64,000 nt of DNA from an uncultured bacterium (lineage in GTDB: Bacteria; Omnitrophota; Omnitrophia; Omnitrophales; Aquincolibacteriaceae), in contig CAZSFZ010000003.1 in NCBI GenBank assembly GCA_964606385.1, positions 29,493 through 93,492 of the forward strand. Direction: 5' to 3'. Positions 1-64,000 of this stretch are shown one piece after another. Numbering within the stretch: position 1 is the stretch's first letter; every line of letters begins with the position of its first letter. The translations under genes and the position numbers were made by a program. The notes beneath the pieces were generated by a model, which saw nothing but the letters and a program-made list of their open reading frames with translations, did not search any database and had not been told where the DNA came from.

Positions 1-732
1 CGGGTCCAGAATATTGATCACATTGGCAAGCGAACGGCCAAAGTGCCCGAAAAATACGTTCATAAAAGCGGCCGCAGCCGGATCGTTCCCGCGGTATTTC
101 AAAACAATATCCCGGAGCGGAAGTTTTTCGCCAAACTCGCGCTCATAGCGCTTTTCAAGACCCCCGCCGCTAATGAACGTTTCGACGCACCCGTGATTCC
201 CGCAATAACACTCCGGCCCCGCGGGATCAACCGACATGTGACCCCACTCCCCCGCGATCCCCTGGAGACCCGTGATCACTTTTCCTTCATGAACGATCCC
301 GCCGCCGCAGCCGGTCCCCATGATCACGCCAAAGACAAGTTTCTTACCCTTGCCGGCACCGAAGAGGGCTTCCGCCATGGCAAAACAATTGGCGTCATTC
401 TGGATCTCAATATCCCGGGCCAGCATTTTCCGGAGGTCTTCACGCAGAGGTTTACCGTTCAAGCAAACGGTGTTGGAATTTTTCAGGAGTCCGGTCGCGC
501 CCGAAATCGCTCCTGGCGTTCCGATGCCGACCGTATGGGGGTGCGGTCCGATCTTTTGCGCCAGTTTTCCGTAAACCCCGGCAAGATTGCGAAGGATATG
601 CGAATAGCCTTTTTCCTGTTCGGTCGGCACGCGCAGGCGATAGATCTCGCGGCCCGCGGGATCAAGGACAATACCTTCGATCTTGGTCCCGCCCAGATCA
701 AGTCCCGCGCGATAGGGGGAAGAATGCGTCAT
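1..732 (-). CDS. ROK family sugar kinase (glucokinase-like). The 3' end runs off the window start.
   Basis: The reverse-strand translation starts MTHSSPYRAGLDLGGTKIEGIVLD... This is the ROK N-terminal DxGGT motif. Later segments GIGTPG and HMSVDPAGPECYCGNHGCVE match the ROK Zn-binding Cys motif. A GGGAGG RBS sits 8 nt upstream of the ATG at 732. The gene is not in the ORF track because it is truncated by the window edge. Confidence 0.8.
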   Translation of the reverse strand, partial: MTHSSPYRAGLDLGGTKIEGIVLDPAGREIYRLRVPTEQEKGYSHILRNLAGVYGKLAQKIGPHPHTVGIGTPGAISGATGLLKNSNTVCLNGKPLREDLRKMLARDIEIQNDANCFAMAEALFGAGKGKKLVFGVIMGTGCGGGIVHEGKVITGLQGIAGEWGHMSVDPAGPECYCGNHGCVETFISGGGLEKRYEREFGEKLPLRDIVLKYRGNDPAAAAFMNVFFGHFGRSLANVINILDP

Positions 733-822
733 CACTTTGATCAGCCTCCCGGAGTCGAGCTCCCAGGCTTTTTGAATTTCAAGGCCCGCCGCTCAGACCA
801 GGTCCCGCTTGCCGCTTCTCAT

Positions 823-3800
823 TTAGAAATCGTAACGGGCGGTGCCGTAGTAGGTATTGCTCAGAAACTGATCTTTAACTTCGCAATCCCAGTTCCCGGT
901 GAGCGTCACGTTCCCTTTGTTCAGGAACGCGAGCTCCGCGCCGAAGATCATGCCGTTCTTGGCGGGTTTGGCGCCGATCGTGTCAAACGAAAGGCCGCCC
1001 CCCGCAAAAGAAGCGGTCGTCTGGAACCGGTCGCCAATATAATCATAGAGCCATGCCGCCTTGATCGAAGGAATGAAGGTGCCCATCTTCTTCGAAACCA
1101 CCGGATAGGCGAGCTTCATACCGAGACCCTGTTCCAGCTGATGGTATCCTTCCCCGTCCACCGTCAGGTTCAAGGCCCCGGCTCCTTTTTCCTTGTACTT
1201 GTTCATGTAAAGGAAGTTGTAGCCCAAGGACGCGAAAGGAGTGACTTCCAGATTCTTGGTCTTCTCGAACGTAAAGGTGTATCCCGTCTCGAAATTTGTG
1301 GAGTACTGCTGGCCATAGTGGTCCGCCTTCGCGACACGTTTGTTGGCAGGCGTCAGCCAGATCTCCCGGCGGCTGTCGTAGTTATTCTGGGTGAAGGCGA
1401 GCATTCCGTCCACGTACCAGAAATCATCCCCCTGGTTACGCACCGCCTCCCGGGAATTCTTGCCGAGCTTACGGGCTTCACAAAGGTTCAGGGAATCGAA
1501 ACTGCCGTAAACTGCCGCTTGAAAAGCATCCATGTCATGTGAGGGGCTGCCAGGCTGCTTGGAATTCACCCTCGCCCAGCCGTAGCTCCCGGCAAGACCC
1601 ATACGGACATGACGGTCGATCAGTTTATCTACACCGATCGTGGTCCCAAAGAGATTCGCTTTGTAACCCCGAATCCCCTTACGTTCGTCCTGCCTCATGT
1701 GGCTCCCGAGCTCCTGGGCCCAAACCCCTACCCCGTTCAGGATTTCTCCGGCGGAAACACCCGTGTTCCTAAACCCGGCGCTTCTTGCCCCTCCCATGCG
1801 ATTGCTTAACATTGAAAACGATTGCCTCGCAAGTGCCCGGCTTACCTCGAGAAGACCGGCGCTTACATCCGGATACATCGTGTCGAGCGCGGCCGCGACG
1901 TGCGCGCCGCTCGAACCTTCAAGTAGGTTCAAAACCGCGGACATATCGACGGTAGGGTTCGTAATGGCATCCAGAACAAGACCGACAGCTTCAGCATTCG
2001 AGTTCGTCGCATCCCCCGCGAAACCTCCGCCCACACGACTCGCCTTCAGGATCAGATCGCTTCCGGTTCCCGTTACAATAAATGTTACGCGGGAATTCCC
2101 GACAACAATTATTGCCGGAGCTACGATACCTGCACCTCCCCCTCCGTCAACAATTGTGTAGCTGGTATTTTCGGGAATGTAACTGGAAACTTTCAGCACG
2201 AGACTATCCCCCGCGTTAATCGTGCAGGCGCCTGTTGCAACAATGGAACCGCTGGCAGTTCCGTCAATGGCAGCCTGAAGCGTTGAAGGCGCCCCCCCCT
2301 GGGTATAAGCCCCGCCAATATTTAAAGTGATCAATCCAATATCGAGCGTGGCATTGTTCGTAACCCCTCCCGCTCCGGTTCCAAACGCGTTGGAGCTGTT
2401 GATTTGAATCGTACCTCCGGTGATCGTCGTCGCACCGGAATAAGTATTTACCCCTCCGAGGACTAATGTCCCGGTATCCGTTTTTGTCAGAGAACCTGCC
2501 CCCGCGATAATTCCGTTGTAGGTCAGGGTCTTGGCCGCATCGACATCGATCGTCCCCGCACCAGTCAAAGCAATACCCCGATTAGCGTGAAGTTCGAATG
2601 TCTCCGAAGCTTCCAGAGTTCCGCCATTAAAAGTAAGGTGCCCCGGCGTGGCTGCCGCCGGAACAGCGCCTAGGCCGGAATCAGCCGCAATGCTTAACGT
2701 GCCGGCGTTGATCGTCGTAGCCCCGCTAAAAGTATTGATCCCGCTCAAAGCGAGGGTTCCGGCCCCTGCCTTGGTCAGAGTATAACCGCTGCCACTGTCA
2801 CCAATCGAACCCCCAACGGTCAGCGTATTTCCGCCAACCGTAACTTGCCGATTAGCGCCCAGAGTCACGGCGCCTGTGCCTAAATTAAGACTTTGAGACG
2901 ACCCCGTGTAAGTAAAATCCCCATTCCAGAGCTGAGCGTTATGGGTCGTTAAAGTCGCGCCGCTCCCTCCGGTACGGTTCAGGGTGCCTCCGTTGATCAC
3001 GAATGTGCCCGTCCCAAGCGCCGTGGCGTTATTTAAATTTAATGTTGTGCCCAACGAAAGAGTTACCCCGCCCGAAAAAGCGCTGTTGTCTCCGGAAAGT
3101 ATCACAACACTCGCCCCGCTTGCCGTCAAGGCTCCTGCCCCGGATAAAGCACCGCTTAATTGAACGCTGCCGCCCGGAGGGCTTCCCGCATTCACGGTAA
3201 GCGCATTGTTTAACGTCATGGCGCCGCTAAAAACCGCCGAAGTCCCTCCGCTATTGCCAATAGTTAGAGTATTCCCGGCGCTGCCTGCCTGCACGGTAAT
3301 AGGGTTGGCAAAAGTCCGATTGTCGCCTAAAAGCGTTGCGTCCGCAGATCCGGAGGTCGCACCGAGAAAAACACTCCCGAGGCCCAAAGCGCTGGAATTG
3401 CTCGTGGCGCTCACGGTTCCGGCGTTGATCACTAACCCTCCGTTAAAGGTATTCGCGCCGCCAAGAGTTAATGTCCCCGTATCTGTTTTTGTCAGAGAAC
3501 CTCCCCCCGCGATGATTCCGCTGTAGGTCAGGGTCTTGGCCGCATCGACATCGATCGTACCCGCACCGGTTAATGCGATGCCTCTGTTGGCATTCAGCGT
3601 AAATGTATCGGACACCTCTAGCGTTCCGCCATTGAAAGTAAGATGTCCCGGCGTGGCCACCCCGGGAGCGGTGCCTAAACCCGAACCAGCGGAGATGCTC
3701 AGCGTACCGCTATTGATCGTTGTAGCGCCGCTGTAAGTATTAAGACCCGCAAGCGTCAACGTCCCGGCTCCGGATTGAGTAAGCGTTCCTACTCCGCTGA

Positions 3801-6800
3801 TAATTCCGCTATAAGTAAGCGCATCCGAACGGTTAAACACTAAAGATGCGTTATTGGTGATATTCCCAAGCACGGAACCTGAGGCGGCACCGGCGCCAAT
3901 CTGAAGCGTGCCACCGCTGATCGTGGTCCCGCCCGCATAAGTGTTGTTTCCGCTTAACACAAGTGTTCCAGCGCCATCCTTGATGAGAGCCCCGTTGCTG
4001 ATCACTCCGGAAACGGCCGTATTCCCCGTGCCATCGGCCGTGAGCGTGAAGCCTCCATTATCGACACTGCCCGCCACAGTAAAAGTATTACTGCTGTTAT
4101 TCAGCCATGTCTGCGCCGCACCCAGCACCACATCGTTATTCATCGTCAGTGCACCGGCGCCGGCGTTGATCGTCACGCCCCCCGCGTTGATCGTGAGCGT
4201 ATTCCCCGCCGCGATGCTCACCGCACTCGTTGCCGTCCCCCCCTGCAGGGTCAGGCTGTGGATCGTGAAATCCTGCCCCAAGGTCGTCGCAAAACTTCCT
4301 GCGCCATCGGCGTAAAAGTAAACATCCGTATTAGATGCCGGGATCGCTCCGGTATCGACCCCGCCGCTTTGCGTCGAATCCCAGTTGGTGGTATTGCCGA
4401 CGGTTTTAGTATTCCACAGATGGTCCCCTTCACCGTCCGTCCACCACGCCGTGGCCGGACCATCCAAGGCGCCGGTGTAGGTCAGTTCGAGATTATGACC
4501 GGTCACCTGAATGCCGAAATACCCGTTGCTGAAAAATCCGGTAATAGGATTGTTATTGGTAAAATTACCCGTCGAAAGCGTGAACGCTGAGGCGGAAAAA
4601 CCGGCAATGCTTGTATCGGAGCTGGCAACGGTCCAGGTATAGTTTGAATATTTGTCAAAATTCACCACCGCTCCAGAGATACTGGCGGCATTCAATCCAG
4701 TGATGTCGATCGTGAATTTGCTGCCGGCTGTGGCCGTTATGTTGAGGCTGCCCGAGGTGATGTTTTGCCAATCCCAGCCCGGATCAGAACCTTGCGTCCC
4801 ATCAACTTTGTTGATTTCCCATTTATAGGTGCCTCCCCCGGCATAAGTTACATCTCCTACGCTTGTGAGCTTACCGGGGCTATTGCCGGGTGAAAGAACG
4901 CTCCCCGTTCCTATGGTAAGATTGCCAGAAACGGTTCCGCTCCCTTTTAGAGTTTGTCCGCTTGCTAAAATCAAATCGTCAGTGCCAGCTAATCCCGTCA
5001 CATCAAGCGCTGCGCCTGAAGCGATGTTGATGGTCGGGGAACTAGCGATATTATTATTGGTTGCTCCGGACAACGCCAGAGTCCCCGCGCTCACGGTGGT
5101 CGTCCCAGTATAGGTGTTTGTTCCTGAGAGATGGAGCGTCCCGGCCCCGGATTTTGTAAGACCTACTGCCCCACCGCCAATGACTCCCCCTACTGTCAGA
5201 GTTCCACCATTGACAGTTACCTGGCGGCCGGCGCTCATCGTCACCGCACCGGCCCCAAGATTAAGATTCTTGGTTCCCAGAAATGTGAAATCGCCATTCC
5301 AGGCCATCGGATAATCGATGGTTGTAATGTCGGCCCCGCTTGTGTTGTCAATCGTGCCCCCAGCAATCGTGAATGTTCCCGCTGCCGTGCCAAGGGCTTG
5401 CGCATTATTGATGTTTAAAGTGCCTGCATTGATCTGAAAACCTCCCGTGAAAGTATTGGCTCCGCTTAATGTCAGTATTCCATCACCCGCCTTAGTAAAC
5501 TTTCTGTTTTGTCCAGAATCACCAACAACTCCAGCCAGTGCCAGCGTGCTCGCGTTGACGGTAATGGTCCGGTTCGCGCCACTGATAGTTGCCGCTCCAT
5601 TGATGGTAAGCGGGTTCGATCCCATAAAAGTGGGGCTGCCACCGCTCATGGTGAATGCATTCGCGATTGTGAGGGCACCGCCGGAGGTGTTATCAAAAGA
5701 AACTGCCGTTGCACCGCCAATGGTATATGTCCCGGATCCTAAGGCATTCACATGACCAATGTTCAGCAACCCGCCATTCGTATTGTGGGTGACGCCTCCG
5801 CTAAATGTGTTATTCCCGCTTAAAGTCAGTGTGCCAGCGCCTGCTTTGGTTAAAGTTCTGGAGGATCCATCTTCACCCACCGCCCCAGCCAGAGTAAGCG
5901 TGCTCGCGGTGACGGTAATGGTCCGGTTATTGCCGCTGATAGTTGTCGCTCCATTGATGGTAAGCGGGTTCGATCCCACAAAAGTGGGGCTGCCACCGCT
6001 CAGGGTGAATGTATTCGCGATCGTGAGGGCGCTACCGGAGGTGTTGTCAAATGAATTGCTTCCACTCATAGTATACGTTCCAGAACCTAAGGCATTCACA
6101 TGGCCGATGTTAAGTCTTCCGCCGCTTGCATTGTGGGTGACACCTCCGCTGAAAGTGTTATTCCCGTTTAAGGTCAGCATTCCAGCACCTGCCTTGATTA
6201 AATCCCCAGACCCGCTGATAACGCGCTCATAGGCGAGATCGTCAGAGCGATTAAAGGCCAAGGTCGCATTATTTGTGATATCCCCGACCACAGAACCCGT
6301 TGTGCCTCCCGCACCAATCTGGAGTCTGCCCCCGCTGATTGTGGTGCTCCCGGCATAAGTGTTATTGCCACTCAAGATGAGAGTGCCCGTACCTTCTTTG
6401 GTGATTCCATAAGAGTTACCACCATCACTCACGATACTGGAGACTGTGAGAGTGGCAACCCCAGATCCATTGTTAGTGGTAGTCCAGGTCTGGCTCGCAC
6501 CAAGGACAAGACTGGCCACACTAATGGTATAAGTCCTAGAAGTAGCTGAAGGAATAGCCGCCGTGATGCCACTAGCTCCGACGGTCAAAATTCCACCGCC
6601 AGAGGCAATTGCAAAAGCGGCTGCGCGATTGAATGTGATGCCAAGAAAATTCGCGTCAGCATTTATGGCAGCCGTAAGGCCAGCCGTACCGAAAGTAACA
6701 GTATCCGCACCCAGAAAGGTCGGATTGATGTCGCCGGACCAGTTAGTCGCTGTGTTGATATTTGTATCTGCCACTCCTCCGCCCCCATCCCACGTAAAAG

Positions 6801-6873
6801 GAGCGGCAAAAGTGGGCGCGGGGGATCCCAAAAGAAGAGCCCCTATCGCTATCATGGATATGATTTTTCTCAT
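823..6873 (-). CDS. Giant (2016 aa) autotransporter. It has an N-terminal signal peptide, a passenger built from autotransporter-associated beta-strand (PATR) repeats, and a C-terminal outer-membrane beta-barrel translocator.
   Basis: The signal peptide is MRKIISMIAIGALLLGSPAPTFAAP. There are dozens of GTLTLSGNNTYSGxTTIxGGTLxI repeats. The C-terminal ~280 aa is rich in aromatic/Gly residues and ends ...GTARYDF with a terminal Phe, which is the type Va beta-barrel signature. Long near-identical DNA repeats occur inside the gene. Confidence 0.85.
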   Translation of the reverse strand: MRKIISMIAIGALLLGSPAPTFAAPFTWDGGGGVADTNINTATNWSGDINPTFLGADTVTFGTAGLTAAINADANFLGITFNRAAAFAIASGGGILTVGASGITAAIPSATSRTYTISVASLVLGASQTWTTTNNGSGVATLTVSSIVSDGGNSYGITKEGTGTLILSGNNTYAGSTTISGGRLQIGAGGTTGSVVGDITNNATLAFNRSDDLAYERVISGSGDLIKAGAGMLTLNGNNTFSGGVTHNASGGRLNIGHVNALGSGTYTMSGSNSFDNTSGSALTIANTFTLSGGSPTFVGSNPLTINGATTISGNNRTITVTASTLTLAGAVGEDGSSRTLTKAGAGTLTLSGNNTFSGGVTHNTNGGLLNIGHVNALGSGTYTIGGATAVSFDNTSGGALTIANAFTMSGGSPTFMGSNPLTINGAATISGANRTITVNASTLALAGVVGDSGQNRKFTKAGDGILTLSGANTFTGGFQINAGTLNINNAQALGTAAGTFTIAGGTIDNTSGADITTIDYPMAWNGDFTFLGTKNLNLGAGAVTMSAGRQVTVNGGTLTVGGVIGGGAVGLTKSGAGTLHLSGTNTYTGTTTVSAGTLALSGATNNNIASSPTINIASGAALDVTGLAGTDDLILASGQTLKGSGTVSGNLTIGTGSVLSPGNSPGKLTSVGDVTYAGGGTYKWEINKVDGTQGSDPGWDWQNITSGSLNITATAGSKFTIDITGLNAASISGAVVNFDKYSNYTWTVASSDTSIAGFSASAFTLSTGNFTNNNPITGFFSNGYFGIQVTGHNLELTYTGALDGPATAWWTDGEGDHLWNTKTVGNTTNWDSTQSGGVDTGAIPASNTDVYFYADGAGSFATTLGQDFTIHSLTLQGGTATSAVSIAAGNTLTINAGGVTINAGAGALTMNNDVVLGAAQTWLNNSSNTFTVAGSVDNGGFTLTADGTGNTAVSGVISNGALIKDGAGTLVLSGNNTYAGGTTISGGTLQIGAGAASGSVLGNITNNASLVFNRSDALTYSGIISGVGTLTQSGAGTLTLAGLNTYSGATTINSGTLSISAGSGLGTAPGVATPGHLTFNGGTLEVSDTFTLNANRGIALTGAGTIDVDAAKTLTYSGIIAGGGSLTKTDTGTLTLGGANTFNGGLVINAGTVSATSNSSALGLGSVFLGATSGSADATLLGDNRTFANPITVQAGSAGNTLTIGNSGGTSAVFSGAMTLNNALTVNAGSPPGGSVQLSGALSGAGALTASGASVVILSGDNSAFSGGVTLSLGTTLNLNNATALGTGTFVINGGTLNRTGGSGATLTTHNAQLWNGDFTYTGSSQSLNLGTGAVTLGANRQVTVGGNTLTVGGSIGDSGSGYTLTKAGAGTLALSGINTFSGATTINAGTLSIAADSGLGAVPAAATPGHLTFNGGTLEASETFELHANRGIALTGAGTIDVDAAKTLTYNGIIAGAGSLTKTDTGTLVLGGVNTYSGATTITGGTIQINSSNAFGTGAGGVTNNATLDIGLITLNIGGAYTQGGAPSTLQAAIDGTASGSIVATGACTINAGDSLVLKVSSYIPENTSYTIVDGGGGAGIVAPAIIVVGNSRVTFIVTGTGSDLILKASRVGGGFAGDATNSNAEAVGLVLDAITNPTVDMSAVLNLLEGSSGAHVAAALDTMYPDVSAGLLEVSRALARQSFSMLSNRMGGARSAGFRNTGVSAGEILNGVGVWAQELGSHMRQDERKGIRGYKANLFGTTIGVDKLIDRHVRMGLAGSYGWARVNSKQPGSPSHDMDAFQAAVYGSFDSLNLCEARKLGKNSREAVRNQGDDFWYVDGMLAFTQNNYDSRREIWLTPANKRVAKADHYGQQYSTNFETGYTFTFEKTKNLEVTPFASLGYNFLYMNKYKEKGAGALNLTVDGEGYHQLEQGLGMKLAYPVVSKKMGTFIPSIKAAWLYDYIGDRFQTTASFAGGGLSFDTIGAKPAKNGMIFGAELAFLNKGNVTLTGNWDCEVKDQFLSNTYYGTARYDF

Positions 6874-7255
6874 TTCTAAGCAACACTCCGTATTTAAAAA
6901 TATTAACTCAACTCTAACGGCCCAATACGCGTCGAACGTGGTCAGTGTACTCCTATACCACCTGCCGGGAAACTCTTATTAGATTATCGGCTATCGAGCC
7001 CAAAGCTTATGACTAAACGAATCACTAGGCTTGTCTGAAGGCGTGGATTTGAAGCGGTAACCCTAAAGAAGAAGCGCGGAAAACATTCTGCAGATACACC
7101 TTCTGGAAAGATGCCTGGATCATTTTCACGATCTTTAGCTTAAAAAAACACCGTTGATCCCGAAAGCGTTAGAAGCGTCCGGGGAAAAAGGAATCTTTTC
7201 CACGGCCAGGAAGTCATGTCTGAAAAGCCTTGATCGCGTGTTGCGCCCGGTAGGA

Positions 7256-8992
7256 TCAATCGTTCAAAATGCAGGTGCGGTTCTTGCCTTCGGCTTTGGC
7301 CTTGAGGAGGGCATCCTGCGCGCGTTCGACGACTTTCTGGGGATTTTTTTCATTCGGCTGAAGGACGGAAACCCCGGCGCTGACCTTGACGGAAAGGGTT
7401 TTGTCCCCGGATTTGAAGGCGGAACGCTCGATGGTTTTGCGGATCCTCTCGGCGACGCCAAAAGTCGCGGTCGCGAGGTTATAACCCACCAGTAACACGA
7501 TAAAAACGTCCTCGCCGTAACGGCCCGCGATGTCGGGCATCGCGCGCCCCTTGGTTCGGATCGAATCCAGGATCACGGAGGCCACGTGTTTTAGGACGTT
7601 GTCCGCCATTTTGGCGCCGTGCTCTTCATTGAACTTTTTGAAGTCATCAATATCGAGCATAATCACAGAGAAGGGCTTGTGGAATGTCCGGGAGTAATTG
7701 AGCGCCTGGGACAGGAAGGTATTTACATAGCGCATGACATAAAGCCCTGTCAGCTCATCCCGCACCGCCAGGCTCAGGAAATACATCCTTTCCTTGTACT
7801 CCTGGATCTTCACGACCGCGAAAGAGATCAGAAAATAAGCTGCGATCAGAAAAAGAGGCGCCACCACTCCCGTCCAGATCCCGGCGTAGGAAAAAAGCAG
7901 GAAGGAGGCCAGGACCCAGATCCCCGCCATTACGAAAGCCATCAGCAGCGAAAAAACGCTCCGGAACGGGATCATCACGCTCATCGTCAGTAGCGCCACC
8001 AGCACCAGCGCCGCCGCAAACACATAAGAGTGGATCTTCCGGATGTACTGCCCGGTCAGGAGGGTATTGATGATATTCCCCAAAGCGCCGATCCCCGGGC
8101 TCGCGGACTCGAGCGGCGTGATCTTGAAATCAGAGGCCGTCATCCCGATGACGCATATTTTATCCTTAAAATCCTTTTCGCCGAGCGGTGCGGCCTGTCC
8201 CTTGGAGACTAACGCGTAGCTATTGAGCACATCGACGAACGGGTAATAGCCGGAAGCGGCATTCCAGCGTTGCGCCCAGTGGATCATGAGGTTGTTCTGT
8301 TCATCGCGCGGAAAATCGCAATCCTGGATCGTCGGCACGGGTTTCCCCAGATAATCATAAGCCACCCGGATCCCGAGATGCGGCACAAGCTGCTGGTTCA
8401 ATTTGACGAACGGGAATATGCGGCGGACCACATGGTCGGGGTCCTGGTTGTAATTGATATGCCCGATCCCCTTGGCCTGTTCGCTATAGACCGGGGAGGA
8501 TTGATTCACGTAATAATAATTTTTGAAACCCTCGGATTCGAAGGAAATGGGAAGGTAAACATTCGAAGTTTTCTTGAACTCCTCAACAAGCGCTTGATCA
8601 TCCTCGGGGGTCTCGGCATCCTGAGTAAAAAAAAGATTGAACACGATGGCCTTCGCGCCCCATTCCCGGAGGATGCGTGCGATCGCGGCGTAATACCGCT
8701 TGGGCCACGGGAAAGGCCGGATGGCCTGCAGGCTGTTCCGGTCGATCCCGATATACACGACCGCAGGGTCGACCTTGGGAGAGGGCTGGTATTTCAGAAA
8801 TTGATCGTAGAAATAATTGTCCAGGGAACGGAAGAAGGACGACCCTGAAAAGTTAAGGCACAGGGCCAGCACGAGGATAAAGCCGAGGATCTGGATCGTG
8901 CGCAGGGGGGTGAAGAAAAGGACCAACTGTCTCAAGGGCTCGGTCGCGTAGCCCTTCCGTTTTTTAACCAGACCTGCCGGCGCTTTTTCCAT
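7256..8992 (-). CDS. CHASE2 sensor domain - TM - GGDEF-domain protein with a degenerate active-site motif (GEDVF), so likely a non-catalytic c-di-GMP-related receptor.
   Basis: The CHASE2 signature is IRPFPWPKRYYA. Transmembrane segments follow, then a C-terminal GGDEF fold (DIDDFKKFNEEHGAKMADNVL...GRYGEDVFIVLL). GEDVF replaces GG(D/E)EF and there is no RxxD I-site. The likely start is MEKAP at 8992 with a GGGAGG RBS; the track's longer N-terminal extension to 9328 is doubtful. Confidence 0.75.
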   Translation of the reverse strand: MEKAPAGLVKKRKGYATEPLRQLVLFFTPLRTIQILGFILVLALCLNFSGSSFFRSLDNYFYDQFLKYQPSPKVDPAVVYIGIDRNSLQAIRPFPWPKRYYAAIARILREWGAKAIVFNLFFTQDAETPEDDQALVEEFKKTSNVYLPISFESEGFKNYYYVNQSSPVYSEQAKGIGHINYNQDPDHVVRRIFPFVKLNQQLVPHLGIRVAYDYLGKPVPTIQDCDFPRDEQNNLMIHWAQRWNAASGYYPFVDVLNSYALVSKGQAAPLGEKDFKDKICVIGMTASDFKITPLESASPGIGALGNIINTLLTGQYIRKIHSYVFAAALVLVALLTMSVMIPFRSVFSLLMAFVMAGIWVLASFLLFSYAGIWTGVVAPLFLIAAYFLISFAVVKIQEYKERMYFLSLAVRDELTGLYVMRYVNTFLSQALNYSRTFHKPFSVIMLDIDDFKKFNEEHGAKMADNVLKHVASVILDSIRTKGRAMPDIAGRYGEDVFIVLLVGYNLATATFGVAERIRKTIERSAFKSGDKTLSVKVSAGVSVLQPNEKNPQKVVERAQDALLKAKAEGKNRTCILND

Positions 8993-9197
8993 AGCCTCCC
9001 CAAAACGATTATCCATATAAAGGAATTCGGGATAATTTACGACCATACTGGTCGAAAACTTATCTTTTTCCAAGAATTTTTTATTTTTAGAAAGTCCATG
9101 CTCTTTGCGAAGCTCTGGGGTATAATCCCGAACCTTTGAAGGGGTGCTGGTTTGCCACATCGCCCGCTTTCCTTTCCTTATGCATTGAGGAGCATCC

Positions 9198-9896
9198 ATG
9201 GCCATACAAGGCTGGTTTAAGTTCAAGAAAATAAGGCTTCTCCTGGCGTGGGGATCGATCCCTATTCTCATAATTTCGTCCCAGATGACCGACGCCACAT
9301 TCCGCTGGGGCGTGATCCTCTTGATCATCGGGGAATTGATCCGCTTCTGGGCGCTTGGCTATATGGAACGCAAGGGCGAAAAACTCGCCATGAGCGGGCC
9401 CTACGCCTTCGTTCGTAATCCTCTTTATGTCGGTAATTTTTTTCTGGGGCTCGGCGTTGCCGTGATCGTCTGGAACTGGGTGATCGGGATCATCTTCCTG
9501 GTCGGGTTCCTGGGGATCTACACCGGAACCATCCTGGGTGAAGAAAAACATCTGCGGGAGATGTTCGGAAAAACCTATGACGATTACTGTAAAAATGTCC
9601 CTTCGTTCCTCCCGCGCCTGACCCCTTATAGAGCTCCCGAGAAGGATTCGTTTCAGTGGGGCCGCATCATCAAGCACCATGAGTACATCACGGTGCTCGG
9701 GATCATCCTCATGACCATCCTTATTCACCTTTACGATGACCTTTTCCTTTCCAAAGAACCCGTGGCGCACGAGATCCCGCTTATCATCGCGGCGGTGGCC
9801 GTGATCCTCATCCTCGTGTTGGAGCGGGTGTTTGTCAGCAAGCTTCACATCACATTCTTCGAACGCCTGCGCGAAAAACACACGCCCAAAAAATAA
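9198..9896 (+). CDS. Isoprenylcysteine carboxyl methyltransferase / phospholipid methyltransferase (ICMT/PEMT) family membrane protein.
   Basis: Multi-TM protein with MSGPYAFVRNPLYVGNF, the ICMT/PEMT family motif. A GAGGA RBS lies upstream of the ATG. Confidence 0.6.
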   Translation: MAIQGWFKFKKIRLLLAWGSIPILIISSQMTDATFRWGVILLIIGELIRFWALGYMERKGEKLAMSGPYAFVRNPLYVGNFFLGLGVAVIVWNWVIGIIFLVGFLGIYTGTILGEEKHLREMFGKTYDDYCKNVPSFLPRLTPYRAPEKDSFQWGRIIKHHEYITVLGIILMTILIHLYDDLFLSKEPVAHEIPLIIAAVAVILILVLERVFVSKLHITFFERLREKHTPKK

Positions 9897-9954
9897 TCTC
9901 CGTTTTCTTCACGATCTCCTCTCGGATATTTTTTCGCAGAAAAGCCGAAAAACG

Positions 9955-9984
9955 TTGACCCGGCCGCGTGAAAGAAAATATAAT
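9955..9984 (+). promoter_or_regulatory. Sigma70-type promoter for the homospermidine synthase operon.
   Basis: TTGACC (9955-9960), an 18-bp spacer, then TATAAT (9979-9984). A GGAG RBS at 9999-10002 precedes the ATG at 10007. Confidence 0.45.
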
Positions 9985-10006
9985 CTGAAAAAAATCACCG
10001 GAGAAC

Positions 10007-11464
10007 ATGATCATGCTGGAATTCAAACAGAAAGTCCTTCTTATCGGTTTCGGCTCCGTAGGCAAATGCACCCTGCCGATCCTTCTTAAACATGTCCGCA
10101 TTCCCTACAAGAACATCACGGTGCTCGACTTTGCCGACAAACGCAAGGAGCTCGCCCCTTGGATCCGCAAGGGCGTCCGTTATTCCCAGGAACGCATCAA
10201 CCCCATCAACATCGCCCGGACCCTTTCCAAGTATGTTTCTCCCGGAGGCATGATCGTCGACCTCTCCTGGAACATCGATTCGATCGACATGCTCTCGTGG
10301 TGCCATGAGAACAAGGTCTTGTATGTTAATACCTCCGTCGAAGAGTGGGACCCGTACGCCAATATCGACAAGAAAACGCCGCTCGAGAAATCCCTTTATT
10401 TCAAACAGATGGAGATCCGCAAGATGACGGCGAAGTGGAACGACGGATGCACGACCGCCGTCCTTGACCATGGCGCGAACCCCGGCTTGATCAGCCATTT
10501 CACCAAGCAGGGCCTGATCGATATCGCCGAAAAATCGATGCATGACAAAACCACGTCCAAGCGGGACCGGAAAACCCTGGAGCATCTCGTCCGCGAGGAA
10601 AAATTCCATCGCCTGGCGATGAAGCTCGGCGTCAAAACGATCCATATCAGCGAACGGGACACCCAGATCACGGATCAGCCCAAAGAAGTCGACGAGTTCG
10701 TCGGCACTTGGTCGATCGAGGGACTGCGCGAAGAAGCGATCTCCCCTTCCGAGATCGGGTGGGGCACGCATGAAAAAGAACTGCCGCCCCTTGCCACCGT
10801 GCCCGAATACGGCCCGCAGAACCAGATCTTCCTGTCCCAGATGGGGATGAACACCTGGGTGCGCTCCTGGGTCCCGAATTACGAGATCGTCGGCATGGTG
10901 ATCCGTCACGGCGAGGCGTTCTCGATCTCGGAGAAACTCACGGTGTGGCGGAACGGAAAAGCGGTTTACCGCCCGACCGTCCATTACGCTTACATGCCCT
11001 GCAATGAAACGCTCGCCTCGGTCCATGAGCTCCGGTGCCGCAATTATGAGCTCCAGCCCAAATGCCGCATCATGTCGGATGAGATCATCAAGGGCGCGGA
11101 CATCCTGGGGGCACTTATCATGGGCCACAAATACAACTCTTGGTGGACCGGAAGCATTCTCACGATCGACGAGGCCCGGGAACTCGTGCCGCACCAGAAC
11201 GCGACCACGATCCAGGTCGCGATCGGGATCGTCACCGCGGCCATGTGGATGATCGAGAACCCGGAAAAAGGCGTTTGCGTTCCCGACGATATTCCCCACA
11301 AAGGGGTCCTCGAGGTCGCCAAGCCGTACCTCGGAACTTTTGTTTCCGAAGCGAATGACTGGACTCCTTTTGAGAATTACCAGGTGTTCTTTCAGGAAAA
11401 TCAGGGCGCGCACCTCGACAAAAAGAATTTCTGGGGTTTCAAGAATTTCCTGTTCAAACCCTAA
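10007..11464 (+). CDS. hss: Homospermidine synthase (saccharopine dehydrogenase-like superfamily).
   Basis: Blocks recalled from bacterial HSS are present: LLIGFGSVGKCTLPIL (NAD fold), DHGANPGLISHFTKQ, GVKTIHISERDTQ, GTWSIEG, GWGTHE, VRSW, AVYRPTVHYAYMPCNE. The length is about 485 aa. Confidence 0.75.
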   Translation: MIMLEFKQKVLLIGFGSVGKCTLPILLKHVRIPYKNITVLDFADKRKELAPWIRKGVRYSQERINPINIARTLSKYVSPGGMIVDLSWNIDSIDMLSWCHENKVLYVNTSVEEWDPYANIDKKTPLEKSLYFKQMEIRKMTAKWNDGCTTAVLDHGANPGLISHFTKQGLIDIAEKSMHDKTTSKRDRKTLEHLVREEKFHRLAMKLGVKTIHISERDTQITDQPKEVDEFVGTWSIEGLREEAISPSEIGWGTHEKELPPLATVPEYGPQNQIFLSQMGMNTWVRSWVPNYEIVGMVIRHGEAFSISEKLTVWRNGKAVYRPTVHYAYMPCNETLASVHELRCRNYELQPKCRIMSDEIIKGADILGALIMGHKYNSWWTGSILTIDEARELVPHQNATTIQVAIGIVTAAMWMIENPEKGVCVPDDIPHKGVLEVAKPYLGTFVSEANDWTPFENYQVFFQENQGAHLDKKNFWGFKNFLFKP

Positions 11465-11482
11465 ACGCGCGAAGACCGCCCT

Positions 11483-11830
11483 ATGATCAAGAACAAAGCG
11501 TCTCAAGAGATCGAAAAGCGTGAAGCGATGCGCGGCGGCACCGGCTCCGTCACCCTCCGTCATTACTTCAAGCCGGAAGAGATCAAGGCCCGTACGCGTC
11601 TTTGCGCAGAACTCACGCTTCCTCCCGGAGCGAGCATCGGTACCCATGACCACACCGGAGAGGACGAGATCTATATCATCCAGAAAGGCCGGGGCCTCAT
11701 GACCGACGGCGGCAAGGAATTCACCGTCACGGCCGGCGACGCGATCCTGACGGGCCAGGGCGCGTCCCACTCCATCAAGAACACGGGCCCGGAAGATCTC
11801 GTGGTCACAGCCGTCATCATTAAGTATTGA
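11483..11830 (+). CDS. Cupin domain protein.
   Basis: A 115-aa protein with the two-His cupin motifs (GTHDHTGEDEIYIIQKG ... GASHSIKNTG). Confidence 0.6.
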   Translation: MIKNKASQEIEKREAMRGGTGSVTLRHYFKPEEIKARTRLCAELTLPPGASIGTHDHTGEDEIYIIQKGRGLMTDGGKEFTVTAGDAILTGQGASHSIKNTGPEDLVVTAVIIKY

Positions 11831-11905
11831 GATTAAAAAATTCACCTAAGACCCACCTCGCCTCGCAGGCGGGGTGGACCACTCCTACGAGGTGTGAGAG
11901 GTACC

Positions 11906-13021
11906 ATGCATCCCCTTTTCCCGCAAGAAACTTTCCTTCCGGCTAAGGTCCTTTTTCAAGCGAAAGCTATTTCCGATCTCGCCAAAGAAGCGGCCCTTTT
12001 CGGAAAAAGGGGCCTCATGGTCCACGGCGCCTCCCTCGAAAAAAACGGCCTCAAGGAAAAAATCGCGGACGACCTCAAGCGCGCGGGGATCGCCGCGGAA
12101 TTCTACTGCCGCCCCCAAGGTGAACCGACGCTTGATGAGATCAGCGCGGTGATCGCACGAGGGTACTCGTTCAAAATTGATTGGATCGCCGGGATCGGCG
12201 GCGGAAGCGTTCTGGACCTTGCCAAAGCCGCGGCCGGCCTTTTCCATGCGAAAGAAAAACCCGTCTTTTACCAGGAAGGCGGCGCCCTGGAAGCCGCGGG
12301 GATCCCGTTCCTTGCAATCCCGACGACGGCCGGGAGCGGTTCGGAAGCCTCGCCTAATTCGGTGATCATCAATCCGGAAAAAAAAGTAAAACTTTCCATC
12401 CGTCATCCGAGCTTTCTTGCCCGGAAAGTGATCCTGGATCCGGATCTTTTGAAAGGACTGCCTTTTTCGATCATGTGCCATTCCGGAATGGACGCCTGGG
12501 TCCAGGCCTATGAATCGTTCATCTCAAAGAACGCGACCTGGTTCAGCGAGAACTTCGCGCTCAAAGCCATTCAGCTGATCAGCCGCCATCTGGTCCCGGC
12601 CCTTAACACGGGGCGTGACGAGGACCTGAGCGGGCTGATGCTCGGGAGTTTTTTGGCCGGCGTCGCTTTTTCCCATTCGCGGCTCGGGGTGATCCATGGC
12701 CTCGCGCATCCGTTGGGCGTCCTTTATAACGTTCCCCACGGCCTGATCTGCTCGCTATTGTTCTCTCCTTCCATCAAGCTCAACATGAACGCCATGGGAA
12801 ACCAGAAATATTCGATCATGAGCCAGGCGGTCGGCATGGACCTCCTGCAAAAAGTGCATGAACTCCAGAAAACGCTCAAGATCGTCTCTCCCTTCAAGGG
12901 GAAGCCCCTCCCCGAAAAAGAAAAGATCATCCGCGAAACGCTGGAGTCCGGCTCCACCGCCGCAAATCCCAAGCCCATCACACGGGAAGACGTGGAGTAT
13001 CTCCTCCGCGAGATCTTTTAA
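11906..13021 (+). CDS. Iron-containing (group III) alcohol dehydrogenase family protein.
   Basis: GIGGGSVLDLAKAAA and PTTAGSGSEAS motifs, plus His-rich metal-site residues (HSGMDAW, HGLAHPLG). A GAGAGG RBS lies 6 nt upstream of the ATG at 11906. The track starts at a GTG at 11894. Confidence 0.8.
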   Translation: MHPLFPQETFLPAKVLFQAKAISDLAKEAALFGKRGLMVHGASLEKNGLKEKIADDLKRAGIAAEFYCRPQGEPTLDEISAVIARGYSFKIDWIAGIGGGSVLDLAKAAAGLFHAKEKPVFYQEGGALEAAGIPFLAIPTTAGSGSEASPNSVIINPEKKVKLSIRHPSFLARKVILDPDLLKGLPFSIMCHSGMDAWVQAYESFISKNATWFSENFALKAIQLISRHLVPALNTGRDEDLSGLMLGSFLAGVAFSHSRLGVIHGLAHPLGVLYNVPHGLICSLLFSPSIKLNMNAMGNQKYSIMSQAVGMDLLQKVHELQKTLKIVSPFKGKPLPEKEKIIRETLESGSTAANPKPITREDVEYLLREIF

Positions 13022-13027
13022 AGATCC

Positions 13028-13092
13028 CACTTCGCGGGGGACGTGGAACGGGAAACCAATTCGTTCAGCGTTCCCCGTTAACCGCTTCCCGG
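13028..13092. repeat. REP-like palindromic element, copy a, of the GGGGAACG / CCGTTAACCG family.
   Basis: ggaacgggaaac...cgttccccgttaaccg, in the intergenic region downstream of the Fe-ADH gene. Confidence 0.5.
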
Positions 13093-13125
13093 CACAGAAA
13101 TAAAAAGGCATCCATTTTTATTTCT

Positions 13126-14046
13126 GTGTTAGCATGCCTCATGCAAGAAAAACCTTCCCTCGGCTATTGGCTTCAGCACCTCATCGTCAAATATCTGGCC
13201 CTTCTCGCGACAGTGCTTCCCGTGGAAGTCTCACATCGCATTGCCTGCGGGTTTGGGACCCTATCCTACTGGATCCTGAAAAAACGCCGCAAGATCGCGG
13301 TTGAAAATATTACGCATGCTTTCGGAAATTCCATCTCTGACTCGAAGAAACAAGCGATCGCGCGTTCTGCTTTCCAAAGCGCCGCGCTTTCCATGATGGA
13401 ACTTTTCGTAGTCGAGAAGATCAAGAAAGAAGCCGCGGCGCGTTTCAAGCTGATCGGCAATGAGTTCCTGGAGGAAGCCTTTTCGAAAGATCAAGGTGTC
13501 GTGCTCGTGATCTCGCATCTGGGTTCCTGGGAATATCTTTCTTTTCTTCCCTACTTCACCAAACAGCCGTGGTCGGTCGTGGTCAAAGACATTAAAAATC
13601 CTTACCTCGATAAGGCCATTGATGCCATGCGCCGCGTCATGACGGTCAATCCGATCGCAAAGGACAGCTCAGTCCGGACGATCCTCCAGGAACTCAAAGC
13701 CGGACGCGGCGTCGCGATCCTGGTCGATCAGTGGGCCGGCAAGGACGGCCTCTGGGTTGATTTTTTCGGCACCAAGACTTCCACGACCTCGATCCCCGCC
13801 CGGCTTTCCGAAAAGACCGGTTGCGCGCTCGTTTCCGCCTGCTGCCTCCGGACGACCCCCGGGCATTATGAGATCCATATCGAAAAACCGATCGTTCATG
13901 ATCTGAATGAACCGGGCTGGGAGAAGACGGTCACTCAAGAGCTGAATGAGGTCCTCGAGCGCCAGATCAAGGCTCATCCTGAACAGTGGCTTTGGGGCCA
14001 CCGCCGATGGAAAGAAAAACCCCATAACCTCCGGGAAACTTCCTGA
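13126..14046 (+). CDS. Lipid A biosynthesis lauroyl/myristoyl acyltransferase-like protein (LpxL/HtrB family, LPLAT superfamily), copy 1.
   Basis: An N-terminal TM helix, then ISHLGSWEY (the H-x4-E/D acyltransferase motif) and a C-terminal ...HPEQWLWGHRRWK that is typical of the LpxL family. The start is ambiguous: GTG at 13126 or ATG at 13141. Confidence 0.7.
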   Translation: MLACLMQEKPSLGYWLQHLIVKYLALLATVLPVEVSHRIACGFGTLSYWILKKRRKIAVENITHAFGNSISDSKKQAIARSAFQSAALSMMELFVVEKIKKEAAARFKLIGNEFLEEAFSKDQGVVLVISHLGSWEYLSFLPYFTKQPWSVVVKDIKNPYLDKAIDAMRRVMTVNPIAKDSSVRTILQELKAGRGVAILVDQWAGKDGLWVDFFGTKTSTTSIPARLSEKTGCALVSACCLRTTPGHYEIHIEKPIVHDLNEPGWEKTVTQELNEVLERQIKAHPEQWLWGHRRWKEKPHNLRETS

Positions 14047-15212
14047 TGGATTTTGAACTCAAGATCGAAAAACTGGTGTTCGGGGGCGACGGCCTGGGCT
14101 TTGTCGACGGGAAGGCCTGTTTCGTGGAAGGAGCGCTCCCCGGCGAAAAAGTTCTGGCGCGCATCCTGAACGAAAAACCCAATTTCGTCAAAGCGAAACT
14201 CCTCCGTGTCCTTGAGCCCTCTTCCTCTCGGATCTATCCTCCGTGTCCTTATGTCGAACGCTGCGGCGGCTGCCAATACCAGCATCTTCCTTACAGCGAA
14301 GAACTGAAATGGAAAGAACTCCAGGTCCGGGAAAGTTTCGCGCAGGCGTTTAAGGGCGAAGAGATCTCCATCCTCCCGATCCGGGCGGGAACCAAGGAGT
14401 ACGGTTACCGGAACAGCATCACGATCCACCGCACAACGGAAAAGAACAACAAGCCCCAGCGGCTCGGATTCATCGGTCATGATAATTATTCGAAGGTCCT
14501 GATCGACTATTGCATGCTGGCCGATGAACGGCTGAGGGAGATCTTCACGGCCGAGCATCAGCTGAGCCGCAGTGAAGAAAAAAGAGGTTTTAAGCTTGAT
14601 GAAAAAGGCCGCATTTTCACAAGCGACGAGGAAAGGCTCTACCGCGTGCGCGTGGGCGGAAAATCCCTCTGGACCAGCTCTTTCGGATTCTTTCAGAATA
14701 ATATCGAGGTTACGGAACTCATCGCGAAGAAATTGACGGGGTCTCTTGAAGCCCTGAAACCCGCGCGGTTCCTGGACCTTTATGCCGGCGTCGGCACCTT
14801 TCCGCTGCTCGCGACTCAAAATGTCCCGGAGATCCATTGTTTCGAAGATAATCCTTACAGCACCGGATGCCTCCGCAGGAATGTGCAGGAATTCAATTTT
14901 CCGCTCGCGGGGATCTTTTCCGGGAAAGTCGAAAAAACCTTCCCTCGTTTCATCATGAAAAGCCCCAAACCCGGAACGCTCGTCTTCATGGACCCACCCC
15001 GGCAAGGGATCGCGTCATCCCTCGCGGATTTTCTTGGGAAAAACGATGTGGGTGAGCATATCTTTTATCTGGCCTGCGACCTGCAGATCCTTTTGCGGGA
15101 CCTTCGCCAGATCCTCGCCGCCGGCCGCTACCAGGTCCGGGAAGTCACTCCCTTCGACATGTTCCCCCGCACCAAACACATCGAAGTCCTCGCCTGGCTG
15201 ACTAAGATCTAA
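14046..15212 (+). CDS. rlmD: 23S rRNA (uracil-5)-methyltransferase of the RlmD/RumA family (TRAM domain, 4Fe-4S cluster, SAM-dependent MTase).
   Basis: An N-terminal TRAM-like segment. The Cys cluster is CPYVERCGGCQYQH. The C-terminal MTase motifs are LDLYAGVGTF and DPPRQG. The start overlaps the upstream stop (ATGA). Confidence 0.75.
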   Translation: MDFELKIEKLVFGGDGLGFVDGKACFVEGALPGEKVLARILNEKPNFVKAKLLRVLEPSSSRIYPPCPYVERCGGCQYQHLPYSEELKWKELQVRESFAQAFKGEEISILPIRAGTKEYGYRNSITIHRTTEKNNKPQRLGFIGHDNYSKVLIDYCMLADERLREIFTAEHQLSRSEEKRGFKLDEKGRIFTSDEERLYRVRVGGKSLWTSSFGFFQNNIEVTELIAKKLTGSLEALKPARFLDLYAGVGTFPLLATQNVPEIHCFEDNPYSTGCLRRNVQEFNFPLAGIFSGKVEKTFPRFIMKSPKPGTLVFMDPPRQGIASSLADFLGKNDVGEHIFYLACDLQILLRDLRQILAAGRYQVREVTPFDMFPRTKHIEVLAWLTKI

Positions 15213-16399
15213 ACCTTGTCTCCCGCTACGGCGCCGCTCGACCAGGCCCAGGCGAGGTTGTAGCCGCCGCGGCGGCCCTGAACGTCAAGGATCTCCCCCG
15301 CGAAATAAAGCCCCGGCTGGTATTCGGATTCCAGCGTCAAAGGCTCAACTTCATCCGCCGGCACACCACCGGCCGTGAATTCCGCTTCGTTCCAGCCGCG
15401 CGTTCCGTTCACCTTGAATTCTTTGTGTTTGAGAAGACGCGCGATCGAGGAGGCGTCGGCGTTCTGGACCTGGCTCCGGAAGGCCAGGAAAAATTTGTGC
15501 GTCAAAAGCCCTTCGAGAAGATTTTCCGGCGCCATGTCTTTTTTGAAGCGGCGCGAAAGTTCTTCCGTAAGTTCCGTTTCACTCATGAAGGGCACAAGAT
15601 CGGCAACGACCGCGACGTCTTTCCGGTGTTCACGGTTCATCGCGACCGAGATCTCGTCGCTCACGTCCAGGACGGCCGTCCCGGAAAGACCGTACTGCGT
15701 GAAAAGCAGCTCCCCGGAGGCCTCACGGACCTTTTTGCCCCTGATCAGGCTCGAGACATTCGCCCGGACCTTCTGCCCCTGAAGGAAATGACAGCACGGG
15801 TCTTTCACAAGAAGCGGGACCGTGCTCGGGACCGGTTCAAGGATCTTGTGCCTGAAGGCTGCCGCGAGCGCGTAACCGTTCCCATCCGCTCCAAGCGCCG
15901 GGTAGGACTTCCCTCCCGCGCAAAGGATCACTTTTTTGCAGGATTCTTTTTCCCCCGTCTTGGCGCAAACCTCAAAGCCCGCCTTGTGGGGCCAGACAGC
16001 TTTGACCTCACAGCCCAGATCGACGGCCACCTTGAGCCTCTCGAGTTCCATCTCGAGCACTTTGAGCACCGAGGCGGCCTGGTTCGTCACCGGAAAGATC
16101 CTTCCCGATTCATCCGCGTAGGTCGCGAGCCCGAGCTCCTTGAAAAACTCCAGCATGGCCTTTTTCCCGAACTGGTCCAGGATCGACCGGACCATCGCCT
16201 GGCTTTCCGGGTTATAAAAGGATTCGTCCAAGGTCTCGTTGAGCAGGTTGCAGCGCCCGGCGCCGGTCACGAGCAGCTTCTTGCCGAGTTTCGGCATTTT
16301 TTCGCAGATCAGCACGGACAGACCGCGGCGTTTCGCGGTGATCGCGGCCATCATCCCGGCCGCGCCGCCCCCGATCACGATCACATCATACGGAGTCAT
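15209..16399 (-). CDS. NAD(P)/FAD-dependent oxidoreductase of the HI0933/YhiN family (aminoacetone oxidase-like flavoprotein).
   Basis: MTPYDVIVIGGGAAGMMAA is the dinucleotide fold. The family-typical C-terminus is GLYFAGEILDVQGRRGGYNLAWAWSSG. Confidence 0.75.
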   Translation of the reverse strand: MTPYDVIVIGGGAAGMMAAITAKRRGLSVLICEKMPKLGKKLLVTGAGRCNLLNETLDESFYNPESQAMVRSILDQFGKKAMLEFFKELGLATYADESGRIFPVTNQAASVLKVLEMELERLKVAVDLGCEVKAVWPHKAGFEVCAKTGEKESCKKVILCAGGKSYPALGADGNGYALAAAFRHKILEPVPSTVPLLVKDPCCHFLQGQKVRANVSSLIRGKKVREASGELLFTQYGLSGTAVLDVSDEISVAMNREHRKDVAVVADLVPFMSETELTEELSRRFKKDMAPENLLEGLLTHKFFLAFRSQVQNADASSIARLLKHKEFKVNGTRGWNEAEFTAGGVPADEVEPLTLESEYQPGLYFAGEILDVQGRRGGYNLAWAWSSGAVAGDKV

Positions 16400-18197
16400 A
16401 GTCGCTTCGCTCCCGCGGGAAACGGTTAACGGAAAACGGGGAACGCTTTGAATTCTTCGTTCGCCGCTGATCGTTCATCGTTCCCCTGTTTTGGGGTTGT
16501 ATCAATTCCCGCTGAAATTGGCGTTCTTTATAGGTTTTTGCCGTCACGACTTTTTCGCCGGTCATCGGGTGCTGTCCCGTGTAATACATGCAGGTCGATA
16601 AGGTCATCGGCAAAGGCATGAAATCCTGCACCTGTTCCGGCCGCATCCGGTGCTCGGTTAAATACGCCGCGAGTCCGCGGGCGTCCGCGTCGGAGCACCC
16701 CGGATGCGCGCTGACAAAATAATTCACGAGGTATTGCTCTTTACCAACTTTTTGATTCATGGCTTTGAACCGCTCGACAAAGCGTTCAAAAACACGGATC
16801 GGCGGTTTATTCATGAGCTTGAGCACCGCGTCCGAAGCATGTTCCGGAGCGACCTTCAGCTGCCCGCTCACATGGTCCCTGCAAAGCGCTTCCAAGTAGG
16901 CATCCGAACCTTTATCGACAAGCAGGTCATACCGGAGACCGCTTTGAATAAAAAGATGTTTCACTTTCGGGACCGCCAGCACCTCTTTCCAAAGCTCCAG
17001 AGATCTTTCGTAGCCAAGCTTCAGCTGAGGGCATTTGGAGGGCATCATGCACTGTCTGTTCCTGCAGGCCCCAGCGGAGTCCCACTCGTCGCAGGTCGCA
17101 GCGTAGAGGTTCGCGGTCGGGCCCCCGATATCGGTGATCGTGCCTTTAAAATCATTCCGGGAAGCCAAGAGCTTCACTTCGCCGAGGATCGATCCCTTGC
17201 TGCGGCTTTGGATCATCCGGCCTTGATGCGCGAAAAGGGAGCAGAAATTGCACTCCCCGGCACAGCCGCGGTGGGAGGTGATCGAAAAACGCACGGTCTC
17301 AAAACCCGGCACGCCTCCGGCGCGTTCGTAAACGGGGTGCCAATTCCGGGCGAACGGCAAACTGTAGAAATGATCTAATATGGAGGCCGTTAGCGGCAAG
17401 GGCGGCGGTTCCTGGATCACGAACCGGGTTCCATGCTGTTGGAGAAGCGGTTTGCCGCGCACCGGATCCCCTTCAAGATAAGCCAAACGAAAGGCCTCAT
17501 TAAATTGATGCTTGTCGGTGCTTGTTTCTTCGTAAGAAGGCAGGCGAACCGCGTGTTCAAAGCCTAGATCACTGTTCCTCAAGATCGCCGTTCCGCGAAT
17601 GCCCTTGAGCTTTTTGATATCTTCCCCGCTCGCAAGCCGGCGCGCGATCTCAAGGATCTGGACTTCCCCCATGCCGTACACCAGCATGTCCGCTTTCGCG
17701 TCCACCAGGACCGAACGGCGTACGCTTTCATCCCAATAATCAAAATGCGCGAGGCGGCGAAGGCTGGCTTCCACCCCGCCCAGCACGACGGGCACGCCCG
17801 GAAAAAACCCTTTGAGCTTGCTGGTGTAAACGATCGAGGCGCGGTTCGGCCTCAGACCCGACCGGCCGCCCGGCGCGTAATCGTCCGTCCGGCGCGGTTT
17901 CTTGCTCGCGGTGTAATTGCTGACCATGGAATCAAGGTTGCCGGCCGTGACCCCGAAAAAAAGTTTGGGGCGCCCGAGCGCCATGAAATCCTTGGGAGTC
18001 CTCCAATCGGGCTGCGCGATGACCCCGACCTTATAGCCCGCGTCCTCGAGGACCCGTCCGATCAGGGCAGTGCCATAGGAAGGATGGTCCACATAAGCGT
18101 CCCCTGTTACCAGGATGATGTCACACGCCTCCCACCCGCGGGCGGCAAGATCTTCTTTAGAAATAGGCAGGAATTTCTTCCGATCTATGCTGGACAT
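16386..18197 (-). CDS. ygiQ: YgiQ family radical SAM protein (UPF0313).
   Basis: The N-terminus WEACDIILVTGDAYVDHPSYGTALIGRVLEDAGYKVGVIAQPDW matches YgiQ. The radical-SAM cluster is HRGCAGECNFCS. The C-terminal tail runs through a REP-like element. Confidence 0.8.
   Translation of the reverse strand: MSSIDRKKFLPISKEDLAARGWEACDIILVTGDAYVDHPSYGTALIGRVLEDAGYKVGVIAQPDWRTPKDFMALGRPKLFFGVTAGNLDSMVSNYTASKKPRRTDDYAPGGRSGLRPNRASIVYTSKLKGFFPGVPVVLGGVEASLRRLAHFDYWDESVRRSVLVDAKADMLVYGMGEVQILEIARRLASGEDIKKLKGIRGTAILRNSDLGFEHAVRLPSYEETSTDKHQFNEAFRLAYLEGDPVRGKPLLQQHGTRFVIQEPPPLPLTASILDHFYSLPFARNWHPVYERAGGVPGFETVRFSITSHRGCAGECNFCSLFAHQGRMIQSRSKGSILGEVKLLASRNDFKGTITDIGGPTANLYAATCDEWDSAGACRNRQCMMPSKCPQLKLGYERSLELWKEVLAVPKVKHLFIQSGLRYDLLVDKGSDAYLEALCRDHVSGQLKVAPEHASDAVLKLMNKPPIRVFERFVERFKAMNQKVGKEQYLVNYFVSAHPGCSDADARGLAAYLTEHRMRPEQVQDFMPLPMTLSTCMYYTGQHPMTGEKVVTAKTYKERQFQRELIQPQNRGTMNDQRRTKNSKRSPFSVNRFPRERSDYDSV
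16411..16496. repeat. REP-like palindromic element, copy b, lying inside the 3' end of ygiQ.
   Basis: gggaaacggttaacggaaaacggggaacg ... cgttcatcgttcccc. It is translated as part of the YgiQ C-terminal tail (..RSPFSVNRFPRER..). Confidence 0.45.
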
Positions 18198-18259
18198 AAA
18201 AAGATTATAACCTTCTTGAAGGTAATGCTAAAGGTCAAAGGTTCGGGATACGGCACCGA

Positions 18260-18288
18260 TTCAAATGACGGCTGACTCATGATATAAT
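18260..18288 (+). promoter_or_regulatory. Putative sigma70 promoter for the Fe/Mn SOD gene (extended -10).
   Basis: TTCAAA (18260-18265), a 17-bp spacer, then TGaTATAAT (-10 at 18283-18288). It lies about 85 nt upstream of the SOD ATG. Confidence 0.4.
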
Positions 18289-18372
18289 GTTCGGGCTTGA
18301 AATCATGTGTGAGGAACCTGCGGCCTAAAGACGGGCCTTCGGTCCTTGTACGTCAGAAGAAAGGAACCTTTT

Positions 18373-18954
18373 ATGGCATTTACACTTCCAGAACTTCCTT
18401 ACGCGATGGACGCCCTGGCGCCCCAGATCAGCAAAGAAACGCTCGAATACCATTACGGTAAGCATCACCAGACCTACGTCACGAACCTGAACAAATTGAC
18501 CGACGGAAAACCGGAAGCCGGAAAATCGCTCGAAGAATTGATCAAGACGGCCAAGGGTCCTCTTTTCAATAACGCGGCCCAGGTCTGGAACCACACGTTC
18601 TACTGGAACTGCCTGAAACCCCAGGGAGGCGGACAGCCCACGGGCGCGTTGCTGGAAGCGATCAACGAATCCTTTGGGAGTTTTGACGAGTTTAAAACGC
18701 TTTTCACGAATATGGCGATCGGGCTCTTCGGCTCGGGCTGGGTGTGGCTCGTGAAGGACGAAGATGGCACGATCGGGATCGAATCCATGCCGAATGCCGG
18801 CAATCCCCTTGTGAACGGCCAAACACCGCTTCTCACCTGCGATGTGTGGGAACACGCCTATTACATCGATTACCGGAATGCCCGCGCGAAATACGTGGAA
18901 ACGTTCTGGAATCTTGTGAATTGGGATTTTGTTTCAAAAAATTTAGGGAACTAA
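18373..18954 (+). CDS. sodB: Fe/Mn superoxide dismutase.
   Basis: MAFTLPELPYAMDALAPQISKETLEYHYGKHH...DVWEHAYYIDYRN is the canonical Fe/Mn-SOD sequence. An AAGGAA RBS is present. The track's longer ORF starts upstream at 18346. Confidence 0.9.
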   Translation: MAFTLPELPYAMDALAPQISKETLEYHYGKHHQTYVTNLNKLTDGKPEAGKSLEELIKTAKGPLFNNAAQVWNHTFYWNCLKPQGGGQPTGALLEAINESFGSFDEFKTLFTNMAIGLFGSGWVWLVKDEDGTIGIESMPNAGNPLVNGQTPLLTCDVWEHAYYIDYRNARAKYVETFWNLVNWDFVSKNLGN

Positions 18955-18965
18955 ATTTTTTGCGG

Positions 18966-19032
18966 GAAACGTAACGCGGGGAACGGGAAACGAAAACACG
19001 GTCTTTCGTTCAACGTTCCCCGTTTTCCTTTC
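18966..19032. terminator. REP-like palindromic element, copy c, acting as a probable intrinsic terminator for sodB. It sits between convergent genes.
   Basis: GGGGAACGGGAAACGAAA-acacggtc-TTTCGTTcaACGTTCCCC followed by GTTTTCCTTTCTT. It shares GGGGAACG/CGTTCCCC arms with the other copies. Confidence 0.5.
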
Positions 19033-19527
19033 TTAATTCAGCATCGCTTCCATCCGCGAGATCGCCTTCGCAGCCAGCGTGTACTCGGGATTCTTTTCGA
19101 GGGCATGACGGTAAGCCTCAAGCGCCTGGGCCCAATCACCCTGATGCTCCCACACACGGCCCAGGTTATACCAGGCATAGAATCTGCCGTCGTAGCGTTC
19201 CGCCACGGTCGCGCGCTGGAGCCAGGAGATCGCTTCCTCCCAGCGGCCTGTCTCGATCATGTAAGCTCCGATATCATTGTAGGGATTTCCATATTCCGGG
19301 TCCAAACGCACCGCTTTTTCGCATTCCCGGATCGCGTCTCCGTAACGCCCTTTGACGCTGTAGGCCCATCCGAGGCACGTGTGCGCTTCGGCCGTGGGCA
19401 CCATCTCAAGCGACTTGAGATAGAGCTCAATGGCCTGATCGACCTTCCCCGCCATCTGTTGGGCGTAGGCTTCCTGAAGCAACCGGCCCGCTTCGTCTTC
19501 TTTATTGGGAATATGAAAATCTTCCAT
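19033..19527 (-). CDS. TPR repeat protein.
   Basis: Several TPR units (AYAQQMAGKVDQAIELYLKSLEMVP, GWAYSVKGRYGDAIRECEKAVRLDP, WYNLGRVWEHQGDWAQALEAYRHALEKNP). The start at MEDFH (19527) is preferred over the overlapping longer ORF. Confidence 0.6.
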   Translation of the reverse strand: MEDFHIPNKEDEAGRLLQEAYAQQMAGKVDQAIELYLKSLEMVPTAEAHTCLGWAYSVKGRYGDAIRECEKAVRLDPEYGNPYNDIGAYMIETGRWEEAISWLQRATVAERYDGRFYAWYNLGRVWEHQGDWAQALEAYRHALEKNPEYTLAAKAISRMEAMLN

Positions 19528-19543
19528 GGAATGATCGCGAGGT

Positions 19544-20149
19544 CTAAAACTGCATAAAGGGGTTCGTCTGCCGTTCGTGTTCGATCGTGGAAGAATCCGC
19601 ATCGCCGTAAGCGTGACCCGGGAACACTTGAAGCGAACCCTCGAGCGACGCGAGACGCTTCAGGCTTTGCAGGATCTTTTTTTCATCGCCGCCCGGAAGA
19701 TCGCATCGCCCGCAAGCACCCACGAAAAGCGTATCACCCGTTACAAGTTTATCGCCCACCAGGATACACTGGGCGCCTTCGGTGTGGCCCGGCGTGTGAA
19801 GGAATGCGAGCTCCATATCCCCGATCTTCAGCTTGAAGCCCTCACGGGTCTCGATGATATGGTCTTTAACGTCTTTCAGGAATTTCGCTTCGTTCTCGTG
19901 GACATAGATTTTGACGCCGGTCTTTTGGACCAAGTCCTCCACGCCGTTCGAATGGTCGAAATGCGTGTGCGTCAGGATCCCCGCCACGACTTTCATGCCG
20001 TCTTTTTCGGCCGTCTTGAGGATCGCGTCCACGTCCCAAGCAGGATCCACCACGGCGCATTCTTTCTTCTTCTTATCGCCGATCAGATAGACGAAGTTCC
20101 CCATGTAGCCCACGGGGATCTGTTTGAAATAGAGGTCTTTAGGATCCAC
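19544..20149 (-). CDS. MBL-fold metallo-hydrolase (glyoxalase II-like).
   Basis: The THTHFDH metal-binding motif, then later HTPGHT and a downstream His/Asp. A GTG start overlaps the folA stop. Confidence 0.75.
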   Translation of the reverse strand: MDPKDLYFKQIPVGYMGNFVYLIGDKKKKECAVVDPAWDVDAILKTAEKDGMKVVAGILTHTHFDHSNGVEDLVQKTGVKIYVHENEAKFLKDVKDHIIETREGFKLKIGDMELAFLHTPGHTEGAQCILVGDKLVTGDTLFVGACGRCDLPGGDEKKILQSLKRLASLEGSLQVFPGHAYGDADSSTIEHERQTNPFMQF

Positions 20150-20636
20150 AGCAACAGCAGCTTTTCTTTTTAGTATTCTCGTAGTAGATCACTTCCAGGA
20201 AAGGATCGTCCTGGAGCTTCAGGCGCTTTTTCTCCGCGAAAAAGGGCGGGATCTCCGGATAAAGCACATCGCCGTCGTAGTCGGCATGGATCCGGGTGAG
20301 ATAAATACCGTCCACGCGCTCGATCGTGGTGCGGTAAAGCTGCGCGCCGCCGATGATGAAGGCGTGCTCCGTCCGGACGTTCTTGAGCGCTTCGTCCACG
20401 GTCGCAAAAAAGGTTTGGCCGGGATAGGGCTTCGCGCCGGTGTGGTCCAGAATGAAATTGGTCCGGTTCGGAAGCGCCTTGCAGCCGAGACTTTCAAAAG
20501 TCTTGAGGCCCATGATCACGGTCTGTCCCGTGGTCGTCACCTTGAAATGCTGAAGGTCTTTCGGGAAATGCCACGGAAGCTGGTTCCCTTTTCCGATCAC
20601 GCGGTTATTCGCGACGGCCACAATGTGATAAAGCAT
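20139..20636 (-). CDS. folA: Dihydrofolate reductase.
   Basis: MLYHIVAVANNRVIGKGNQLPWHFPKDLQHFKVTTTGQTVIMGLKTFESLG is the canonical DHFR sequence. It lies directly downstream of thyA. Confidence 0.85.
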   Translation of the reverse strand: MLYHIVAVANNRVIGKGNQLPWHFPKDLQHFKVTTTGQTVIMGLKTFESLGCKALPNRTNFILDHTGAKPYPGQTFFATVDEALKNVRTEHAFIIGGAQLYRTTIERVDGIYLTRIHADYDGDVLYPEIPPFFAEKKRLKLQDDPFLEVIYYENTKKKSCCCCGS

Positions 20637-20666
20637 GCATCCTCCTGAAAGTTAGATAAAGACCCG

Positions 20667-21461
20667 TTAAACGGCCACCGGCGCTTTGATCGCCGGATGG
20701 GGATCGTAATTTTCGAGCGTGAAATCCTCATATTTAAAATCAAAAATGTTCCGGACCTTGGGATTGAGCGCCATGGTCGGTAGGGCCCGCGGTTCCCGCG
20801 AAAGCTGAAGCTTCACCTGCTCCATATGGTTCAGATAAATATGCACATCCCCAAAGGTGTGGATGAACTCCCCCGGCTCAAGACCTGTGACCTGCGCCAT
20901 CATGAGCGTCAAAAGAGAATAAGAAGCGATATTAAACGGAACACCCAGAAAGACATCCGCGCTCCGCTGATAAAGCTGGCAGGAAAGCTTTCCCCGGAGC
21001 ACATAGAACTGAAAGAACGCGTGGCACGGCGGCAACGCCATCTTGTCGATCTCTCCGGGATTCCAGGCGCTTACGATGATCCTCCGACTGTCCGGTGTTT
21101 TCCTGATCATCTCGACCGCTTGCGTGATCTGGTCTACAACTTTTCCATCCGGACCTTTCCAGGAACGCCATTGGGCCCCATAGACCGGTCCGAGATCCCC
21201 GTTCGCGTCGGCCCACTCGTCCCAGATCGTCACTCCGTTATTCTTCAGGAACTTGATGTTCGTATCGCCGGCAAGCAGCCAAAGAAGCTCGTAGATCACG
21301 GCTTTTGTGTAGATCTTTTTCGTGGTCAGAAGCGGAAAACCTTTGGCGAGATCAAAACGCATCTGATAGCCGAACGTGCTGATCGTCCCCGTGCCGGTAC
21401 GGTCTTTTTTCTCAGCGCCGTGATCCAAAATATGCTGCAGCAGGTCCAAATATGGCTTCAT
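20667..21461 (-). CDS. thyA: Thymidylate synthase.
   Basis: DRTGTGT, the catalytic Cys context [12 protein letters not shown], and ...DVHIYLNH. The gene is 264 aa. Confidence 0.95.
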
Positions 21462-22543
21462 GGGATTTCGATAAGATCTTCCGGCATGCTGGCGGGAAGC
21501 TCCGTCGCCGGGTCTTTGGGAGTTTCCGGAGCGGGAGCAGGATCCTTAAAGAAATGCGTGTCATCGACGTTCAGATCGCCAAAAAAAGACGTCTTGAGCC
21601 CGAGCACGGCGGGATCTCCCGGCCGCTTCACGTAGACGATATCTTCTTTTTCATTTCTGGCGCCGGCGTTCAAGATCGTTTTTTTGCCATCCGCTGTCAC
21701 GATCAGCTGCCAGGCGGGTTTTTCAAGATCATACCCTTCTCCCTGAGGATCCAGGACTTTTTCAGCCTTGATGCTGTTCATCGCGGCGATGAATTTCAAT
21801 ACCTTGTCGGGATCGGGCGGCGAGGTCGTATCCCCGCGCAGAAATTTCCAGGAAGACTTGAGCGGATCACTCGGATCTTTAACGCGTTCCAACCCCACCA
21901 TGCGATTCTTCTCATCGCCCTTCAGCTCATAAAGGGCGATCTTTGTCACTTTCTCGGGATCCAGGTCGAAAAGACCGAGGTCTGCCCAAAACAAGGCCGT
22001 GGGGTTATTGTCCTTGAGGTCCGCGTAGATCCCCCAAAGCTCTTCGATATTCATATCCGTCAGGTAAACCTCATCACGATCGGCTTTTCGGAGGAAAAAC
22101 CCCGAATTCCCGGCCTGCCGGGTTCCGAGCCGGAGGTCCTGAAGCAGCATGTCCCCCGCTCCGAAGAACTTGATCGAAAAAGCCTCAGTGTCCTGAATGC
22201 CGAAGTCCGGCCACAATTTCTTTTCCGAGCCGCGCAGCTCTCCCCTGAGCGACCGAAATGTCTGGATGAATTTTTCCATCTTTTCGGGATCCGCTTTGGC
22301 GTGCCATAGACTTTTCACTTTCCAGACGCCGTTCTCTTTGGCGAGCTCCAGGGTATACGGAGGATTCCCGCGCTCGATCAGGATCCTTTCGAGTTTCCCG
22401 GGATCGAACTCCGTCAGGACCGCGCGGTCGTCCGGACGCGATCCGGCCCGATCGCTCGCGGCCCGCACCCAGGATTTCAGAACGATCCCGAGCACGAGCG
22501 CTCCGAAAATGACGCTCAAAATAATGATCTGTTTGGGTTTCAT
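21458..22543 (-). CDS. DUF4340 domain protein (periplasmic partner of GldG-like ABC systems).
   Basis: An N-terminal TM anchor. It is positioned downstream of, and translationally coupled to, the ABC-2/GldG gene. The architecture is typical of DUF4340. Confidence 0.55.
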
Positions 22544-22571
22544 AGGATTTAAGCCGGCCCGCGCCGGTCCT

Positions 22572-25067
22572 TTAAGAAATATTCAGGCTTTTAAGATAAA
22601 GCTGTTTGGTCCGGCGCCGCATGTAGGCCCGGCCGAACCCCAGAAAAGCGATCAAAACGGGCATCAGGAACATCACGAAGATCCGCCAGGCCATTTTCGC
22701 CGGAGCCGAGATCTTGGGGATCAGGCGTCCCGCCTGCCCTTTCGCCCGGATCCCGATCAACGCGTCCCCCAGCGTCAGGATATCCGCCGCGTTCAGAAAG
22801 AAACTCAGATGCGCATCGTTCTGCATGAGTTGTTTTTGAAAGGGCGTCGCCGCGCCGATCAAAAGCAGTTTCCCGGGAGCGGGCTTCAGGGGCACGGGCG
22901 TCTCTTCTTTTTTATTTTCCTGCGGGAGCTGAGGGGCCGCGGGATCTTGGGGCCATGCCGGCACCGGCTTGTCCGGATAAGCGTTCGCGAATTGACCCTC
23001 GACCAGCACCGCCAGCGGGAAAGGCCCCACGGGACTTGTCGCGGTACGGTCAAAAGCTTCGGGCGTCAGATTTTCGGGCTTGAACGGCACCGTCCAGGAT
23101 CTTTTGGTCGAACGGAACAGCGTTTTTAATTTCAGTCCCTGCTCCTGGGTCTTTTGGGGGTCGATCTTCAGAGCGCTCCCCCAAAGATAGAAGAATGCGG
23201 GAAGGCGGGCCGTAATGGATGTTTCGGAATTGATCTCGGAGTCCGTTAAGAGGATCTGGATCGGCGTCTTAACGGGGAAAGAAAGCCCCAGAAGCGCCCC
23301 GCGGCCGCCGCCGGAGAGCGTGATCGCCTCGCTTTGTTCATCGGCCAGGATCTGGGGATCCACCTGAAAACCCCAGGCTGAAAGCAGGTCGTTCACGGCG
23401 GGATTTTTTTCCTTCGGCACCAAGGTCACGATGCCGGTCTCCTCGGGCTTATAATCAAATTCATAATTCTGGACCGCCATAAAAACGGAGCCCCCCTGAT
23501 GGAGGAACCGGTCGATCTCGTATTTCTGGCGTTCATTCAGGTTGTTCGGCTCGACCACGACAAGCGTCTTGGTGCCCTCCGGGATGCCGGACTTCTCATC
23601 CAGCGCGATACGCGTCACGGGATAGCCTTCGGACTCAAGCCCCACCTGCAGGTATTCGTACGGATCATCCCGGTAGCTTGGGGGGACCTGTCCGCCGAGC
23701 TGCTGCAGAAGCATCATCAAGTTCGGGTCCACGGAACGCTCCGTAAAAGGCGCCATCAACGCGACCTTCGGGATCTCGGGCAGGGTCATGCGGTAAAGCT
23801 TCGCCATGATCGCGTATTCCATGTCCGCGAGATTGCTGGGATGGACCTGCGGCAGGATCTCCTCGGGCCTTTCCTTGTAGGCGATGGTAAGACCGGAATA
23901 AACCAGCCGCACGCCTACTTCATCCGACTGGACGGACTCCACGCGGAAGGGCTGGAGGCCTTTCTTGGAAAGTTGCTCCTCGAGCGTATCCGTTTTGGGG
24001 CCGCCTTCGACCGCGGTCGCGGCATCCATGTGGAAGACCTGATATTGGAAACGGCCGTCCGAGACCGCGCGCAACTCTTCCAGCTTGTCACGCACGTCCT
24101 GCTCCAGGGTTTTCATGGAGGTCGGCATCTTGTCCGCGGAAGAAACATAGTATTTCACGGTGACGGGAGACGGGAGGTCTTTTAAGATCTTCCGGGTCGC
24201 CGGCGAGATCGTGTACGACCGGCCTTCGGTCAGGTCGAACCGTCCGAGCGGCACCCCGGCCACGAGCCAGTTGCTCAAAAGAAAGATCCCGAACGAAATC
24301 ACGACCGCGGCGGTGTAAAGAGACGCGGCCTTGGGGCGCATCCGGCTCTCGATCCAGAAACCGTTCAACACAAGCGCCACGGCGCTCCCCACAACAAAAT
24401 AAATCACATCGCCGTTATCGATCACGCCTTTCGCGAAAGTGTTGTAATGACCCGCGGCACCGAGGAAATGCTGCAGGAAGCTCCCCAAACCCCCGATCCA
24501 TCCGTCGATCGAGGCCGCGACAAATTCGGTACCCGCCAGATAAAGCCCGAAACAGATCATCATGGAAAGGATGAACGCCGCGATCTGGTCCCGGTAAAAA
24601 CCCGACACAAGCGCTCCGATCGCGAGGAAGAACCCGCCCAAAAGCGCCGCGCCGACATAGCCGCTCAGGATCATGCCGAGGTCCGGACGGCCGAGCACGG
24701 CGAGCATCACGGGGATCGTAAACGTACAGGCGAGTGCGATCAGATAGAAAAGAAAGCTCGCGAAAAATTTCCCGAGCACCAGCTCATGCGAACGCATCGG
24801 GAAGGTCAGAAGCAGTTCCTGCGTGTTCCCGCGTTTTTCTTCCGCCCACAAGCGCATGGAGACCGCCGGCAAGAAGACCGACAGGATGAAGGGAAGCGTG
24901 TAAAAAAACGACCGCATGTCCGCGCGGCCCACCAGGAAGAACTGCGTCATGAAAAGCCCGCCGTTCAGCAGGGTAAAAATGATCATGAAGATATAGGCGA
25001 TGGGAGAATTGAAATAAGCCGCCAATTCCCTGTTCAGAATGATCCGGAGGTTGGAACTTTTTTTCAC
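22572..25067 (-). CDS. ABC-2 type permease fused to a GldG-like (ABC-type uncharacterized transport system) extracytoplasmic domain.
   Basis: An N-terminal six-TM ABC-2 permease region, a large GldG-like domain, and a C-terminal TM. The start overlaps the ATPase stop. Confidence 0.7.
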   Translation of the reverse strand: MKKSSNLRIILNRELAAYFNSPIAYIFMIIFTLLNGGLFMTQFFLVGRADMRSFFYTLPFILSVFLPAVSMRLWAEEKRGNTQELLLTFPMRSHELVLGKFFASFLFYLIALACTFTIPVMLAVLGRPDLGMILSGYVGAALLGGFFLAIGALVSGFYRDQIAAFILSMMICFGLYLAGTEFVAASIDGWIGGLGSFLQHFLGAAGHYNTFAKGVIDNGDVIYFVVGSAVALVLNGFWIESRMRPKAASLYTAAVVISFGIFLLSNWLVAGVPLGRFDLTEGRSYTISPATRKILKDLPSPVTVKYYVSSADKMPTSMKTLEQDVRDKLEELRAVSDGRFQYQVFHMDAATAVEGGPKTDTLEEQLSKKGLQPFRVESVQSDEVGVRLVYSGLTIAYKERPEEILPQVHPSNLADMEYAIMAKLYRMTLPEIPKVALMAPFTERSVDPNLMMLLQQLGGQVPPSYRDDPYEYLQVGLESEGYPVTRIALDEKSGIPEGTKTLVVVEPNNLNERQKYEIDRFLHQGGSVFMAVQNYEFDYKPEETGIVTLVPKEKNPAVNDLLSAWGFQVDPQILADEQSEAITLSGGGRGALLGLSFPVKTPIQILLTDSEINSETSITARLPAFFYLWGSALKIDPQKTQEQGLKLKTLFRSTKRSWTVPFKPENLTPEAFDRTATSPVGPFPLAVLVEGQFANAYPDKPVPAWPQDPAAPQLPQENKKEETPVPLKPAPGKLLLIGAATPFQKQLMQNDAHLSFFLNAADILTLGDALIGIRAKGQAGRLIPKISAPAKMAWRIFVMFLMPVLIAFLGFGRAYMRRRTKQLYLKSLNIS

Positions 25068-25816
25068 GCGCTCACCGCCCTCTGAGGCGCCAAAAGCCGG
25101 ATAAAGATCTCTTCGAGCGAAAGTTCCTGCGCCGCCTTCCCCGCGCCCAGGACCTTCTCGGCCAGTTCTCGCTTGGTCCCCTGCGCCACAAGCTTACCTT
25201 CATTGATGATCACGATGCGATCGGCAAGTGCTTCGACTTCCTGCAGGATATGGGTCGAAAAAACGATGGTCTTTTCCTTCGCAAGGCTTTTGACAAGAGA
25301 GCGGATCTCGATGATCTGAATGGGGTCCAGTCCCGAAGTCGGTTCATCCAGGATCAGGACTTTGGGATCATGGATCAAAGCCTGCGCGAGCCCGACCCGC
25401 TGGCCGAACCCTTTGGAAAGTTCGCACAAAAGGTGTTTCCACACATTCCGGAGATGACAGGCCTTTTGAACCCACTCGAGCCGTTCCGCGAGCCTGGCGC
25501 CTGTCAGCGCGCGAGCCTTGCCCACGAACGTCAGGTATTCATCCACCCTCATATCGCCGTAAAGCGGAACGGTTTCGGGCAAATACCCGATCCGCTTACG
25601 GACCTCAATGGGGTTTTCCAGAATATCGAAACCATCGACTTTCGCGGTCCCGGAGGAAGGAAAAAGGTAGGTCGTCAGGATCCGCATGGCCGTGGTCTTC
25701 CCGGCCCCGTTCGGGCCGAGCAACCCGAGCACTTCTCCCGGATTCGCCTGGAAGGACACATGGTCCAACGCGATGGCCGGACCGTAATGCATCGTAAGCT
25801 CTTGAACGTCGATCAC
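25064..25816 (-). CDS. ABC transporter ATP-binding protein.
   Basis: Walker A GPNGAGKTT, the signature LSKGFGQRV, and Walker B LILDEPTSGLD. Confidence 0.9.
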   Translation of the reverse strand: MIDVQELTMHYGPAIALDHVSFQANPGEVLGLLGPNGAGKTTAMRILTTYLFPSSGTAKVDGFDILENPIEVRKRIGYLPETVPLYGDMRVDEYLTFVGKARALTGARLAERLEWVQKACHLRNVWKHLLCELSKGFGQRVGLAQALIHDPKVLILDEPTSGLDPIQIIEIRSLVKSLAKEKTIVFSTHILQEVEALADRIVIINEGKLVAQGTKRELAEKVLGAGKAAQELSLEEIFIRLLAPQRAVSA

Positions 25817-25852
25817 TTGATAAATCTCAAATTTTAAATTTTAAAATTCAAA

Positions 25853-26539
25853 TCAGCGGCGCCGGCCGAAGATCTGGAGCAGGAACAGGAACATATTGAT
25901 AAAATCCAGGTAAAGCATCAGCGCACCGACGACCGCCAGTTGTTCCGGTGCGTTCCCCATGCTCCGGTGGATCATCTTGAGCCGCTGTGTGTCGTACGCC
26001 GTGAGGCCGATGAAGACCGCGACGCCGATGTAAGAAACGATCCAGTTGAACATCGGTGACTGGAAGAACCAGTTCGCGATGCTCGCGATGATCACCCCGA
26101 TCAGGCCCATAAAACAAAAACTCCCGACCGAGGTCAGATCCTGCCGCGTCACCCAGCCGTAAACGCTCACGCCCGCGAAGGTCATGGCGGTAATGAAAAA
26201 AGTCGAGGCGATCGACGCTTGGGCGTAACGGATAAAGATCCAGGACATCGTCAGGCCGTTCAGCGCGGAAAAAATGAGGAAACCGATCACCGCGGTCGAA
26301 GCGGAGATCTTGCTCATGCTTCTCGTCAGCCAGATCACGATCCCGATCTCGGCGATCGCCAGTAAAAGGCCGCCGCCGGAAAGCGTGAAGCGGAGCACCT
26401 CCACGTTGCTGGCCGTCCAGAAAGCAAGGACTCCCGTCAGGGCGAGGCCCATGGCCATCCATTGATAGACCCGCTGCATGAAATTTGAAAAAACGGTTTC
26501 CTGTGAATAGGAAAAAGGCTGTTGATTGGAATCGTTCAT
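25853..26539 (-). CDS. Bax inhibitor-1/YccA family membrane protein.
   Basis: Seven TM segments and the C-terminal family signature ...LYLDFINMFLFLLQIFG. Confidence 0.8.
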   Translation of the reverse strand: MNDSNQQPFSYSQETVFSNFMQRVYQWMAMGLALTGVLAFWTASNVEVLRFTLSGGGLLLAIAEIGIVIWLTRSMSKISASTAVIGFLIFSALNGLTMSWIFIRYAQASIASTFFITAMTFAGVSVYGWVTRQDLTSVGSFCFMGLIGVIIASIANWFFQSPMFNWIVSYIGVAVFIGLTAYDTQRLKMIHRSMGNAPEQLAVVGALMLYLDFINMFLFLLQIFGRRR

Positions 26540-26607
26540 GCGAACCTCCTGATTTTTAAATGACCGGAAAATATTTTAACTAAAATTCACGCCCCAGGCA
26601 ACGCGGC

Positions 26608-27033
26608 TTATCCCTGTGCGTTCGTGCCGCCCTGCATCTCGGACGTTGTCCCGGGCCGCAAAGATTCTGTGGGAACCGGAGGCGCCAAAAACTCCCGGAT
26701 CTTTCTGGCCGGCCTCGCGATGATCGCCTTATCGCCTCGCTCCACGATCGGGCGCTGGAGAAGGTCGGGATAGATCGCCAAAAGGTCCAGCCACTGCCCT
26801 TCGGTTAGCTTCTTTTCTCCGAGCCTGAGATCCTGAAAGAGCTGGTCTTTCTTGCGGATCAATTCTTCCACGGGAAGACCGAGTTTCTGGATCAGTTCCT
26901 TGAGTTTTGCTTTGGGGATCGGGTCGGTGAAATAATCGACCGCTTCGAAATCCGTGCCCGCTTCCTTCAAGACCTGGTAGACCTCTTTACAAGTCGTGCA
27001 GGCCGGTTTCTGATAGATCGTGATATCCGTCAT
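26608..27033 (-). CDS. ArsC/Spx/YffB family thioredoxin-fold protein.
   Basis: MTDITIYQKPACTTCKE carries the N-terminal redox Cys of the ArsC/Spx family. The length is about 140 aa. Confidence 0.65.
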   Translation of the reverse strand: MTDITIYQKPACTTCKEVYQVLKEAGTDFEAVDYFTDPIPKAKLKELIQKLGLPVEELIRKKDQLFQDLRLGEKKLTEGQWLDLLAIYPDLLQRPIVERGDKAIIARPARKIREFLAPPVPTESLRPGTTSEMQGGTNAQG

Positions 27034-27047
27034 AAACTCCTTCGGAG

Positions 27048-27111
27048 CGGGGAACGGCCCATGATGAACGGGGAACGCTTTCGTTAGCCGTTACCCGTTT
27101 CCCGTTCCCCG
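27048..27111. repeat. REP-like palindromic element, copy d.
   Basis: ggggaacggcccatgatgaacggggaacg cttt cgttagccgttacccgtttcccgttcccc, lying between the NUDIX stop and the ArsC-like start. Confidence 0.5.
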
Positions 27112-27115
27112 GCAT

Positions 27116-27622
27116 TTAGATTTTTAGAAAATAAAGCCCCACATAAACCTTGGGGTCCACGAGAAAGCCCTTCCGCTCCATCTCGTAAAGCCAGAGGTCC
27201 ACTTCCTTGAGCGGGATCTCATGCACTTTGATGGATTCCGTCGCGTCCCCGCCGCCGGGTCCTTTTTTGACCGCGTCAAGCGCCTGATAGAATGTGATGA
27301 TCTCGGAACTCAGGCCGCTTGAAACCGGCCCTCCGACCAAAAGCTCCAAATGCTCCGCCTCATAGCCCGTTTCTTCCAGAAGCTCGCGCCGGGCCGCCGC
27401 TTCCATGGTCTCGGCGGTATGCGTCATCTTATCGTTCACAAGTCCCGCCGGCCATTCGATCACCTGGGCCTCCACCGGCCTCCGGAACTGCTCGACCAGG
27501 ATGACCTTGCCGTCCTGGGTCATGGGCACGATCACGACAATGCCGCTGCAATTGATGCGCTTGACGAATTCCCAGCTGTCTTCGCAGATCAGATTGAGGT
27601 ATTTCCCCTTGTGGAGGATCAT
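27116..27622 (-). CDS. NUDIX hydrolase (ADP-ribose pyrophosphatase-like).
   Basis: The Nudix box is GLVNDKMTHTAETMEAAARRELLEETGY (GX5EX7REUXEEXGU). Confidence 0.8.
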   Translation of the reverse strand: MILHKGKYLNLICEDSWEFVKRINCSGIVVIVPMTQDGKVILVEQFRRPVEAQVIEWPAGLVNDKMTHTAETMEAAARRELLEETGYEAEHLELLVGGPVSSGLSSEIITFYQALDAVKKGPGGGDATESIKVHEIPLKEVDLWLYEMERKGFLVDPKVYVGLYFLKI

Positions 27623-27664
27623 GTTCGCTCCGTTAAATTGGAAATGAAAACACGGAATTCAAAA

Positions 27665-29360
27665 TCAGAGACCTTCAGCGCTGCCGCTCCCGCGGGGATC
27701 GCTGATGCCCTCTATTCTACCAGAACCTTCGTCAAAACAAACCATTTGCGCGAGCCCGACCGGATCTTCTTTCTGGATATCATGGCCTGAAAGCACAAGC
27801 TTGAGCCGTATCATTTCCTGATCATAAAGTCCCGGTTCCGCGCGCAGGATCCCGTCCCGCGACAAAAGCCGCGGCCGGCCGACCGCCTCCGAACAGGACG
27901 CTCCCAGATCGATCCTTTGGACCATCACGTTTAAAAGCACCGCGGCCGGATCGTCCGCCCCGTAGGCATCCAGTAAAAGATAGGGTTTTCCGTCTTTAAA
28001 AATAAGAAGAGGCGCTTCCGGGCCTCGCGGCCTTTGTCCCCCGGAAACAAGTTCCGCCGACTCGGCATCTTGGACCGCTGAGGGGTCAGCCGTAAAATCG
28101 GTCAGGAGATCATTCAGGAAAAAGCCGTATTCAGGCACCCGTAAGGCCGATCCGAACGCGTCCCCAAGCGTCGCGGTGAGGATCGCGATATTGCCGCGGG
28201 GGTCCACCACCACGATGGAGGATCCGGCACGTTTTTCTCCTCTTTCGGGCCCCTTGACCGTTGCCTTCTCTGCTTTGAGGACCTGATCGAATTTAATTTC
28301 ACCGGCCCGGTCTTGCGCCCAAGCTTCCGAAAGGAGTTCCTGGGCCGGAACTTCAAAAAGATCGGGATCGGCCACGCCCGAACGGTTCGCGAAAGCGATC
28401 TTCTGCGTTTCTCCGAGGAGATGATAAGTTTCCGGAGCCTGACCGAAACCGGGAATGCCGAACCTTGAAAGGATGTGGAGCGCGCGGAACAACATGATGC
28501 CGCCATCTGCCGGAGGACCCGCGCTGAAAAGGGCATACCCTTGGTAGGTGATATGCACGGGATCACGCGACACAGCCTCATAATCCCGCAGGTCTTTCTC
28601 GTCCAAGAGCCCCGCGCGGTAGCTATTTTTTTGTACGGCGCGGACCATCGACCTGGCGATCGCCCCCCTGTAAAAAGTCTCGGACCCTTTGTCCCGGATC
28701 AACCGGAACGTCTTGGCGAGTTCCGGTTGGGATATTTTAGCTCCCTCCTCAAGAGGGACCTCGTTCTCAAAAAAAATTGTCCTTTGCGGGTCCAGAAGCG
28801 TTAACCGTTTCGCGTTCTCGCGGATAGATTTGGCAAGGGAGGCCGACACCTCGACGCCTTCTTCCGCCTGGAGGATCGCCGGTTCCATAAGCTTTGCGAA
28901 CGGGAGTTTGTGGGTCCCGTATTTAGCATGGACTTCTTCGATCAGCTTTAAAAGCCCGGGGACACCCACCGGAAGCCCGCCCGTGTTCCGGTCGGGTTGA
29001 TAAGGAAGCGGATCGCCGTTCTCATCTAAGAACATCGCGGGCGCGGCTTCTCCCGGCGCTTTCACGCTCCCGTCAAAAAAAAGAATGCGCCGTGTTCCGA
29101 CGTCATAAAAAAGGAAAAGGCCGCCTCCTCCGATCCCGGAAGCCTGCGGTTCGACCACATTTAAAACCCATTGGGCTGCCACCGCCGCGTCCACGGCATT
29201 TCCTCCCTGCTTGAGGATCTCTAAAGCGGCCTGGGTCGCCCGGGGATCCGAGGTAACCACCATACCCTTTTCTCCCGTAGCCGCGGAAGAGACGGATGGA
29301 AGTCCCGAGAGCAAGAAAAGAGAGATGATAAAAGAGGTGAGAATTTTTCTGAAGGTCATT
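27665..29360 (-). CDS. ggt: Gamma-glutamyltransferase.
   Basis: A signal peptide (MTFRKILTSFIISLFLLSGLPSVSSA), GGT family blocks (TSDPRATQAALEILKQGGNAVDAAVAA, IGGGGLFLFYD) and a Thr-containing autoprocessing region. The start at 29360 with a GAGGT RBS is preferred over the track's 29623. Confidence 0.85.
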
Positions 29361-29390
29361 TTAAAAACCTCGGAAATTCCGGAACGCTTT

Positions 29391-30332
29391 TCAGCGGCCC
29401 AGGATCTTTTTCGCGGTCTTAACGATGTGAGGGTACGTGAGCCCGTATTTTTCCAGCAGCTCTTCGGCTTTACCGGACTCGGCAAAAGTGTCCTGGATCG
29501 CCACAAACCCCATCTTGCAAGGGTGTTTGCGCGCGAGGAAAGTCGCGACCGCGCTCCCGAGACCGCCCCAGATCTGGTGTTCTTCCGCGACAAGCACATG
29601 CCCCGTCCGTTTGGCTTCTTCAAGCAGGAGTTCGGTATCCAGGGGCTTCACGGTATGCATATCGATCACGCTCGCGCTGATACCCTCGTCCGCAAGCCGT
29701 TCGGCCGCTTCCAGCGCCTCAAAGACCTCCAGACCGTTGGCGACGATCGTCAGGTCCTTGCCTTCGCGCATCCGGACCCCTTTTCCGATCTTGAAATCCG
29801 TTCCCGATTGGTGGACCACGGGAGCTTTCGGACGCCCGGTACGGATATAAACAGGGCCATTGTGTTTGGCGGTTTCAAGCACCAAGGCACGCGCGGAGAT
29901 CTCGTCGGCAGGAACCATCACAACAAAACCCGGCAGGCTTGTCATCAGAGCCACATCCTCGATCGACATCTGGGAAGCACCATCTTCCCCGACCGTAATG
30001 CCACCGTGGGAGCCAACCACCTTCACATTAAGTTCCGAGAAAGCAACGCCCATGCGGAATTGATCGAAACCCTTACTGACAAGAAAAGAGGCAAAGCTGG
30101 AGATAAAAGGTATTTTCCCGCAGGAGGCCAGTCCGGCCGCGACCCCGACAAGGTTCGCCTCCTGGATCCCGACATTGAAGAAACGTTCCGGGGATATTTC
30201 GGAAAACAACGCGGACTTGGTGGACTTGGAAAGGTCCGCATCCAGCACCACCACGTTCGGATCCATCTTACCGATCTCGACCAAGGCTTCCCCATATGCG
30301 TCCCGCGTGGCTTTTCCCAGGATCTTTTTCAT
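29391..30332 (-). CDS. Transketolase, C-terminal section (pyrimidine-binding plus C-terminal domain). Split-gene form.
   Basis: The transketolase Pyr domain (FFNVGIQEANLVGVAAGLA) and C-terminal domain. It is immediately downstream of, and coupled to, the N-terminal section gene. Confidence 0.85.
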   Translation of the reverse strand: MKKILGKATRDAYGEALVEIGKMDPNVVVLDADLSKSTKSALFSEISPERFFNVGIQEANLVGVAAGLASCGKIPFISSFASFLVSKGFDQFRMGVAFSELNVKVVGSHGGITVGEDGASQMSIEDVALMTSLPGFVVMVPADEISARALVLETAKHNGPVYIRTGRPKAPVVHQSGTDFKIGKGVRMREGKDLTIVANGLEVFEALEAAERLADEGISASVIDMHTVKPLDTELLLEEAKRTGHVLVAEEHQIWGGLGSAVATFLARKHPCKMGFVAIQDTFAESGKAEELLEKYGLTYPHIVKTAKKILGR

Positions 30333-31150
30333 TAGGATAATTCCTTCAGGGCTTTTTCGACTTGTTCCTGCGTCGGCGCAACTCCGTGGAAAGCGTTGTT
30401 CCCCTCCATGAAGGAGACGCCTTTGCCCTTCACTGTGTGCGACACGATCATGACCGGTTGATTGGTGACCTTCTTGGCTTTTTCTACCGCGTTCAAGATC
30501 TGCTTGAGATCATGCCCGTCGATCTCAAAGGTGTGCCAACGGAAGGCTTTCCATTTTTCGATCACCGGTTCCATGTCGCAGATATTTTTCGTCGAATCGT
30601 CCAGCTGGAATTTGTTGTAGTCGAGGAACGCGATCAGGTGATCGACCTTGTGGTGCGCCGCCATTGCGGCCGCTTCCCATGTCTGGCCTTCGTTCATCTC
30701 TCCGTCGCTTGTCACGACGTAGGTATAATATTTTTTCTTGTCCAGGCGCCGCGCAAGGGCCATCCCGATCCCCATCGAAAGACCTTGTCCGAGAGAACCC
30801 GTAGAAGCCTCCACGCCCGGCAACTTACGCCGGTCAGGATGTCCCTGAAGCGGACTGCCGAGTTTGCGGAAATCTGTGAGTGTCTTGGGATCAAAATATC
30901 CCGTTTCCGCCAGGGCGGCATAAAGCGCGGGGCAACCATGCCCTTTACTCAGAATGAGCCGGTCACGGTCCGGCCACTGCGGATCCTGGGGATTGTGGTC
31001 CATGAGGTTGAAATAGAGGGCGACCAGGATCTCGGTCGCGGAAAGAGAACCGCCGGGGTGGCCCGAAGCCGCGGCTCCGGTCATCTCGACGATGTGGCGG
31101 CGGACTAATTTCGCCTTCGCTTTAAGTTGTTCTACGGAAAGCTTTTCCAT
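30332..31150 (-). CDS. Transketolase, N-terminal section (TPP-binding). Split-gene form.
   Basis: GHPGGSLSATEIL and SKGHGCPALYA, which are the TPP-binding transketolase N-terminal motifs. The gene is 272 aa. Confidence 0.85.
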   Translation of the reverse strand: MEKLSVEQLKAKAKLVRRHIVEMTGAAASGHPGGSLSATEILVALYFNLMDHNPQDPQWPDRDRLILSKGHGCPALYAALAETGYFDPKTLTDFRKLGSPLQGHPDRRKLPGVEASTGSLGQGLSMGIGMALARRLDKKKYYTYVVTSDGEMNEGQTWEAAAMAAHHKVDHLIAFLDYNKFQLDDSTKNICDMEPVIEKWKAFRWHTFEIDGHDLKQILNAVEKAKKVTNQPVMIVSHTVKGKGVSFMEGNNAFHGVAPTQEQVEKALKELS

Positions 31151-31251
31151 TAAAAAATATGAATGCCTTGGCTGATTTGTATAGAGGAAAAAGACAGCGG
31201 AGTTTAACGGCTTTCGGGCGTATCGTCAATGATTAAAAACGCCCTTTTCTC

Positions 31252-32199
31252 TCAAATCCCCGGAGGCGGTGTCCGCCATCGCCGGTGGGCCCAAAGCCAG
31301 TCGCCGGGACGCTTCCGGATCTCTTCTTCGATCTTCGCGACATACTGCTGGGTGTTCGCTAAAAGATCCGCTTGAAGATTTCCGGTCCGGATCAAGGGGA
31401 ATTCCGGGCCATAGTGAACCGTCGAGCGCCCTTTTTCATTACGATAAAAAAAGGCGGGGAAAACCGGCGTTCCGTATTTCAGCGCCAGCATCGCGGGTAG
31501 CGTGCTCGTAGAAGCCTTCCTCCCGAAAAAATCCACCCACACCGCCCCGCGGCTCTCATGCTGGTCGATCAAGACCGCCACGATCTCTTTCCTTTTGAGA
31601 CACGCGATGGAATCTTTGACCGCTCCGGATTTCTCGATATTTTTGAGATTGGCCGCCTCACGCAGCCGGCGGAGGTGGGCGTAAACATAAGGATTTTTAA
31701 GCGGCCGGCCCACGGCGTTCGTGAAAAGTCCGAACGGCTTGATCGGGATCGAAAGCCACTCCCAGTTCCCGAAATGCGAGACGATCGCGATCGCCCCTTT
31801 TTCCTTTTTCATCCACTGCAAGAATGCTTCCATCTCGGGCTTTTCGATATAACGCTCGGGGGAAGCGCCCGCGGGGACATTCCGGACCAGCTCGAATGCC
31901 AATTTAATGATGCTGGCCATCGAAGCCTCCGCGATCTTGAGAAGCTCCGCGTCGGGCTTCTCCTTCCCGAAAGCCAGCCGCAGGTTTTCCATCATGACCC
32001 TGCGCCGGACACCGAGATACCGAACAGCTAGCATCCCCAGGCTGTCCGCGATTCTGTAGCTGATACGGAGAGGGATGAGGCGGAATAAGAACGAAAGGAA
32101 CCGGAAGGCGGCATATTCGAAAAAGAATAAAATTTTTTTGAATGGGGACATTATTCTATTTTTCGAGAGCGTTCTGAAATGTTTTAGACGTGTGCGCAT
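31252..32199 (-). CDS. LpxL/HtrB family lipid A biosynthesis acyltransferase-like protein, copy 2.
   Basis: VSHFGNWEW (H-x4-E motif) and the C-terminal PGDWLWAHRRWR. It is a paralog of the gene at 13126-14046. Confidence 0.7.
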   Translation of the reverse strand: MRTRLKHFRTLSKNRIMSPFKKILFFFEYAAFRFLSFLFRLIPLRISYRIADSLGMLAVRYLGVRRRVMMENLRLAFGKEKPDAELLKIAEASMASIIKLAFELVRNVPAGASPERYIEKPEMEAFLQWMKKEKGAIAIVSHFGNWEWLSIPIKPFGLFTNAVGRPLKNPYVYAHLRRLREAANLKNIEKSGAVKDSIACLKRKEIVAVLIDQHESRGAVWVDFFGRKASTSTLPAMLALKYGTPVFPAFFYRNEKGRSTVHYGPEFPLIRTGNLQADLLANTQQYVAKIEEEIRKRPGDWLWAHRRWRTPPPGI

Positions 32200-32338
32200 G
32201 GCGGGAATCGGCGCCTTTCGCTCATTTCATTCGCTACAGGTCGGCACTGACTCTCATTCAAAAATTCCAAAGGTAGTTAGTGCCGTCCCAACTACCCGTC
32301 AAATATTTATGGAGAGCTGGGACAGCCACCCACCCCTC

Positions 32339-32360
32339 AAATATGACGCACGTCATATTT
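32339..32360. promoter_or_regulatory. Palindrome AAATATGACG-ca-CGTCATATTT about 85-105 nt downstream of tRNA-Gly (10-bp arms).
   Basis: A perfect inverted repeat. It shares the TATGAC/GTCATA arms with a palindrome downstream of tRNA-Ser. The function is unknown. Confidence 0.4.
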
Positions 32361-32444
32361 GACTTCGGGGCTCCCTTCGATTCCCGAATTACAACCAATG
32401 AACCACGTCGGGTTCCGAAAAGCTATGAACCCTATGCGGTTCAT

Positions 32445-32515
32445 AGCGGGCAGCGGGAATCGAACCCGCATAGTCAGCTTGGAAGGCTGAGACTTTACCA
32501 TTAAGCTATGCCCGC
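32445..32515 (-). tRNA. tRNA-Gly (anticodon TCC).
   Basis: The sequence on the minus strand is GCGGGCATAGCTTAATGGTAAAGTCTCAGCCTTCCAAGCTGACTATGCGGGTTCGATTCCCGCTGCCCGCT. It folds into a cloverleaf with acceptor GCGGGCA/TGCCCGC, anticodon loop CTTCCAA, T-arm GCGGG-TTCGATT-CCCGC and discriminator T. No CCA is encoded. Immediately 3' is the hairpin ATGAACC-gcatag-GGTTCAT followed by AGCTTTT. Confidence 0.85.
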
Positions 32516-32605
32516 GTGAGACCTGCATCCTGAATGAGGGGTTATTCTAGCCAAGGAACAAAGGACGCGCCACTTTTTTTAAAAAGGCGGAAAAAGCGGC
32601 GGGAG

Positions 32606-33421
32606 CTAGGCGATTTTTGTTTTGCGGGATCCGGAACGTTGGCGGTAGATGAGACCCGTCACAAAGACCGTGAGGCGCCTCGGGATCAAACGTTCCGAAT
32701 ACATCATGAGCTTATTCCAAAAACCGTAGATCGCGGAAGGCTGCCTTGTCTTCAGGAATTTCCTCAAAGCGAAACGCGCGACATCCGCCGCGGACGCGCT
32801 GAAAAACATCCGCTGTTTATCGATCCCGGCGTTCTGGTGAAAACGCGTGAGCGTATTCCCCGGACAAAGGCAAAACACACGCACGTCCCGGCCCCGGCAC
32901 TCTTCGGACAAGGCCTCGGAAAAGTGAAGGACAAAGGCCTTGGTCGCCGCGTAAACGGCAAGGTTCGGAAGCGGCTGGAATCCGGCCGTGGAGGCCACGT
33001 TCAGAATGCCGCCGTTCCTTCTCTCGATCATCCCCGGAAGGAAAAGCCATGTTAAATGCGTCAGGGCGTGGACATTCAGGTCCAGCATCGCCCCCGTTTC
33101 CTTAAAATTCGATTCCGCGAAGGGACCGTAAGACGCAAACCCCGCGTTATTGACCAGCACATCGACCGTGAGACCGCTCTTCTGGACCCAGGCAAAAAGC
33201 TCCAGCCGTTCTTCAAAATGCTCGAGATCCTCGGGAAATACATGAACGTTCACGCCGAAGCGGACACGTAGATCCTCGGCTTCCTGGTCCAAACGTTGGG
33301 CATTCCTCGATACAAGGATCAGATGCGCGCCTTGCGCCGCCAGTTCGCGCGCCATGGCCTTACCAATCCCGGAGGAAGCCCCAGTCACGAGCACCGTGAG
33401 GTCTTTGAAGGAAGTGATCAT
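32606..33421 (-). CDS. SDR family oxidoreductase.
   Basis: TGASSGIG (the glycine-rich NAD(P) motif) and YAATKAF (catalytic YxxxK). Confidence 0.85.
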   Translation of the reverse strand: MITSFKDLTVLVTGASSGIGKAMARELAAQGAHLILVSRNAQRLDQEAEDLRVRFGVNVHVFPEDLEHFEERLELFAWVQKSGLTVDVLVNNAGFASYGPFAESNFKETGAMLDLNVHALTHLTWLFLPGMIERRNGGILNVASTAGFQPLPNLAVYAATKAFVLHFSEALSEECRGRDVRVFCLCPGNTLTRFHQNAGIDKQRMFFSASAADVARFALRKFLKTRQPSAIYGFWNKLMMYSERLIPRRLTVFVTGLIYRQRSGSRKTKIA

Positions 33422-34017
33422 ACAGCGTGACGGCCGGCCATCGCGCGGGCGAGCGTGGCCTGGTCTGTGTATTCGATGTGACTGCCGACGGGGATCCCGC
33501 GCGCGAGCCGCGTCACTTTGACCTTGGAGGGCGCCAGGACCTTGGCAAGATAAAGCGCGGTCGTATCGCCTTCGGTATTGGGATTTGTCGCGAGAATGAC
33601 CTCACGGATCTTCTTCTGCTTCACGCGCTCGATCAGGTCCTGGATGCAGATCTGGTCCGGCCCGATGCCGTCCAACGGTGACAGCGCGCCGAGCAGGACG
33701 TGGTAGACGCCCGGATACCCCCCCGTCTTTTCGATCGCCGCGACATCTTTGGGATCTTCGACCACGCAGATGATCCCCGGGTCCCGCCCGGGATCCGAGC
33801 AGATATGGCAGAGTTTCTGGTCCGAGAAGTTGTGGCAGACGCTGCAGAAAATCACGCTTTCGCGGAGTTGTTTCACAAGTTCCCCGAGCGTGAGGGCGTC
33901 CTCTTTTTTCGTTTTGAGAAGATGGAAAACGATGCGCTCGGCCGACCGCTTTCCGATGCCGGGGAGCTTGGAAAGGGCTTCGACCAGCCGCGTCATGAGT
34001 TCCGAGTAGGCTTTCAT
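33418..34017 (-). CDS. recR: Recombination protein RecR.
   Basis: LPGIGKRSAERI (HhH), the C4 zinc finger CSVCHNFSDQKLCHIC, and Toprim (VVEDPKDV...ATNPNTEGD). Confidence 0.95.
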   Translation of the reverse strand: MKAYSELMTRLVEALSKLPGIGKRSAERIVFHLLKTKKEDALTLGELVKQLRESVIFCSVCHNFSDQKLCHICSDPGRDPGIICVVEDPKDVAAIEKTGGYPGVYHVLLGALSPLDGIGPDQICIQDLIERVKQKKIREVILATNPNTEGDTTALYLAKVLAPSKVKVTRLARGIPVGSHIEYTDQATLARAMAGRHAV

Positions 34018-34037
34018 GGGGATATTTCCGTTCCGGA

Positions 34038-35699
34038 TCAGCCCTTGCGGATCACTTTGGCCCCATCAAAGATCTCGAGGGCCTTTGAAACAATGTCCGG
34101 CACGTCTTCATCTTTCGCGGAAGCGGCCGGGGCGTCCGCATCCTGGGTCGTGCCATCACGTTCGGTCACAACGCACTGAACGCGGACTTTCATGCCCAGG
34201 GCCTGCGTGAAGGCTTCTTCGATCACCTGCTTATTAAGATCTTTTTCGAGCGTTTCTTTGTGGAACCGGAACTCCGAAGGAAGGCCCAGCACGATCACCG
34301 ATCCTTCCACCTCCGCGGGTTCGGCTTCCGCGAGATAAAGGCTCAGGGACATACGCTTGGCTTTCACAAGTTCTAGGACCTGCGGCCACGCTTTTTCAAC
34401 ATCGTTCAGCGTCAGGCCTTCACCGGGGGGCGTATGACTTGCTGAATTTTTAAGAGAAGCGACTGGAGTCTCAGCCGGCCGCGAGGGTGTCCCGGACTTA
34501 GAGAGGACCGGATCCTGTTTTAATGTTTTTTTTTCCACAACCGGAACCGGGGAACCGCTTTTTTGACCCGAGGAGGCGCTCTGGATGAGACCGTCCACGG
34601 ACTTCAGGCCTTCCAGATAAACAAGTTTCAGAAGGGCGGCCTCCACAAGCAGTTTGGGCGACGCGATCGGCCGGCGCAGCTGGACCTGAAGGTTCTGCAG
34701 GATCGAAAGAGCCAGGAGCAGCTCGCCTTGCGAAAAATCAGCCGTGAGTTTTTTCAGCTTGGAGATCATCTCAGAGCTTGCCTCGATCAGCCCTTCGACC
34801 TTGGACGCTGTCTTGAGGACCAACAGATGGCGGAAAACCTCAAAAAGGCCTTTCGCGAATTGCGCGAGGTCGGCGCCTTCCTCATAAAGTTTTTTCACAA
34901 GCCCGAAGATCTCATCCCCCTTTTTTCCCCGGATCGCCACAAGCACCGAAACATACATGTCCTCCGGAGCAAGTCCGAGGAGCGTCAGGACATCCTCCTC
35001 CTTGATCTTTCCTTCCGAAAAACTGGCGAGCTGGTCCAGAAGGCTTTCGGCGTCACGCAGCGCGCCTTCCGTGGCCTTCGCGATCATGAAAAGCACGTTC
35101 TTTTCGCATTTCAGCTTTTCTTTTTGCGCGATCTTTTCGAGTTTCTCGACCGCTTCCGGCACCGAGATCCTTTTAAACTGAAGCCGTTGGCAGCGCGACA
35201 GGATCGTGAGCGGCACCTTGTGGGATTCGGTCGTGGCGAAAATAAATTTCACGTGGGCCGGCGGTTCTTCGAGGGTCTTGAGGAGCGCGTTAAAGGCGTC
35301 CCCCGTCAAGGAATGGACTTCGTCAATGATGTAGATCTTGTAACGGCCGGAGGAGGGTTTGAATTTCACGTTCTCGCGAAGCGTCCGGATCTCTTCGATG
35401 CCGCGGTTCGACGCGCCGTCCACCTCGAGCACGTCCATGGAATTCCCCTGTTCGATCTCTTTGCAGGAATGGCATTTGCCGCAGGGTTTTTCTGTCGGGC
35501 CTTCCTTGCAATTCAGGGCCTTCGCGAGGATGCGCGCGGTGGAGGTCTTTCCCACGCCCCGGGGACCGGAAAAGAGGAAGCTTTGCGGCACGCGTTCCTG
35601 GCGGATCGCGTTCTTCAGGGTCGTGGTGATGGTTTCCTGCCCGACGATCTCTTCAAAGGTTTGCGGCCTGAATTTCCTGGCGAAGATCAGATATTCCAT
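34038..35699 (-). CDS. dnaX: DNA polymerase III subunit gamma/tau.
   Basis: The AAA+ clamp-loader is present: FSGPRGVGKTSTARILAKALNC. The Zn module is CGKCHSCKEI and the DEAD-like box is IIDEVHSL. The gene is 553 aa and recR follows 21 bp downstream. Confidence 0.95.
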   Translation of the reverse strand: MEYLIFARKFRPQTFEEIVGQETITTTLKNAIRQERVPQSFLFSGPRGVGKTSTARILAKALNCKEGPTEKPCGKCHSCKEIEQGNSMDVLEVDGASNRGIEEIRTLRENVKFKPSSGRYKIYIIDEVHSLTGDAFNALLKTLEEPPAHVKFIFATTESHKVPLTILSRCQRLQFKRISVPEAVEKLEKIAQKEKLKCEKNVLFMIAKATEGALRDAESLLDQLASFSEGKIKEEDVLTLLGLAPEDMYVSVLVAIRGKKGDEIFGLVKKLYEEGADLAQFAKGLFEVFRHLLVLKTASKVEGLIEASSEMISKLKKLTADFSQGELLLALSILQNLQVQLRRPIASPKLLVEAALLKLVYLEGLKSVDGLIQSASSGQKSGSPVPVVEKKTLKQDPVLSKSGTPSRPAETPVASLKNSASHTPPGEGLTLNDVEKAWPQVLELVKAKRMSLSLYLAEAEPAEVEGSVIVLGLPSEFRFHKETLEKDLNKQVIEEAFTQALGMKVRVQCVVTERDGTTQDADAPAASAKDEDVPDIVSKALEIFDGAKVIRKG

Positions 35700-35801
35700 A
35701 ACAGCTTTCTGGGAGAAAATTTAATAGTTCTCAGGGGATCGCGAGGCACCATGATGCGGGAAAAACATCCGGTTTTCAAGCAGTACTTCCCATCGGAATC
35801 C

Positions 35802-36425
35802 CTAATCCGTAAAGTGCAAGGTTTCCAAAGTGTGTTCAAAAAAGGGAAGGAACGTCTTGTACTGCTCGCGGGTCCCCACAAAACTAATTTGATAGTAGAA
35901 ATTTTTCCGGATCAGGAAAAGCTCCCTATTTAAGATCACCGCCCGTTGTTTTTCAGGAGCATATAGGGGAAGCAGGGAAACATACTGGTACTCGATGTAA
36001 GGGACTGTCCCGGCGCTGATCTGCTGATTGCCCTTTTTTATGAGCTCGAATTCCAAGAATCTTTTCTTTCCACTTAAAACGTTTTCCGCTATTTGGGCCC
36101 CGGTTTGGTTGAAAGGTGCCGATTTTTTTACAATAAAGATCGATACGGAAAACTTTGTCTTTGTGTCCTGAGGCCCTAACACGCTCACCATGTCAAATTT
36201 TCCGGAAAATTGACTGGTCGACATCTTCCATGTGGTGGGATATTCGAAACTAAAATCAAAAGGAGGATTTTTTTCATGAAAAGCTTTCCAGGAAGAGGGC
36301 GTGAAAGGAATCGATGTCTTTTGCGGAGACACTGTCGGCCGGTAAAGCGATAGCCACAGAACCAGAACGGCCCCCAATAAAATCATTCCTATTAGCAAAA
36401 ATGTTTTTTTGTTTTTAAAAGACAT
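35802..36425 (-). CDS. Hypothetical membrane-anchored protein (single N-terminal TM; possibly a PsbP/DUF1795-like fold).
   Basis: MSFKNKKTFLLIGMILLGAVLVLWL is the anchor. It contains ...FSFEYPTTWKMS. It lies in a lower-GC stretch. No confident family assignment. Confidence 0.35.
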   Translation of the reverse strand: MSFKNKKTFLLIGMILLGAVLVLWLSLYRPTVSPQKTSIPFTPSSWKAFHEKNPPFDFSFEYPTTWKMSTSQFSGKFDMVSVLGPQDTKTKFSVSIFIVKKSAPFNQTGAQIAENVLSGKKRFLEFELIKKGNQQISAGTVPYIEYQYVSLLPLYAPEKQRAVILNRELFLIRKNFYYQISFVGTREQYKTFLPFFEHTLETLHFTD

Positions 36426-36436
36426 AGAAGCCCCGC

Positions 36437-37987
36437 TTAGTAATCAAAAAGTTTTCCGTAATCTCCACGGCTTTTCAAATATTTTATCATTTCGTCATCA
36501 AACGGCTGAACGCCTTGCAGGGCCCCTTGATCATCCAGGATCAAAAACTGGTCCAGGTCGCTATCAAAAGAATCGTAGTCTTGTTGAAGCTTCTCGTCCA
36601 GCGATGACCGGCTCACGCTACTCCTCAGATCATACCAAGCCTGGGCATCCGCCACAAAAGCGCTATATTCCTGAAAAAGAGAATTGCTGGACCGCGGGCC
36701 CGTCCAACCTTCCGGCGCGACCCACCCGGCAGGCGGCAACCCGTACGCGGGAAGCGGGGCGTTCGGATCCGCTTGAATTCTCTCTTGATAATCAAGCAGG
36801 TCTTTGTCCCAAATATTATGAAGTATTTCGTGAGCCAAAAGCGATGAGGTCATTCCTTCGGGAGCTTCGGAGAATCTCTCATCGACGACGATCACACTCT
36901 GCACAACGTCATTGTTCTCCGAAATGGCATGCGTGTAGTAAGCATAAGCGCCATTGTTGCCGGGAGTTCCTCCATATAAAATTTTTGTGGTCTCCCCATC
37001 AAGAAATGTAATCTCATCCTCGCCGCTGGTAATGGCCTGACCGGGAAACTGAAACGCATAAGCGTCGATCGCATCCAGGGCATTCTTGCTCGAGGTAACC
37101 ATCTTGTCAAAGTCCGCATTATTCCCGGCCTTGCCGCAGACCTCGGAAGAGTATTCTGACTGATATTGGACTCCCTGGTGCTCAACTATCGTTTTTGCCC
37201 GGAAACAATAGGTGCGTCCATTCCTTCCTTGCTCCAGATCCCCTGCAAAATCGGAGCAAATCGTTTCCGAAGTTCCTCCTATATATTCCCAGTCGGAAGT
37301 AACCCCTTTATACTCTTCCCTCATTTGCATGATATACCCCAAAGCATCCGCATAGGGTGTAAAACTGAAATCTAACCATCCTCCCGTGTTGGAAAAAACC
37401 TCTAGATCCTGAGGCGCAAGCACCGTGTAATAAGTGCCGCCCCCTATCGTGTATGAGAATGAGCCCCCGGAACCTCCGCCCGAACCTCCGCCTCCAGAGC
37501 CGCCGCCGGACCCGCCGCCTTCAGAGCCGCTGCCGGAACCTCCTCCGGAACCGGCTCCTCCAGAACCCGAACCATAATTTCCGCTTGATCCTGAATTAAA
37601 ATTCACAAAACCATCTTTATTGATACCGATAGTATCAAGCCATTCGCTTAAAGGGCCGACAGGCGTTGCCAGCGCCAAAAAATCTACCTCATCCGCGTTG
37701 ATAATGCTGTAATCGTAAAAACCTCCTCCCACGATAAGCCCCAAGACAGATTCGATCCCCGACTCGTCCTCGGCGCCAACGAACTTCCCAAGCAATTCAT
37801 ACATACGCAACTCAGCGAGGCGTATGGAACCGAGGTTATTAACCGCCTCCGCCTTCTTGGATTGTTCGATCTGGTGGACCACCCGGGTGATCGCAATGGT
37901 CGCAAGAACCGCGATAATGACGATCGAAATCAACATTTCAAGAAGGGTCACCCCTTGCTGCTTTTTACGCGTAAAAATGGTTTTCAA
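36437..37987 (-). CDS. Type IV pilin-like (prepilin N-terminal methylation site) protein fused through a Gly/Ser-rich linker to a large C-terminal domain carrying an HExxH zinc-metallopeptidase-like motif.
   Basis: The N-terminus MKTIFTRKKQQG|VTLLEMLISIVIIAVLATIAI is a class III signal peptide, with Gly at -1 and Glu at +5. A short pilin-like region follows, then GSGSGGAGSGGGSGSGSEGGGSGGGSGGGGSGGGSGG, then a ~330-aa domain with LLAHEILHNIWD. No pilus assembly genes are in the window. Confidence 0.6.
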   Translation of the reverse strand: MKTIFTRKKQQGVTLLEMLISIVIIAVLATIAITRVVHQIEQSKKAEAVNNLGSIRLAELRMYELLGKFVGAEDESGIESVLGLIVGGGFYDYSIINADEVDFLALATPVGPLSEWLDTIGINKDGFVNFNSGSSGNYGSGSGGAGSGGGSGSGSEGGGSGGGSGGGGSGGGSGGSFSYTIGGGTYYTVLAPQDLEVFSNTGGWLDFSFTPYADALGYIMQMREEYKGVTSDWEYIGGTSETICSDFAGDLEQGRNGRTYCFRAKTIVEHQGVQYQSEYSSEVCGKAGNNADFDKMVTSSKNALDAIDAYAFQFPGQAITSGEDEITFLDGETTKILYGGTPGNNGAYAYYTHAISENNDVVQSVIVVDERFSEAPEGMTSSLLAHEILHNIWDKDLLDYQERIQADPNAPLPAYGLPPAGWVAPEGWTGPRSSNSLFQEYSAFVADAQAWYDLRSSVSRSSLDEKLQQDYDSFDSDLDQFLILDDQGALQGVQPFDDEMIKYLKSRGDYGKLFDY

Positions 37988-39273
37988 CGGATTTCTTCCC
38001 CTCGGATGGCTTCTTCAAGAATCTTTTTATTCTGGGCAGCTTCACGCAAGCCAGGGTCGATCTCAAGCGCCCGATTCCACTCTTTAAGAGCTTTATCCGC
38101 ATCATTTAAAAAAGCATGCGCAAGCCCCTTGTTCGCGTGCCCCTTAGCATAAAACTCGTTAGATGCCAACACCCTCCCAAAAACATCAAGGGCCTTACGG
38201 GGCTCATTCATTTTGATATAAAGGAGACCTAAATTATTTCCGGCAACCCAATCACGCGGATCTTTCTCAAGAATCTCCTCATAAATCACGGATGCTTTGG
38301 CGAGTTCTCCTTGCCCGGCAAGAAGTTGCGCCCGGACATGTTTTACATTTTTATTGCCCGGGTCACTTCCGGAGATCCGGCCAAGATATTCTTCAGCCTC
38401 TCTGAAATTATTCTCTTTTAAAAGGACTTTTGCCATCCCGATCTGGGCATCGGCATTTTGGGGCTCTTTTTTTAGCACCATCCCGTAGTAGCGTTTGGAC
38501 TCATCATAGTCCCCCGTCAATCGGTAAAGTTCAGCCAAATTTAAGAAAGGCTTTGAAAAAACCACGGGGCCGGACGTCAAGGGAAGAAGAATTTTCTTCG
38601 CTTCCTCAAAACGTCTAAGCTGGATAAGCGCAGCGGCCTGATTATTTAGAAAAGGAGTTTCGTTGGCCCGCTTAAGGGAGCGGTAAAGATCGTATGCTTT
38701 TTGATATTGCCCCAAGGCGTAATAACCGTTCGCCACACCCGATATCGCCACTTCATCGTCGGGTCTCAACTTCAGATACTCCTGGAAAACCTCCACGGCC
38801 CGCGGAAAATTCTTGACGGTAAGGTACAGATTGGCCAGATTCAGAAGGATTTCAGGCTTTTGGGATTCCCCTTCCAAGGCTTTCAAAAAACTTTCCTCCG
38901 CCTTTTGAGCCTCGCCGGCAGAAGCATACGCGCTTCCCAGATTCGCGTAAATCACCGTATTGATAGAGTCAGAACCCAGAGATTGCTCGAAGCTTTCCGC
39001 GGCTTCCTTAAAACGGCCGCTCTTATACATCTCGACGCCTTTTGCAAAATAAACCGCTTTCCCGCGGACCTCCACCAGTTCTTCCTTGGAACCGCGCCAG
39101 ACCATTTTTATATCAGATTTTGGAATCTTAACTTTTCCTCCGGGCGCCTCAACAATCACAAATTGGTCGTCTTCCCTTAAGACCTTGGCTTCAATCGCAT
39201 TACCATTTTTGAGTTGAATGATATCCGCAAGGGCTAAGGGAGAAATCGTGGCAAAGCAGAACAAAAAAAGCAT
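37984..39273 (-). CDS. TPR repeat protein with an N-terminal signal peptide.
   Basis: MLFLFCFATISPLALA, then many TPR units through the C-terminus. The track's longer ORF (to 39585) reads through the tRNA genes and is rejected. The start codon abuts a tRNA-like 3' end. Confidence 0.6.
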   Translation of the reverse strand: MLFLFCFATISPLALADIIQLKNGNAIEAKVLREDDQFVIVEAPGGKVKIPKSDIKMVWRGSKEELVEVRGKAVYFAKGVEMYKSGRFKEAAESFEQSLGSDSINTVIYANLGSAYASAGEAQKAEESFLKALEGESQKPEILLNLANLYLTVKNFPRAVEVFQEYLKLRPDDEVAISGVANGYYALGQYQKAYDLYRSLKRANETPFLNNQAAALIQLRRFEEAKKILLPLTSGPVVFSKPFLNLAELYRLTGDYDESKRYYGMVLKKEPQNADAQIGMAKVLLKENNFREAEEYLGRISGSDPGNKNVKHVRAQLLAGQGELAKASVIYEEILEKDPRDWVAGNNLGLLYIKMNEPRKALDVFGRVLASNEFYAKGHANKGLAHAFLNDADKALKEWNRALEIDPGLREAAQNKKILEEAIRGEEIR

Positions 39274-39443
39274 GGCGGAGAGGGGGAGATGCGGCTCCCT
39301 TCGCTTCGTTGCGGGTAGGCCACCCGCCCCGCTCTTATGACATGAGTCATAAGCGCCTGCGGGGCTCCCTTCGAATCTCCCGTCCAAAGAACGGGAGCCC
39401 GAACCGTCATGATCTCCCGTTTTTTTTGATTGAATAGAAAACA
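39273..39443 (-). other. tRNA-Ser-derived structured element or pseudo-tRNA. It repeats the 18-nt 3' terminus of tRNA-Ser (tggcggagagggggagat, including CCA) at 39273-39290 and contains nested hairpins.
   Basis: There is an exact 18-bp direct repeat with 39444-39461. Between the copies the following hairpins occur: ACGGGAG-16nt-CTCCCGT, CTCCCGT-TCTTTGG-ACGGGAG (mutually exclusive with the first), GCGGGT-aggcc-ACCCGC, and CCCCGC..CTTATGAC-atga-GTCATAAG..GCGGGG. The region reads like a T-arm (GGGAG-ATTCGAA..TCTCCC) interrupted by about 80 nt. It has no standard cloverleaf. Confidence 0.3.
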
Positions 39444-39533
39444 TGGCGGAGAGGGGGAGATTCGAACTCCCGATACGCTTGCGCGTATAACAGTTTTCGA
39501 GACTGCCGCATTCGGCCACTCTGCCACCTCTCC
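39444..39533 (-). tRNA. tRNA-Ser (anticodon CGA), class II with a long variable arm. CCA is encoded.
   Basis: The sequence on the minus strand is GGAGAGGTGGCAGAGTGGCCGAATGCGGCAGTCTCGAAAACTGTTATACGCGCAAGCGTATCGGGAGTTCGAATCTCCCCCTCTCCGCCA. The acceptor is GGAGAGG/CCTCTCC, the anticodon loop is CTCGAAA, the variable-arm hairpin is ATACGC-GCAA-GCGTAT, and the T-arm is GGGAG-TTCGAAT-CTCCC. Confidence 0.9.
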
Positions 39534-39726
39534 GTGGTATGGAGGAAAATGCTCGGACTTTGCAGGATCCGCGTTCCGGATACAAAAGCGTTTAGAGTCT
39601 ATGTATTTCTTTAAGGTTGGTCAAGGCGAGAGAATAGGGCTCTCCGCGGCTTCCGCCATTATCGTAAGATGCCCCAAAACGATGAATCTAATTTACATTT
39701 CGGAGGCCCTTCCTTAAAATCATGCC

Positions 39727-40902
39727 ATGCACGCATGCCTGGGCCTATTCATTTTCCTGCTCCCCTTATCACTCGCCTCCTCCAGCGCCGTGGAACCCGA
39801 GATTTTTTTAAGCACCGTCTATTTTGCCCTATTGCTGGTCTTCCTGGCCGTCTGGATCATCGTCAAGGGACTTTCCTTTAAAAAACTGGGAACGATCCAA
39901 TATCCGGTAATCATCTTGTCGCTCTTTCTGGTCATGGCGGTCCCGTTCACGCTCAACCGGGCAAACGGCCTTTGGGAGATCACCCAGTTCACAGTCAGCC
40001 TGATCCTGTTCCTCGTGATAGCGCCTCTCGAGGAGGATAAAAAAAAGCGCCTCGCCGCGGAGATCGTGCTGGGAGCACTGGCCATAAGCCTTCTCGCGAT
40101 CTTTCAATATTTCTTCGGTTTCCAGCTCCTATCGGATTATGTCCAAAGGACAAATATCACCGATCCCTTCGTCTTAGAAAAGATCGCGCAGCGAAGGGTC
40201 TTTTTCCCGTTCCCGACCCCGGGGATCCTGGGGGGATACCTTGCCATGGCCCTCCCCCTCGCGCTTTGTTCCGGCAAACGGGCTTTTTTTGCAATTCCCA
40301 TCGGCCTGGCGCTGCTCCTCACTCAATCGCTCAGCGCCCTGCTGAGCCTTATGGTGATCCTCGCCGCATTTTCCGTATGGAAGAACCGTTCTTCAAAAAA
40401 GAAGGTTTTTCTCCTGCTCGGGCTCGGCATGGTCCTAGGAGGCCTGTTCGCCCTGAGAACAAGCAATGTTCATCAGCATCTGCTACCCTCATTCTCAATG
40501 ACCGCACGGCTTGATTACTGGAAAGAAACATTGCGGGTTATTTCCGCGCATCCCTGGCTGGGTACCGGATTCGGGAATTTCGACCTGCAGTCATCACGAT
40601 ACGCCCATAATTCCTTCCTTCAATTATGGGCTGAGACAGGTGTGATCGGCATGACGGTTTTTATCTGGTTGTGGACTGCCATCCTCAGGAACGGTTGGAA
40701 AAGCATCCCGTCCTTTTACAAGGATCAACAGAAATGGGCCTTGCTCGCCGGGATTTGTATTTTTTTGGTCCACAACCTGATGGATTTTACCCTTTTCCTT
40801 CCGGCCGTAAGTTTTATCTGGTGGGTCATGCTGGGGATGTTCGCCGTCCCCGTTTCACAGGAAGCAAAGGAAGGGCTTGCGAGCGCTTCGAAACGAATTT
40901 AG
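39727..40902 (+). CDS. O-antigen ligase family protein (WaaL/Wzy_C domain).
   Basis: About 10 TM segments plus a periplasmic loop with RYAHNSFLQLWAETGVIG, the O-antigen ligase motif. Confidence 0.7.
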   Translation: MHACLGLFIFLLPLSLASSSAVEPEIFLSTVYFALLLVFLAVWIIVKGLSFKKLGTIQYPVIILSLFLVMAVPFTLNRANGLWEITQFTVSLILFLVIAPLEEDKKKRLAAEIVLGALAISLLAIFQYFFGFQLLSDYVQRTNITDPFVLEKIAQRRVFFPFPTPGILGGYLAMALPLALCSGKRAFFAIPIGLALLLTQSLSALLSLMVILAAFSVWKNRSSKKKVFLLLGLGMVLGGLFALRTSNVHQHLLPSFSMTARLDYWKETLRVISAHPWLGTGFGNFDLQSSRYAHNSFLQLWAETGVIGMTVFIWLWTAILRNGWKSIPSFYKDQQKWALLAGICIFLVHNLMDFTLFLPAVSFIWWVMLGMFAVPVSQEAKEGLASASKRI

Positions 40903-40906
40903 GCCG

Positions 40907-42214
40907 CTACAAAGATTCCGCCGCTCTTTTCCCGTCCCAGATCGCATCCTCCATGGACATATAAGTCCATGAGCCATAACGGCCGCAGGGAATGATCCCG
41001 TGCCCGCTCAGGAATTTCAGGATCTTTTGAGTGGCTTCTTGATACTGCCGGTCGTAGATCGGATATCCATACCGGATATCATTCACATCTTTCGCGCAGA
41101 TCCTGTCTTGCGGCCCGAGCAATCCTTTCTTTCTGAGATCCCGGAGGATGCGGGTCCCGATCTTCTTCTTGGAAACCGCCTTGTAGCGCGAGTAAGAAAC
41201 TTCGGCATAAAAAGATCTTTGGCGTAATGGAGCAACACCGGAAGAATAATGATGCGGAAATCCCACCCGGAAGAAACACGTTTCGGGCTGCGGGAAATAG
41301 ATCCAATGCCGTTTGGGGTCCCGGCCGTTGGCGCTCACGCCCAGGTTCAGATTATAAATGGAATTCCAGCGCAGCTTCGCCAAGGCTTTTTGAATTGCCG
41401 CGGGCAGCTTCCGGATCAGGCGGGACATCTCGGGTAAAGGGATCGTCGAGATCAGGGTGTCATATTTTTCTTTTTTCCCGGAAACCAGCGTCACCTCTTT
41501 TTTATCAAGATCGATCCGCGTGATCCCGCTTTTAAGCCGGATATCCTTAAGCCGCCGGGCAAAAGCCTTCGGAAGTTTTTCGATGCCGCCCGCGCGGGGA
41601 TACCAAAAATAAACGTTATAACCCAGCTGGTTCTTGCTCTCGTTCTTCGCGCCTTCGAGCACGCGCCTGAGGGACGGGACCGGAACCATCCCGGAAAGCC
41701 AATCGCAGCTCAGCTCTTTCGGCGGCACTGTCCAGAACTTCGCGTTATACGGCTCCATGAAATGACGGGCTATTCCGGCCCCGAAAGTCCGCCGGGCCCA
41801 TTGAGAAAAATTCATATTTTTGCCGGGCGAGTCTTTACGTTTTGTTTTTTTTGCGCGAAGGAATCCGTCCAGGCATTCCTTGAGGATCTTGGGAGGAAGA
41901 CCGAAGAGGTTGGCCTGAAAAGGATAGGGCGTGTAACGCTCCCCCATGGACACCCAGGCGCTCCTCGGCTGTTTCACGCACTGCTTGCCGAGCAATTTCC
42001 GGACGAGCCCGGCAACGTAGGGTTTCTTGAAATGGAGCAGATGTCCGCTGTAGTCAAAAGTAAAACCGCGGACATGTTTGGAGCGGCAAAGCCCGCCGAC
42101 CTCCGATTCTTTTTCAAAAATGCGGCTTGGGATCCCTCTCTCGCGCAAATGCCACGCCGCGCTCAATCCGGCGATACCGGCCCCCAGGATCAGGATCTTT
42201 TTTCGAGCTTTCAA
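40907..42214 (-). CDS. FAD-dependent oxidoreductase (amine oxidase / protoporphyrinogen oxidase-like Rossmann protein) within a glycan cluster.
   Basis: KKILILGAGIAGLSAAWHL is the GxGxxG dinucleotide fold. The proposed start is TTG at 42214 with a GGTGAAGG RBS, overlapping the upstream stop. The track's ATG at 42343 would overlap the upstream gene by 130 bp. Confidence 0.55.
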   Translation of the reverse strand: MKARKKILILGAGIAGLSAAWHLRERGIPSRIFEKESEVGGLCRSKHVRGFTFDYSGHLLHFKKPYVAGLVRKLLGKQCVKQPRSAWVSMGERYTPYPFQANLFGLPPKILKECLDGFLRAKKTKRKDSPGKNMNFSQWARRTFGAGIARHFMEPYNAKFWTVPPKELSCDWLSGMVPVPSLRRVLEGAKNESKNQLGYNVYFWYPRAGGIEKLPKAFARRLKDIRLKSGITRIDLDKKEVTLVSGKKEKYDTLISTIPLPEMSRLIRKLPAAIQKALAKLRWNSIYNLNLGVSANGRDPKRHWIYFPQPETCFFRVGFPHHYSSGVAPLRQRSFYAEVSYSRYKAVSKKKIGTRILRDLRKKGLLGPQDRICAKDVNDIRYGYPIYDRQYQEATQKILKFLSGHGIIPCGRYGSWTYMSMEDAIWDGKRAAESL

Positions 42215-43191
42215 ACCTTCACCCGGCTCATTTTTTTGATCAGGACAAGGCTTCCCAACCCCGCCAGGATTAGGATCAGGATCCCGAAAAGGTTCGAAGC
42301 TTGGCTGAGCATGGCGCCTGCGGCGACAAAAAAGAGGGTCCATCCCATCATCGCCGCGAGAGTTCTCTTTTTCGAATAACCTTTTTTCAGGAATCTCAAG
42401 GCGATATGGTCCTCACTTTTATTGAAAGCGGAGGTCCCCTTGCGGACGCGCATCAGGATCAGAAAAAGCGTGTCCAGGATGGGGAAACCGAGCAAAAGCA
42501 GCGGGGTCAGAAGCGCGACATTCCTCTCCAGGGTCGCGTAACGCGCGGTGATCGCGAGCGCCGCGAGCACCAGTCCCAAAAAATGGCTCCCATTGTTCCC
42601 CATGTACACCTTGGCCGGCGGAAGATTAAAGATCCAGAACCCAAGGACCGCGCCTCCCAGGATGGCGGAAACGATGAAGGTCAGACTGTCGCCGTTCACG
42701 GCGGAGATCACGCAGAAGCCCGAGAGGATCACGAGGGCCGTCCCTCCCGCCAATCCGTCCATCACATCCAGAAGATTCATGGCGTTGGTAATCGCGATGA
42801 TCCAGAAAAGAGATATAGCGATATTCAAAAGATTTCCCGCGTACGCGAAATCGGTCCGGACCCCGAAACCGACCAGGATCGCCGCAGCAACAAGCTGGAC
42901 GAAAAATTTTTGGGCCACGGACAGCTCCCGATGATCATCCAAGATACCCGTGACAAGCATGAAGGCCGAAGCGATCACGATCCCTTTAATCTCCCGCGGA
43001 AGTCCGGCCAGAGAGGTTCCGGTCAGCAACAGGACTATCCCGAAGGCCAGCCCCATGCTGACCCCGCCGATCGAAGGAACGCCCTTGGTGGTTAAAAACT
43101 TCCAGCGGGCGGAAGCTTCTTTAAAAAAAAGCACAAAAAGCGCGGACAGAAGAAATCCGCTCAAAGCGCCCCAAAAAGAACTAGCGATCAC
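42211..43191 (-). CDS. Polyprenyl-phosphate N-acetylhexosamine-1-phosphate transferase (WecA/MraY/TagO family, GT4-type initiating enzyme).
   Basis: A multi-TM protein with NAMNLLDVMDGLAGG, the family NxxNxxDGIDGL motif, and DDxxD-like ILDDHRE. Confidence 0.85.
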   Translation of the reverse strand: MIASSFWGALSGFLLSALFVLFFKEASARWKFLTTKGVPSIGGVSMGLAFGIVLLLTGTSLAGLPREIKGIVIASAFMLVTGILDDHRELSVAQKFFVQLVAAAILVGFGVRTDFAYAGNLLNIAISLFWIIAITNAMNLLDVMDGLAGGTALVILSGFCVISAVNGDSLTFIVSAILGGAVLGFWIFNLPPAKVYMGNNGSHFLGLVLAALAITARYATLERNVALLTPLLLLGFPILDTLFLILMRVRKGTSAFNKSEDHIALRFLKKGYSKKRTLAAMMGWTLFFVAAGAMLSQASNLFGILILILAGLGSLVLIKKMSRVKV

Positions 43192-44338
43192 AGGCTGTGC
43201 CTTTCGTTCCGGTCAATTGCCGGTAAAGTTCCTCGTGAGATTTCACCATCATCTTTGTCTCAAACCTTTCATCCACGCACTCTGCTGCTTTTAGCGCGAT
43301 GCGTTTCTTCGGGCCATCCTCCCGGAGAAGCAAAGTGAGCTTTTTTAACATAGAAGGCACATCATGGCAAGGCGCAAGAAATCCCGTTTCCCCTTCCAAG
43401 ATCACTTCCGCGATCCCTCCCGTATCGGTCGCCAGAACCGGAACACCGCTGGCCATAGCCTCAAGGACCGCGATCGGCAATCCTTCCCAAAGGGAGATCA
43501 ACACGAGGACGTCCATCGCAAAGAGGACCCGGGCCACATCTGTCCGCCAACCCGTCAGAATAAACCGGGAGCGCAAGCCGGATCTTTCGATCTGACGTTC
43601 AAGCTTCTTCCGAAGGACACCGTCCCCCACCATTAAAAACCGGGCTTGGGGAAAAAGCTGCCCGGCTAAAGAAGCCAGCCGCACGAAATCCTCAAGGCCT
43701 TTTTGCGGTTTGAAGCAGGCGATGGTCCCTATCACCAGCGCGTCTTCACTGAGGCCGAGTTCCTTGCGGATCGAGGCGTCCTTCGCGCCAAATTCAGCCC
43801 TGGAGATGCCGTACCGTATCAAGCCGTATCGATCTTCGGAACCTATTTTGAGGCCGAGCCCTTTTTGCTTGTCATGATCGGAAACCACTACGATCCTGTC
43901 CGTGAATTTCGCGCTGAATTTTTCGAGCTTTTTGTAAAGTCCGCAAATCAAGGGGTTCTGGAAATCGTGGAAGGACCAGCCGTGGACAGTGTGAAGAATG
44001 ATCTTGGTTTTGGCCAACGCCGCGGCCCAACGGCCTAAAATACCCGCTTTCGAGCTGTGGGTATGGACCATATCGATCCGGTTCTTCCGGATGAAAGCCC
44101 TGAGCTCCATCAAGGCTAGAAGATCCCGTAGCGGGTTGATCAGCCTTTGCAAATACCGGGACCGGTACAGGCTCAAACCGGGAATGGCCAAGGCTTCTTC
44201 CATGAGGAACCCGTCCTTGGCGGTAAAAAGAAAAATGTTGTAGCGGTCTTGATCGAGATTTTTGATCAGGCTCAGAAGCTGTTTCTGCGCGCCGCCGAGC
44301 TCCAACTGAGTAATCACATAAAGGATATTGATCTTCAT
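43181..44338 (-). CDS. Glycosyltransferase family 4 (group 1).
   Basis: The N-terminus MKINILYVITQLELGGAQKQ. The C-terminal GT4 region carries the E-x7-E-like motif (LEAMASGVPVLATDTGGIAEV). Confidence 0.85.
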   Translation of the reverse strand: MKINILYVITQLELGGAQKQLLSLIKNLDQDRYNIFLFTAKDGFLMEEALAIPGLSLYRSRYLQRLINPLRDLLALMELRAFIRKNRIDMVHTHSSKAGILGRWAAALAKTKIILHTVHGWSFHDFQNPLICGLYKKLEKFSAKFTDRIVVVSDHDKQKGLGLKIGSEDRYGLIRYGISRAEFGAKDASIRKELGLSEDALVIGTIACFKPQKGLEDFVRLASLAGQLFPQARFLMVGDGVLRKKLERQIERSGLRSRFILTGWRTDVARVLFAMDVLVLISLWEGLPIAVLEAMASGVPVLATDTGGIAEVILEGETGFLAPCHDVPSMLKKLTLLLREDGPKKRIALKAAECVDERFETKMMVKSHEELYRQLTGTKGTACDR

Positions 44339-44418
44339 GCTGGTCTCGGCTCTTAGTCTATGGAATTCGGTTCAGGTTGAAGTTTGGCCATAAGCCGATA
44401 GAGAACGGATGCCGCTGG

Positions 44419-46191
44419 TCACAAGGTTTCCATGCAAACACGGTTCTTCCCCGACGCCTTGGCCCGGTAGAGGGCCGCATCGGCGCGATGAACCATCGGA
44501 TCGGGAACATTTTCCCCGGGACGGCGCACGGCAACCCCCAGACTGATCGTCACCCGGATCGGCTTCCCCTCCCATTCGAACCGGGTCTCCTCGACTTTCT
44601 TTCGGATCCTTTCGGCCGCGATCTCGGCCGCTTCGCGCAGGCCGGCCTTTCGGAGCATGATAATGAATTCCTCGCCCCCGTAACGGGCCGCGAAATCGAT
44701 CTCGCGGAAGGCCCGGCGTTTCCGGATAAAAGCGAGAAGGATCGCCGCGACTTTTTTAAGCACCATGTCCCCCGCCGGATGTCCGTAGGTGTCGTTGATC
44801 TGCTTGAAGTTGTCGATATCCATCAGGATGACGGATAAAGGCTGGTTTCGCACGCTCGCTTCCCGCACGATATGATTCATGATCAAACGGAAATGCCGGA
44901 TCACATAGAGCTCCGTCAGACCGTCCCGCGTCGCGAGATGGAAAAGCTGGGATTTTTCTCGAATCGCCGTCGCCTGGACATAGATAGCCGAAAAAACAAA
45001 CAGGCTGAGCATGAGCAGGACGGGGTAGACCACATAGAACCAGACGTGCCATTTCATCAAAGCAAAAAAGCAGAAAACGATCCATCCTGCGACGAGCAAA
45101 AGCCCGGCGACAAGAGACCAGATGCCGCTCAAAGTCACGAACAGAAAAATCGCCAGAAAACCGCTCCCCAGAAGACACAGGAAATTCCCCGTGGCCGAAA
45201 CGGGGCGGATCCAGTTGCCCGTTAATGCCGCGTTCAGCACCTGAGCGTAAATACCGATCTGGGGGTATGAAATATTTAGCGGGGTCACCTTAAGCTCCGC
45301 GGCTCCTGGCGCCGTTGGTCCGACAAGACAGATCTTCCCCGCGAGCGCGGCCGGATCAATGAGGGGACGCATTCCTTTCTGGATCGCGTAAAAACTGTGG
45401 ATCAGGTCCGCGTAGTTGTAGCGCACGAATCCACGGTCCCAGACCCGGCTCCACGGGATGAGCATTTTCCCCTGCGCATCTTCATATTTTTTCCATTCTT
45501 GCGGCGCCGGAACGGCTAGCTGCATATGGTCAAAAGCCACGCGAAGCGGAAGAAAATGATGGCCTTCACCCCCCTCGTCAGCAAAAGGTTCGAACCGGCG
45601 CAAGATCCCGTCCGGATCCGGGCCAAGGAAACTGTGTCCTGTTACTTTTACCTCTTTTTCGAATTCCGGCATGGCGTGGACCCAGACCTTCTGTCCCTCG
45701 CTTTTTTCCAGTACCACCGGCATGCCATGCACCCAGAATTTCTTTTCTTTTTTGGGCTTCAGTTCCACTGGAATATAAATGGGAGTTTTGATCTTCGCGA
45801 GCGATTGAGCCAGGTCCTGATCATTCTTGGGATCCGTCGGTTCCGAAAGATCGAGATCGAAAATGATCGCGGCCGCCTTCCATTCGTTTAAAAGGCGCGC
45901 CATGATGGCGTGATAGCTTCTCGGCCAAGGCCATGCCCCGATCTCATCCAAGGCGGTTTCCGAGATTTCGATCAGCGCGATGTCCGGGTGGGCTTGCCCC
46001 CAAGCGATATGTTTGAGGAAACTATCACGGGCAAGATCTTCCATCCGGTCTAACTTGCGGGTTCCCAAAAGAAGCGCGAAAACAATGATGATGAGAAAGT
46101 AGGTCCCGAACCGGAGCCAGTCTTGGTAGGAGCGCGAGCGGGTGCGCGTAAAAAGTTTTTCGGTCGCTTCGATCGGTTCGTGGGCCGTCAT
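44419..46191 (-). CDS. CHASE2 sensor - TM - GGDEF diguanylate cyclase (canonical GGEEF with an RxxD I-site).
   Basis: The CHASE2 signature is IGAWPWPRSYHA. After the TM segments come REIDFAARYGGEEFIIML and the D-I-D metal site (LMDIDNFKQIND). It is a paralog of 7256-8992. Confidence 0.85.
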   Translation of the reverse strand: MTAHEPIEATEKLFTRTRSRSYQDWLRFGTYFLIIIVFALLLGTRKLDRMEDLARDSFLKHIAWGQAHPDIALIEISETALDEIGAWPWPRSYHAIMARLLNEWKAAAIIFDLDLSEPTDPKNDQDLAQSLAKIKTPIYIPVELKPKKEKKFWVHGMPVVLEKSEGQKVWVHAMPEFEKEVKVTGHSFLGPDPDGILRRFEPFADEGGEGHHFLPLRVAFDHMQLAVPAPQEWKKYEDAQGKMLIPWSRVWDRGFVRYNYADLIHSFYAIQKGMRPLIDPAALAGKICLVGPTAPGAAELKVTPLNISYPQIGIYAQVLNAALTGNWIRPVSATGNFLCLLGSGFLAIFLFVTLSGIWSLVAGLLLVAGWIVFCFFALMKWHVWFYVVYPVLLMLSLFVFSAIYVQATAIREKSQLFHLATRDGLTELYVIRHFRLIMNHIVREASVRNQPLSVILMDIDNFKQINDTYGHPAGDMVLKKVAAILLAFIRKRRAFREIDFAARYGGEEFIIMLRKAGLREAAEIAAERIRKKVEETRFEWEGKPIRVTISLGVAVRRPGENVPDPMVHRADAALYRAKASGKNRVCMETL

Positions 46192-46230
46192 GGAAGAAAA
46201 TTTTACCGTATTTCTTCCGAAAGAGCCAGC

Positions 46231-46281
46231 AGGGAGAGAAAAAGAAAAGGCGCAAAGCGTTAAGGTCTAACGCCTTGCGCC
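46231..46281 (-). terminator. Rho-independent terminator downstream of nrdJ.
   Basis: On the minus strand a 14-bp stem GGCGCAAGGCGTTA / TAACGCTTTGCGCC (one mismatch) with a 5-nt loop is followed by TTTTCTTTTTCTCTCCC. Confidence 0.6.
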
Positions 46282-46300
46282 TTCAACTTCCGGGGTAAGA

Positions 46301-49300
46301 TCAGGAACACCCCATGCTATTACCGCAATTAAGGCACTTGTAGCAGGAGCCGCTCCGCACGGTCACATGGCCGCAATTCGTGCAAAAGGGAGCGTCTCCC
46401 ATCATGTTCGAAAGATGCTCGTTCGCGCCGGCCGCCGCAACGGAAGCGTTCTTTTTGACGGCGCTTGCCTGCGGGGGCACTTCTTCCTTGGCCGGAGCCG
46501 GGATCTCGATCATCGGCGCCTGTGTTACGGCCGAGGCCACGCTCTTATTCACTTGAAGGTCTTCGGGTTTGGGCGGGATCTGGACAAACTCGGTCATTCC
46601 AAGATATTCCATCCCGAGCACCCGGAAGAGATAATCCACGATCGAGGTGGAGAGCTTGATATTCGGATGGTCCACAAGCCCCTGCGGCTCAAAACGCGTG
46701 AATGTGAACACATTCACGAATTCTTCAAGCGGCACGCCGTACTGCAAGCCAAGCGAGACCGCGATCGCGAAACAGTTCATCATGGAACGGAACGCGGCTC
46801 CTTCCTTGTGCATATCGACAAAGATCTCGCCGAGCATCCCGTCCGGATATTCCCCCGTCCTGAGGTAGATCTTCTGCCCTCCCACGCGGGATTCCACCGT
46901 GATCCCGGCGCGTTTCTTGGGCAGACGCCTGCGCTGCAGGACCGGAGGATGCGCGGTCTGGATCTCGTTTTTCTTTTCGGATTTTTTGTCCGAAGCTGAA
47001 TCCCCGGATTTTGTGTTCAGCGGCTGCGAAAGCTTCGAGCCGTCCCGGTAAAGCGCGACGGCCTTGAGCCCCATTTTCCAGGATTCGACGTAGATCTTTT
47101 CGATATCCTCCACCGTGCTTTCATGCGGCAGGTTCACGGTCTTGGAAATGGCGCCGGAAATGAACGGCTGCGCCGCGGCCATCATGCGAACATGCGTCAT
47201 GGGTTCGATAAAACGTTTGCCGTATTTCCCGCATCGATTCGCGCAATCAAAGACCGGCAAGTGCTCAGGCTTAAGGTGCGGCGCTCCTTCGATCGTCATC
47301 ATCCCGCAGATCACATTGTTCGCTTCCTCGATCTCCGTCTTGGAAAAACCGAGAGCCTCGAGCACGTTAAAACGAAGATGGCTGTAATCCTCGGGCTTGA
47401 AACCGAGACGTTTCAGCGTGTCTTCTCCAAGGGTCCACTTGGTGAAAGCAAAGCTCAGATCAAAGACGGACGGCAGCATAGTCTCGATCTTGTCGAGTTC
47501 GGGGCTCGTGAAACCTTTGGCCGCCAAAGTCGAACGGTTGATCCAGGGAGTGCCTTCGAGACGCGACGTCCCTTGAATGTATTCCACGATACTCTGGACC
47601 TCGGTCTCGGAATACCCGAGTTTATGGAGCGCCGCGGGGACGCCCTGGTTGATGATCTTGAAATAACCGCCGCCGGCGAGTTTTTTGAACTTCACCAGCG
47701 CGAAATCCGGCTCGATCCCGGTCGTGTCACAATCCATGAGAAGCCCGATCGTACCGGTCGGGGCGATCACCGAGACCTGGGCGTTGCGATAACCGTAAAG
47801 CTTCCCGATCTCATACGCGTCTTCCCAATCCTCATGCGCCGCGACCAGAATGTCCTGCCAGCAATGTTCGGCTGGGATCTTGTGCGCCGCCGCGCGGTGT
47901 TTCTCGATCACGCGAAGCATGGAGCTTTCATTCTTTTTATAATCCACAAAAGTGCCCTTCGACGCCGCGATCTCGGCCGAGGTCCGGTAAGCATGCCCAG
48001 TAAGGATCGCCGTAAGCGCGCCGCAGATCGCGTACGCCTGCGGGCTGTCGTAGGGAATACCGCTCACCATAAGAAGACTTCCGAGGTTCGCATAACCGAT
48101 CCCAAGCGGACGGTAAACATGGCTATTCCGGGAGATCTGTTCGGTCGGGTACGACGCGTAATCCACCAGAATATCCATCGCCGTGATAAAAACCCGCGTG
48201 GTATGGCGGAATCCTTCGACATCGAACGTTCCATCCGGCCGTTGGTACTTCATCACATTGATGGAGGCGAGGTTACAGGCCGAATCATCAAGGAACATGT
48301 ATTCCGAGCAGGGATTCGAGGCATGGATGCGGTCCGTGTTCGCGCAGGTATGCCAATCATTGATCGTGGTATCGAACTGGACGCCGGGATCGGCGCAAGC
48401 CCAAGCGGCGAACGCGATCTGGTCCATCATGTCCTTGGCCTGGAAAGTCTCGCAAACATCTCCTGTCGTACGAAAACGCGTCTGCCATTTCCCGTCATTG
48501 AGATAAGCGCGCATGAACTCATCCGAGATCCTCACAGAATTATTCGAGTTCTGTCCCGCCACGGTCTTATAAGCTTCGCCGTTAAAATCCGAGGAATAGC
48601 CGGCCGCGATAAGCGCCGCGACCTTTTTCTCCTCGCGGACCTTCCAGTTAATGAAGTCCATGATCTCGGGATGATCGAGGTCCAGGCAGCACATCTTTGC
48701 CGCGCGGCGCGTGGTCCCGCCGGATTTCGTCGCACCGGCCCCGCGATCCAGCACCTCCAAAAAGGACATGAGGCCCGACGAAGTCCCGCCGCTTGAGAGT
48801 TTCTCCTGGCGTCCGCGCAGCTTCGAAAAATTCGTCCCCGTTCCGGAGCCGTACTTGAAAAGCCGTGCTTCATTTTTGATCAGGTCAAAGATCGACATCA
48901 AATTATCTTCGACGGACTGGATGAAGCAAGCTGAACACTGCGGGTTGGAGTAAGAATCGGTGGACTGACGGATCGTATCGGTCACGGGGTCCCAGTAATA
49001 ATTCCCGCCGCTTCCTTTGATGCCGTAGAGGTCCATGCCGCAGTTGAACCACACGGGAGAATTGAAGGCACATTTCTGGCTGATCATCAAATGAAGCAGT
49101 TCTTCTTCAAAAACCTGGGCATCCGCCGGCGTTTTGAAGTAACCCCCGAACTTTTCGCCGGCAACGCGGATCGAATGCGCGATCCGGTACACCACCTGAC
49201 GAGCGCTCACTTCGGATCCCGTCTCGGGAACCCCCGCCTTGCGGAAATATTTCGATACAATGATGTCCGTCGCAAGTTGGCTCCAACCTTCGGGGACTTC

Positions 49301-49477
49301 CACGTTCTCCATCTTGAAAACGACCGACCCGTCAGGATTCGTGATCACCGAACTGCGCTTGACGTATTTGACCTCATCCAGCGGATGCAGGCCGGGCTTT
49401 GTGAAAAACCTCTTGAATACGAGCCCTTTGCCCTGGCCCTGCCCCTCTTCGACGGTGGATACCTTCTCAGTCTTCAT
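46301..49477 (-). CDS. nrdJ: Adenosylcobalamin-dependent (class II) ribonucleoside-diphosphate/triphosphate reductase, long monomeric form.
   Basis: The RNR active-site block [21 protein letters not shown], large 10-stranded barrel regions, and a C-terminal Cys zinc ribbon ([26 protein letters not shown]). The gene is 1058 aa. Confidence 0.85.
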
Positions 49478-49520
49478 AAAGCCTATTTTCTCCTTAAACT
49501 TTTTAAAAGCTTATTAAAGA

Positions 49521-49568
49521 TTACTATATGTGGGTGATTTCAACGAACCATCCACTACATATAGTATC
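49521..49568. promoter_or_regulatory. Two NrdR-box-like palindromes upstream of nrdJ.
   Basis: ttACTATATgTGggtg (49521-49536) and ccACTACATATAGTATcg (49551-49568). The second matches the NrdR consensus aCaCtATATaTaGtGt at about 13 of 16 positions. The centre-to-centre spacing is about 30 bp and the boxes are 45-90 bp upstream of the nrdJ start. Confidence 0.35.
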
Positions 49569-49658
49569 GAACGTGCCTGTTTTTCTCAGATCAATTTTTG
49601 TCACAGGGAACGCCCGAAACTTCAGGAACTTGCGATTTGTTGTCGAACCTCAGGATAC

Positions 49659-49694
49659 CAAAAAAAATTTCACCGCCAACCCACTGCGGCGGTG
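49659..49694 (-). terminator. Rho-independent terminator downstream of mnmE.
   Basis: On the minus strand the stem CACCGCC-gcagtgggtt-GGCGGTG is followed by AAA and then TTTTTTTT. Confidence 0.5.
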
Positions 49695-49831
49695 AATCCT
49701 ATTTTTAAGAAAACATTTTTTATTAATTTTTATGCTGAAAAAAAATTCAAATCGTCCAGCGAGTGGAATTTTAACAAAGAAACATCCGATGTCAACGCAA
49801 TTTAAAAATTATTTTCAAAATTTTTAAAAAA

Positions 49832-51223
49832 TTATTTACCGATGCAAAATTCCGAAAAAATTATATCCAAAAGATCCTCGGAATAGACCTCCCCGGTCAG
49901 TTCTTTCAGGGCTTCCAGGGCTGCGCGAAGGTCCGGTGAGATGCATTCGAGCGAAACATTCATCTGGAAAGACGCTTCCGCGCGCCGGATCATTTCCAGC
50001 GCCGCCTCCAGCGCCTTCTTGTGGCGCAATTTCGTGATCTGTTCTCCCGATTCCGAGGTCCCGGTCTCCAGATACGCCGCGATCCTGTTCTCAAGCTCAT
50101 GAAATCCCGTCCGGGTTTTTGCGGAGATCGCGATTGCCGGCAGATCGCCGCATAACGCCTTGATCTCGTGATCTTGGATCTTTAAAGGGAGGTCGGATTT
50201 GTTTGTTAGCACAATGATCTTTTTATTTTTGGGAATAAGCCCGAAAACATGGTGGTCGGCGTCCTCAAGCGGCGCGTGGCTATCTAATAAAAACAGCACC
50301 AGGTGACTTTCCCGCAGTGCTTCAAGCGATCGCTCCATGCCCATTTTGTCCAGGGGATGATCCGCCGCGGCGATGAGCCCCGCCGTGTCCCTCAAGCGCA
50401 CATAAAAGCCGCGGATCTCGAGCTCTTCTTCGAGGGGATCGCGTGTCGTGTGCGGCAGATCGGAAACAAGCGCCCGGTCCCGTTCCAAGAGCGCGTTAAA
50501 AAGCGAGGACTTCCCCACGTTGGGTTTTCCCGCGAGCGTCACGAGCATCCCTTCGCGGATCAACTGATTGCGTTCAAATCCCGCGATCAGGGCCTTGATC
50601 CTTTCCTGGAGCTTCGCGAATTGCTGCCGCATGCCGTCTTTAACATCCACCTCCAGATCCTCTTCCGGAAAATCAAGATAGGCTTCCATGTGGGCCAAAA
50701 GCCGCATGAGCTCTTCTTTTAATGCTTTGAGGGTGCGGGAAAGCGACCCGGAAAGCTGACGGACCGCGATCTCAAGCGAAGAATCGCTTTTGGCATGAAT
50801 AAGATCGAGCACGGCTTCGGCCTGCGTCAGGTCGATCTTGCCGTTTATGAAAGCGCGCCGCGTGAACTCCCCCGGTTCGGCATGGCGGGCGCCTTTTTCC
50901 AAAAGAAATCCCAGGATCTTCTTCGTGACCGCGAAACCTCCGTGACAGCTGATCTCGATCACGTCCTGCCCCGTATAGGAACGGGGGGCGCGAAAACAAC
51001 TCACGAGCACCTGGTCCAAAAGGGCCCCCGAAGGGTCCGTGAATTTCCCCCATTGGACCGTGTTCGCGGTCGCCTCTTTGAGTTTCTTCTTTTCGTGAGG
51101 GACAAAGAACGGCTCCACCAGATCGTAGGCTTGGGGGCCGCTCACGCGGATCACCGCGATGCCGCCTTCGCCCGCCGGCGTTGCTACCGCGGCGATCGTA
51201 TCGTCCATTTCCATTTTAGCCAT
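49832..51223 (-). CDS. mnmE: tRNA modification GTPase MnmE (TrmE).
   Basis: An N-terminal THF-binding domain (IAAVATPAGEGGIAVIRVSG), the GTPase motifs GKPNVGKSS and DTAG, and the C-terminal CIGK tetrapeptide. The start at MAKME (51223) is preferred over the track's 51412. Confidence 0.9.
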   Translation of the reverse strand: MAKMEMDDTIAAVATPAGEGGIAVIRVSGPQAYDLVEPFFVPHEKKKLKEATANTVQWGKFTDPSGALLDQVLVSCFRAPRSYTGQDVIEISCHGGFAVTKKILGFLLEKGARHAEPGEFTRRAFINGKIDLTQAEAVLDLIHAKSDSSLEIAVRQLSGSLSRTLKALKEELMRLLAHMEAYLDFPEEDLEVDVKDGMRQQFAKLQERIKALIAGFERNQLIREGMLVTLAGKPNVGKSSLFNALLERDRALVSDLPHTTRDPLEEELEIRGFYVRLRDTAGLIAAADHPLDKMGMERSLEALRESHLVLFLLDSHAPLEDADHHVFGLIPKNKKIIVLTNKSDLPLKIQDHEIKALCGDLPAIAISAKTRTGFHELENRIAAYLETGTSESGEQITKLRHKKALEAALEMIRRAEASFQMNVSLECISPDLRAALEALKELTGEVYSEDLLDIIFSEFCIGK

Positions 51224-52535
51224 GAGTGAGAACCTTTCGCGCTTCACCGACCAAATAGAACGATCCCGCCACCACGACGCTATCTCCCGTACTTGAAACC
51301 TTCCGGACCAGCTCAAAGGCTTCACGGATATTCTGGGCCGGGAGCATGCATTTGAAAAGTCCTTTAGCTTCATCGAGAAGCATGGAAACGGTTTTCGCCC
51401 GGTTCCCGTCAATGCCGGTCAGGATTATTTTAGAAAAAAATCCGCTCAGGATCCGGAGCATCTCGCGGCTGTTCTTGTCATTCATCGCGCCAAACACCAA
51501 CCAAAGATTCCTCTTTTTTTCGTCATTGCGAGCGCAGCGAAGCAATCTATAGCGTGCGAGATTGCCGCGTCGCCTCTCCTCCGTCGCGGCTCCTCGCAAT
51601 GACATAATAAGCCCTTTCGTTGAGATCGGATTGTGGGCGCCATCCAGAATGAACCTCCGTCCATGTTGCTGGAAGGCTTCCATCCTTCCTTTCCAGTGAC
51701 GGCATTGCAATCCCTGTTTGGATCGCTCGAGCGTGAGTGGATAATGAAAATATTTTTGAAGAATCTCAGCTGCTTTCCAAGCGACGCCCGCGTTCTGCTT
51801 TTGAAAACCTCCGGCCAGTCCCAGCCTGACGCCGGAAAAAGGTCCGGCTTTCCACAAAGTTCCGCGGTTCTTTTTGACCGACCCGTGGATCACCCTCAAA
51901 GCCTCCGGGGCCTGATTTCCGATCACCACATGGTTTCGGAATTTGATGATCGCGGCCTTTTCCGCGGCGATCCTCGCGATCGTGCTCCCCAGGAACGCTT
52001 CATGATCGAGATGGATGGGCGTGAGGATCACCAGCGGTGCTTTCAGGACATTGGTCGCGTCAAGACGCCCGCCAAGCCCGATCTCGAAGATGCCGATCCG
52101 GACGCCTGTCCTCGCGAAGATCCAGATCGCCAAAAAGGTCAGGATCTCGAAATAGGTCAGAACTCCCAATCGGCCCGGGAGAGGGTTTTTGTTTAAAAGA
52201 TTCCGGATCACCGAAAGGCCTTCCGCCCAAAGCTTGGGGGATGCCATGTCCCCTTGGATCCGGATGCGTTCACGCGGGGTTTCCACATGCGGTGAATGAT
52301 AATAGCCTGTCTGGATGCCGTTGGTTTTGAGAATGGACTCCAGAAAAAACCCTGTAGAGCCCTTACCGGTCGTACCGGCGATCAGGATCGGGAAAAATTT
52401 CTTTTCGGGGTGGCCGCTGATCCGGAGCAGATGCTCCATGCGTTTCAGATTAAAGAAGGCGTTGTCCGGGAACCGGCTCAGCTTTTCGAGGTTCAGGAAG
52501 GAATCAAGATAGCTGAGGGATTGGGAGTAATTCAT
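51216..52535 (-). CDS. folC: Bifunctional folylpolyglutamate synthase / dihydrofolate synthase, carrying an in-frame ~27-aa insertion encoded by a palindromic element.
   Basis: The Mur-ligase family P-loop IAGTTGKGST, plus DATNV and LDGAHNP. Between AHNP and LVFGAM lies an extra segment ...GAATEERRRGNLARYRLLRCARNDEKK..., encoded by the 51522-51603 TIR element. Confidence 0.85.
   Translation of the reverse strand: MNYSQSLSYLDSFLNLEKLSRFPDNAFFNLKRMEHLLRISGHPEKKFFPILIAGTTGKGSTGFFLESILKTNGIQTGYYHSPHVETPRERIRIQGDMASPKLWAEGLSVIRNLLNKNPLPGRLGVLTYFEILTFLAIWIFARTGVRIGIFEIGLGGRLDATNVLKAPLVILTPIHLDHEAFLGSTIARIAAEKAAIIKFRNHVVIGNQAPEALRVIHGSVKKNRGTLWKAGPFSGVRLGLAGGFQKQNAGVAWKAAEILQKYFHYPLTLERSKQGLQCRHWKGRMEAFQQHGRRFILDGAHNPISTKGLIMSLRGAATEERRRGNLARYRLLRCARNDEKKRNLWLVFGAMNDKNSREMLRILSGFFSKIILTGIDGNRAKTVSMLLDEAKGLFKCMLPAQNIREAFELVRKVSSTGDSVVVAGSFYLVGEARKVLTHG
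51522..51603. repeat. 82-bp palindromic MITE/RPE-like element inserted in-frame in folC.
   Basis: The 11-bp terminal inverted repeats are GTCATTGCGAG ... CTCGCAATGAC. Internal nested inverted repeats are gcaatct/agattgc and gccgcg/cgcggc. Flanks are AT-rich (tttttttc | ataataag). The core gtcattgcgagcgcagcgaagcaatc resembles a palindromic repeat seen in many uncultivated-bacterial genomes. Confidence 0.55.
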
Positions 52536-52540
52536 TTTCT

Positions 52541-52603
52541 CGGGAAACGGGGAACGGCAAACGAGAAACGATCCGTTAACCGTTCGTCGTTACCCGTTCC
52601 CCG
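52541..52603. repeat. REP-like palindromic element, copy e, between purH and folC.
   Basis: gggaaacggggaacggcaaacgagaaacgatccgttaaccgttcgtcgttacccgttcccc. The arms are GGGGAACGG/CCGTTCCCC and the core is CCGTTAACCG. Confidence 0.5.
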
Positions 52604-52608
52604 ATGTT

Positions 52609-54186
52609 TTAATGTTTAAAATGCCGCTCGCCGGTGAAGGCCATCGCGATGCCGGCCTGGTCGCAGGCGGCGATCACATCGTTATCGCGGATGGAACCAC
52701 CGGGCTGGATGATCGCCTTGATCTTGTGCTTGGCCGCGAATTCGATCGAATCCGGCATTGGGAAAAAAGCGTCGCTTCCGAGCATCGCGCCTTCGGCTAG
52801 GTATCCCGCCTTCTGGATCGCGATCTGCACCGAGTCCACGCGGGACATCTGCCCTGCCCCGATCCCGACCGTTCGTTTGCCCTGCGTCAGCACGATCGCG
52901 TTCGATTTCACAACTTTGGAGCACTGGAACGCGAAGATCAGCTCTTCGGTCTCGGCTTCGGACAGTTTGGCCTTTGTAACAAAGTTCAGTTTCTTTTTAA
53001 GTTCCGCCATGTGATCTTTGATGGGACGGTTCTTTTCCTGGACCAGGATGCCTGTGCGAAGGAACTTCACGTCGTAAAGGTTCTCGTCGCGGAATTGATG
53101 GACCTCGATCAGGCGGAGGTTTTTGCGCGCTTTAAGAAGCTTGAGCGCTCCCGGCTTGAAGGACGGGGCGACCAGCACTTCAAAGAACGCGAGCTTCTCG
53201 AGCACCTTTTCCGCGATCTTCCGGTCGCAGCAACGGTTCACGCCCACGATCCCGCCAAAAGCGGAGAGCGGATCGCCGTCGATCGCCTTTTCGACCGCGA
53301 CAAGCGCTTGCGTGTCCTGCGCGATGCCGCAGGGATTGTTGTGCTTAATGACGCACGCGGCCGGCGCGTTGAACTCCGCGAGCACATCGAGCGTCGCGTC
53401 CACGTCCATGAGGTTATTAAAGGAAAGCTCCTTGCCGTGAAGCTGGGTCCAGGAGGCCCCGGCCTTTTGCGTGGTCGGGATGTAATAGGCGGCTTTTTGA
53501 TGCGGGTTCTCGCCGTACCGCAGGTCCTGCGCCTTTTTGAAATGGAACACAAATTGCGGCGGGAGCGCGGCGTCTTCCGCGGTTTTCTTTTTATGTTTGG
53601 CCATGTATTGGCTGATCACCGCGTCATACGCGGACGTTTTTTCAAAAACCTTTTGTGAAAGCGCGAACCGCGTTTCATCCGTCACGCTTCCCTTGTGCTC
53701 ATCAAGTTCTTTGGCGACGCGATCATAGTCCGCAACGTCCGTGATCACGGTCACCGATTCATAGTTCTTGGCCGCGGAACGGAGCATGGACGGCCCGCCG
53801 ATATCGATGAATTCCTTGGCCTCGTCCATACTGAGGTTCCCCTTGCTCGTCGCTTCTTCGAAGGGATACAGGTTCACGACCACGAGGTCGATGGGCTTGA
53901 TCCCGTGCGCTTTGACCTGTTTCTGGTGGCTTTTTTTGTGGCGGAGGAAAAGAAGCCCGCCGTGGATCTTCGGGTGAAGGGTTTTCACGCGGCCGTCGAG
54001 CATTTCGGGAAAACCCGTGTAATCCTCGACCGCCATCGCGGGGACCTTGGCGTCCTTCAGGGCTTTCAGCGTGCCGCCGGTGGAAAGGATCTCCGCGCCG
54101 TGTCTTCGCAGGGTTTTGGCAAAAGGGATAAGACCTGTTTTATCAGAGACGCTGATGAGCGCGCGATGGACCGTGTGACGTGACAT
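52609..54186 (-). CDS. purH: Bifunctional AICAR formyltransferase / IMP cyclohydrolase.
   Basis: The N-terminal MGS-like segment ALISVSDKTGLIPFAKTLRRHGAEILSTGGT. The protein is 525 aa with the AICARFT/IMPCHase blocks. Confidence 0.95.
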   Translation of the reverse strand: MSRHTVHRALISVSDKTGLIPFAKTLRRHGAEILSTGGTLKALKDAKVPAMAVEDYTGFPEMLDGRVKTLHPKIHGGLLFLRHKKSHQKQVKAHGIKPIDLVVVNLYPFEEATSKGNLSMDEAKEFIDIGGPSMLRSAAKNYESVTVITDVADYDRVAKELDEHKGSVTDETRFALSQKVFEKTSAYDAVISQYMAKHKKKTAEDAALPPQFVFHFKKAQDLRYGENPHQKAAYYIPTTQKAGASWTQLHGKELSFNNLMDVDATLDVLAEFNAPAACVIKHNNPCGIAQDTQALVAVEKAIDGDPLSAFGGIVGVNRCCDRKIAEKVLEKLAFFEVLVAPSFKPGALKLLKARKNLRLIEVHQFRDENLYDVKFLRTGILVQEKNRPIKDHMAELKKKLNFVTKAKLSEAETEELIFAFQCSKVVKSNAIVLTQGKRTVGIGAGQMSRVDSVQIAIQKAGYLAEGAMLGSDAFFPMPDSIEFAAKHKIKAIIQPGGSIRDNDVIAACDQAGIAMAFTGERHFKH

Positions 54187-55039
54187 CGTGTTGAACCCTC
54201 CTCTTAAAGCAGCGGTGTAGTTTTAAAGTGATGGGACCGGGTTTTCCGGACCCGATCGAGCGACCATCCAACTCGCGGACCGGCAGGACCTCCCAGGAAG
54301 TATTGCAAAGAAAAGCTTCATCCGCGTTGAAAAATTCGTGCCGGGTCAGCGGAACTTCCCGGACTTTTATCCCGCATTCGAGGGCGCATTTTATCACAAA
54401 CCTCCGGGTCACTCCATTCAAGATTCCGTGCTCCGGCGGCGTCAAAAGCTCCGCGCCCTGACCTGTCCGACCTCCGGGGTCGGATCGGTCCGACCTCCGG
54501 GGTCGGATCCGGTATTTCACGATGAAGAAATTCCCGATCCGGGTCTCGGTCAGCAGACCCTCCCGGTCCAGGAATACCCATTCATAGACCTTATCCGCGT
54601 GGGGCTCGGTACTCGCCATGATCGCCTGCTGATAGGCCGAGGTTTTGGCCTGCCAGGGAAAGGTGCTGGGCCCACCCCTCGGGAACGTCGCGGTCTTCAG
54701 GGCGACCCCTTCCTCGTAAATTCTTTGGGGATGCTCCCGGAACCCCAGCATCACAAAAGAACGGCCCTCCCATAAAGTCAGCCGCACAAAACATTCCGGA
54801 GCCCCGAAAGCGTGAAGTGCCGCCGCGAGCTCCCGCCGCAGCCGCGCCGGATCCGGCATCGGCCGGTAACCCACGGTCCTGGCCGACTCCAGAAGCCGCG
54901 CGAGATGTTCCTTTTCATGAAAGATACGGCCGCGATAAGCGCGCATGCTCTCAAAAACGCCGGCGGCTTCGGTCTTCGCCAGGTCCAGCGAGATCTGCCC
55001 CGCGATTTCTTTTCCGTTCTCGTAAATTTTATAAGCCAT
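54143..55039 (-). CDS. pabC: Class IV aminotransferase fold protein, probably aminodeoxychorismate lyase (PabC), with a repeat-derived loop insertion.
   Basis: The fold-type IV PLP motifs are present (E..GNFFIVK ... LLTPPEHGILNGVTRRFVI). It is immediately downstream of the pabB-like gene. About 16 extra residues (RIRPRRSDRSDPGGRTGQG) are encoded by a tandem 2x23-bp hairpin repeat at 54466-54511. The start at MAYKIY (55039) is preferred. Confidence 0.65.
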   Translation of the reverse strand: MAYKIYENGKEIAGQISLDLAKTEAAGVFESMRAYRGRIFHEKEHLARLLESARTVGYRPMPDPARLRRELAAALHAFGAPECFVRLTLWEGRSFVMLGFREHPQRIYEEGVALKTATFPRGGPSTFPWQAKTSAYQQAIMASTEPHADKVYEWVFLDREGLLTETRIGNFFIVKYRIRPRRSDRSDPGGRTGQGAELLTPPEHGILNGVTRRFVIKCALECGIKVREVPLTRHEFFNADEAFLCNTSWEVLPVRELDGRSIGSGKPGPITLKLHRCFKRRVQHDVTSHGPSRAHQRL

Positions 55040-55052
55040 AGGGTGACAGGGT

Positions 55053-56510
55053 TTAACGTCCGGCTTGTCGAAGCGCCTGAACAAGCGCTTTCGCTTTGTG
55101 AAGGGTCTCTTCATATTCTTTTCCGGGGTCCGAATCATGAACGATCCCCGCCCCGACCTGGAGATGCCCTTTGCCTTTTTTCAGGATCAGGGTCCGGATC
55201 ACGATGTTCAGGTCCATGTCCCCGTGAAGGTCGATATACCCGAGGGAACCCGTATAAACACCGCGCCGCACGGGCTCCAGCTCGTCGATGATCTCCATGC
55301 AGCGGATCTTCGGGCACCCCGTGATCGTCCCGCCCGGGAACATCGCCCGGATCAGGTCGAAGGCACCCCTGTCTTTTTTGAGATGGCCCACGATCTTCGA
55401 GACGATATGCACCACATGAGAGTATTTTTCAAGCGTCATGAATTCCTCAACCTTCACGGAGCGGTAACCGCAAACGCGGCCGAGATCGTTCCGTTCAAGG
55501 TCCACAAGCATCAAGTGTTCCGACTTTTCTTTTTCATTCCGGAGAAGGTTCCGGCGCCACTCCGCCAGCTTGTTTGAGGAACGGCGGACGGGGCAGGTCC
55601 CCGCGATCGGACGGGTCTCGCAAAGCCGTCCTTTTTTCCGGACCAGCCGCTCCGGAGAAGAACTAACGATCTCCAGATCCCCTGTTTTGAGAAAACAGGA
55701 GAAAGGCGACGGATTGATCGAACGAAGTTTTCCGTAAAGCGCCAGCGGCGATCCCTGGTATCCGAACGAGAAACGCTGCGACAGGTTCGCCTGGTAGATA
55801 TCCCCGGCCGCGATATATTCTTTCGCCTTCTCCACCATGATTTTGAACCGTCGCCTCGTCATCTCCGCCGTAAATTTCTTCAACTTGAACTGCCGTTTTG
55901 TTTTCATGACGGGCTTTCCAAAATATGCTCTGAGCTTTTTCGATTCCCGTTCCCCGTTCCCCGTTCCCCGAACATTGATCACGACGTGATAAACACGTTT
56001 TCGGTGATCATAAACGATCACATCCCGGAAAAGGCCGAGATAAACCCGGGGGACGCGCGGATCGGGCTTGGCGCGGAACCGGATCTTGTCGCAAAGTTCG
56101 GCCGCCTCATACCCGAAATAACCCACCCACCCTCCCGTAAAAAAAGGGCGGCGTGGCGCTGCCGGAAGCCGGTATTTTTTAAAGAGCTTTTTGAGAACGG
56201 GAAAAAGGTCGCGCGCGGGATACCGTCCGCGACATTCGCCTTCTATGGAAAGAGACTCCCGGTCCAGCCGGATCTCGAGGGCCGGGTCCATCCCGATATA
56301 GGAATAAACCTGGTCCGGGGGCGCATATTGAGGAGAACCCTGACTTTTATTTTTTTTTAGAAAGTCAGGATTGCCCCAATTTCCTCGAAGAGGAAATTGA
56401 TTGGGGTCGGGACTATCCAGGAAAAAGCAGGCTTGGGAATCAGCGTGGACGGCTTGAAAGATCTCCCAAGGGGTTCGGGACGATCGGAAGGTTTCGATCA
56501 CAAAGGACAT
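55053..56510 (-). CDS. pabB: Aminodeoxychorismate synthase / anthranilate synthase component I family (chorismate-binding enzyme).
   Basis: The C-terminal chorismate-binding domain (FPGGTITGCPKIRCMEIIDELE...RGVYTGSLGY). It is coupled to pabC. It contains an in-frame (cgttcccc)x3 microsatellite at 55944-55970 that encodes ..GTGNGERE.. Confidence 0.8.
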   Translation of the reverse strand: MSFVIETFRSSRTPWEIFQAVHADSQACFFLDSPDPNQFPLRGNWGNPDFLKKNKSQGSPQYAPPDQVYSYIGMDPALEIRLDRESLSIEGECRGRYPARDLFPVLKKLFKKYRLPAAPRRPFFTGGWVGYFGYEAAELCDKIRFRAKPDPRVPRVYLGLFRDVIVYDHRKRVYHVVINVRGTGNGERESKKLRAYFGKPVMKTKRQFKLKKFTAEMTRRRFKIMVEKAKEYIAAGDIYQANLSQRFSFGYQGSPLALYGKLRSINPSPFSCFLKTGDLEIVSSSPERLVRKKGRLCETRPIAGTCPVRRSSNKLAEWRRNLLRNEKEKSEHLMLVDLERNDLGRVCGYRSVKVEEFMTLEKYSHVVHIVSKIVGHLKKDRGAFDLIRAMFPGGTITGCPKIRCMEIIDELEPVRRGVYTGSLGYIDLHGDMDLNIVIRTLILKKGKGHLQVGAGIVHDSDPGKEYEETLHKAKALVQALRQAGR

Positions 56511-56552
56511 GGGGCACCCAAGGAACCGCTGGGAATTCCGGAGATCTTTAAA

Positions 56553-57890
56553 TTATTCTTTATGCGAATAAAAAACAAGCCCGGTCGCGAGCTTGGGATA
56601 GAAATAGGTGGATTTCTGGGGCATGCGTTCGTTCACGGCGCCCATTTTTTCGAGCATATCGACCTTCGGCGGCTGTAAAAGAAACACCGCCTGGGCCTCG
56701 CCCTTTTGGAGCGGCGTGACCGCCCCGTCCACCGTGTGCTCAAAGCGGAGAACCGATTCCCACCGGTCTTCCTTGAGCCCGAGCAGTTCGGAGAAGATCA
56801 GGTGCGCGAGAACGTTCACGTTCAGGTCATACCACACATCCGGTTTCCCCTGGATCATCCGTTCTTTGGCCTTTTCCTTGTCGATCATGGTGAGGAGGAA
56901 ACATCCTTCGTCGAGCACGAGCCCGAACACCCGGCCTTCCTGGTCGTAAGAAGCGGTCATTTCCTTCAATTGATTGAGGGAAACTTTTTCCACTTTGAAA
57001 TATTCGCTCAAACGGCGGATCGCTTCGCCTCCGGTCATCCCGAGCTTGGTCATGATCCGGTGCGTCGGAAGCACGATGAACCCCGGATCATCAAAGCTCA
57101 CAAGCGCCATATACATGTAATCGAAAGGAAACAGCACGAGATCCGACAAACATCCTTCCTCCCGTTGTTGTCTCGCGTATTCAAGCGCCGTCTCGTAGCG
57201 GTGGTGCCCGTCGGCGATATAGACCTTCTTGGATTGAAGCGCCTTGTGAAGTTTGGCAAGAATATCCGGATCTTCGATCGCCCAAAGAGTGTGGACGATC
57301 TTGTCATCATCCTCCGCCTCAAAAAGCGGGCTGGAGTTCATCGGATCCTGGATGATGCTCCGGACTTCGAAGCCTTTATCCTTATAAAGACCGAAGACCG
57401 GAGAAAAATTGGTCTGCACGGTCCGGAGAAGCTTCATGCGGTCTTCTTTGGGGCCGCGGAGCGTCTTCTCGTGCGGGACGATGATCCCTTTTTCAAAAGG
57501 CTCGAGGCGAACGCGCCCCAACAAAGCGAACCGGTTCTTGACGACCTGGCTGACGGGGTCCTTGAAAGTCTGCCGGTACACATAAAAACAGGGCTCTTTT
57601 TCCTGAACAAGAACGCCTTTTTTTTGCCATTCCTGGAACGTATCGCGGGCGCGCGTGTAGGCGTTATTCTGGTCGGTATCCGCCGGATCTTTTTTGTTCA
57701 GGATCAGCCGGATACAATTGAAAGGGGAGTTTTCATAAAGCTTCTGCTGCTTTTCGGCCGAGATGACGTCGTAGGGCGGCGCCAGCACGGAGGCCGCCTT
57801 GACGCGCGAAGGGTCATAGCGCCAAGCCTTGAACGGCTGGAAATCCAGATGTTTGGTGGAAGTGCGGGAACCGCGTTGGTCAATGGTCAT
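56553..57890 (-). CDS. DUF1015 domain-containing protein.
   Basis: A ~445-aa protein with an N-terminal F.PFKAWRYDP segment, APPYD, ADGHHRYETAL and a C-terminal ..TYFYPKLATGLV, all typical of the DUF1015 family. Confidence 0.7.
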   Translation of the reverse strand: MTIDQRGSRTSTKHLDFQPFKAWRYDPSRVKAASVLAPPYDVISAEKQQKLYENSPFNCIRLILNKKDPADTDQNNAYTRARDTFQEWQKKGVLVQEKEPCFYVYRQTFKDPVSQVVKNRFALLGRVRLEPFEKGIIVPHEKTLRGPKEDRMKLLRTVQTNFSPVFGLYKDKGFEVRSIIQDPMNSSPLFEAEDDDKIVHTLWAIEDPDILAKLHKALQSKKVYIADGHHRYETALEYARQQREEGCLSDLVLFPFDYMYMALVSFDDPGFIVLPTHRIMTKLGMTGGEAIRRLSEYFKVEKVSLNQLKEMTASYDQEGRVFGLVLDEGCFLLTMIDKEKAKERMIQGKPDVWYDLNVNVLAHLIFSELLGLKEDRWESVLRFEHTVDGAVTPLQKGEAQAVFLLQPPKVDMLEKMGAVNERMPQKSTYFYPKLATGLVFYSHKE

Positions 57891-57987
57891 AGGGTCGGAA
57901 TCTTAACACAGCGTATGTTCTTTGACAAGAACATGCCGAGGAAACTGGCCGCGACTCACGGATCGTTCGCCGTTCTCCGGTTTTTAA

Positions 57988-58308
57988 CTATTTCACCTTC
58001 GCGCCGTCCGCGATGGGCCGTTCGGGACAAACCAGCGTTAGCGTTGTCGCGTCGGAAGCGGCAAGAAGCATTCCGTTGGACTCCACCCCGCGGATCACCA
58101 CAGGGTCCAGGTTGTCGATAATGACGATCTTCTTGCCTTTCAACTGTTCTTCGGTGTAGTGGGCCCGGATCCCCGCTACGATCTGCTTGCGGACCTCGCC
58201 CACCTTGATACCGAGCACATAAAGGCGGTCCGCGTTCGGGTGCGCCGCGACGGTCTCAATTTCAGCTACTTTGATATCTAATTTCTGGAAATCTTCATAG
58301 GAAGCCAT
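57988..58308 (-). CDS. tRNA-binding protein (CsaA/Trbp111, Myf/EMAP-like OB-fold domain).
   Basis: FQKLDIKVAEIETVAAHPNADRLYVLGIKVGEVRKQIVAGIRAHYT..IIDNLDPVVIRGVESNGML is the tRNA-binding OB-fold. The start at MASYED (58308) has a GGGGGA RBS. Confidence 0.7.
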   Translation of the reverse strand: MASYEDFQKLDIKVAEIETVAAHPNADRLYVLGIKVGEVRKQIVAGIRAHYTEEQLKGKKIVIIDNLDPVVIRGVESNGMLLAASDATTLTLVCPERPIADGAKVK

Positions 58309-58614
58309 ACATCCCCCATTTTCTTGAAAATAAAGTGCTTGTGAGCGAGCGAATGGGCGACATTCTAGCATAAAATCCAAACAGACCAATGGCTGATAGC
58401 TCATCGCCTATAGTCAAAAGTTTTTAAGCAATGGGCTATTTAATAGAGGTCACAGTCTATTTTTTTCGGATTATCGGACGTATCTGATGTAACTTTTTAT
58501 CTCTAAAACGCTTAGAAACGCCTTCTTTCGCTTGATTTTCGAAAGCTTGCTGATATGATATCGACCCTCGGCTTTAAATCCTATCGTCTTCATATAAATC
58601 AACAGGAGGAATCA

Positions 58615-59730
58615 ATGGGCAAGATCAAGATCGCTATTGTGGGGACCGGCAATTGCGCGGCATCCCTCGTCCAAGGGCTCGAACACTACCGGGCTCTCGC
58701 CAGCCAGAAGCCGTCCAAGAACAAACCTATCGAATGGTTTGGCCTCATGAACTATGACATGGGCGGTTACTTCCCCCAGGATATCGAGGTCGTGGCGGCA
58801 TTTGATATTGATAAGCGCAAAGTGGGCGAACGCCTGGATGTGGCTCTTGCCGCAAAACCCAACTGCGTGTGGAGCATCGGTCCGGTCCCCAAAAGCAAGG
58901 TTAAGGTCGAAATGGGTAATGTTCTGGACGGCGTTTCCGAGCATATGGCCAACTATAAGGAAGACCGCACTTTTGTCGTCTCTGACAGGAAACCGTGCAA
59001 CGTCGAGAAGGTCTTGAGGGAAAGCGGCGCCGAGATTCTGATCAATTACCTCCCGGTCGGTTCTCAGAAGGCCACGGAATTCTATGCCGAAGCCTGCCTG
59101 AAAACGGGCGTCAGCCTCATCAACTGCATGCCGGTCTTCATCGTCTCCAATCCGGCTTGGGCGAAACGTTTTGAAGCGAAGCGTATCCCTTGCGTCGGCG
59201 ATGATATCAAGGCCCAGATCGGCGCGACGGTCACGCACCGCACGCTCGCGAAGCTTTTCATGGACCGCGGCGTACGGATCGACCGCACTTACCAGCTCAA
59301 TACCGGCGGCAACACGGACTTCTTGAACATGCTCAACCGCGCCCGCCTGGAATCCAAGAAGATCTCCAAGACCTCCGCGGTGCAAAGCCAGCTGGATGTG
59401 CCGCTCGATGAGGACAATATCCACATCGGCCCTTCGGATTATGTTCCCTGGCAGAATGATAACAAGGTCTGCTACCTGCGCATCGAAGGCCGCGGATTCG
59501 GGGGCTTCCCTGTCACGGCGGAAATGCGCCTCTCCGTCGAAGATTCTCCGAATAGCGCCGGCTGCTCCATTGACGCCATCCGGGCCTGCAAGATCGCCCG
59601 CGACCGCAAGATCGGCGGGCCGCTCATCTCCATGTCCGCTTACACGATGAAGCATCCGCCCAAACAGATCGTGGACTACGAAGCCAAAGAACTGGTCCGT
59701 AAGTTCATCCAGGGCACCTGCCCCCGGTAA
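58615..59730 (+). CDS. ino1: Inositol-3-phosphate synthase (myo-inositol-1-phosphate synthase), archaeal/bacterial short form.
   Basis: KIKIAIVGTGNCAASLVQG (NAD fold), about 370 aa, C-terminal MIPS catalytic blocks (NTGGNTDFLNMLNR, SKKISKTSAV). An AGGAGGA RBS lies upstream of the ATG at 58615. Confidence 0.8.
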   Translation: MGKIKIAIVGTGNCAASLVQGLEHYRALASQKPSKNKPIEWFGLMNYDMGGYFPQDIEVVAAFDIDKRKVGERLDVALAAKPNCVWSIGPVPKSKVKVEMGNVLDGVSEHMANYKEDRTFVVSDRKPCNVEKVLRESGAEILINYLPVGSQKATEFYAEACLKTGVSLINCMPVFIVSNPAWAKRFEAKRIPCVGDDIKAQIGATVTHRTLAKLFMDRGVRIDRTYQLNTGGNTDFLNMLNRARLESKKISKTSAVQSQLDVPLDEDNIHIGPSDYVPWQNDNKVCYLRIEGRGFGGFPVTAEMRLSVEDSPNSAGCSIDAIRACKIARDRKIGGPLISMSAYTMKHPPKQIVDYEAKELVRKFIQGTCPR

Positions 59731-59735
59731 CGGCC

Positions 59736-60332
59736 ATGTCCTTGCGCGAAACGGTTTATCCCAAAGTCGAACCGATCGCCAATGCGATCGTCTCTTTTTT
59801 GAAGGAGCAGGGTATTTCTCCGATGCAGTTGACGCTCGGAGGCGCAGCGCTCAGCCTCCTAACAGGCGTCATCTACGCGAAGGGTTATCTTTTCCTCGGC
59901 GGCGTGATGCTTTTCATCGCGGGAGCGGCCGATCTGCTCGACGGCCTGCTCGCGCGCACGACCGGCAAGACAAGCCTTTTCGGCGCCTTTCTCGACTCGG
60001 TCGTCGACCGCTACTCGGATTTTTTTGTTTTTGGAGGGCTCGCAGTTTACTTTGCTCGTAACAGCGAGATATTCTGGTTCCTCGTCACGCTTGGGATCAT
60101 CCTTGGTTCTTTCGCGGTCAGCTACACCAAGGCGCGGGCCGAGAATTTTATTAAAAATTGCGGTATCGGCGTCTTCGGAAGGTCGGAAAGAGTTTGCCTT
60201 TTGATCATCGGAACTCTGGTTTGGCCGCTCCTGAAGCTTGTGTTGCTCGTCCTGCTGGTGGGCACACACGCTACGGCCGTCCAACGGATCCTTCACACGA
60301 GAAAGACCCTCGCCGAAAACCCCCAAGGTTAA
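59736..60332 (+). CDS. CDP-alcohol phosphatidyltransferase family protein. Adjacent to MIPS, it is probably a phosphatidylinositol-phosphate synthase-like enzyme.
   Basis: The CDP-OH transferase motif D-x2-DG-x2-AR...G-x3-D-x3-D appears as AADLLDGLLARTTGKTSLFGAFLDSVVDRYSD. It is a multi-TM protein and is coupled to the MIPS gene. Confidence 0.8.
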   Translation: MSLRETVYPKVEPIANAIVSFLKEQGISPMQLTLGGAALSLLTGVIYAKGYLFLGGVMLFIAGAADLLDGLLARTTGKTSLFGAFLDSVVDRYSDFFVFGGLAVYFARNSEIFWFLVTLGIILGSFAVSYTKARAENFIKNCGIGVFGRSERVCLLIIGTLVWPLLKLVLLVLLVGTHATAVQRILHTRKTLAENPQG

Positions 60333-61532
60333 ATGAACGCGCTGCGTTCCTTTTCCGGGGTATTCCTCCTGGCGGTCCTTCTGGGCCTTCCTCCCGTCTT
60401 CGCGGCTGAAACAGCCCCAAACCGGGAGCTTGAGGGCATCCTTCAGAAGATCGAGTCCCGGCATTACCGCTGGATCGGGCTTCGCGCCGACGTGCTCCTT
60501 TTTTTCGCCAAGACCGGGGACCCGAACGCGATGTGCGGCGGGGAACTTTTGTACCAGCGGCTCGACGAGCGCATGTTCCTCACCTGCGTGGACGCCCAAC
60601 AACAGCTGATGTTCATATTCCGGATGTTTGACCGCCGCTTCGATCTTTACCTCCCCTCCCAAAATACGGTCTATCACGGATCCATCTTTGATATGGAGGA
60701 CTCTCCGGACATCGAAAGCCATCTCAAGGCCCGCGACCTTTACCGCGCGCTCAAACCGATGGCGGTCGATCCCCGCCGGGCGAAAGTCGAGCGGACGAAT
60801 GACGCGATCACGAGCCTGGACGTTTATGGCCGGAACGAGGACGAGGGAAAACTCGTGAGAAAACTCTACCTGACCCCGGAAGGCGACGTGCGCGGCGAGC
60901 TTTTTTATGACTCCAAAGGACGCCCGATGACGGAGATCCAGCGTTATGATTTCCGGGAGATCAAGGGCCAGGCCGGGTCCTATGACTCCATCATCTTCCC
61001 GAAGAAGATCACGATCACATCCCCCGAAACAAAAAAAGGAAGCGCGATATTCTTTAACCGGGTCAAGGCCCTGGATACGGTCGACCCTTTGGAATTCATG
61101 CTGAGGTTCCCGAGCAAGACCAAAGAAGTGTACCTGGATGAAAGAGACCCCCGCTTCGCGTCAAAATCTAAAGAAACGGCCGTCACCCAACCGCCGGTCC
61201 AGCAACAACCCGAAGTTTACCTAGCCACGCCGATCCCCAACGCTTCGCGTCCGAAAAGCAAAGAAACCGCTCCTAAATCGAAACCCAGGGAAAAGAAATC
61301 GAAGAAAGATCTGCCGCCGGCTCCCCGGGAAGAAAAAACAGAACCGAAGAGCGAGAAGCCTTCCGGATCTCCAGCCCCCGCGGCGGAGCCCGTAGCGACT
61401 GTCGTTTCAGAACCCGCGGAAGCGGATCTGGTGGTGGAGGATCGCGCGCCGGCCGTTCCGCTTTCAACCGCGGATGCCCAAACCACGCTTGATCCTTCCG
61501 TGGATCCTATGACGGAAATGGAAAAGCAGTAG
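60333..61532 (+). CDS. Secreted hypothetical protein (possible LolA-like lipoprotein-sorting fold) with a Pro/Lys/Glu-rich disordered C-terminal tail.
   Basis: The signal peptide is MNALRSFSGVFLLAVLLGLPPVFAAE. A globular ~260-aa region follows. The C-terminal ~110 aa are low complexity (PKSKETAPKSKPREKKSKK...). The start overlaps the upstream stop (TAAATG). Confidence 0.4.
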   Translation: MNALRSFSGVFLLAVLLGLPPVFAAETAPNRELEGILQKIESRHYRWIGLRADVLLFFAKTGDPNAMCGGELLYQRLDERMFLTCVDAQQQLMFIFRMFDRRFDLYLPSQNTVYHGSIFDMEDSPDIESHLKARDLYRALKPMAVDPRRAKVERTNDAITSLDVYGRNEDEGKLVRKLYLTPEGDVRGELFYDSKGRPMTEIQRYDFREIKGQAGSYDSIIFPKKITITSPETKKGSAIFFNRVKALDTVDPLEFMLRFPSKTKEVYLDERDPRFASKSKETAVTQPPVQQQPEVYLATPIPNASRPKSKETAPKSKPREKKSKKDLPPAPREEKTEPKSEKPSGSPAPAAEPVATVVSEPAEADLVVEDRAPAVPLSTADAQTTLDPSVDPMTEMEKQ

Positions 61533-61565
61533 GCCTTCCGGGAACGGGATCGAGGAAAGCAGTTC

Positions 61566-62558
61566 CTAGCGGAAAAACAGTTTGACCGTGGCGTAGGAGA
61601 TCGCCGCGATCACCGCGGAGCAAGGGATCGTCAGGACCCAGGCCCAAATGATCGTCCCGGCAACGCCCCATTTCACCGCGCTCATGCGCTTCAAGGACCC
61701 GACCCCCATGATCGCGCCCGTAATCGTGTGGGTCGTGCTCACCGGGATCCCCATCGAGGAAGAAATAAAAAGGGTCACCGCTGCGCCAGATTCGGCGCAA
61801 AAGCCATCCAGCGGGCGCAGTTTTGCGACCTTCTGTCCCATGGTCTTCACGATCCTCCATCCTCCGAACATGGTCCCTAACGCGATCGCCACATAGCATG
61901 AAAGACCGACCCAGATCGGAATATCGAATTCCTTGCCAAGCAGTCCCGCGCTGAAAAGAAGGCTCGCGATGATCCCCATGGTTTTTTGCGCGTCGTTGCC
62001 GCCGTGCCCCAGACTGTAAAGCGCCGCCGAGAGGAGCTGCCCCTTCCGGAAGAGATGATCGACCTTAAGCGGCGCCGTTTTCCGGAAGATCCAGTAAACC
62101 GCGATCCCGAAAACAACGCCAAGTAAAAGGCCCACGATCGGGGAAATAAAAATAAAAGCGACGGTCTTAATGATCCCGCTCCAGACCAGGGATTCCGGGC
62201 CTGTTTTTACGAGGGCCGACCCGACCAGGCCGCCGATCAAGGCATGCGAGGAGCTTGTCGGAAGACCGAAATACCAGGTGATGATGTTCCAAAGACAGGC
62301 GCCCATAAGCGTCCCGAAAATAATGTGGTTGTCCACGATGGCGATATCGATGATCCCTTTGCCCATGGTCTTCGCGACGTGATGTCCGAAAAAGAAAAAA
62401 GCGACGAGATTGAAAAAGGCCGCCCAGATGACCGCTTTTTGGGGAGAAAGCACACGGGTGGAAACGATCGTCGCGATCGAATTGGCAGAATCGTGGAAAC
62501 CGTTCAAAAAATCAAAAAGCAACGCGAGGAAGATCAGAAAAGCGATATAGGTCGTCAT
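61566..62558 (-). CDS. pitA: Inorganic phosphate transporter (PiT family).
   Basis: GFHDSANSIAT near the N-terminus and a repeated GHGGNDAQKTMG motif, which are hallmark PiT/PHO4 signatures. About 10 TM segments. Confidence 0.9.
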   Translation of the reverse strand: MTTYIAFLIFLALLFDFLNGFHDSANSIATIVSTRVLSPQKAVIWAAFFNLVAFFFFGHHVAKTMGKGIIDIAIVDNHIIFGTLMGACLWNIITWYFGLPTSSSHALIGGLVGSALVKTGPESLVWSGIIKTVAFIFISPIVGLLLGVVFGIAVYWIFRKTAPLKVDHLFRKGQLLSAALYSLGHGGNDAQKTMGIIASLLFSAGLLGKEFDIPIWVGLSCYVAIALGTMFGGWRIVKTMGQKVAKLRPLDGFCAESGAAVTLFISSSMGIPVSTTHTITGAIMGVGSLKRMSAVKWGVAGTIIWAWVLTIPCSAVIAAISYATVKLFFR

Positions 62559-62569
62559 GTTCTTCGGGC

Positions 62570-63202
62570 TTAAGCGTGCTTCACGAGAATGGATTCGACC
62601 ACGTGCACGGCATCTTCACAGATGTCCAGGACCGTTTCGGCATCCTGGTAAATATCTTTCCATTTCACGACCGCGACGGGATCTTTGCTGTATTTTTCGA
62701 AAAGCTCTCCCAGCATGTCATCGCGCATCTTGTCGCCGAGATTCTCGAGGTTGTTGACCTCAATACAGGCTTTCAGGATCTCCTTGCTTTGTTTCATATC
62801 CCGGAGGCCTTTGACCGCCTGCGAAACGCCTTTGACGGACATTTCAATCACCCGCGCGAATTCCGAAAGATTTCTCTCCATGCTCAGGATCTTGTAAACG
62901 CGAAGCCGCTTGGTGATGGTGTAGAGCATATCGATGATATCATCCATCTCTTTAGCCAGATCATGGATGTCTTCCCGATCAAAAGGCGTGATGAAGGTAT
63001 TATTCAGCTGGTCCATGATCTGGTGCGACACCTCATCGCCAAGATGCTCGATCTCCTTCATGATCCCGACTTCAACTTCAGACACTTTATAATCGGCCAC
63101 CGTTTTCGCGAAATGGGTCGCGGCTTGCACCGCGTAATCCGCCTGCTTGTCAAAAAGATCGAAGAAGCTGGTTTCTTTAGGAAGAAGGAACCCGAATGCC
63201 AT
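62570..63202 (-). CDS. DUF47 (TIGR00153, PhoU-like) protein, the usual partner of PiT transporters.
   Basis: A ~210-aa helical protein immediately upstream of, and co-directional with, the PiT gene. The family-typical start is MAFGFLLPKETSFFDLFDKQ. Confidence 0.8.
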   Translation of the reverse strand: MAFGFLLPKETSFFDLFDKQADYAVQAATHFAKTVADYKVSEVEVGIMKEIEHLGDEVSHQIMDQLNNTFITPFDREDIHDLAKEMDDIIDMLYTITKRLRVYKILSMERNLSEFARVIEMSVKGVSQAVKGLRDMKQSKEILKACIEVNNLENLGDKMRDDMLGELFEKYSKDPVAVVKWKDIYQDAETVLDICEDAVHVVESILVKHA

Positions 63203-63352
63203 AGTGATCTCCTTTACAAGTTCAAAAACTTTAAGAAGGTTGGAGGGAGCGCGTTGGACTCCACAGGGAAAATATTTTAAGAGAACTAAAAACCGTGGGT
63301 ATGGTACTTGCCCGAATCCCGTTCGTAAAGCGAAAAAACCTCGGGTGCAGGC

Positions 63353-64000
63353 TCAGGCGGCTTCGAAGTGATGGCGCACTTCCTTGCCCTGTTTGAGATA
63401 GATCGTGTCTTCCGCGATATTATTGGCGAGATCCGCGATGCGTTCGAGATTGCGGCCGATCATGATAAAGTGCAGGGCGCGGCGCACAACCGAAGGATCC
63501 TTTTCCATCAAGCCCGCCATTTCTTCATAGAGCTTGTCGTTGAGGTCGTCGATCTTGTCGTCGCTTTGAAGCACTTTACGGGCAAGATCCACGTTCTCGT
63601 TCATAAAACAATCCAAGGCGTCCCGGACCATGCGCTGGACCGCTTCCGCCATACTGTTTAAAGGAAATTCGATCTTGAGAAAAGTCTCAGCTTGTAGGGC
63701 TTTGCCTTTTTCGGCAATATTGACCGCGTGGTCTCCCATCCGCTCGAGGTCGGTATTGATCTTGAGGATCATGGTCAGAAGCCTCAGGTCCCCAGCCACG
63801 GGTTGGGCGAGGGCAAAAAGAGCGTGGCCCTTTTCGTCGATCTCGATCTCAAGCTGGTTGATCATCGCTTCGTCCTTAAAAACAGCCTCCGCGAGGTCCG
63901 AAGACCGGGTCAGCAGCGCCTCGATCGATTTCTGGATCGCCCCTTCCACCAAGAGGCCCATCTGAAAAAGCTTTTGTTTCAAAGTTTTAAGTTCTTCCGC
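63353..64000 (-). CDS. phoU: Phosphate signaling complex protein PhoU (5' end beyond the window).
   Basis: Two PhoU repeats, each with an E/D..D metal motif (DLERMGDHAVNIAE; NLERIADLANNIAED). The reading frame continues past position 64000. Confidence 0.8.
   Translation of the reverse strand, partial: AEELKTLKQKLFQMGLLVEGAIQKSIEALLTRSSDLAEAVFKDEAMINQLEIEIDEKGHALFALAQPVAGDLRLLTMILKINTDLERMGDHAVNIAEKGKALQAETFLKIEFPLNSMAEAVQRMVRDALDCFMNENVDLARKVLQSDDKIDDLNDKLYEEMAGLMEKDPSVVRRALHFIMIGRNLERIADLANNIAEDTIYLKQGKEVRHHFEAA

Follow-up and report, generated by a model that had tools for sequence, protein, structure and literature searches.

Organization of the locus

The locus lies in a 64-kb stretch of Candidatus Omnitrophota DNA (the window), and all coordinates given here are positions in that window. 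Three tightly packed genes are found on the forward strand. They encode a short-form inositol-phosphate synthase (MIPS), a CDP-alcohol phosphatidyltransferase and a predicted secreted protein of the LolA/LolB fold (Table 1). The first two, and the short gap between them, had been proposed in a first-pass annotation; both open reading frames and the gap were confirmed, and both proteins have Pfam matches. The start codon of the third gene directly abuts the stop codon of the transferase, leaving a gap of 0 nt. No clear Shine-Dalgarno sequence was seen upstream of the transferase ATG. The spacing suggests that translation of MIPS and transferase may be coupled.

Table 1. Features of the predicted inositol-lipid locus and of the proteins that it encodes
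Feature	Position	Strand	Details
Conserved upstream blocks	58471..58531	+	TTATCGGACGTAT, GTAAC, GCTTAGAAACGCCTTcTTTCGC; invariant columns in an intergenic alignment of 10 Omnitrophota loci
Sigma-70-type promoter (consensus scan)	58532..58559	+	-35 TTGATT, 16-nt spacer, TG-extended -10 TATGAT
Shine-Dalgarno sequence (read directly)	58604..58609	+	AGGAGG, 5 nt ahead of the MIPS ATG
MIPS open reading frame	58615-59730	+	ATG 58615, TAA 59728-59730, 371 aa
Gap between MIPS and transferase	59731-59735		CGGCC, 5 nt
Transferase open reading frame	59736-60332	+	ATG 59736, TAA 60330-60332, 198 aa
Transferase signature motif	59931-60008		residues 66-91
LolA/LolB-fold protein, predicted secreted, Omnitrophota-specific	60333..61532	+	ATG 60333, 399 aa
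Predicted signal peptide of third protein	60333-60404		residues 1-24
β-barrel domain of third protein	60420-61142		about residues 30-270
Disordered Pro/Lys/Glu-rich tail of third protein	61188-61529		residues 286-399

The region upstream of MIPS is strongly conserved. In the alignment of 10 loci the -35 and -10 hexamers of the predicted promoter are invariant or nearly so, and the Shine-Dalgarno sequence is kept as GGAGGA in all the aligned loci. The consensus of the GCTTAGAAACGCCTTcTTTCGC block contains an inverted repeat, GAAAC-N6-GTTTC, beside the -35 box. The conserved blocks are possibly a regulator site, and the region that contains them has no match to an Rfam family. The start of MIPS was placed at the ATG listed in Table 1, given that homologues begin at MGKIKIA, and that an alternative ATG farther upstream (58555) would run into the predicted -10 box. 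A terminator-like hairpin at 59773-59790, inside the transferase gene, was dismissed, because such sites are fewer than expected by chance. The conserved promoter and Shine-Dalgarno sequence upstream, together with the very short gaps inside, are the basis for reading the three genes as one operon.

The inositol-phosphate synthase

The first protein matches the Pfam family Inos-1-P_synth (PF01658) over the whole profile (positions 1-107 of 107), with E 1.7e-36 and 125.1 bits against a cut-off of 27 bits. In a search of PDB sequences it matched the solved structure of M. tuberculosis Ino1 (1GR0) over residues 3-367, with E 1e-112 and 52% identity, which bears out its earlier identification as a short-form MIPS. 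The N-terminal NAD-binding GxGxxA stretch is present, with IVGTGNCA aligned to VGVGNCA of 1GR0. The match to TIGR03450, the actinobacterial, mycothiol-linked INO1 equivalog, is full-length, but at 420.8 bits it falls below the equivalog cut-off of 638 bits, indicating a member of the wider family rather than of that actinobacterial equivalog. A related five-membered-cyclitol-phosphate synthase (6K96) scores far lower against MIPS (176 versus 380 bits). As judged by sequence comparison, the first gene encodes a myo-inositol-3-phosphate (1L-myo-inositol-1-phosphate) synthase (EC 5.5.1.4) of the short bacterial/archaeal form.

The transferase

The second protein belongs to the Pfam family CDP-OH_P_transf (PF01066, E 4.8e-14). 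The full CDP-alcohol signature, already recognized in the first-pass annotation, was located by regular expression as D66-x2-D69-G70-x2-A73-R74-x8-G83-x3-D87-x3-D91. Among the curated NCBIfam models, the best scores were obtained with AIP synthase (NF040950, 142.5 bits, full length) and PIP synthase (NF045883, 115.8 bits), both under the respective equivalog cut-offs of 180 and 170 bits. Ten diverse relatives of the transferase likewise fall under both cut-offs, and for these too the best curated model is AIP synthase. The transferase is therefore placed in a broad, uncurated radiation between the two models, and is described here as PIP/AIP-synthase-like rather than as either equivalog.

A search of PDB sequences gave the same order as the curated HMMs, with PIP synthases ranked best. 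The structure predicted by AF2 (pLDDT 87) was compared with known structures using Foldseek, and the top six matches, at TM about 0.8, are all PIP synthases; PIP synthases span TM 0.74-0.81, and AF2299 gave 0.77-0.80. PgsA1 (6H53) and the PIP synthases of Renibacterium (5D91) and M. kansasii (6WM5) share the signature motif, the inositol-phosphate pocket and the predicted fold with the Omnitrophota transferase, at 33-36% identity.

The residues of the inositol-phosphate pocket have been defined in M. tuberculosis PgsA1, where R94 is described as conserved in enzymes that use inositol phosphate (PMC6506517). The transferase carries R92, S129, Y130, K132, R134, R149, R152 and R184, equivalent to R94, S132, Y133, K135, R137, R152, R155 and R195 of PgsA1, respectively. 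All 117 Omnitrophota homologues share the signature motif and pocket residues, with the one exception of S129, which 113 of them have, and the pocket residues are nearly invariant in 138 distant representatives. Because DIPP synthases use the same acceptor, inositol-1-phosphate, the conserved pocket is unlikely to tell them apart from this family. Taken together, the HMM scores, the ranking of PDB sequences, the predicted structure and the pocket residues support assignment of the transferase to the type that uses inositol phosphate, as had been proposed from the first reading.

A phylogeny had also been suggested as a means of placing the transferase. The neighbor-joining tree, calculated from 139 representatives, the query and two PDB-derived PIP synthases, is star-like, and supports only the separation of an Omnitrophota group from the actinobacterial enzymes. 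The first-pass annotation called the pairing uncommon among bacteria, and bacterial inositol lipids have been described as comparatively rare (PMC9246714). Clusters at 50% identity that match the transferase number 2,595 at E≤1e-10. The exact transferase sequence matched only 3.3-kb Logan contigs, which hold nothing beyond the content of the window.

Conservation of the gene cluster

Of 38 Omnitrophota-type loci, 35 have MIPS immediately before the transferase. The gene order is the same, and identities to the proteins described here are 67-94% for MIPS (35 loci) and 44-86% for the transferase. Given that both proteins are conserved in related loci and their order is kept, the pairing is far beyond chance. 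In the other three loci (L026, L028 and L029) the transferase has no adjacent MIPS. A clear LolA-like gene is nonetheless found beside it in L026 and L029; in L028 the LolA-like match is weak and is cut by the contig end.

Wherever the LolA-like gene was found, namely in 31 species-level genomes and three divergent metagenomic contigs, it directly follows the transferase. The spacing is 0-24 nt at the five junctions measured (those of the window, L026, L045, L047 and L048). The gene that comes after it varies among loci, changing from PiT to PAD_porph/CN_hydrolase. In five assessable loci the MIPS-transferase pair occurs without a LolA-like gene, and the third gene is therefore not obligatory.

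The LolA/LolB-fold protein

The third protein had been called LolA-like from its sequence alone, and the structural comparison confirms this: the domain is an unclosed antiparallel β-barrel with enclosed helices, the arrangement that marks the LolA/LolB superfamily. It was compared with the larger DUF4292, DUF1329 and "lipoprotein-sorting" forms, with LolA3, and with LolA2/LolB2 of flexirubin loci (PMC11885536; 9TPM, 9TP6, 3BK5, 4Z48). It differs from the superfamily in having no detectable sequence similarity to the Pfam LolA, LolB, DUF4292 or DUF1329 families, and in belonging to a family restricted to Omnitrophota. There was no Pfam match at E≤1 to PF03548 (LolA), PF03550 (LolB), PF17131, PF14125 (DUF4292) or PF07044 (DUF1329), no NCBIfam match, and no match among PDB sequences at E≤10. 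One of 38 family members touches DUF4292, with E 0.063, and otherwise the family gave nothing at E≤1. The sequence was also inspected for signs that would tell a soluble periplasmic carrier (SPI signal, no lipobox cysteine) from a LolB-type lipoprotein: the N-terminus reads MNALRSFSGVFLLAVLLGLPPVFA/AE and the first cysteine is residue 68; the family consensus has no N-terminal cysteine.

Lipid A acyltransferases and an autotransporter encoded in the window indicate that the organism has an outer membrane, and so a periplasmic carrier makes sense. No LolCDE genes are present in the 64-kb window, and neither a LolB-like nor an exporter gene lies beside the third gene. There is a precedent for pathway-specific LolA/LolB genes within a lipid-pigment locus (PMC11885536), although the partner pathway of the flexirubin LolA2/LolB2 makes an aryl-polyene pigment, whereas here it would be inositol phospholipid synthesis.

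Two readings of this protein can be considered. One is that it has nothing to do with inositol lipids, and is a general periplasmic lipoprotein chaperone, analogous to LolA or LolA3, that has become fixed beside the transferase, such that the cassette consists of only two genes. This has a substantial chance of being correct, if somewhat short of even. The fold matches are lipoprotein carriers, synteny is kept on both sides among close relatives, and the pair can occur without the third gene, as noted above. In addition, no link to a lipid pathway is known for LolA3 of P. gingivalis and F. johnsoniae, which comes closest among soluble structural analogues that have a long charged tail. A fixed bystander is, however, harder to reconcile with a family that is retained directly after the transferase while its downstream neighbor varies, that stays with the transferase in two loci lacking an adjacent MIPS, and in which 35 positions, many with charged residues, are invariant.

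The other reading, suggested by adjacency and fold, is that the protein serves this operon specifically, handling its product in the periplasm. One possibility is a soluble shuttle, moving phosphatidylinositol (phosphate), or a molecule anchored by phosphatidylinositol, out of the inner membrane of these ultra-small bacteria and on to their outer membrane or cell surface; with lower likelihood, the protein might be the missing enzyme that processes PIP on the periplasmic side. We put this forward tentatively, as a hypothesis with perhaps a modest chance of being right. A dedicated LolA-fold partner is the one unexplained feature of the operon.

Proposed pathway

It is likely that the three genes form a promoter-led operon of a diderm Omnitrophota bacterium for the de novo synthesis of inositol phospholipid by the two-step route that mycobacteria, Bacteroides and archaea use. 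By homology, MIPS would use bound NAD+ to cyclise glucose-6-phosphate to 1L-myo-inositol-1-phosphate. Homology, conserved residues and gene linkage suggest that the transferase would then bind a CDP-activated lipid, most likely CDP-diacylglycerol, which would be held by a two-metal site formed by D66, D69, D87 and D91, while the inositol phosphate would be positioned by R92, S129, R149, R152 and R184. The expected products are phosphatidylinositol phosphate and CMP. A phosphatase encoded outside the window would remove the phosphate to give phosphatidylinositol. Finally, as a hypothetical fourth step, the LolA-fold protein, which is predicted to be periplasmic and is probably co-translated, may take charge of this lipid, or of a derivative anchored to it, on the periplasmic side, perhaps ferrying it to the outer membrane.

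The 64-kb window was searched for further genes of such a pathway, and contains no PIP phosphatase (PgpA-like or PAP2), CdsA, CarS or inositol monophosphatase. Two LpxL-family acyltransferases were rejected as evidence for PIM synthesis, because their matches to the PIM acyltransferase are weak and below cut-off, and lipid A acyltransferases match better.

The expected chemistry, in which CDP-DAG and Ins-1-P give PIP, is that of the mycobacterial PI pathway, but the Omnitrophota genes for MIPS and transferase are in one operon, have a LolA-fold gene attached, and belong to a diderm host of another phylum. The mycobacterial Ino1 and PgsA1 genes are presumably not adjacent. The mycobacterial PIP phosphatase is likewise unidentified (PMC6506517). 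A cluster of MIPS and PIP synthase in a Gram-negative bacterium has a parallel in BT_1522-BT_1526 of B. thetaiotaomicron, where PI is made through a PIP intermediate (PMC9246714). That cluster also encodes a PgpA-like PIP phosphatase (BT_1525), a GtrA-like membrane protein and a synthase of inositol phosphoceramide, all absent here, and it lacks a LolA-fold gene; the BT_1523-type model gives the Omnitrophota transferase 82.9 bits against a cut-off of 350 bits.

The lipid core of the product deserves comment, given that the best curated model both for the transferase and for its ten sampled relatives is the archaeal AIP synthase (Morii et al. 2009, 2014, as cited in PMC9385802), an enzyme of similar size (about 190-200 aa) that also uses inositol-1-phosphate as acceptor. 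The transferase could in principle act as an AIP synthase, taking an ether-linked or isoprenoid CDP-alcohol as donor and making an ether-type inositol lipid. Homologues of the ether-lipid gene elbD have been reported in 93 of 267 Omnitrophota MAGs in a Black Sea survey (PMC11868695). The margin of AIP over PIP is nevertheless small, with both scores under cut-off. The host is bacterial, and the closest genomic relatives found outside Omnitrophota belong to the bacterial Desulfobacterota, at 38-41% identity, while the archaeal Thermoplasmatota reach 30%. The window contains no archaeal-lipid gene (GGGPS/UbiA-type, CarS or G1P dehydrogenase); its sole Fe-ADH gene (11894-13021) was examined as a candidate for glycerol-1-phosphate dehydrogenase and rejected, since it scores as a generic alcohol dehydrogenase. 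Moreover, head-group enzymes of this class reportedly tolerate either lipid core (PMC9385802, for PgsA/PgpA). We regard an archaeal-type product as improbable.

It is more improbable still, to the point of being very hard to sustain, that the product of the pair is a soluble osmolyte, di-myo-inositol phosphate, rather than a lipid, with the transferase acting as a stand-alone DIPP synthase that uses CDP-inositol. The shared acceptor makes the conserved phosphate pocket compatible with this, the hyperthermophile IPCT-DIPPS belongs to the same superfamily and is often linked to MIPS, and a combination of MIPS with IPCT-DIPPS is predicted for Atribacteria that are not thermophilic (bioRxiv 10.1101/536078). 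The IPCT-DIPPS model (NF041135), however, gives only 63.7 bits against a cut-off of 580 bits, compared with 142.5 bits for AIP synthase, and A. fulgidus IPCT-DIPPS (4MND) is the weakest inositol-type match both by sequence (E 4.7e-6) and by structure (TM 0.72). The transferase is a single domain of only 198 aa. The first-pass annotation had seen no adjacent inositol-phosphate cytidylyltransferase, and this holds more widely: no such nucleotidyltransferase (IPCT) domain is fused, adjacent or elsewhere among the genes of the window.

That the transferase simply makes phosphatidylglycerophosphate or phosphatidylserine, with MIPS beside it incidentally, as the label [quoted passage not shown] on close homologues in several source annotations would have it, is refuted by the HMM scores (35.8 bits against a cut-off of 109.1 for PgsA, 26.6 against 107 for PssA), the PDB sequence search (PSS at E 0.56), the structural comparison (TM 0.55-0.57 for PgsA and 0.44-0.51 for PSS, against about 0.8 for PIP synthases) and R92, the equivalent of PgsA1 R94, which is invariant in the 117 homologues.

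Implications

Inositol phospholipids are usually considered typical of eukaryotes, archaea and a few groups of bacteria, for example Actinobacteria, some Bacteroidota and spirochaetes. Literature searches turned up no report of inositol lipids in Omnitrophota (Omnitrophica), and no papers on MIPS and phosphatidylinositol in metagenome-assembled genomes. The locus extends the two-step bacterial/archaeal inositol-lipid pathway by one more member, well supported but ordinary, and an inositol-phospholipid operon in Omnitrophota is predictable but previously unremarked. With an operon of MIPS and PIP synthase conserved from promoter to stop codon in many Omnitrophota genomes, the list of predicted producers would gain an entire uncultured phylum, and lipid biogeochemists would have a candidate bacterial source for the inositol head groups of anoxic waters and sediments.

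Without the link to the LolA-fold protein this would be a correct yet routine functional annotation. The LolA-fold gene offers a testable handle on the fate of PIP after its synthesis, and on the delivery of specific phospholipids to the outer membrane. If the protein does prove to be a dedicated handler, it would be a LolA-type protein whose specialization is a phospholipid head group and not lipoproteins, and inositol lipids would be a hallmark of the Omnitrophota envelope.

Operon structure and surroundings

The cassette comprises three forward-strand genes, encoding MIPS (myo-inositol-phosphate synthase), a CDP-alcohol phosphatidyltransferase and a predicted secreted protein, at exactly the positions assigned in the first-pass annotation. 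The first two are separated by five bases (CGGCC). A longer mechanical MIPS reading frame from 58555 was rejected as the true start, because MGKIKIA is where the alignment with homologues and with M. tuberculosis Ino1 begins, and the predicted -10 box spans 58554-58559.

Alignment of ten Omnitrophota loci showed that the promoter hexamers and Shine-Dalgarno sequence are conserved, and that conservation of the intergenic DNA extends strongly beyond the hexamers. The conserved blocks are TTATCGGACGTAT, GTAAC and, next to the -35 box, a repeat of the type GAAAC-N6-GTTTC, with the consensus CCATCGTCTTCATATAAATCAA in the 5'-UTR before MIPS. No Rfam family matched the MIPS upstream region; the conservation suggests a regulator site or leader element. 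The third gene ends 33 nt from the convergent PiT gene, and a search of this gap for a terminator gave nothing convincing.

Features of the operon and of the surrounding window
Feature	Position	Strand	Details
Autotransporter	823-6873	-	2016 aa; ten PATR repeats; C-terminal autotransporter beta-domain
Two CHASE2-GGDEF diguanylate cyclases	7256-9328, 44419-46191	-	Same architecture
616-aa ORF	9995-11845	-	No Pfam or NCBIfam match
Scattered folate/one-carbon genes	20139-21461, 51216-56510	-	thyA, folA, FolC-family gene, purH; PabB-like chorismate-binding enzyme, overlapping class IV aminotransferase (likely PabC)
ABC transporter genes	21458-25816	-	ABC ATPase; 831-aa fused ABC-2 permease and GldG-like ABC_transp_aux domain; DUF4340 protein
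TPR protein, mechanical ORF	37984-39585	-	
tRNA-Ser(CGA)	39444-39533	-	Inside 5' end of TPR ORF
DUF1015 protein (445 aa), stand-alone tRNA-binding domain protein	56553-58404	-	Divergent from operon
Conserved intergenic DNA	58471-58603		
Predicted sigma-70-like promoter of MIPS	58532-58559	+	TTGATT, 16 nt, TG-extended TATGAT
Shine-Dalgarno sequence	58604-58609	+	AGGAGG, 5 nt before ATG
MIPS	58615-59730	+	ATG 58615, TAA 59728-59730; 371 aa
Transferase	59736-60332	+	ATG 59736, TAA 60330-60332; 198 aa
Third gene	60333-61532	+	ATG 60333, abuts transferase stop without gap; 399 aa
PiT (PHO4) phosphate transporter, PhoU_div (DUF47) partner, PhoU gene	61566-63982	-	Convergent with operon

All substantial ORFs of the 64-kb window were scanned with Pfam. 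An outer membrane is indicated by two lipid A acyltransferase genes and by the autotransporter, which is large for a surface protein in a phylum whose cells are very small. The ABC transporter arrangement resembles the gliding-associated GldA/F/G transporters, and the position of the tRNA implies that the true start of the TPR gene lies downstream of it. The DUF1015/tRNA-binding pair (the latter of the MetG C-terminal/Trbp111/CsaA type) is found at the same place in almost every related locus, including those with identity as low as 38%; we know of no functional link between it and the operon. Only the closest relatives retain the PiT neighbour; others have PAD_porph/CN_hydrolase in its place.

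Identity of the two enzymes

MIPS matches Pfam Inos-1-P_synth (E 1.7e-36) and aligns over its full length with the solved M. tuberculosis inositol-3-phosphate synthase 1GR0 (E 1e-112, 52% identity); a related cyclitol-phosphate synthase scored far lower. With 420.8 bits it does not reach the 638-bit cut-off of the actinobacterial equivalog linked to mycothiol, and is therefore of the short bacterial/archaeal type, outside that subfamily.

The transferase carries the motif D66-x2-D69-G70-x2-A73-R74-x8-G83-x3-D87-x3-D91. It was ranked with curated NCBIfam models, scoring (bits, model cut-off in brackets) 142.5 (180) for archaetidylinositol-phosphate (AIP) synthase, 115.8 (170) for phosphatidylinositol-phosphate (PIP) synthase, 82.9 (350) for the Bacteroides BT_1523-type PIP synthase, 63.7 (580) for the fused cytidylyltransferase and DIPP synthase (IPCT-DIPPS), 35.8 (109.1) for PgsA and 26.6 (107) for PssA. 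Its best matches among PDB sequences were Renibacterium PIP synthase (1.6e-19), M. tuberculosis PgsA1 (2.5e-14) and M. kansasii PIPS (3.3e-14), followed at lower levels by AF2299 (2.6e-10), A. fulgidus IPCT-DIPPS (4.7e-6) and PSS (0.56).

[quoted passage not shown] All these residues have identical counterparts in the transferase (R92, S129, Y130, K132, R134, R149, R152 and R184), which are invariant in 117 Omnitrophota homologues except for S129 (113/117), and nearly invariant among 138 distant cluster representatives. The AlphaFold model (pLDDT 87.3) was matched best by PIP synthases (TM 0.74-0.81); AF2299 gave 0.77-0.80 and IPCT-DIPPS 0.72, with PgsA (0.55-0.57) and PSS (0.44-0.51) clearly behind. 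The PDB order, pocket residues and structural match all agree with the NCBIfam ranking, and a grouping with PgsA or PssA, which the first-pass annotation had set against its own inositol-lipid reading, is refuted by model scores, PDB ranking and fold. A tree of transferase homologues was star-like, and showed no more than that the Omnitrophota group lies apart from the actinobacterial enzymes. Some source annotations of close homologues read 'CDP-diacylglycerol--inositol 3-phosphatidyltransferase' or 'archaetidylinositol phosphate synthase'.

Conservation of the cassette

Every organism name attached to the closest transferase homologues (68-87% identity) is that of a Candidatus Omnitrophota MAG. 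Searching a set with one genome for each species gave 42 loci, 38 of them Omnitrophota-type (24 so named, the rest by common synteny). In 35 of these 38 the transferase comes immediately after MIPS, and upstream of both is the divergent tRNA-binding protein/DUF1015 pair. The third gene, detected with a family HMM, is directly downstream of the transferase in 31 loci, while five assessable loci have the MIPS-transferase pair followed instead by a saccharopine-dehydrogenase-like gene or convergent genes.

In three related loci (L026, L028 and L029, around 5500-7440) there is no MIPS within 6 kb, and the transferase comes straight after the gene for the tRNA-binding protein. The third gene is clear after the transferase in L026 and L029, and a weak match cut by the contig end in L028. 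MIPS is retained on two related contigs, L045 and L046. For the three loci, either the gene has relocated or the lineages concerned import inositol or its phosphate. At the most divergent end of the third-gene family, three members (36-48% identity) were looked up independently; each lies 3-24 nt after a CDP-OH transferase, and on the one sufficiently long contig PAD_porph and CN_hydrolase come next, rather than the phosphate transporter. Neither MIPS nor the third gene was found near the transferase in the four non-Omnitrophota relatives (two Desulfobacterota, one Magnetococcales, one Thermoplasmatota). It is concluded that the stable unit is the two-gene core, and that the third gene, a partner specific to the lineage, goes with the transferase and not with MIPS.

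The LolA-fold protein

The third protein had no match in Pfam, NCBIfam or PDB sequences, and a scan of 38 members of its family at E<=1 added nothing beyond one marginal DUF4292 match (E 0.063). Among 111 homologues, every one with an organism name is from Omnitrophota. Its AlphaFold model (38 sequences; pLDDT 81, pTM 0.73) is a LolA/LolB-superfamily barrel, for which Foldseek found DUF1329, 'lipoprotein-sorting' proteins, NE2245 and P. gingivalis LolA3 (E 5e-11 to 2e-10). The earlier description as a secreted LolA-like protein thus holds at the level of the predicted fold. The N-terminus, judged by eye, is Sec-signal-like, with cleavage after VFA and no lipobox cysteine; residues 286-399 form a disordered proline-rich tail, first basic and then acidic.

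Across the 38 sequences 35 positions are invariant, many of them charged, and residues 116-142, within modelled helices, carry a nearly invariant G..FD..DSP...SHL...DL..ALK. This polar conservation would seem to exceed the need of a plain acyl-chain carrier.

Proposed pathway

The analysis establishes the gene identities, the conserved catalytic and acceptor residues, the tight operon and the conserved linkage. By analogy with the pathways characterised in mycobacteria, Bacteroides and archaea (PMC6506517, PMC9246714, PMC9385802), MIPS would convert glucose-6-phosphate to inositol-1-phosphate, which the transferase would join to a CDP-activated lipid, giving PIP and CMP. A phosphatase encoded outside the window would then convert PIP to PI. 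Pfam found no PgpA, PAP2, CdsA or inositol monophosphatase among the window ORFs.

In the periplasm, the lipid product or something derived from it may be handled by the LolA-fold protein. Flexirubin loci, which contain LolA2/LolB2 genes, and LolA3 proteins, whose tails are long and rich in lysine, offer precedents (PMC11885536). For this gene alone, a general lipoprotein chaperone with no inositol link is a serious alternative.

Less probably, the transferase works like an AIP synthase on ether or isoprenoid donors: the archaeal AIP model is the top scorer for it and for all ten sampled relatives, and some Omnitrophota carry elbD (PMC11868695), but the window genes lend this no support, with no archaeal lipid-core gene found by Pfam. 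The osmolyte DIP is an unlikely product, because DIPPS matches weakly and because, as the first-pass annotation had argued from the adjacent genes, there is no nucleotidyltransferase/IPCT (CTP:inositol-1-phosphate cytidylyltransferase) among the window ORFs; in an Atribacteria case a bifunctional IPCT-DIPPS is present (bioRxiv 10.1101/536078).

We found no literature linking Omnitrophota to inositol lipids, and none that treats MIPS together with phosphatidylinositol for metagenome-assembled genomes. The MIPS-transferase core is a further example of a known pathway type, and the sole unusual element of the cassette is its sequence-orphan LolA-fold partner. The transferase family is large, with 2,595 clusters at 50% identity matching the protein at E<=1e-10, and the ten sampled relatives all fall between the curated AIP-synthase and PIP-synthase equivalogs, which indicates that metagenomes hold a far wider range of this enzyme class than the curated models capture.
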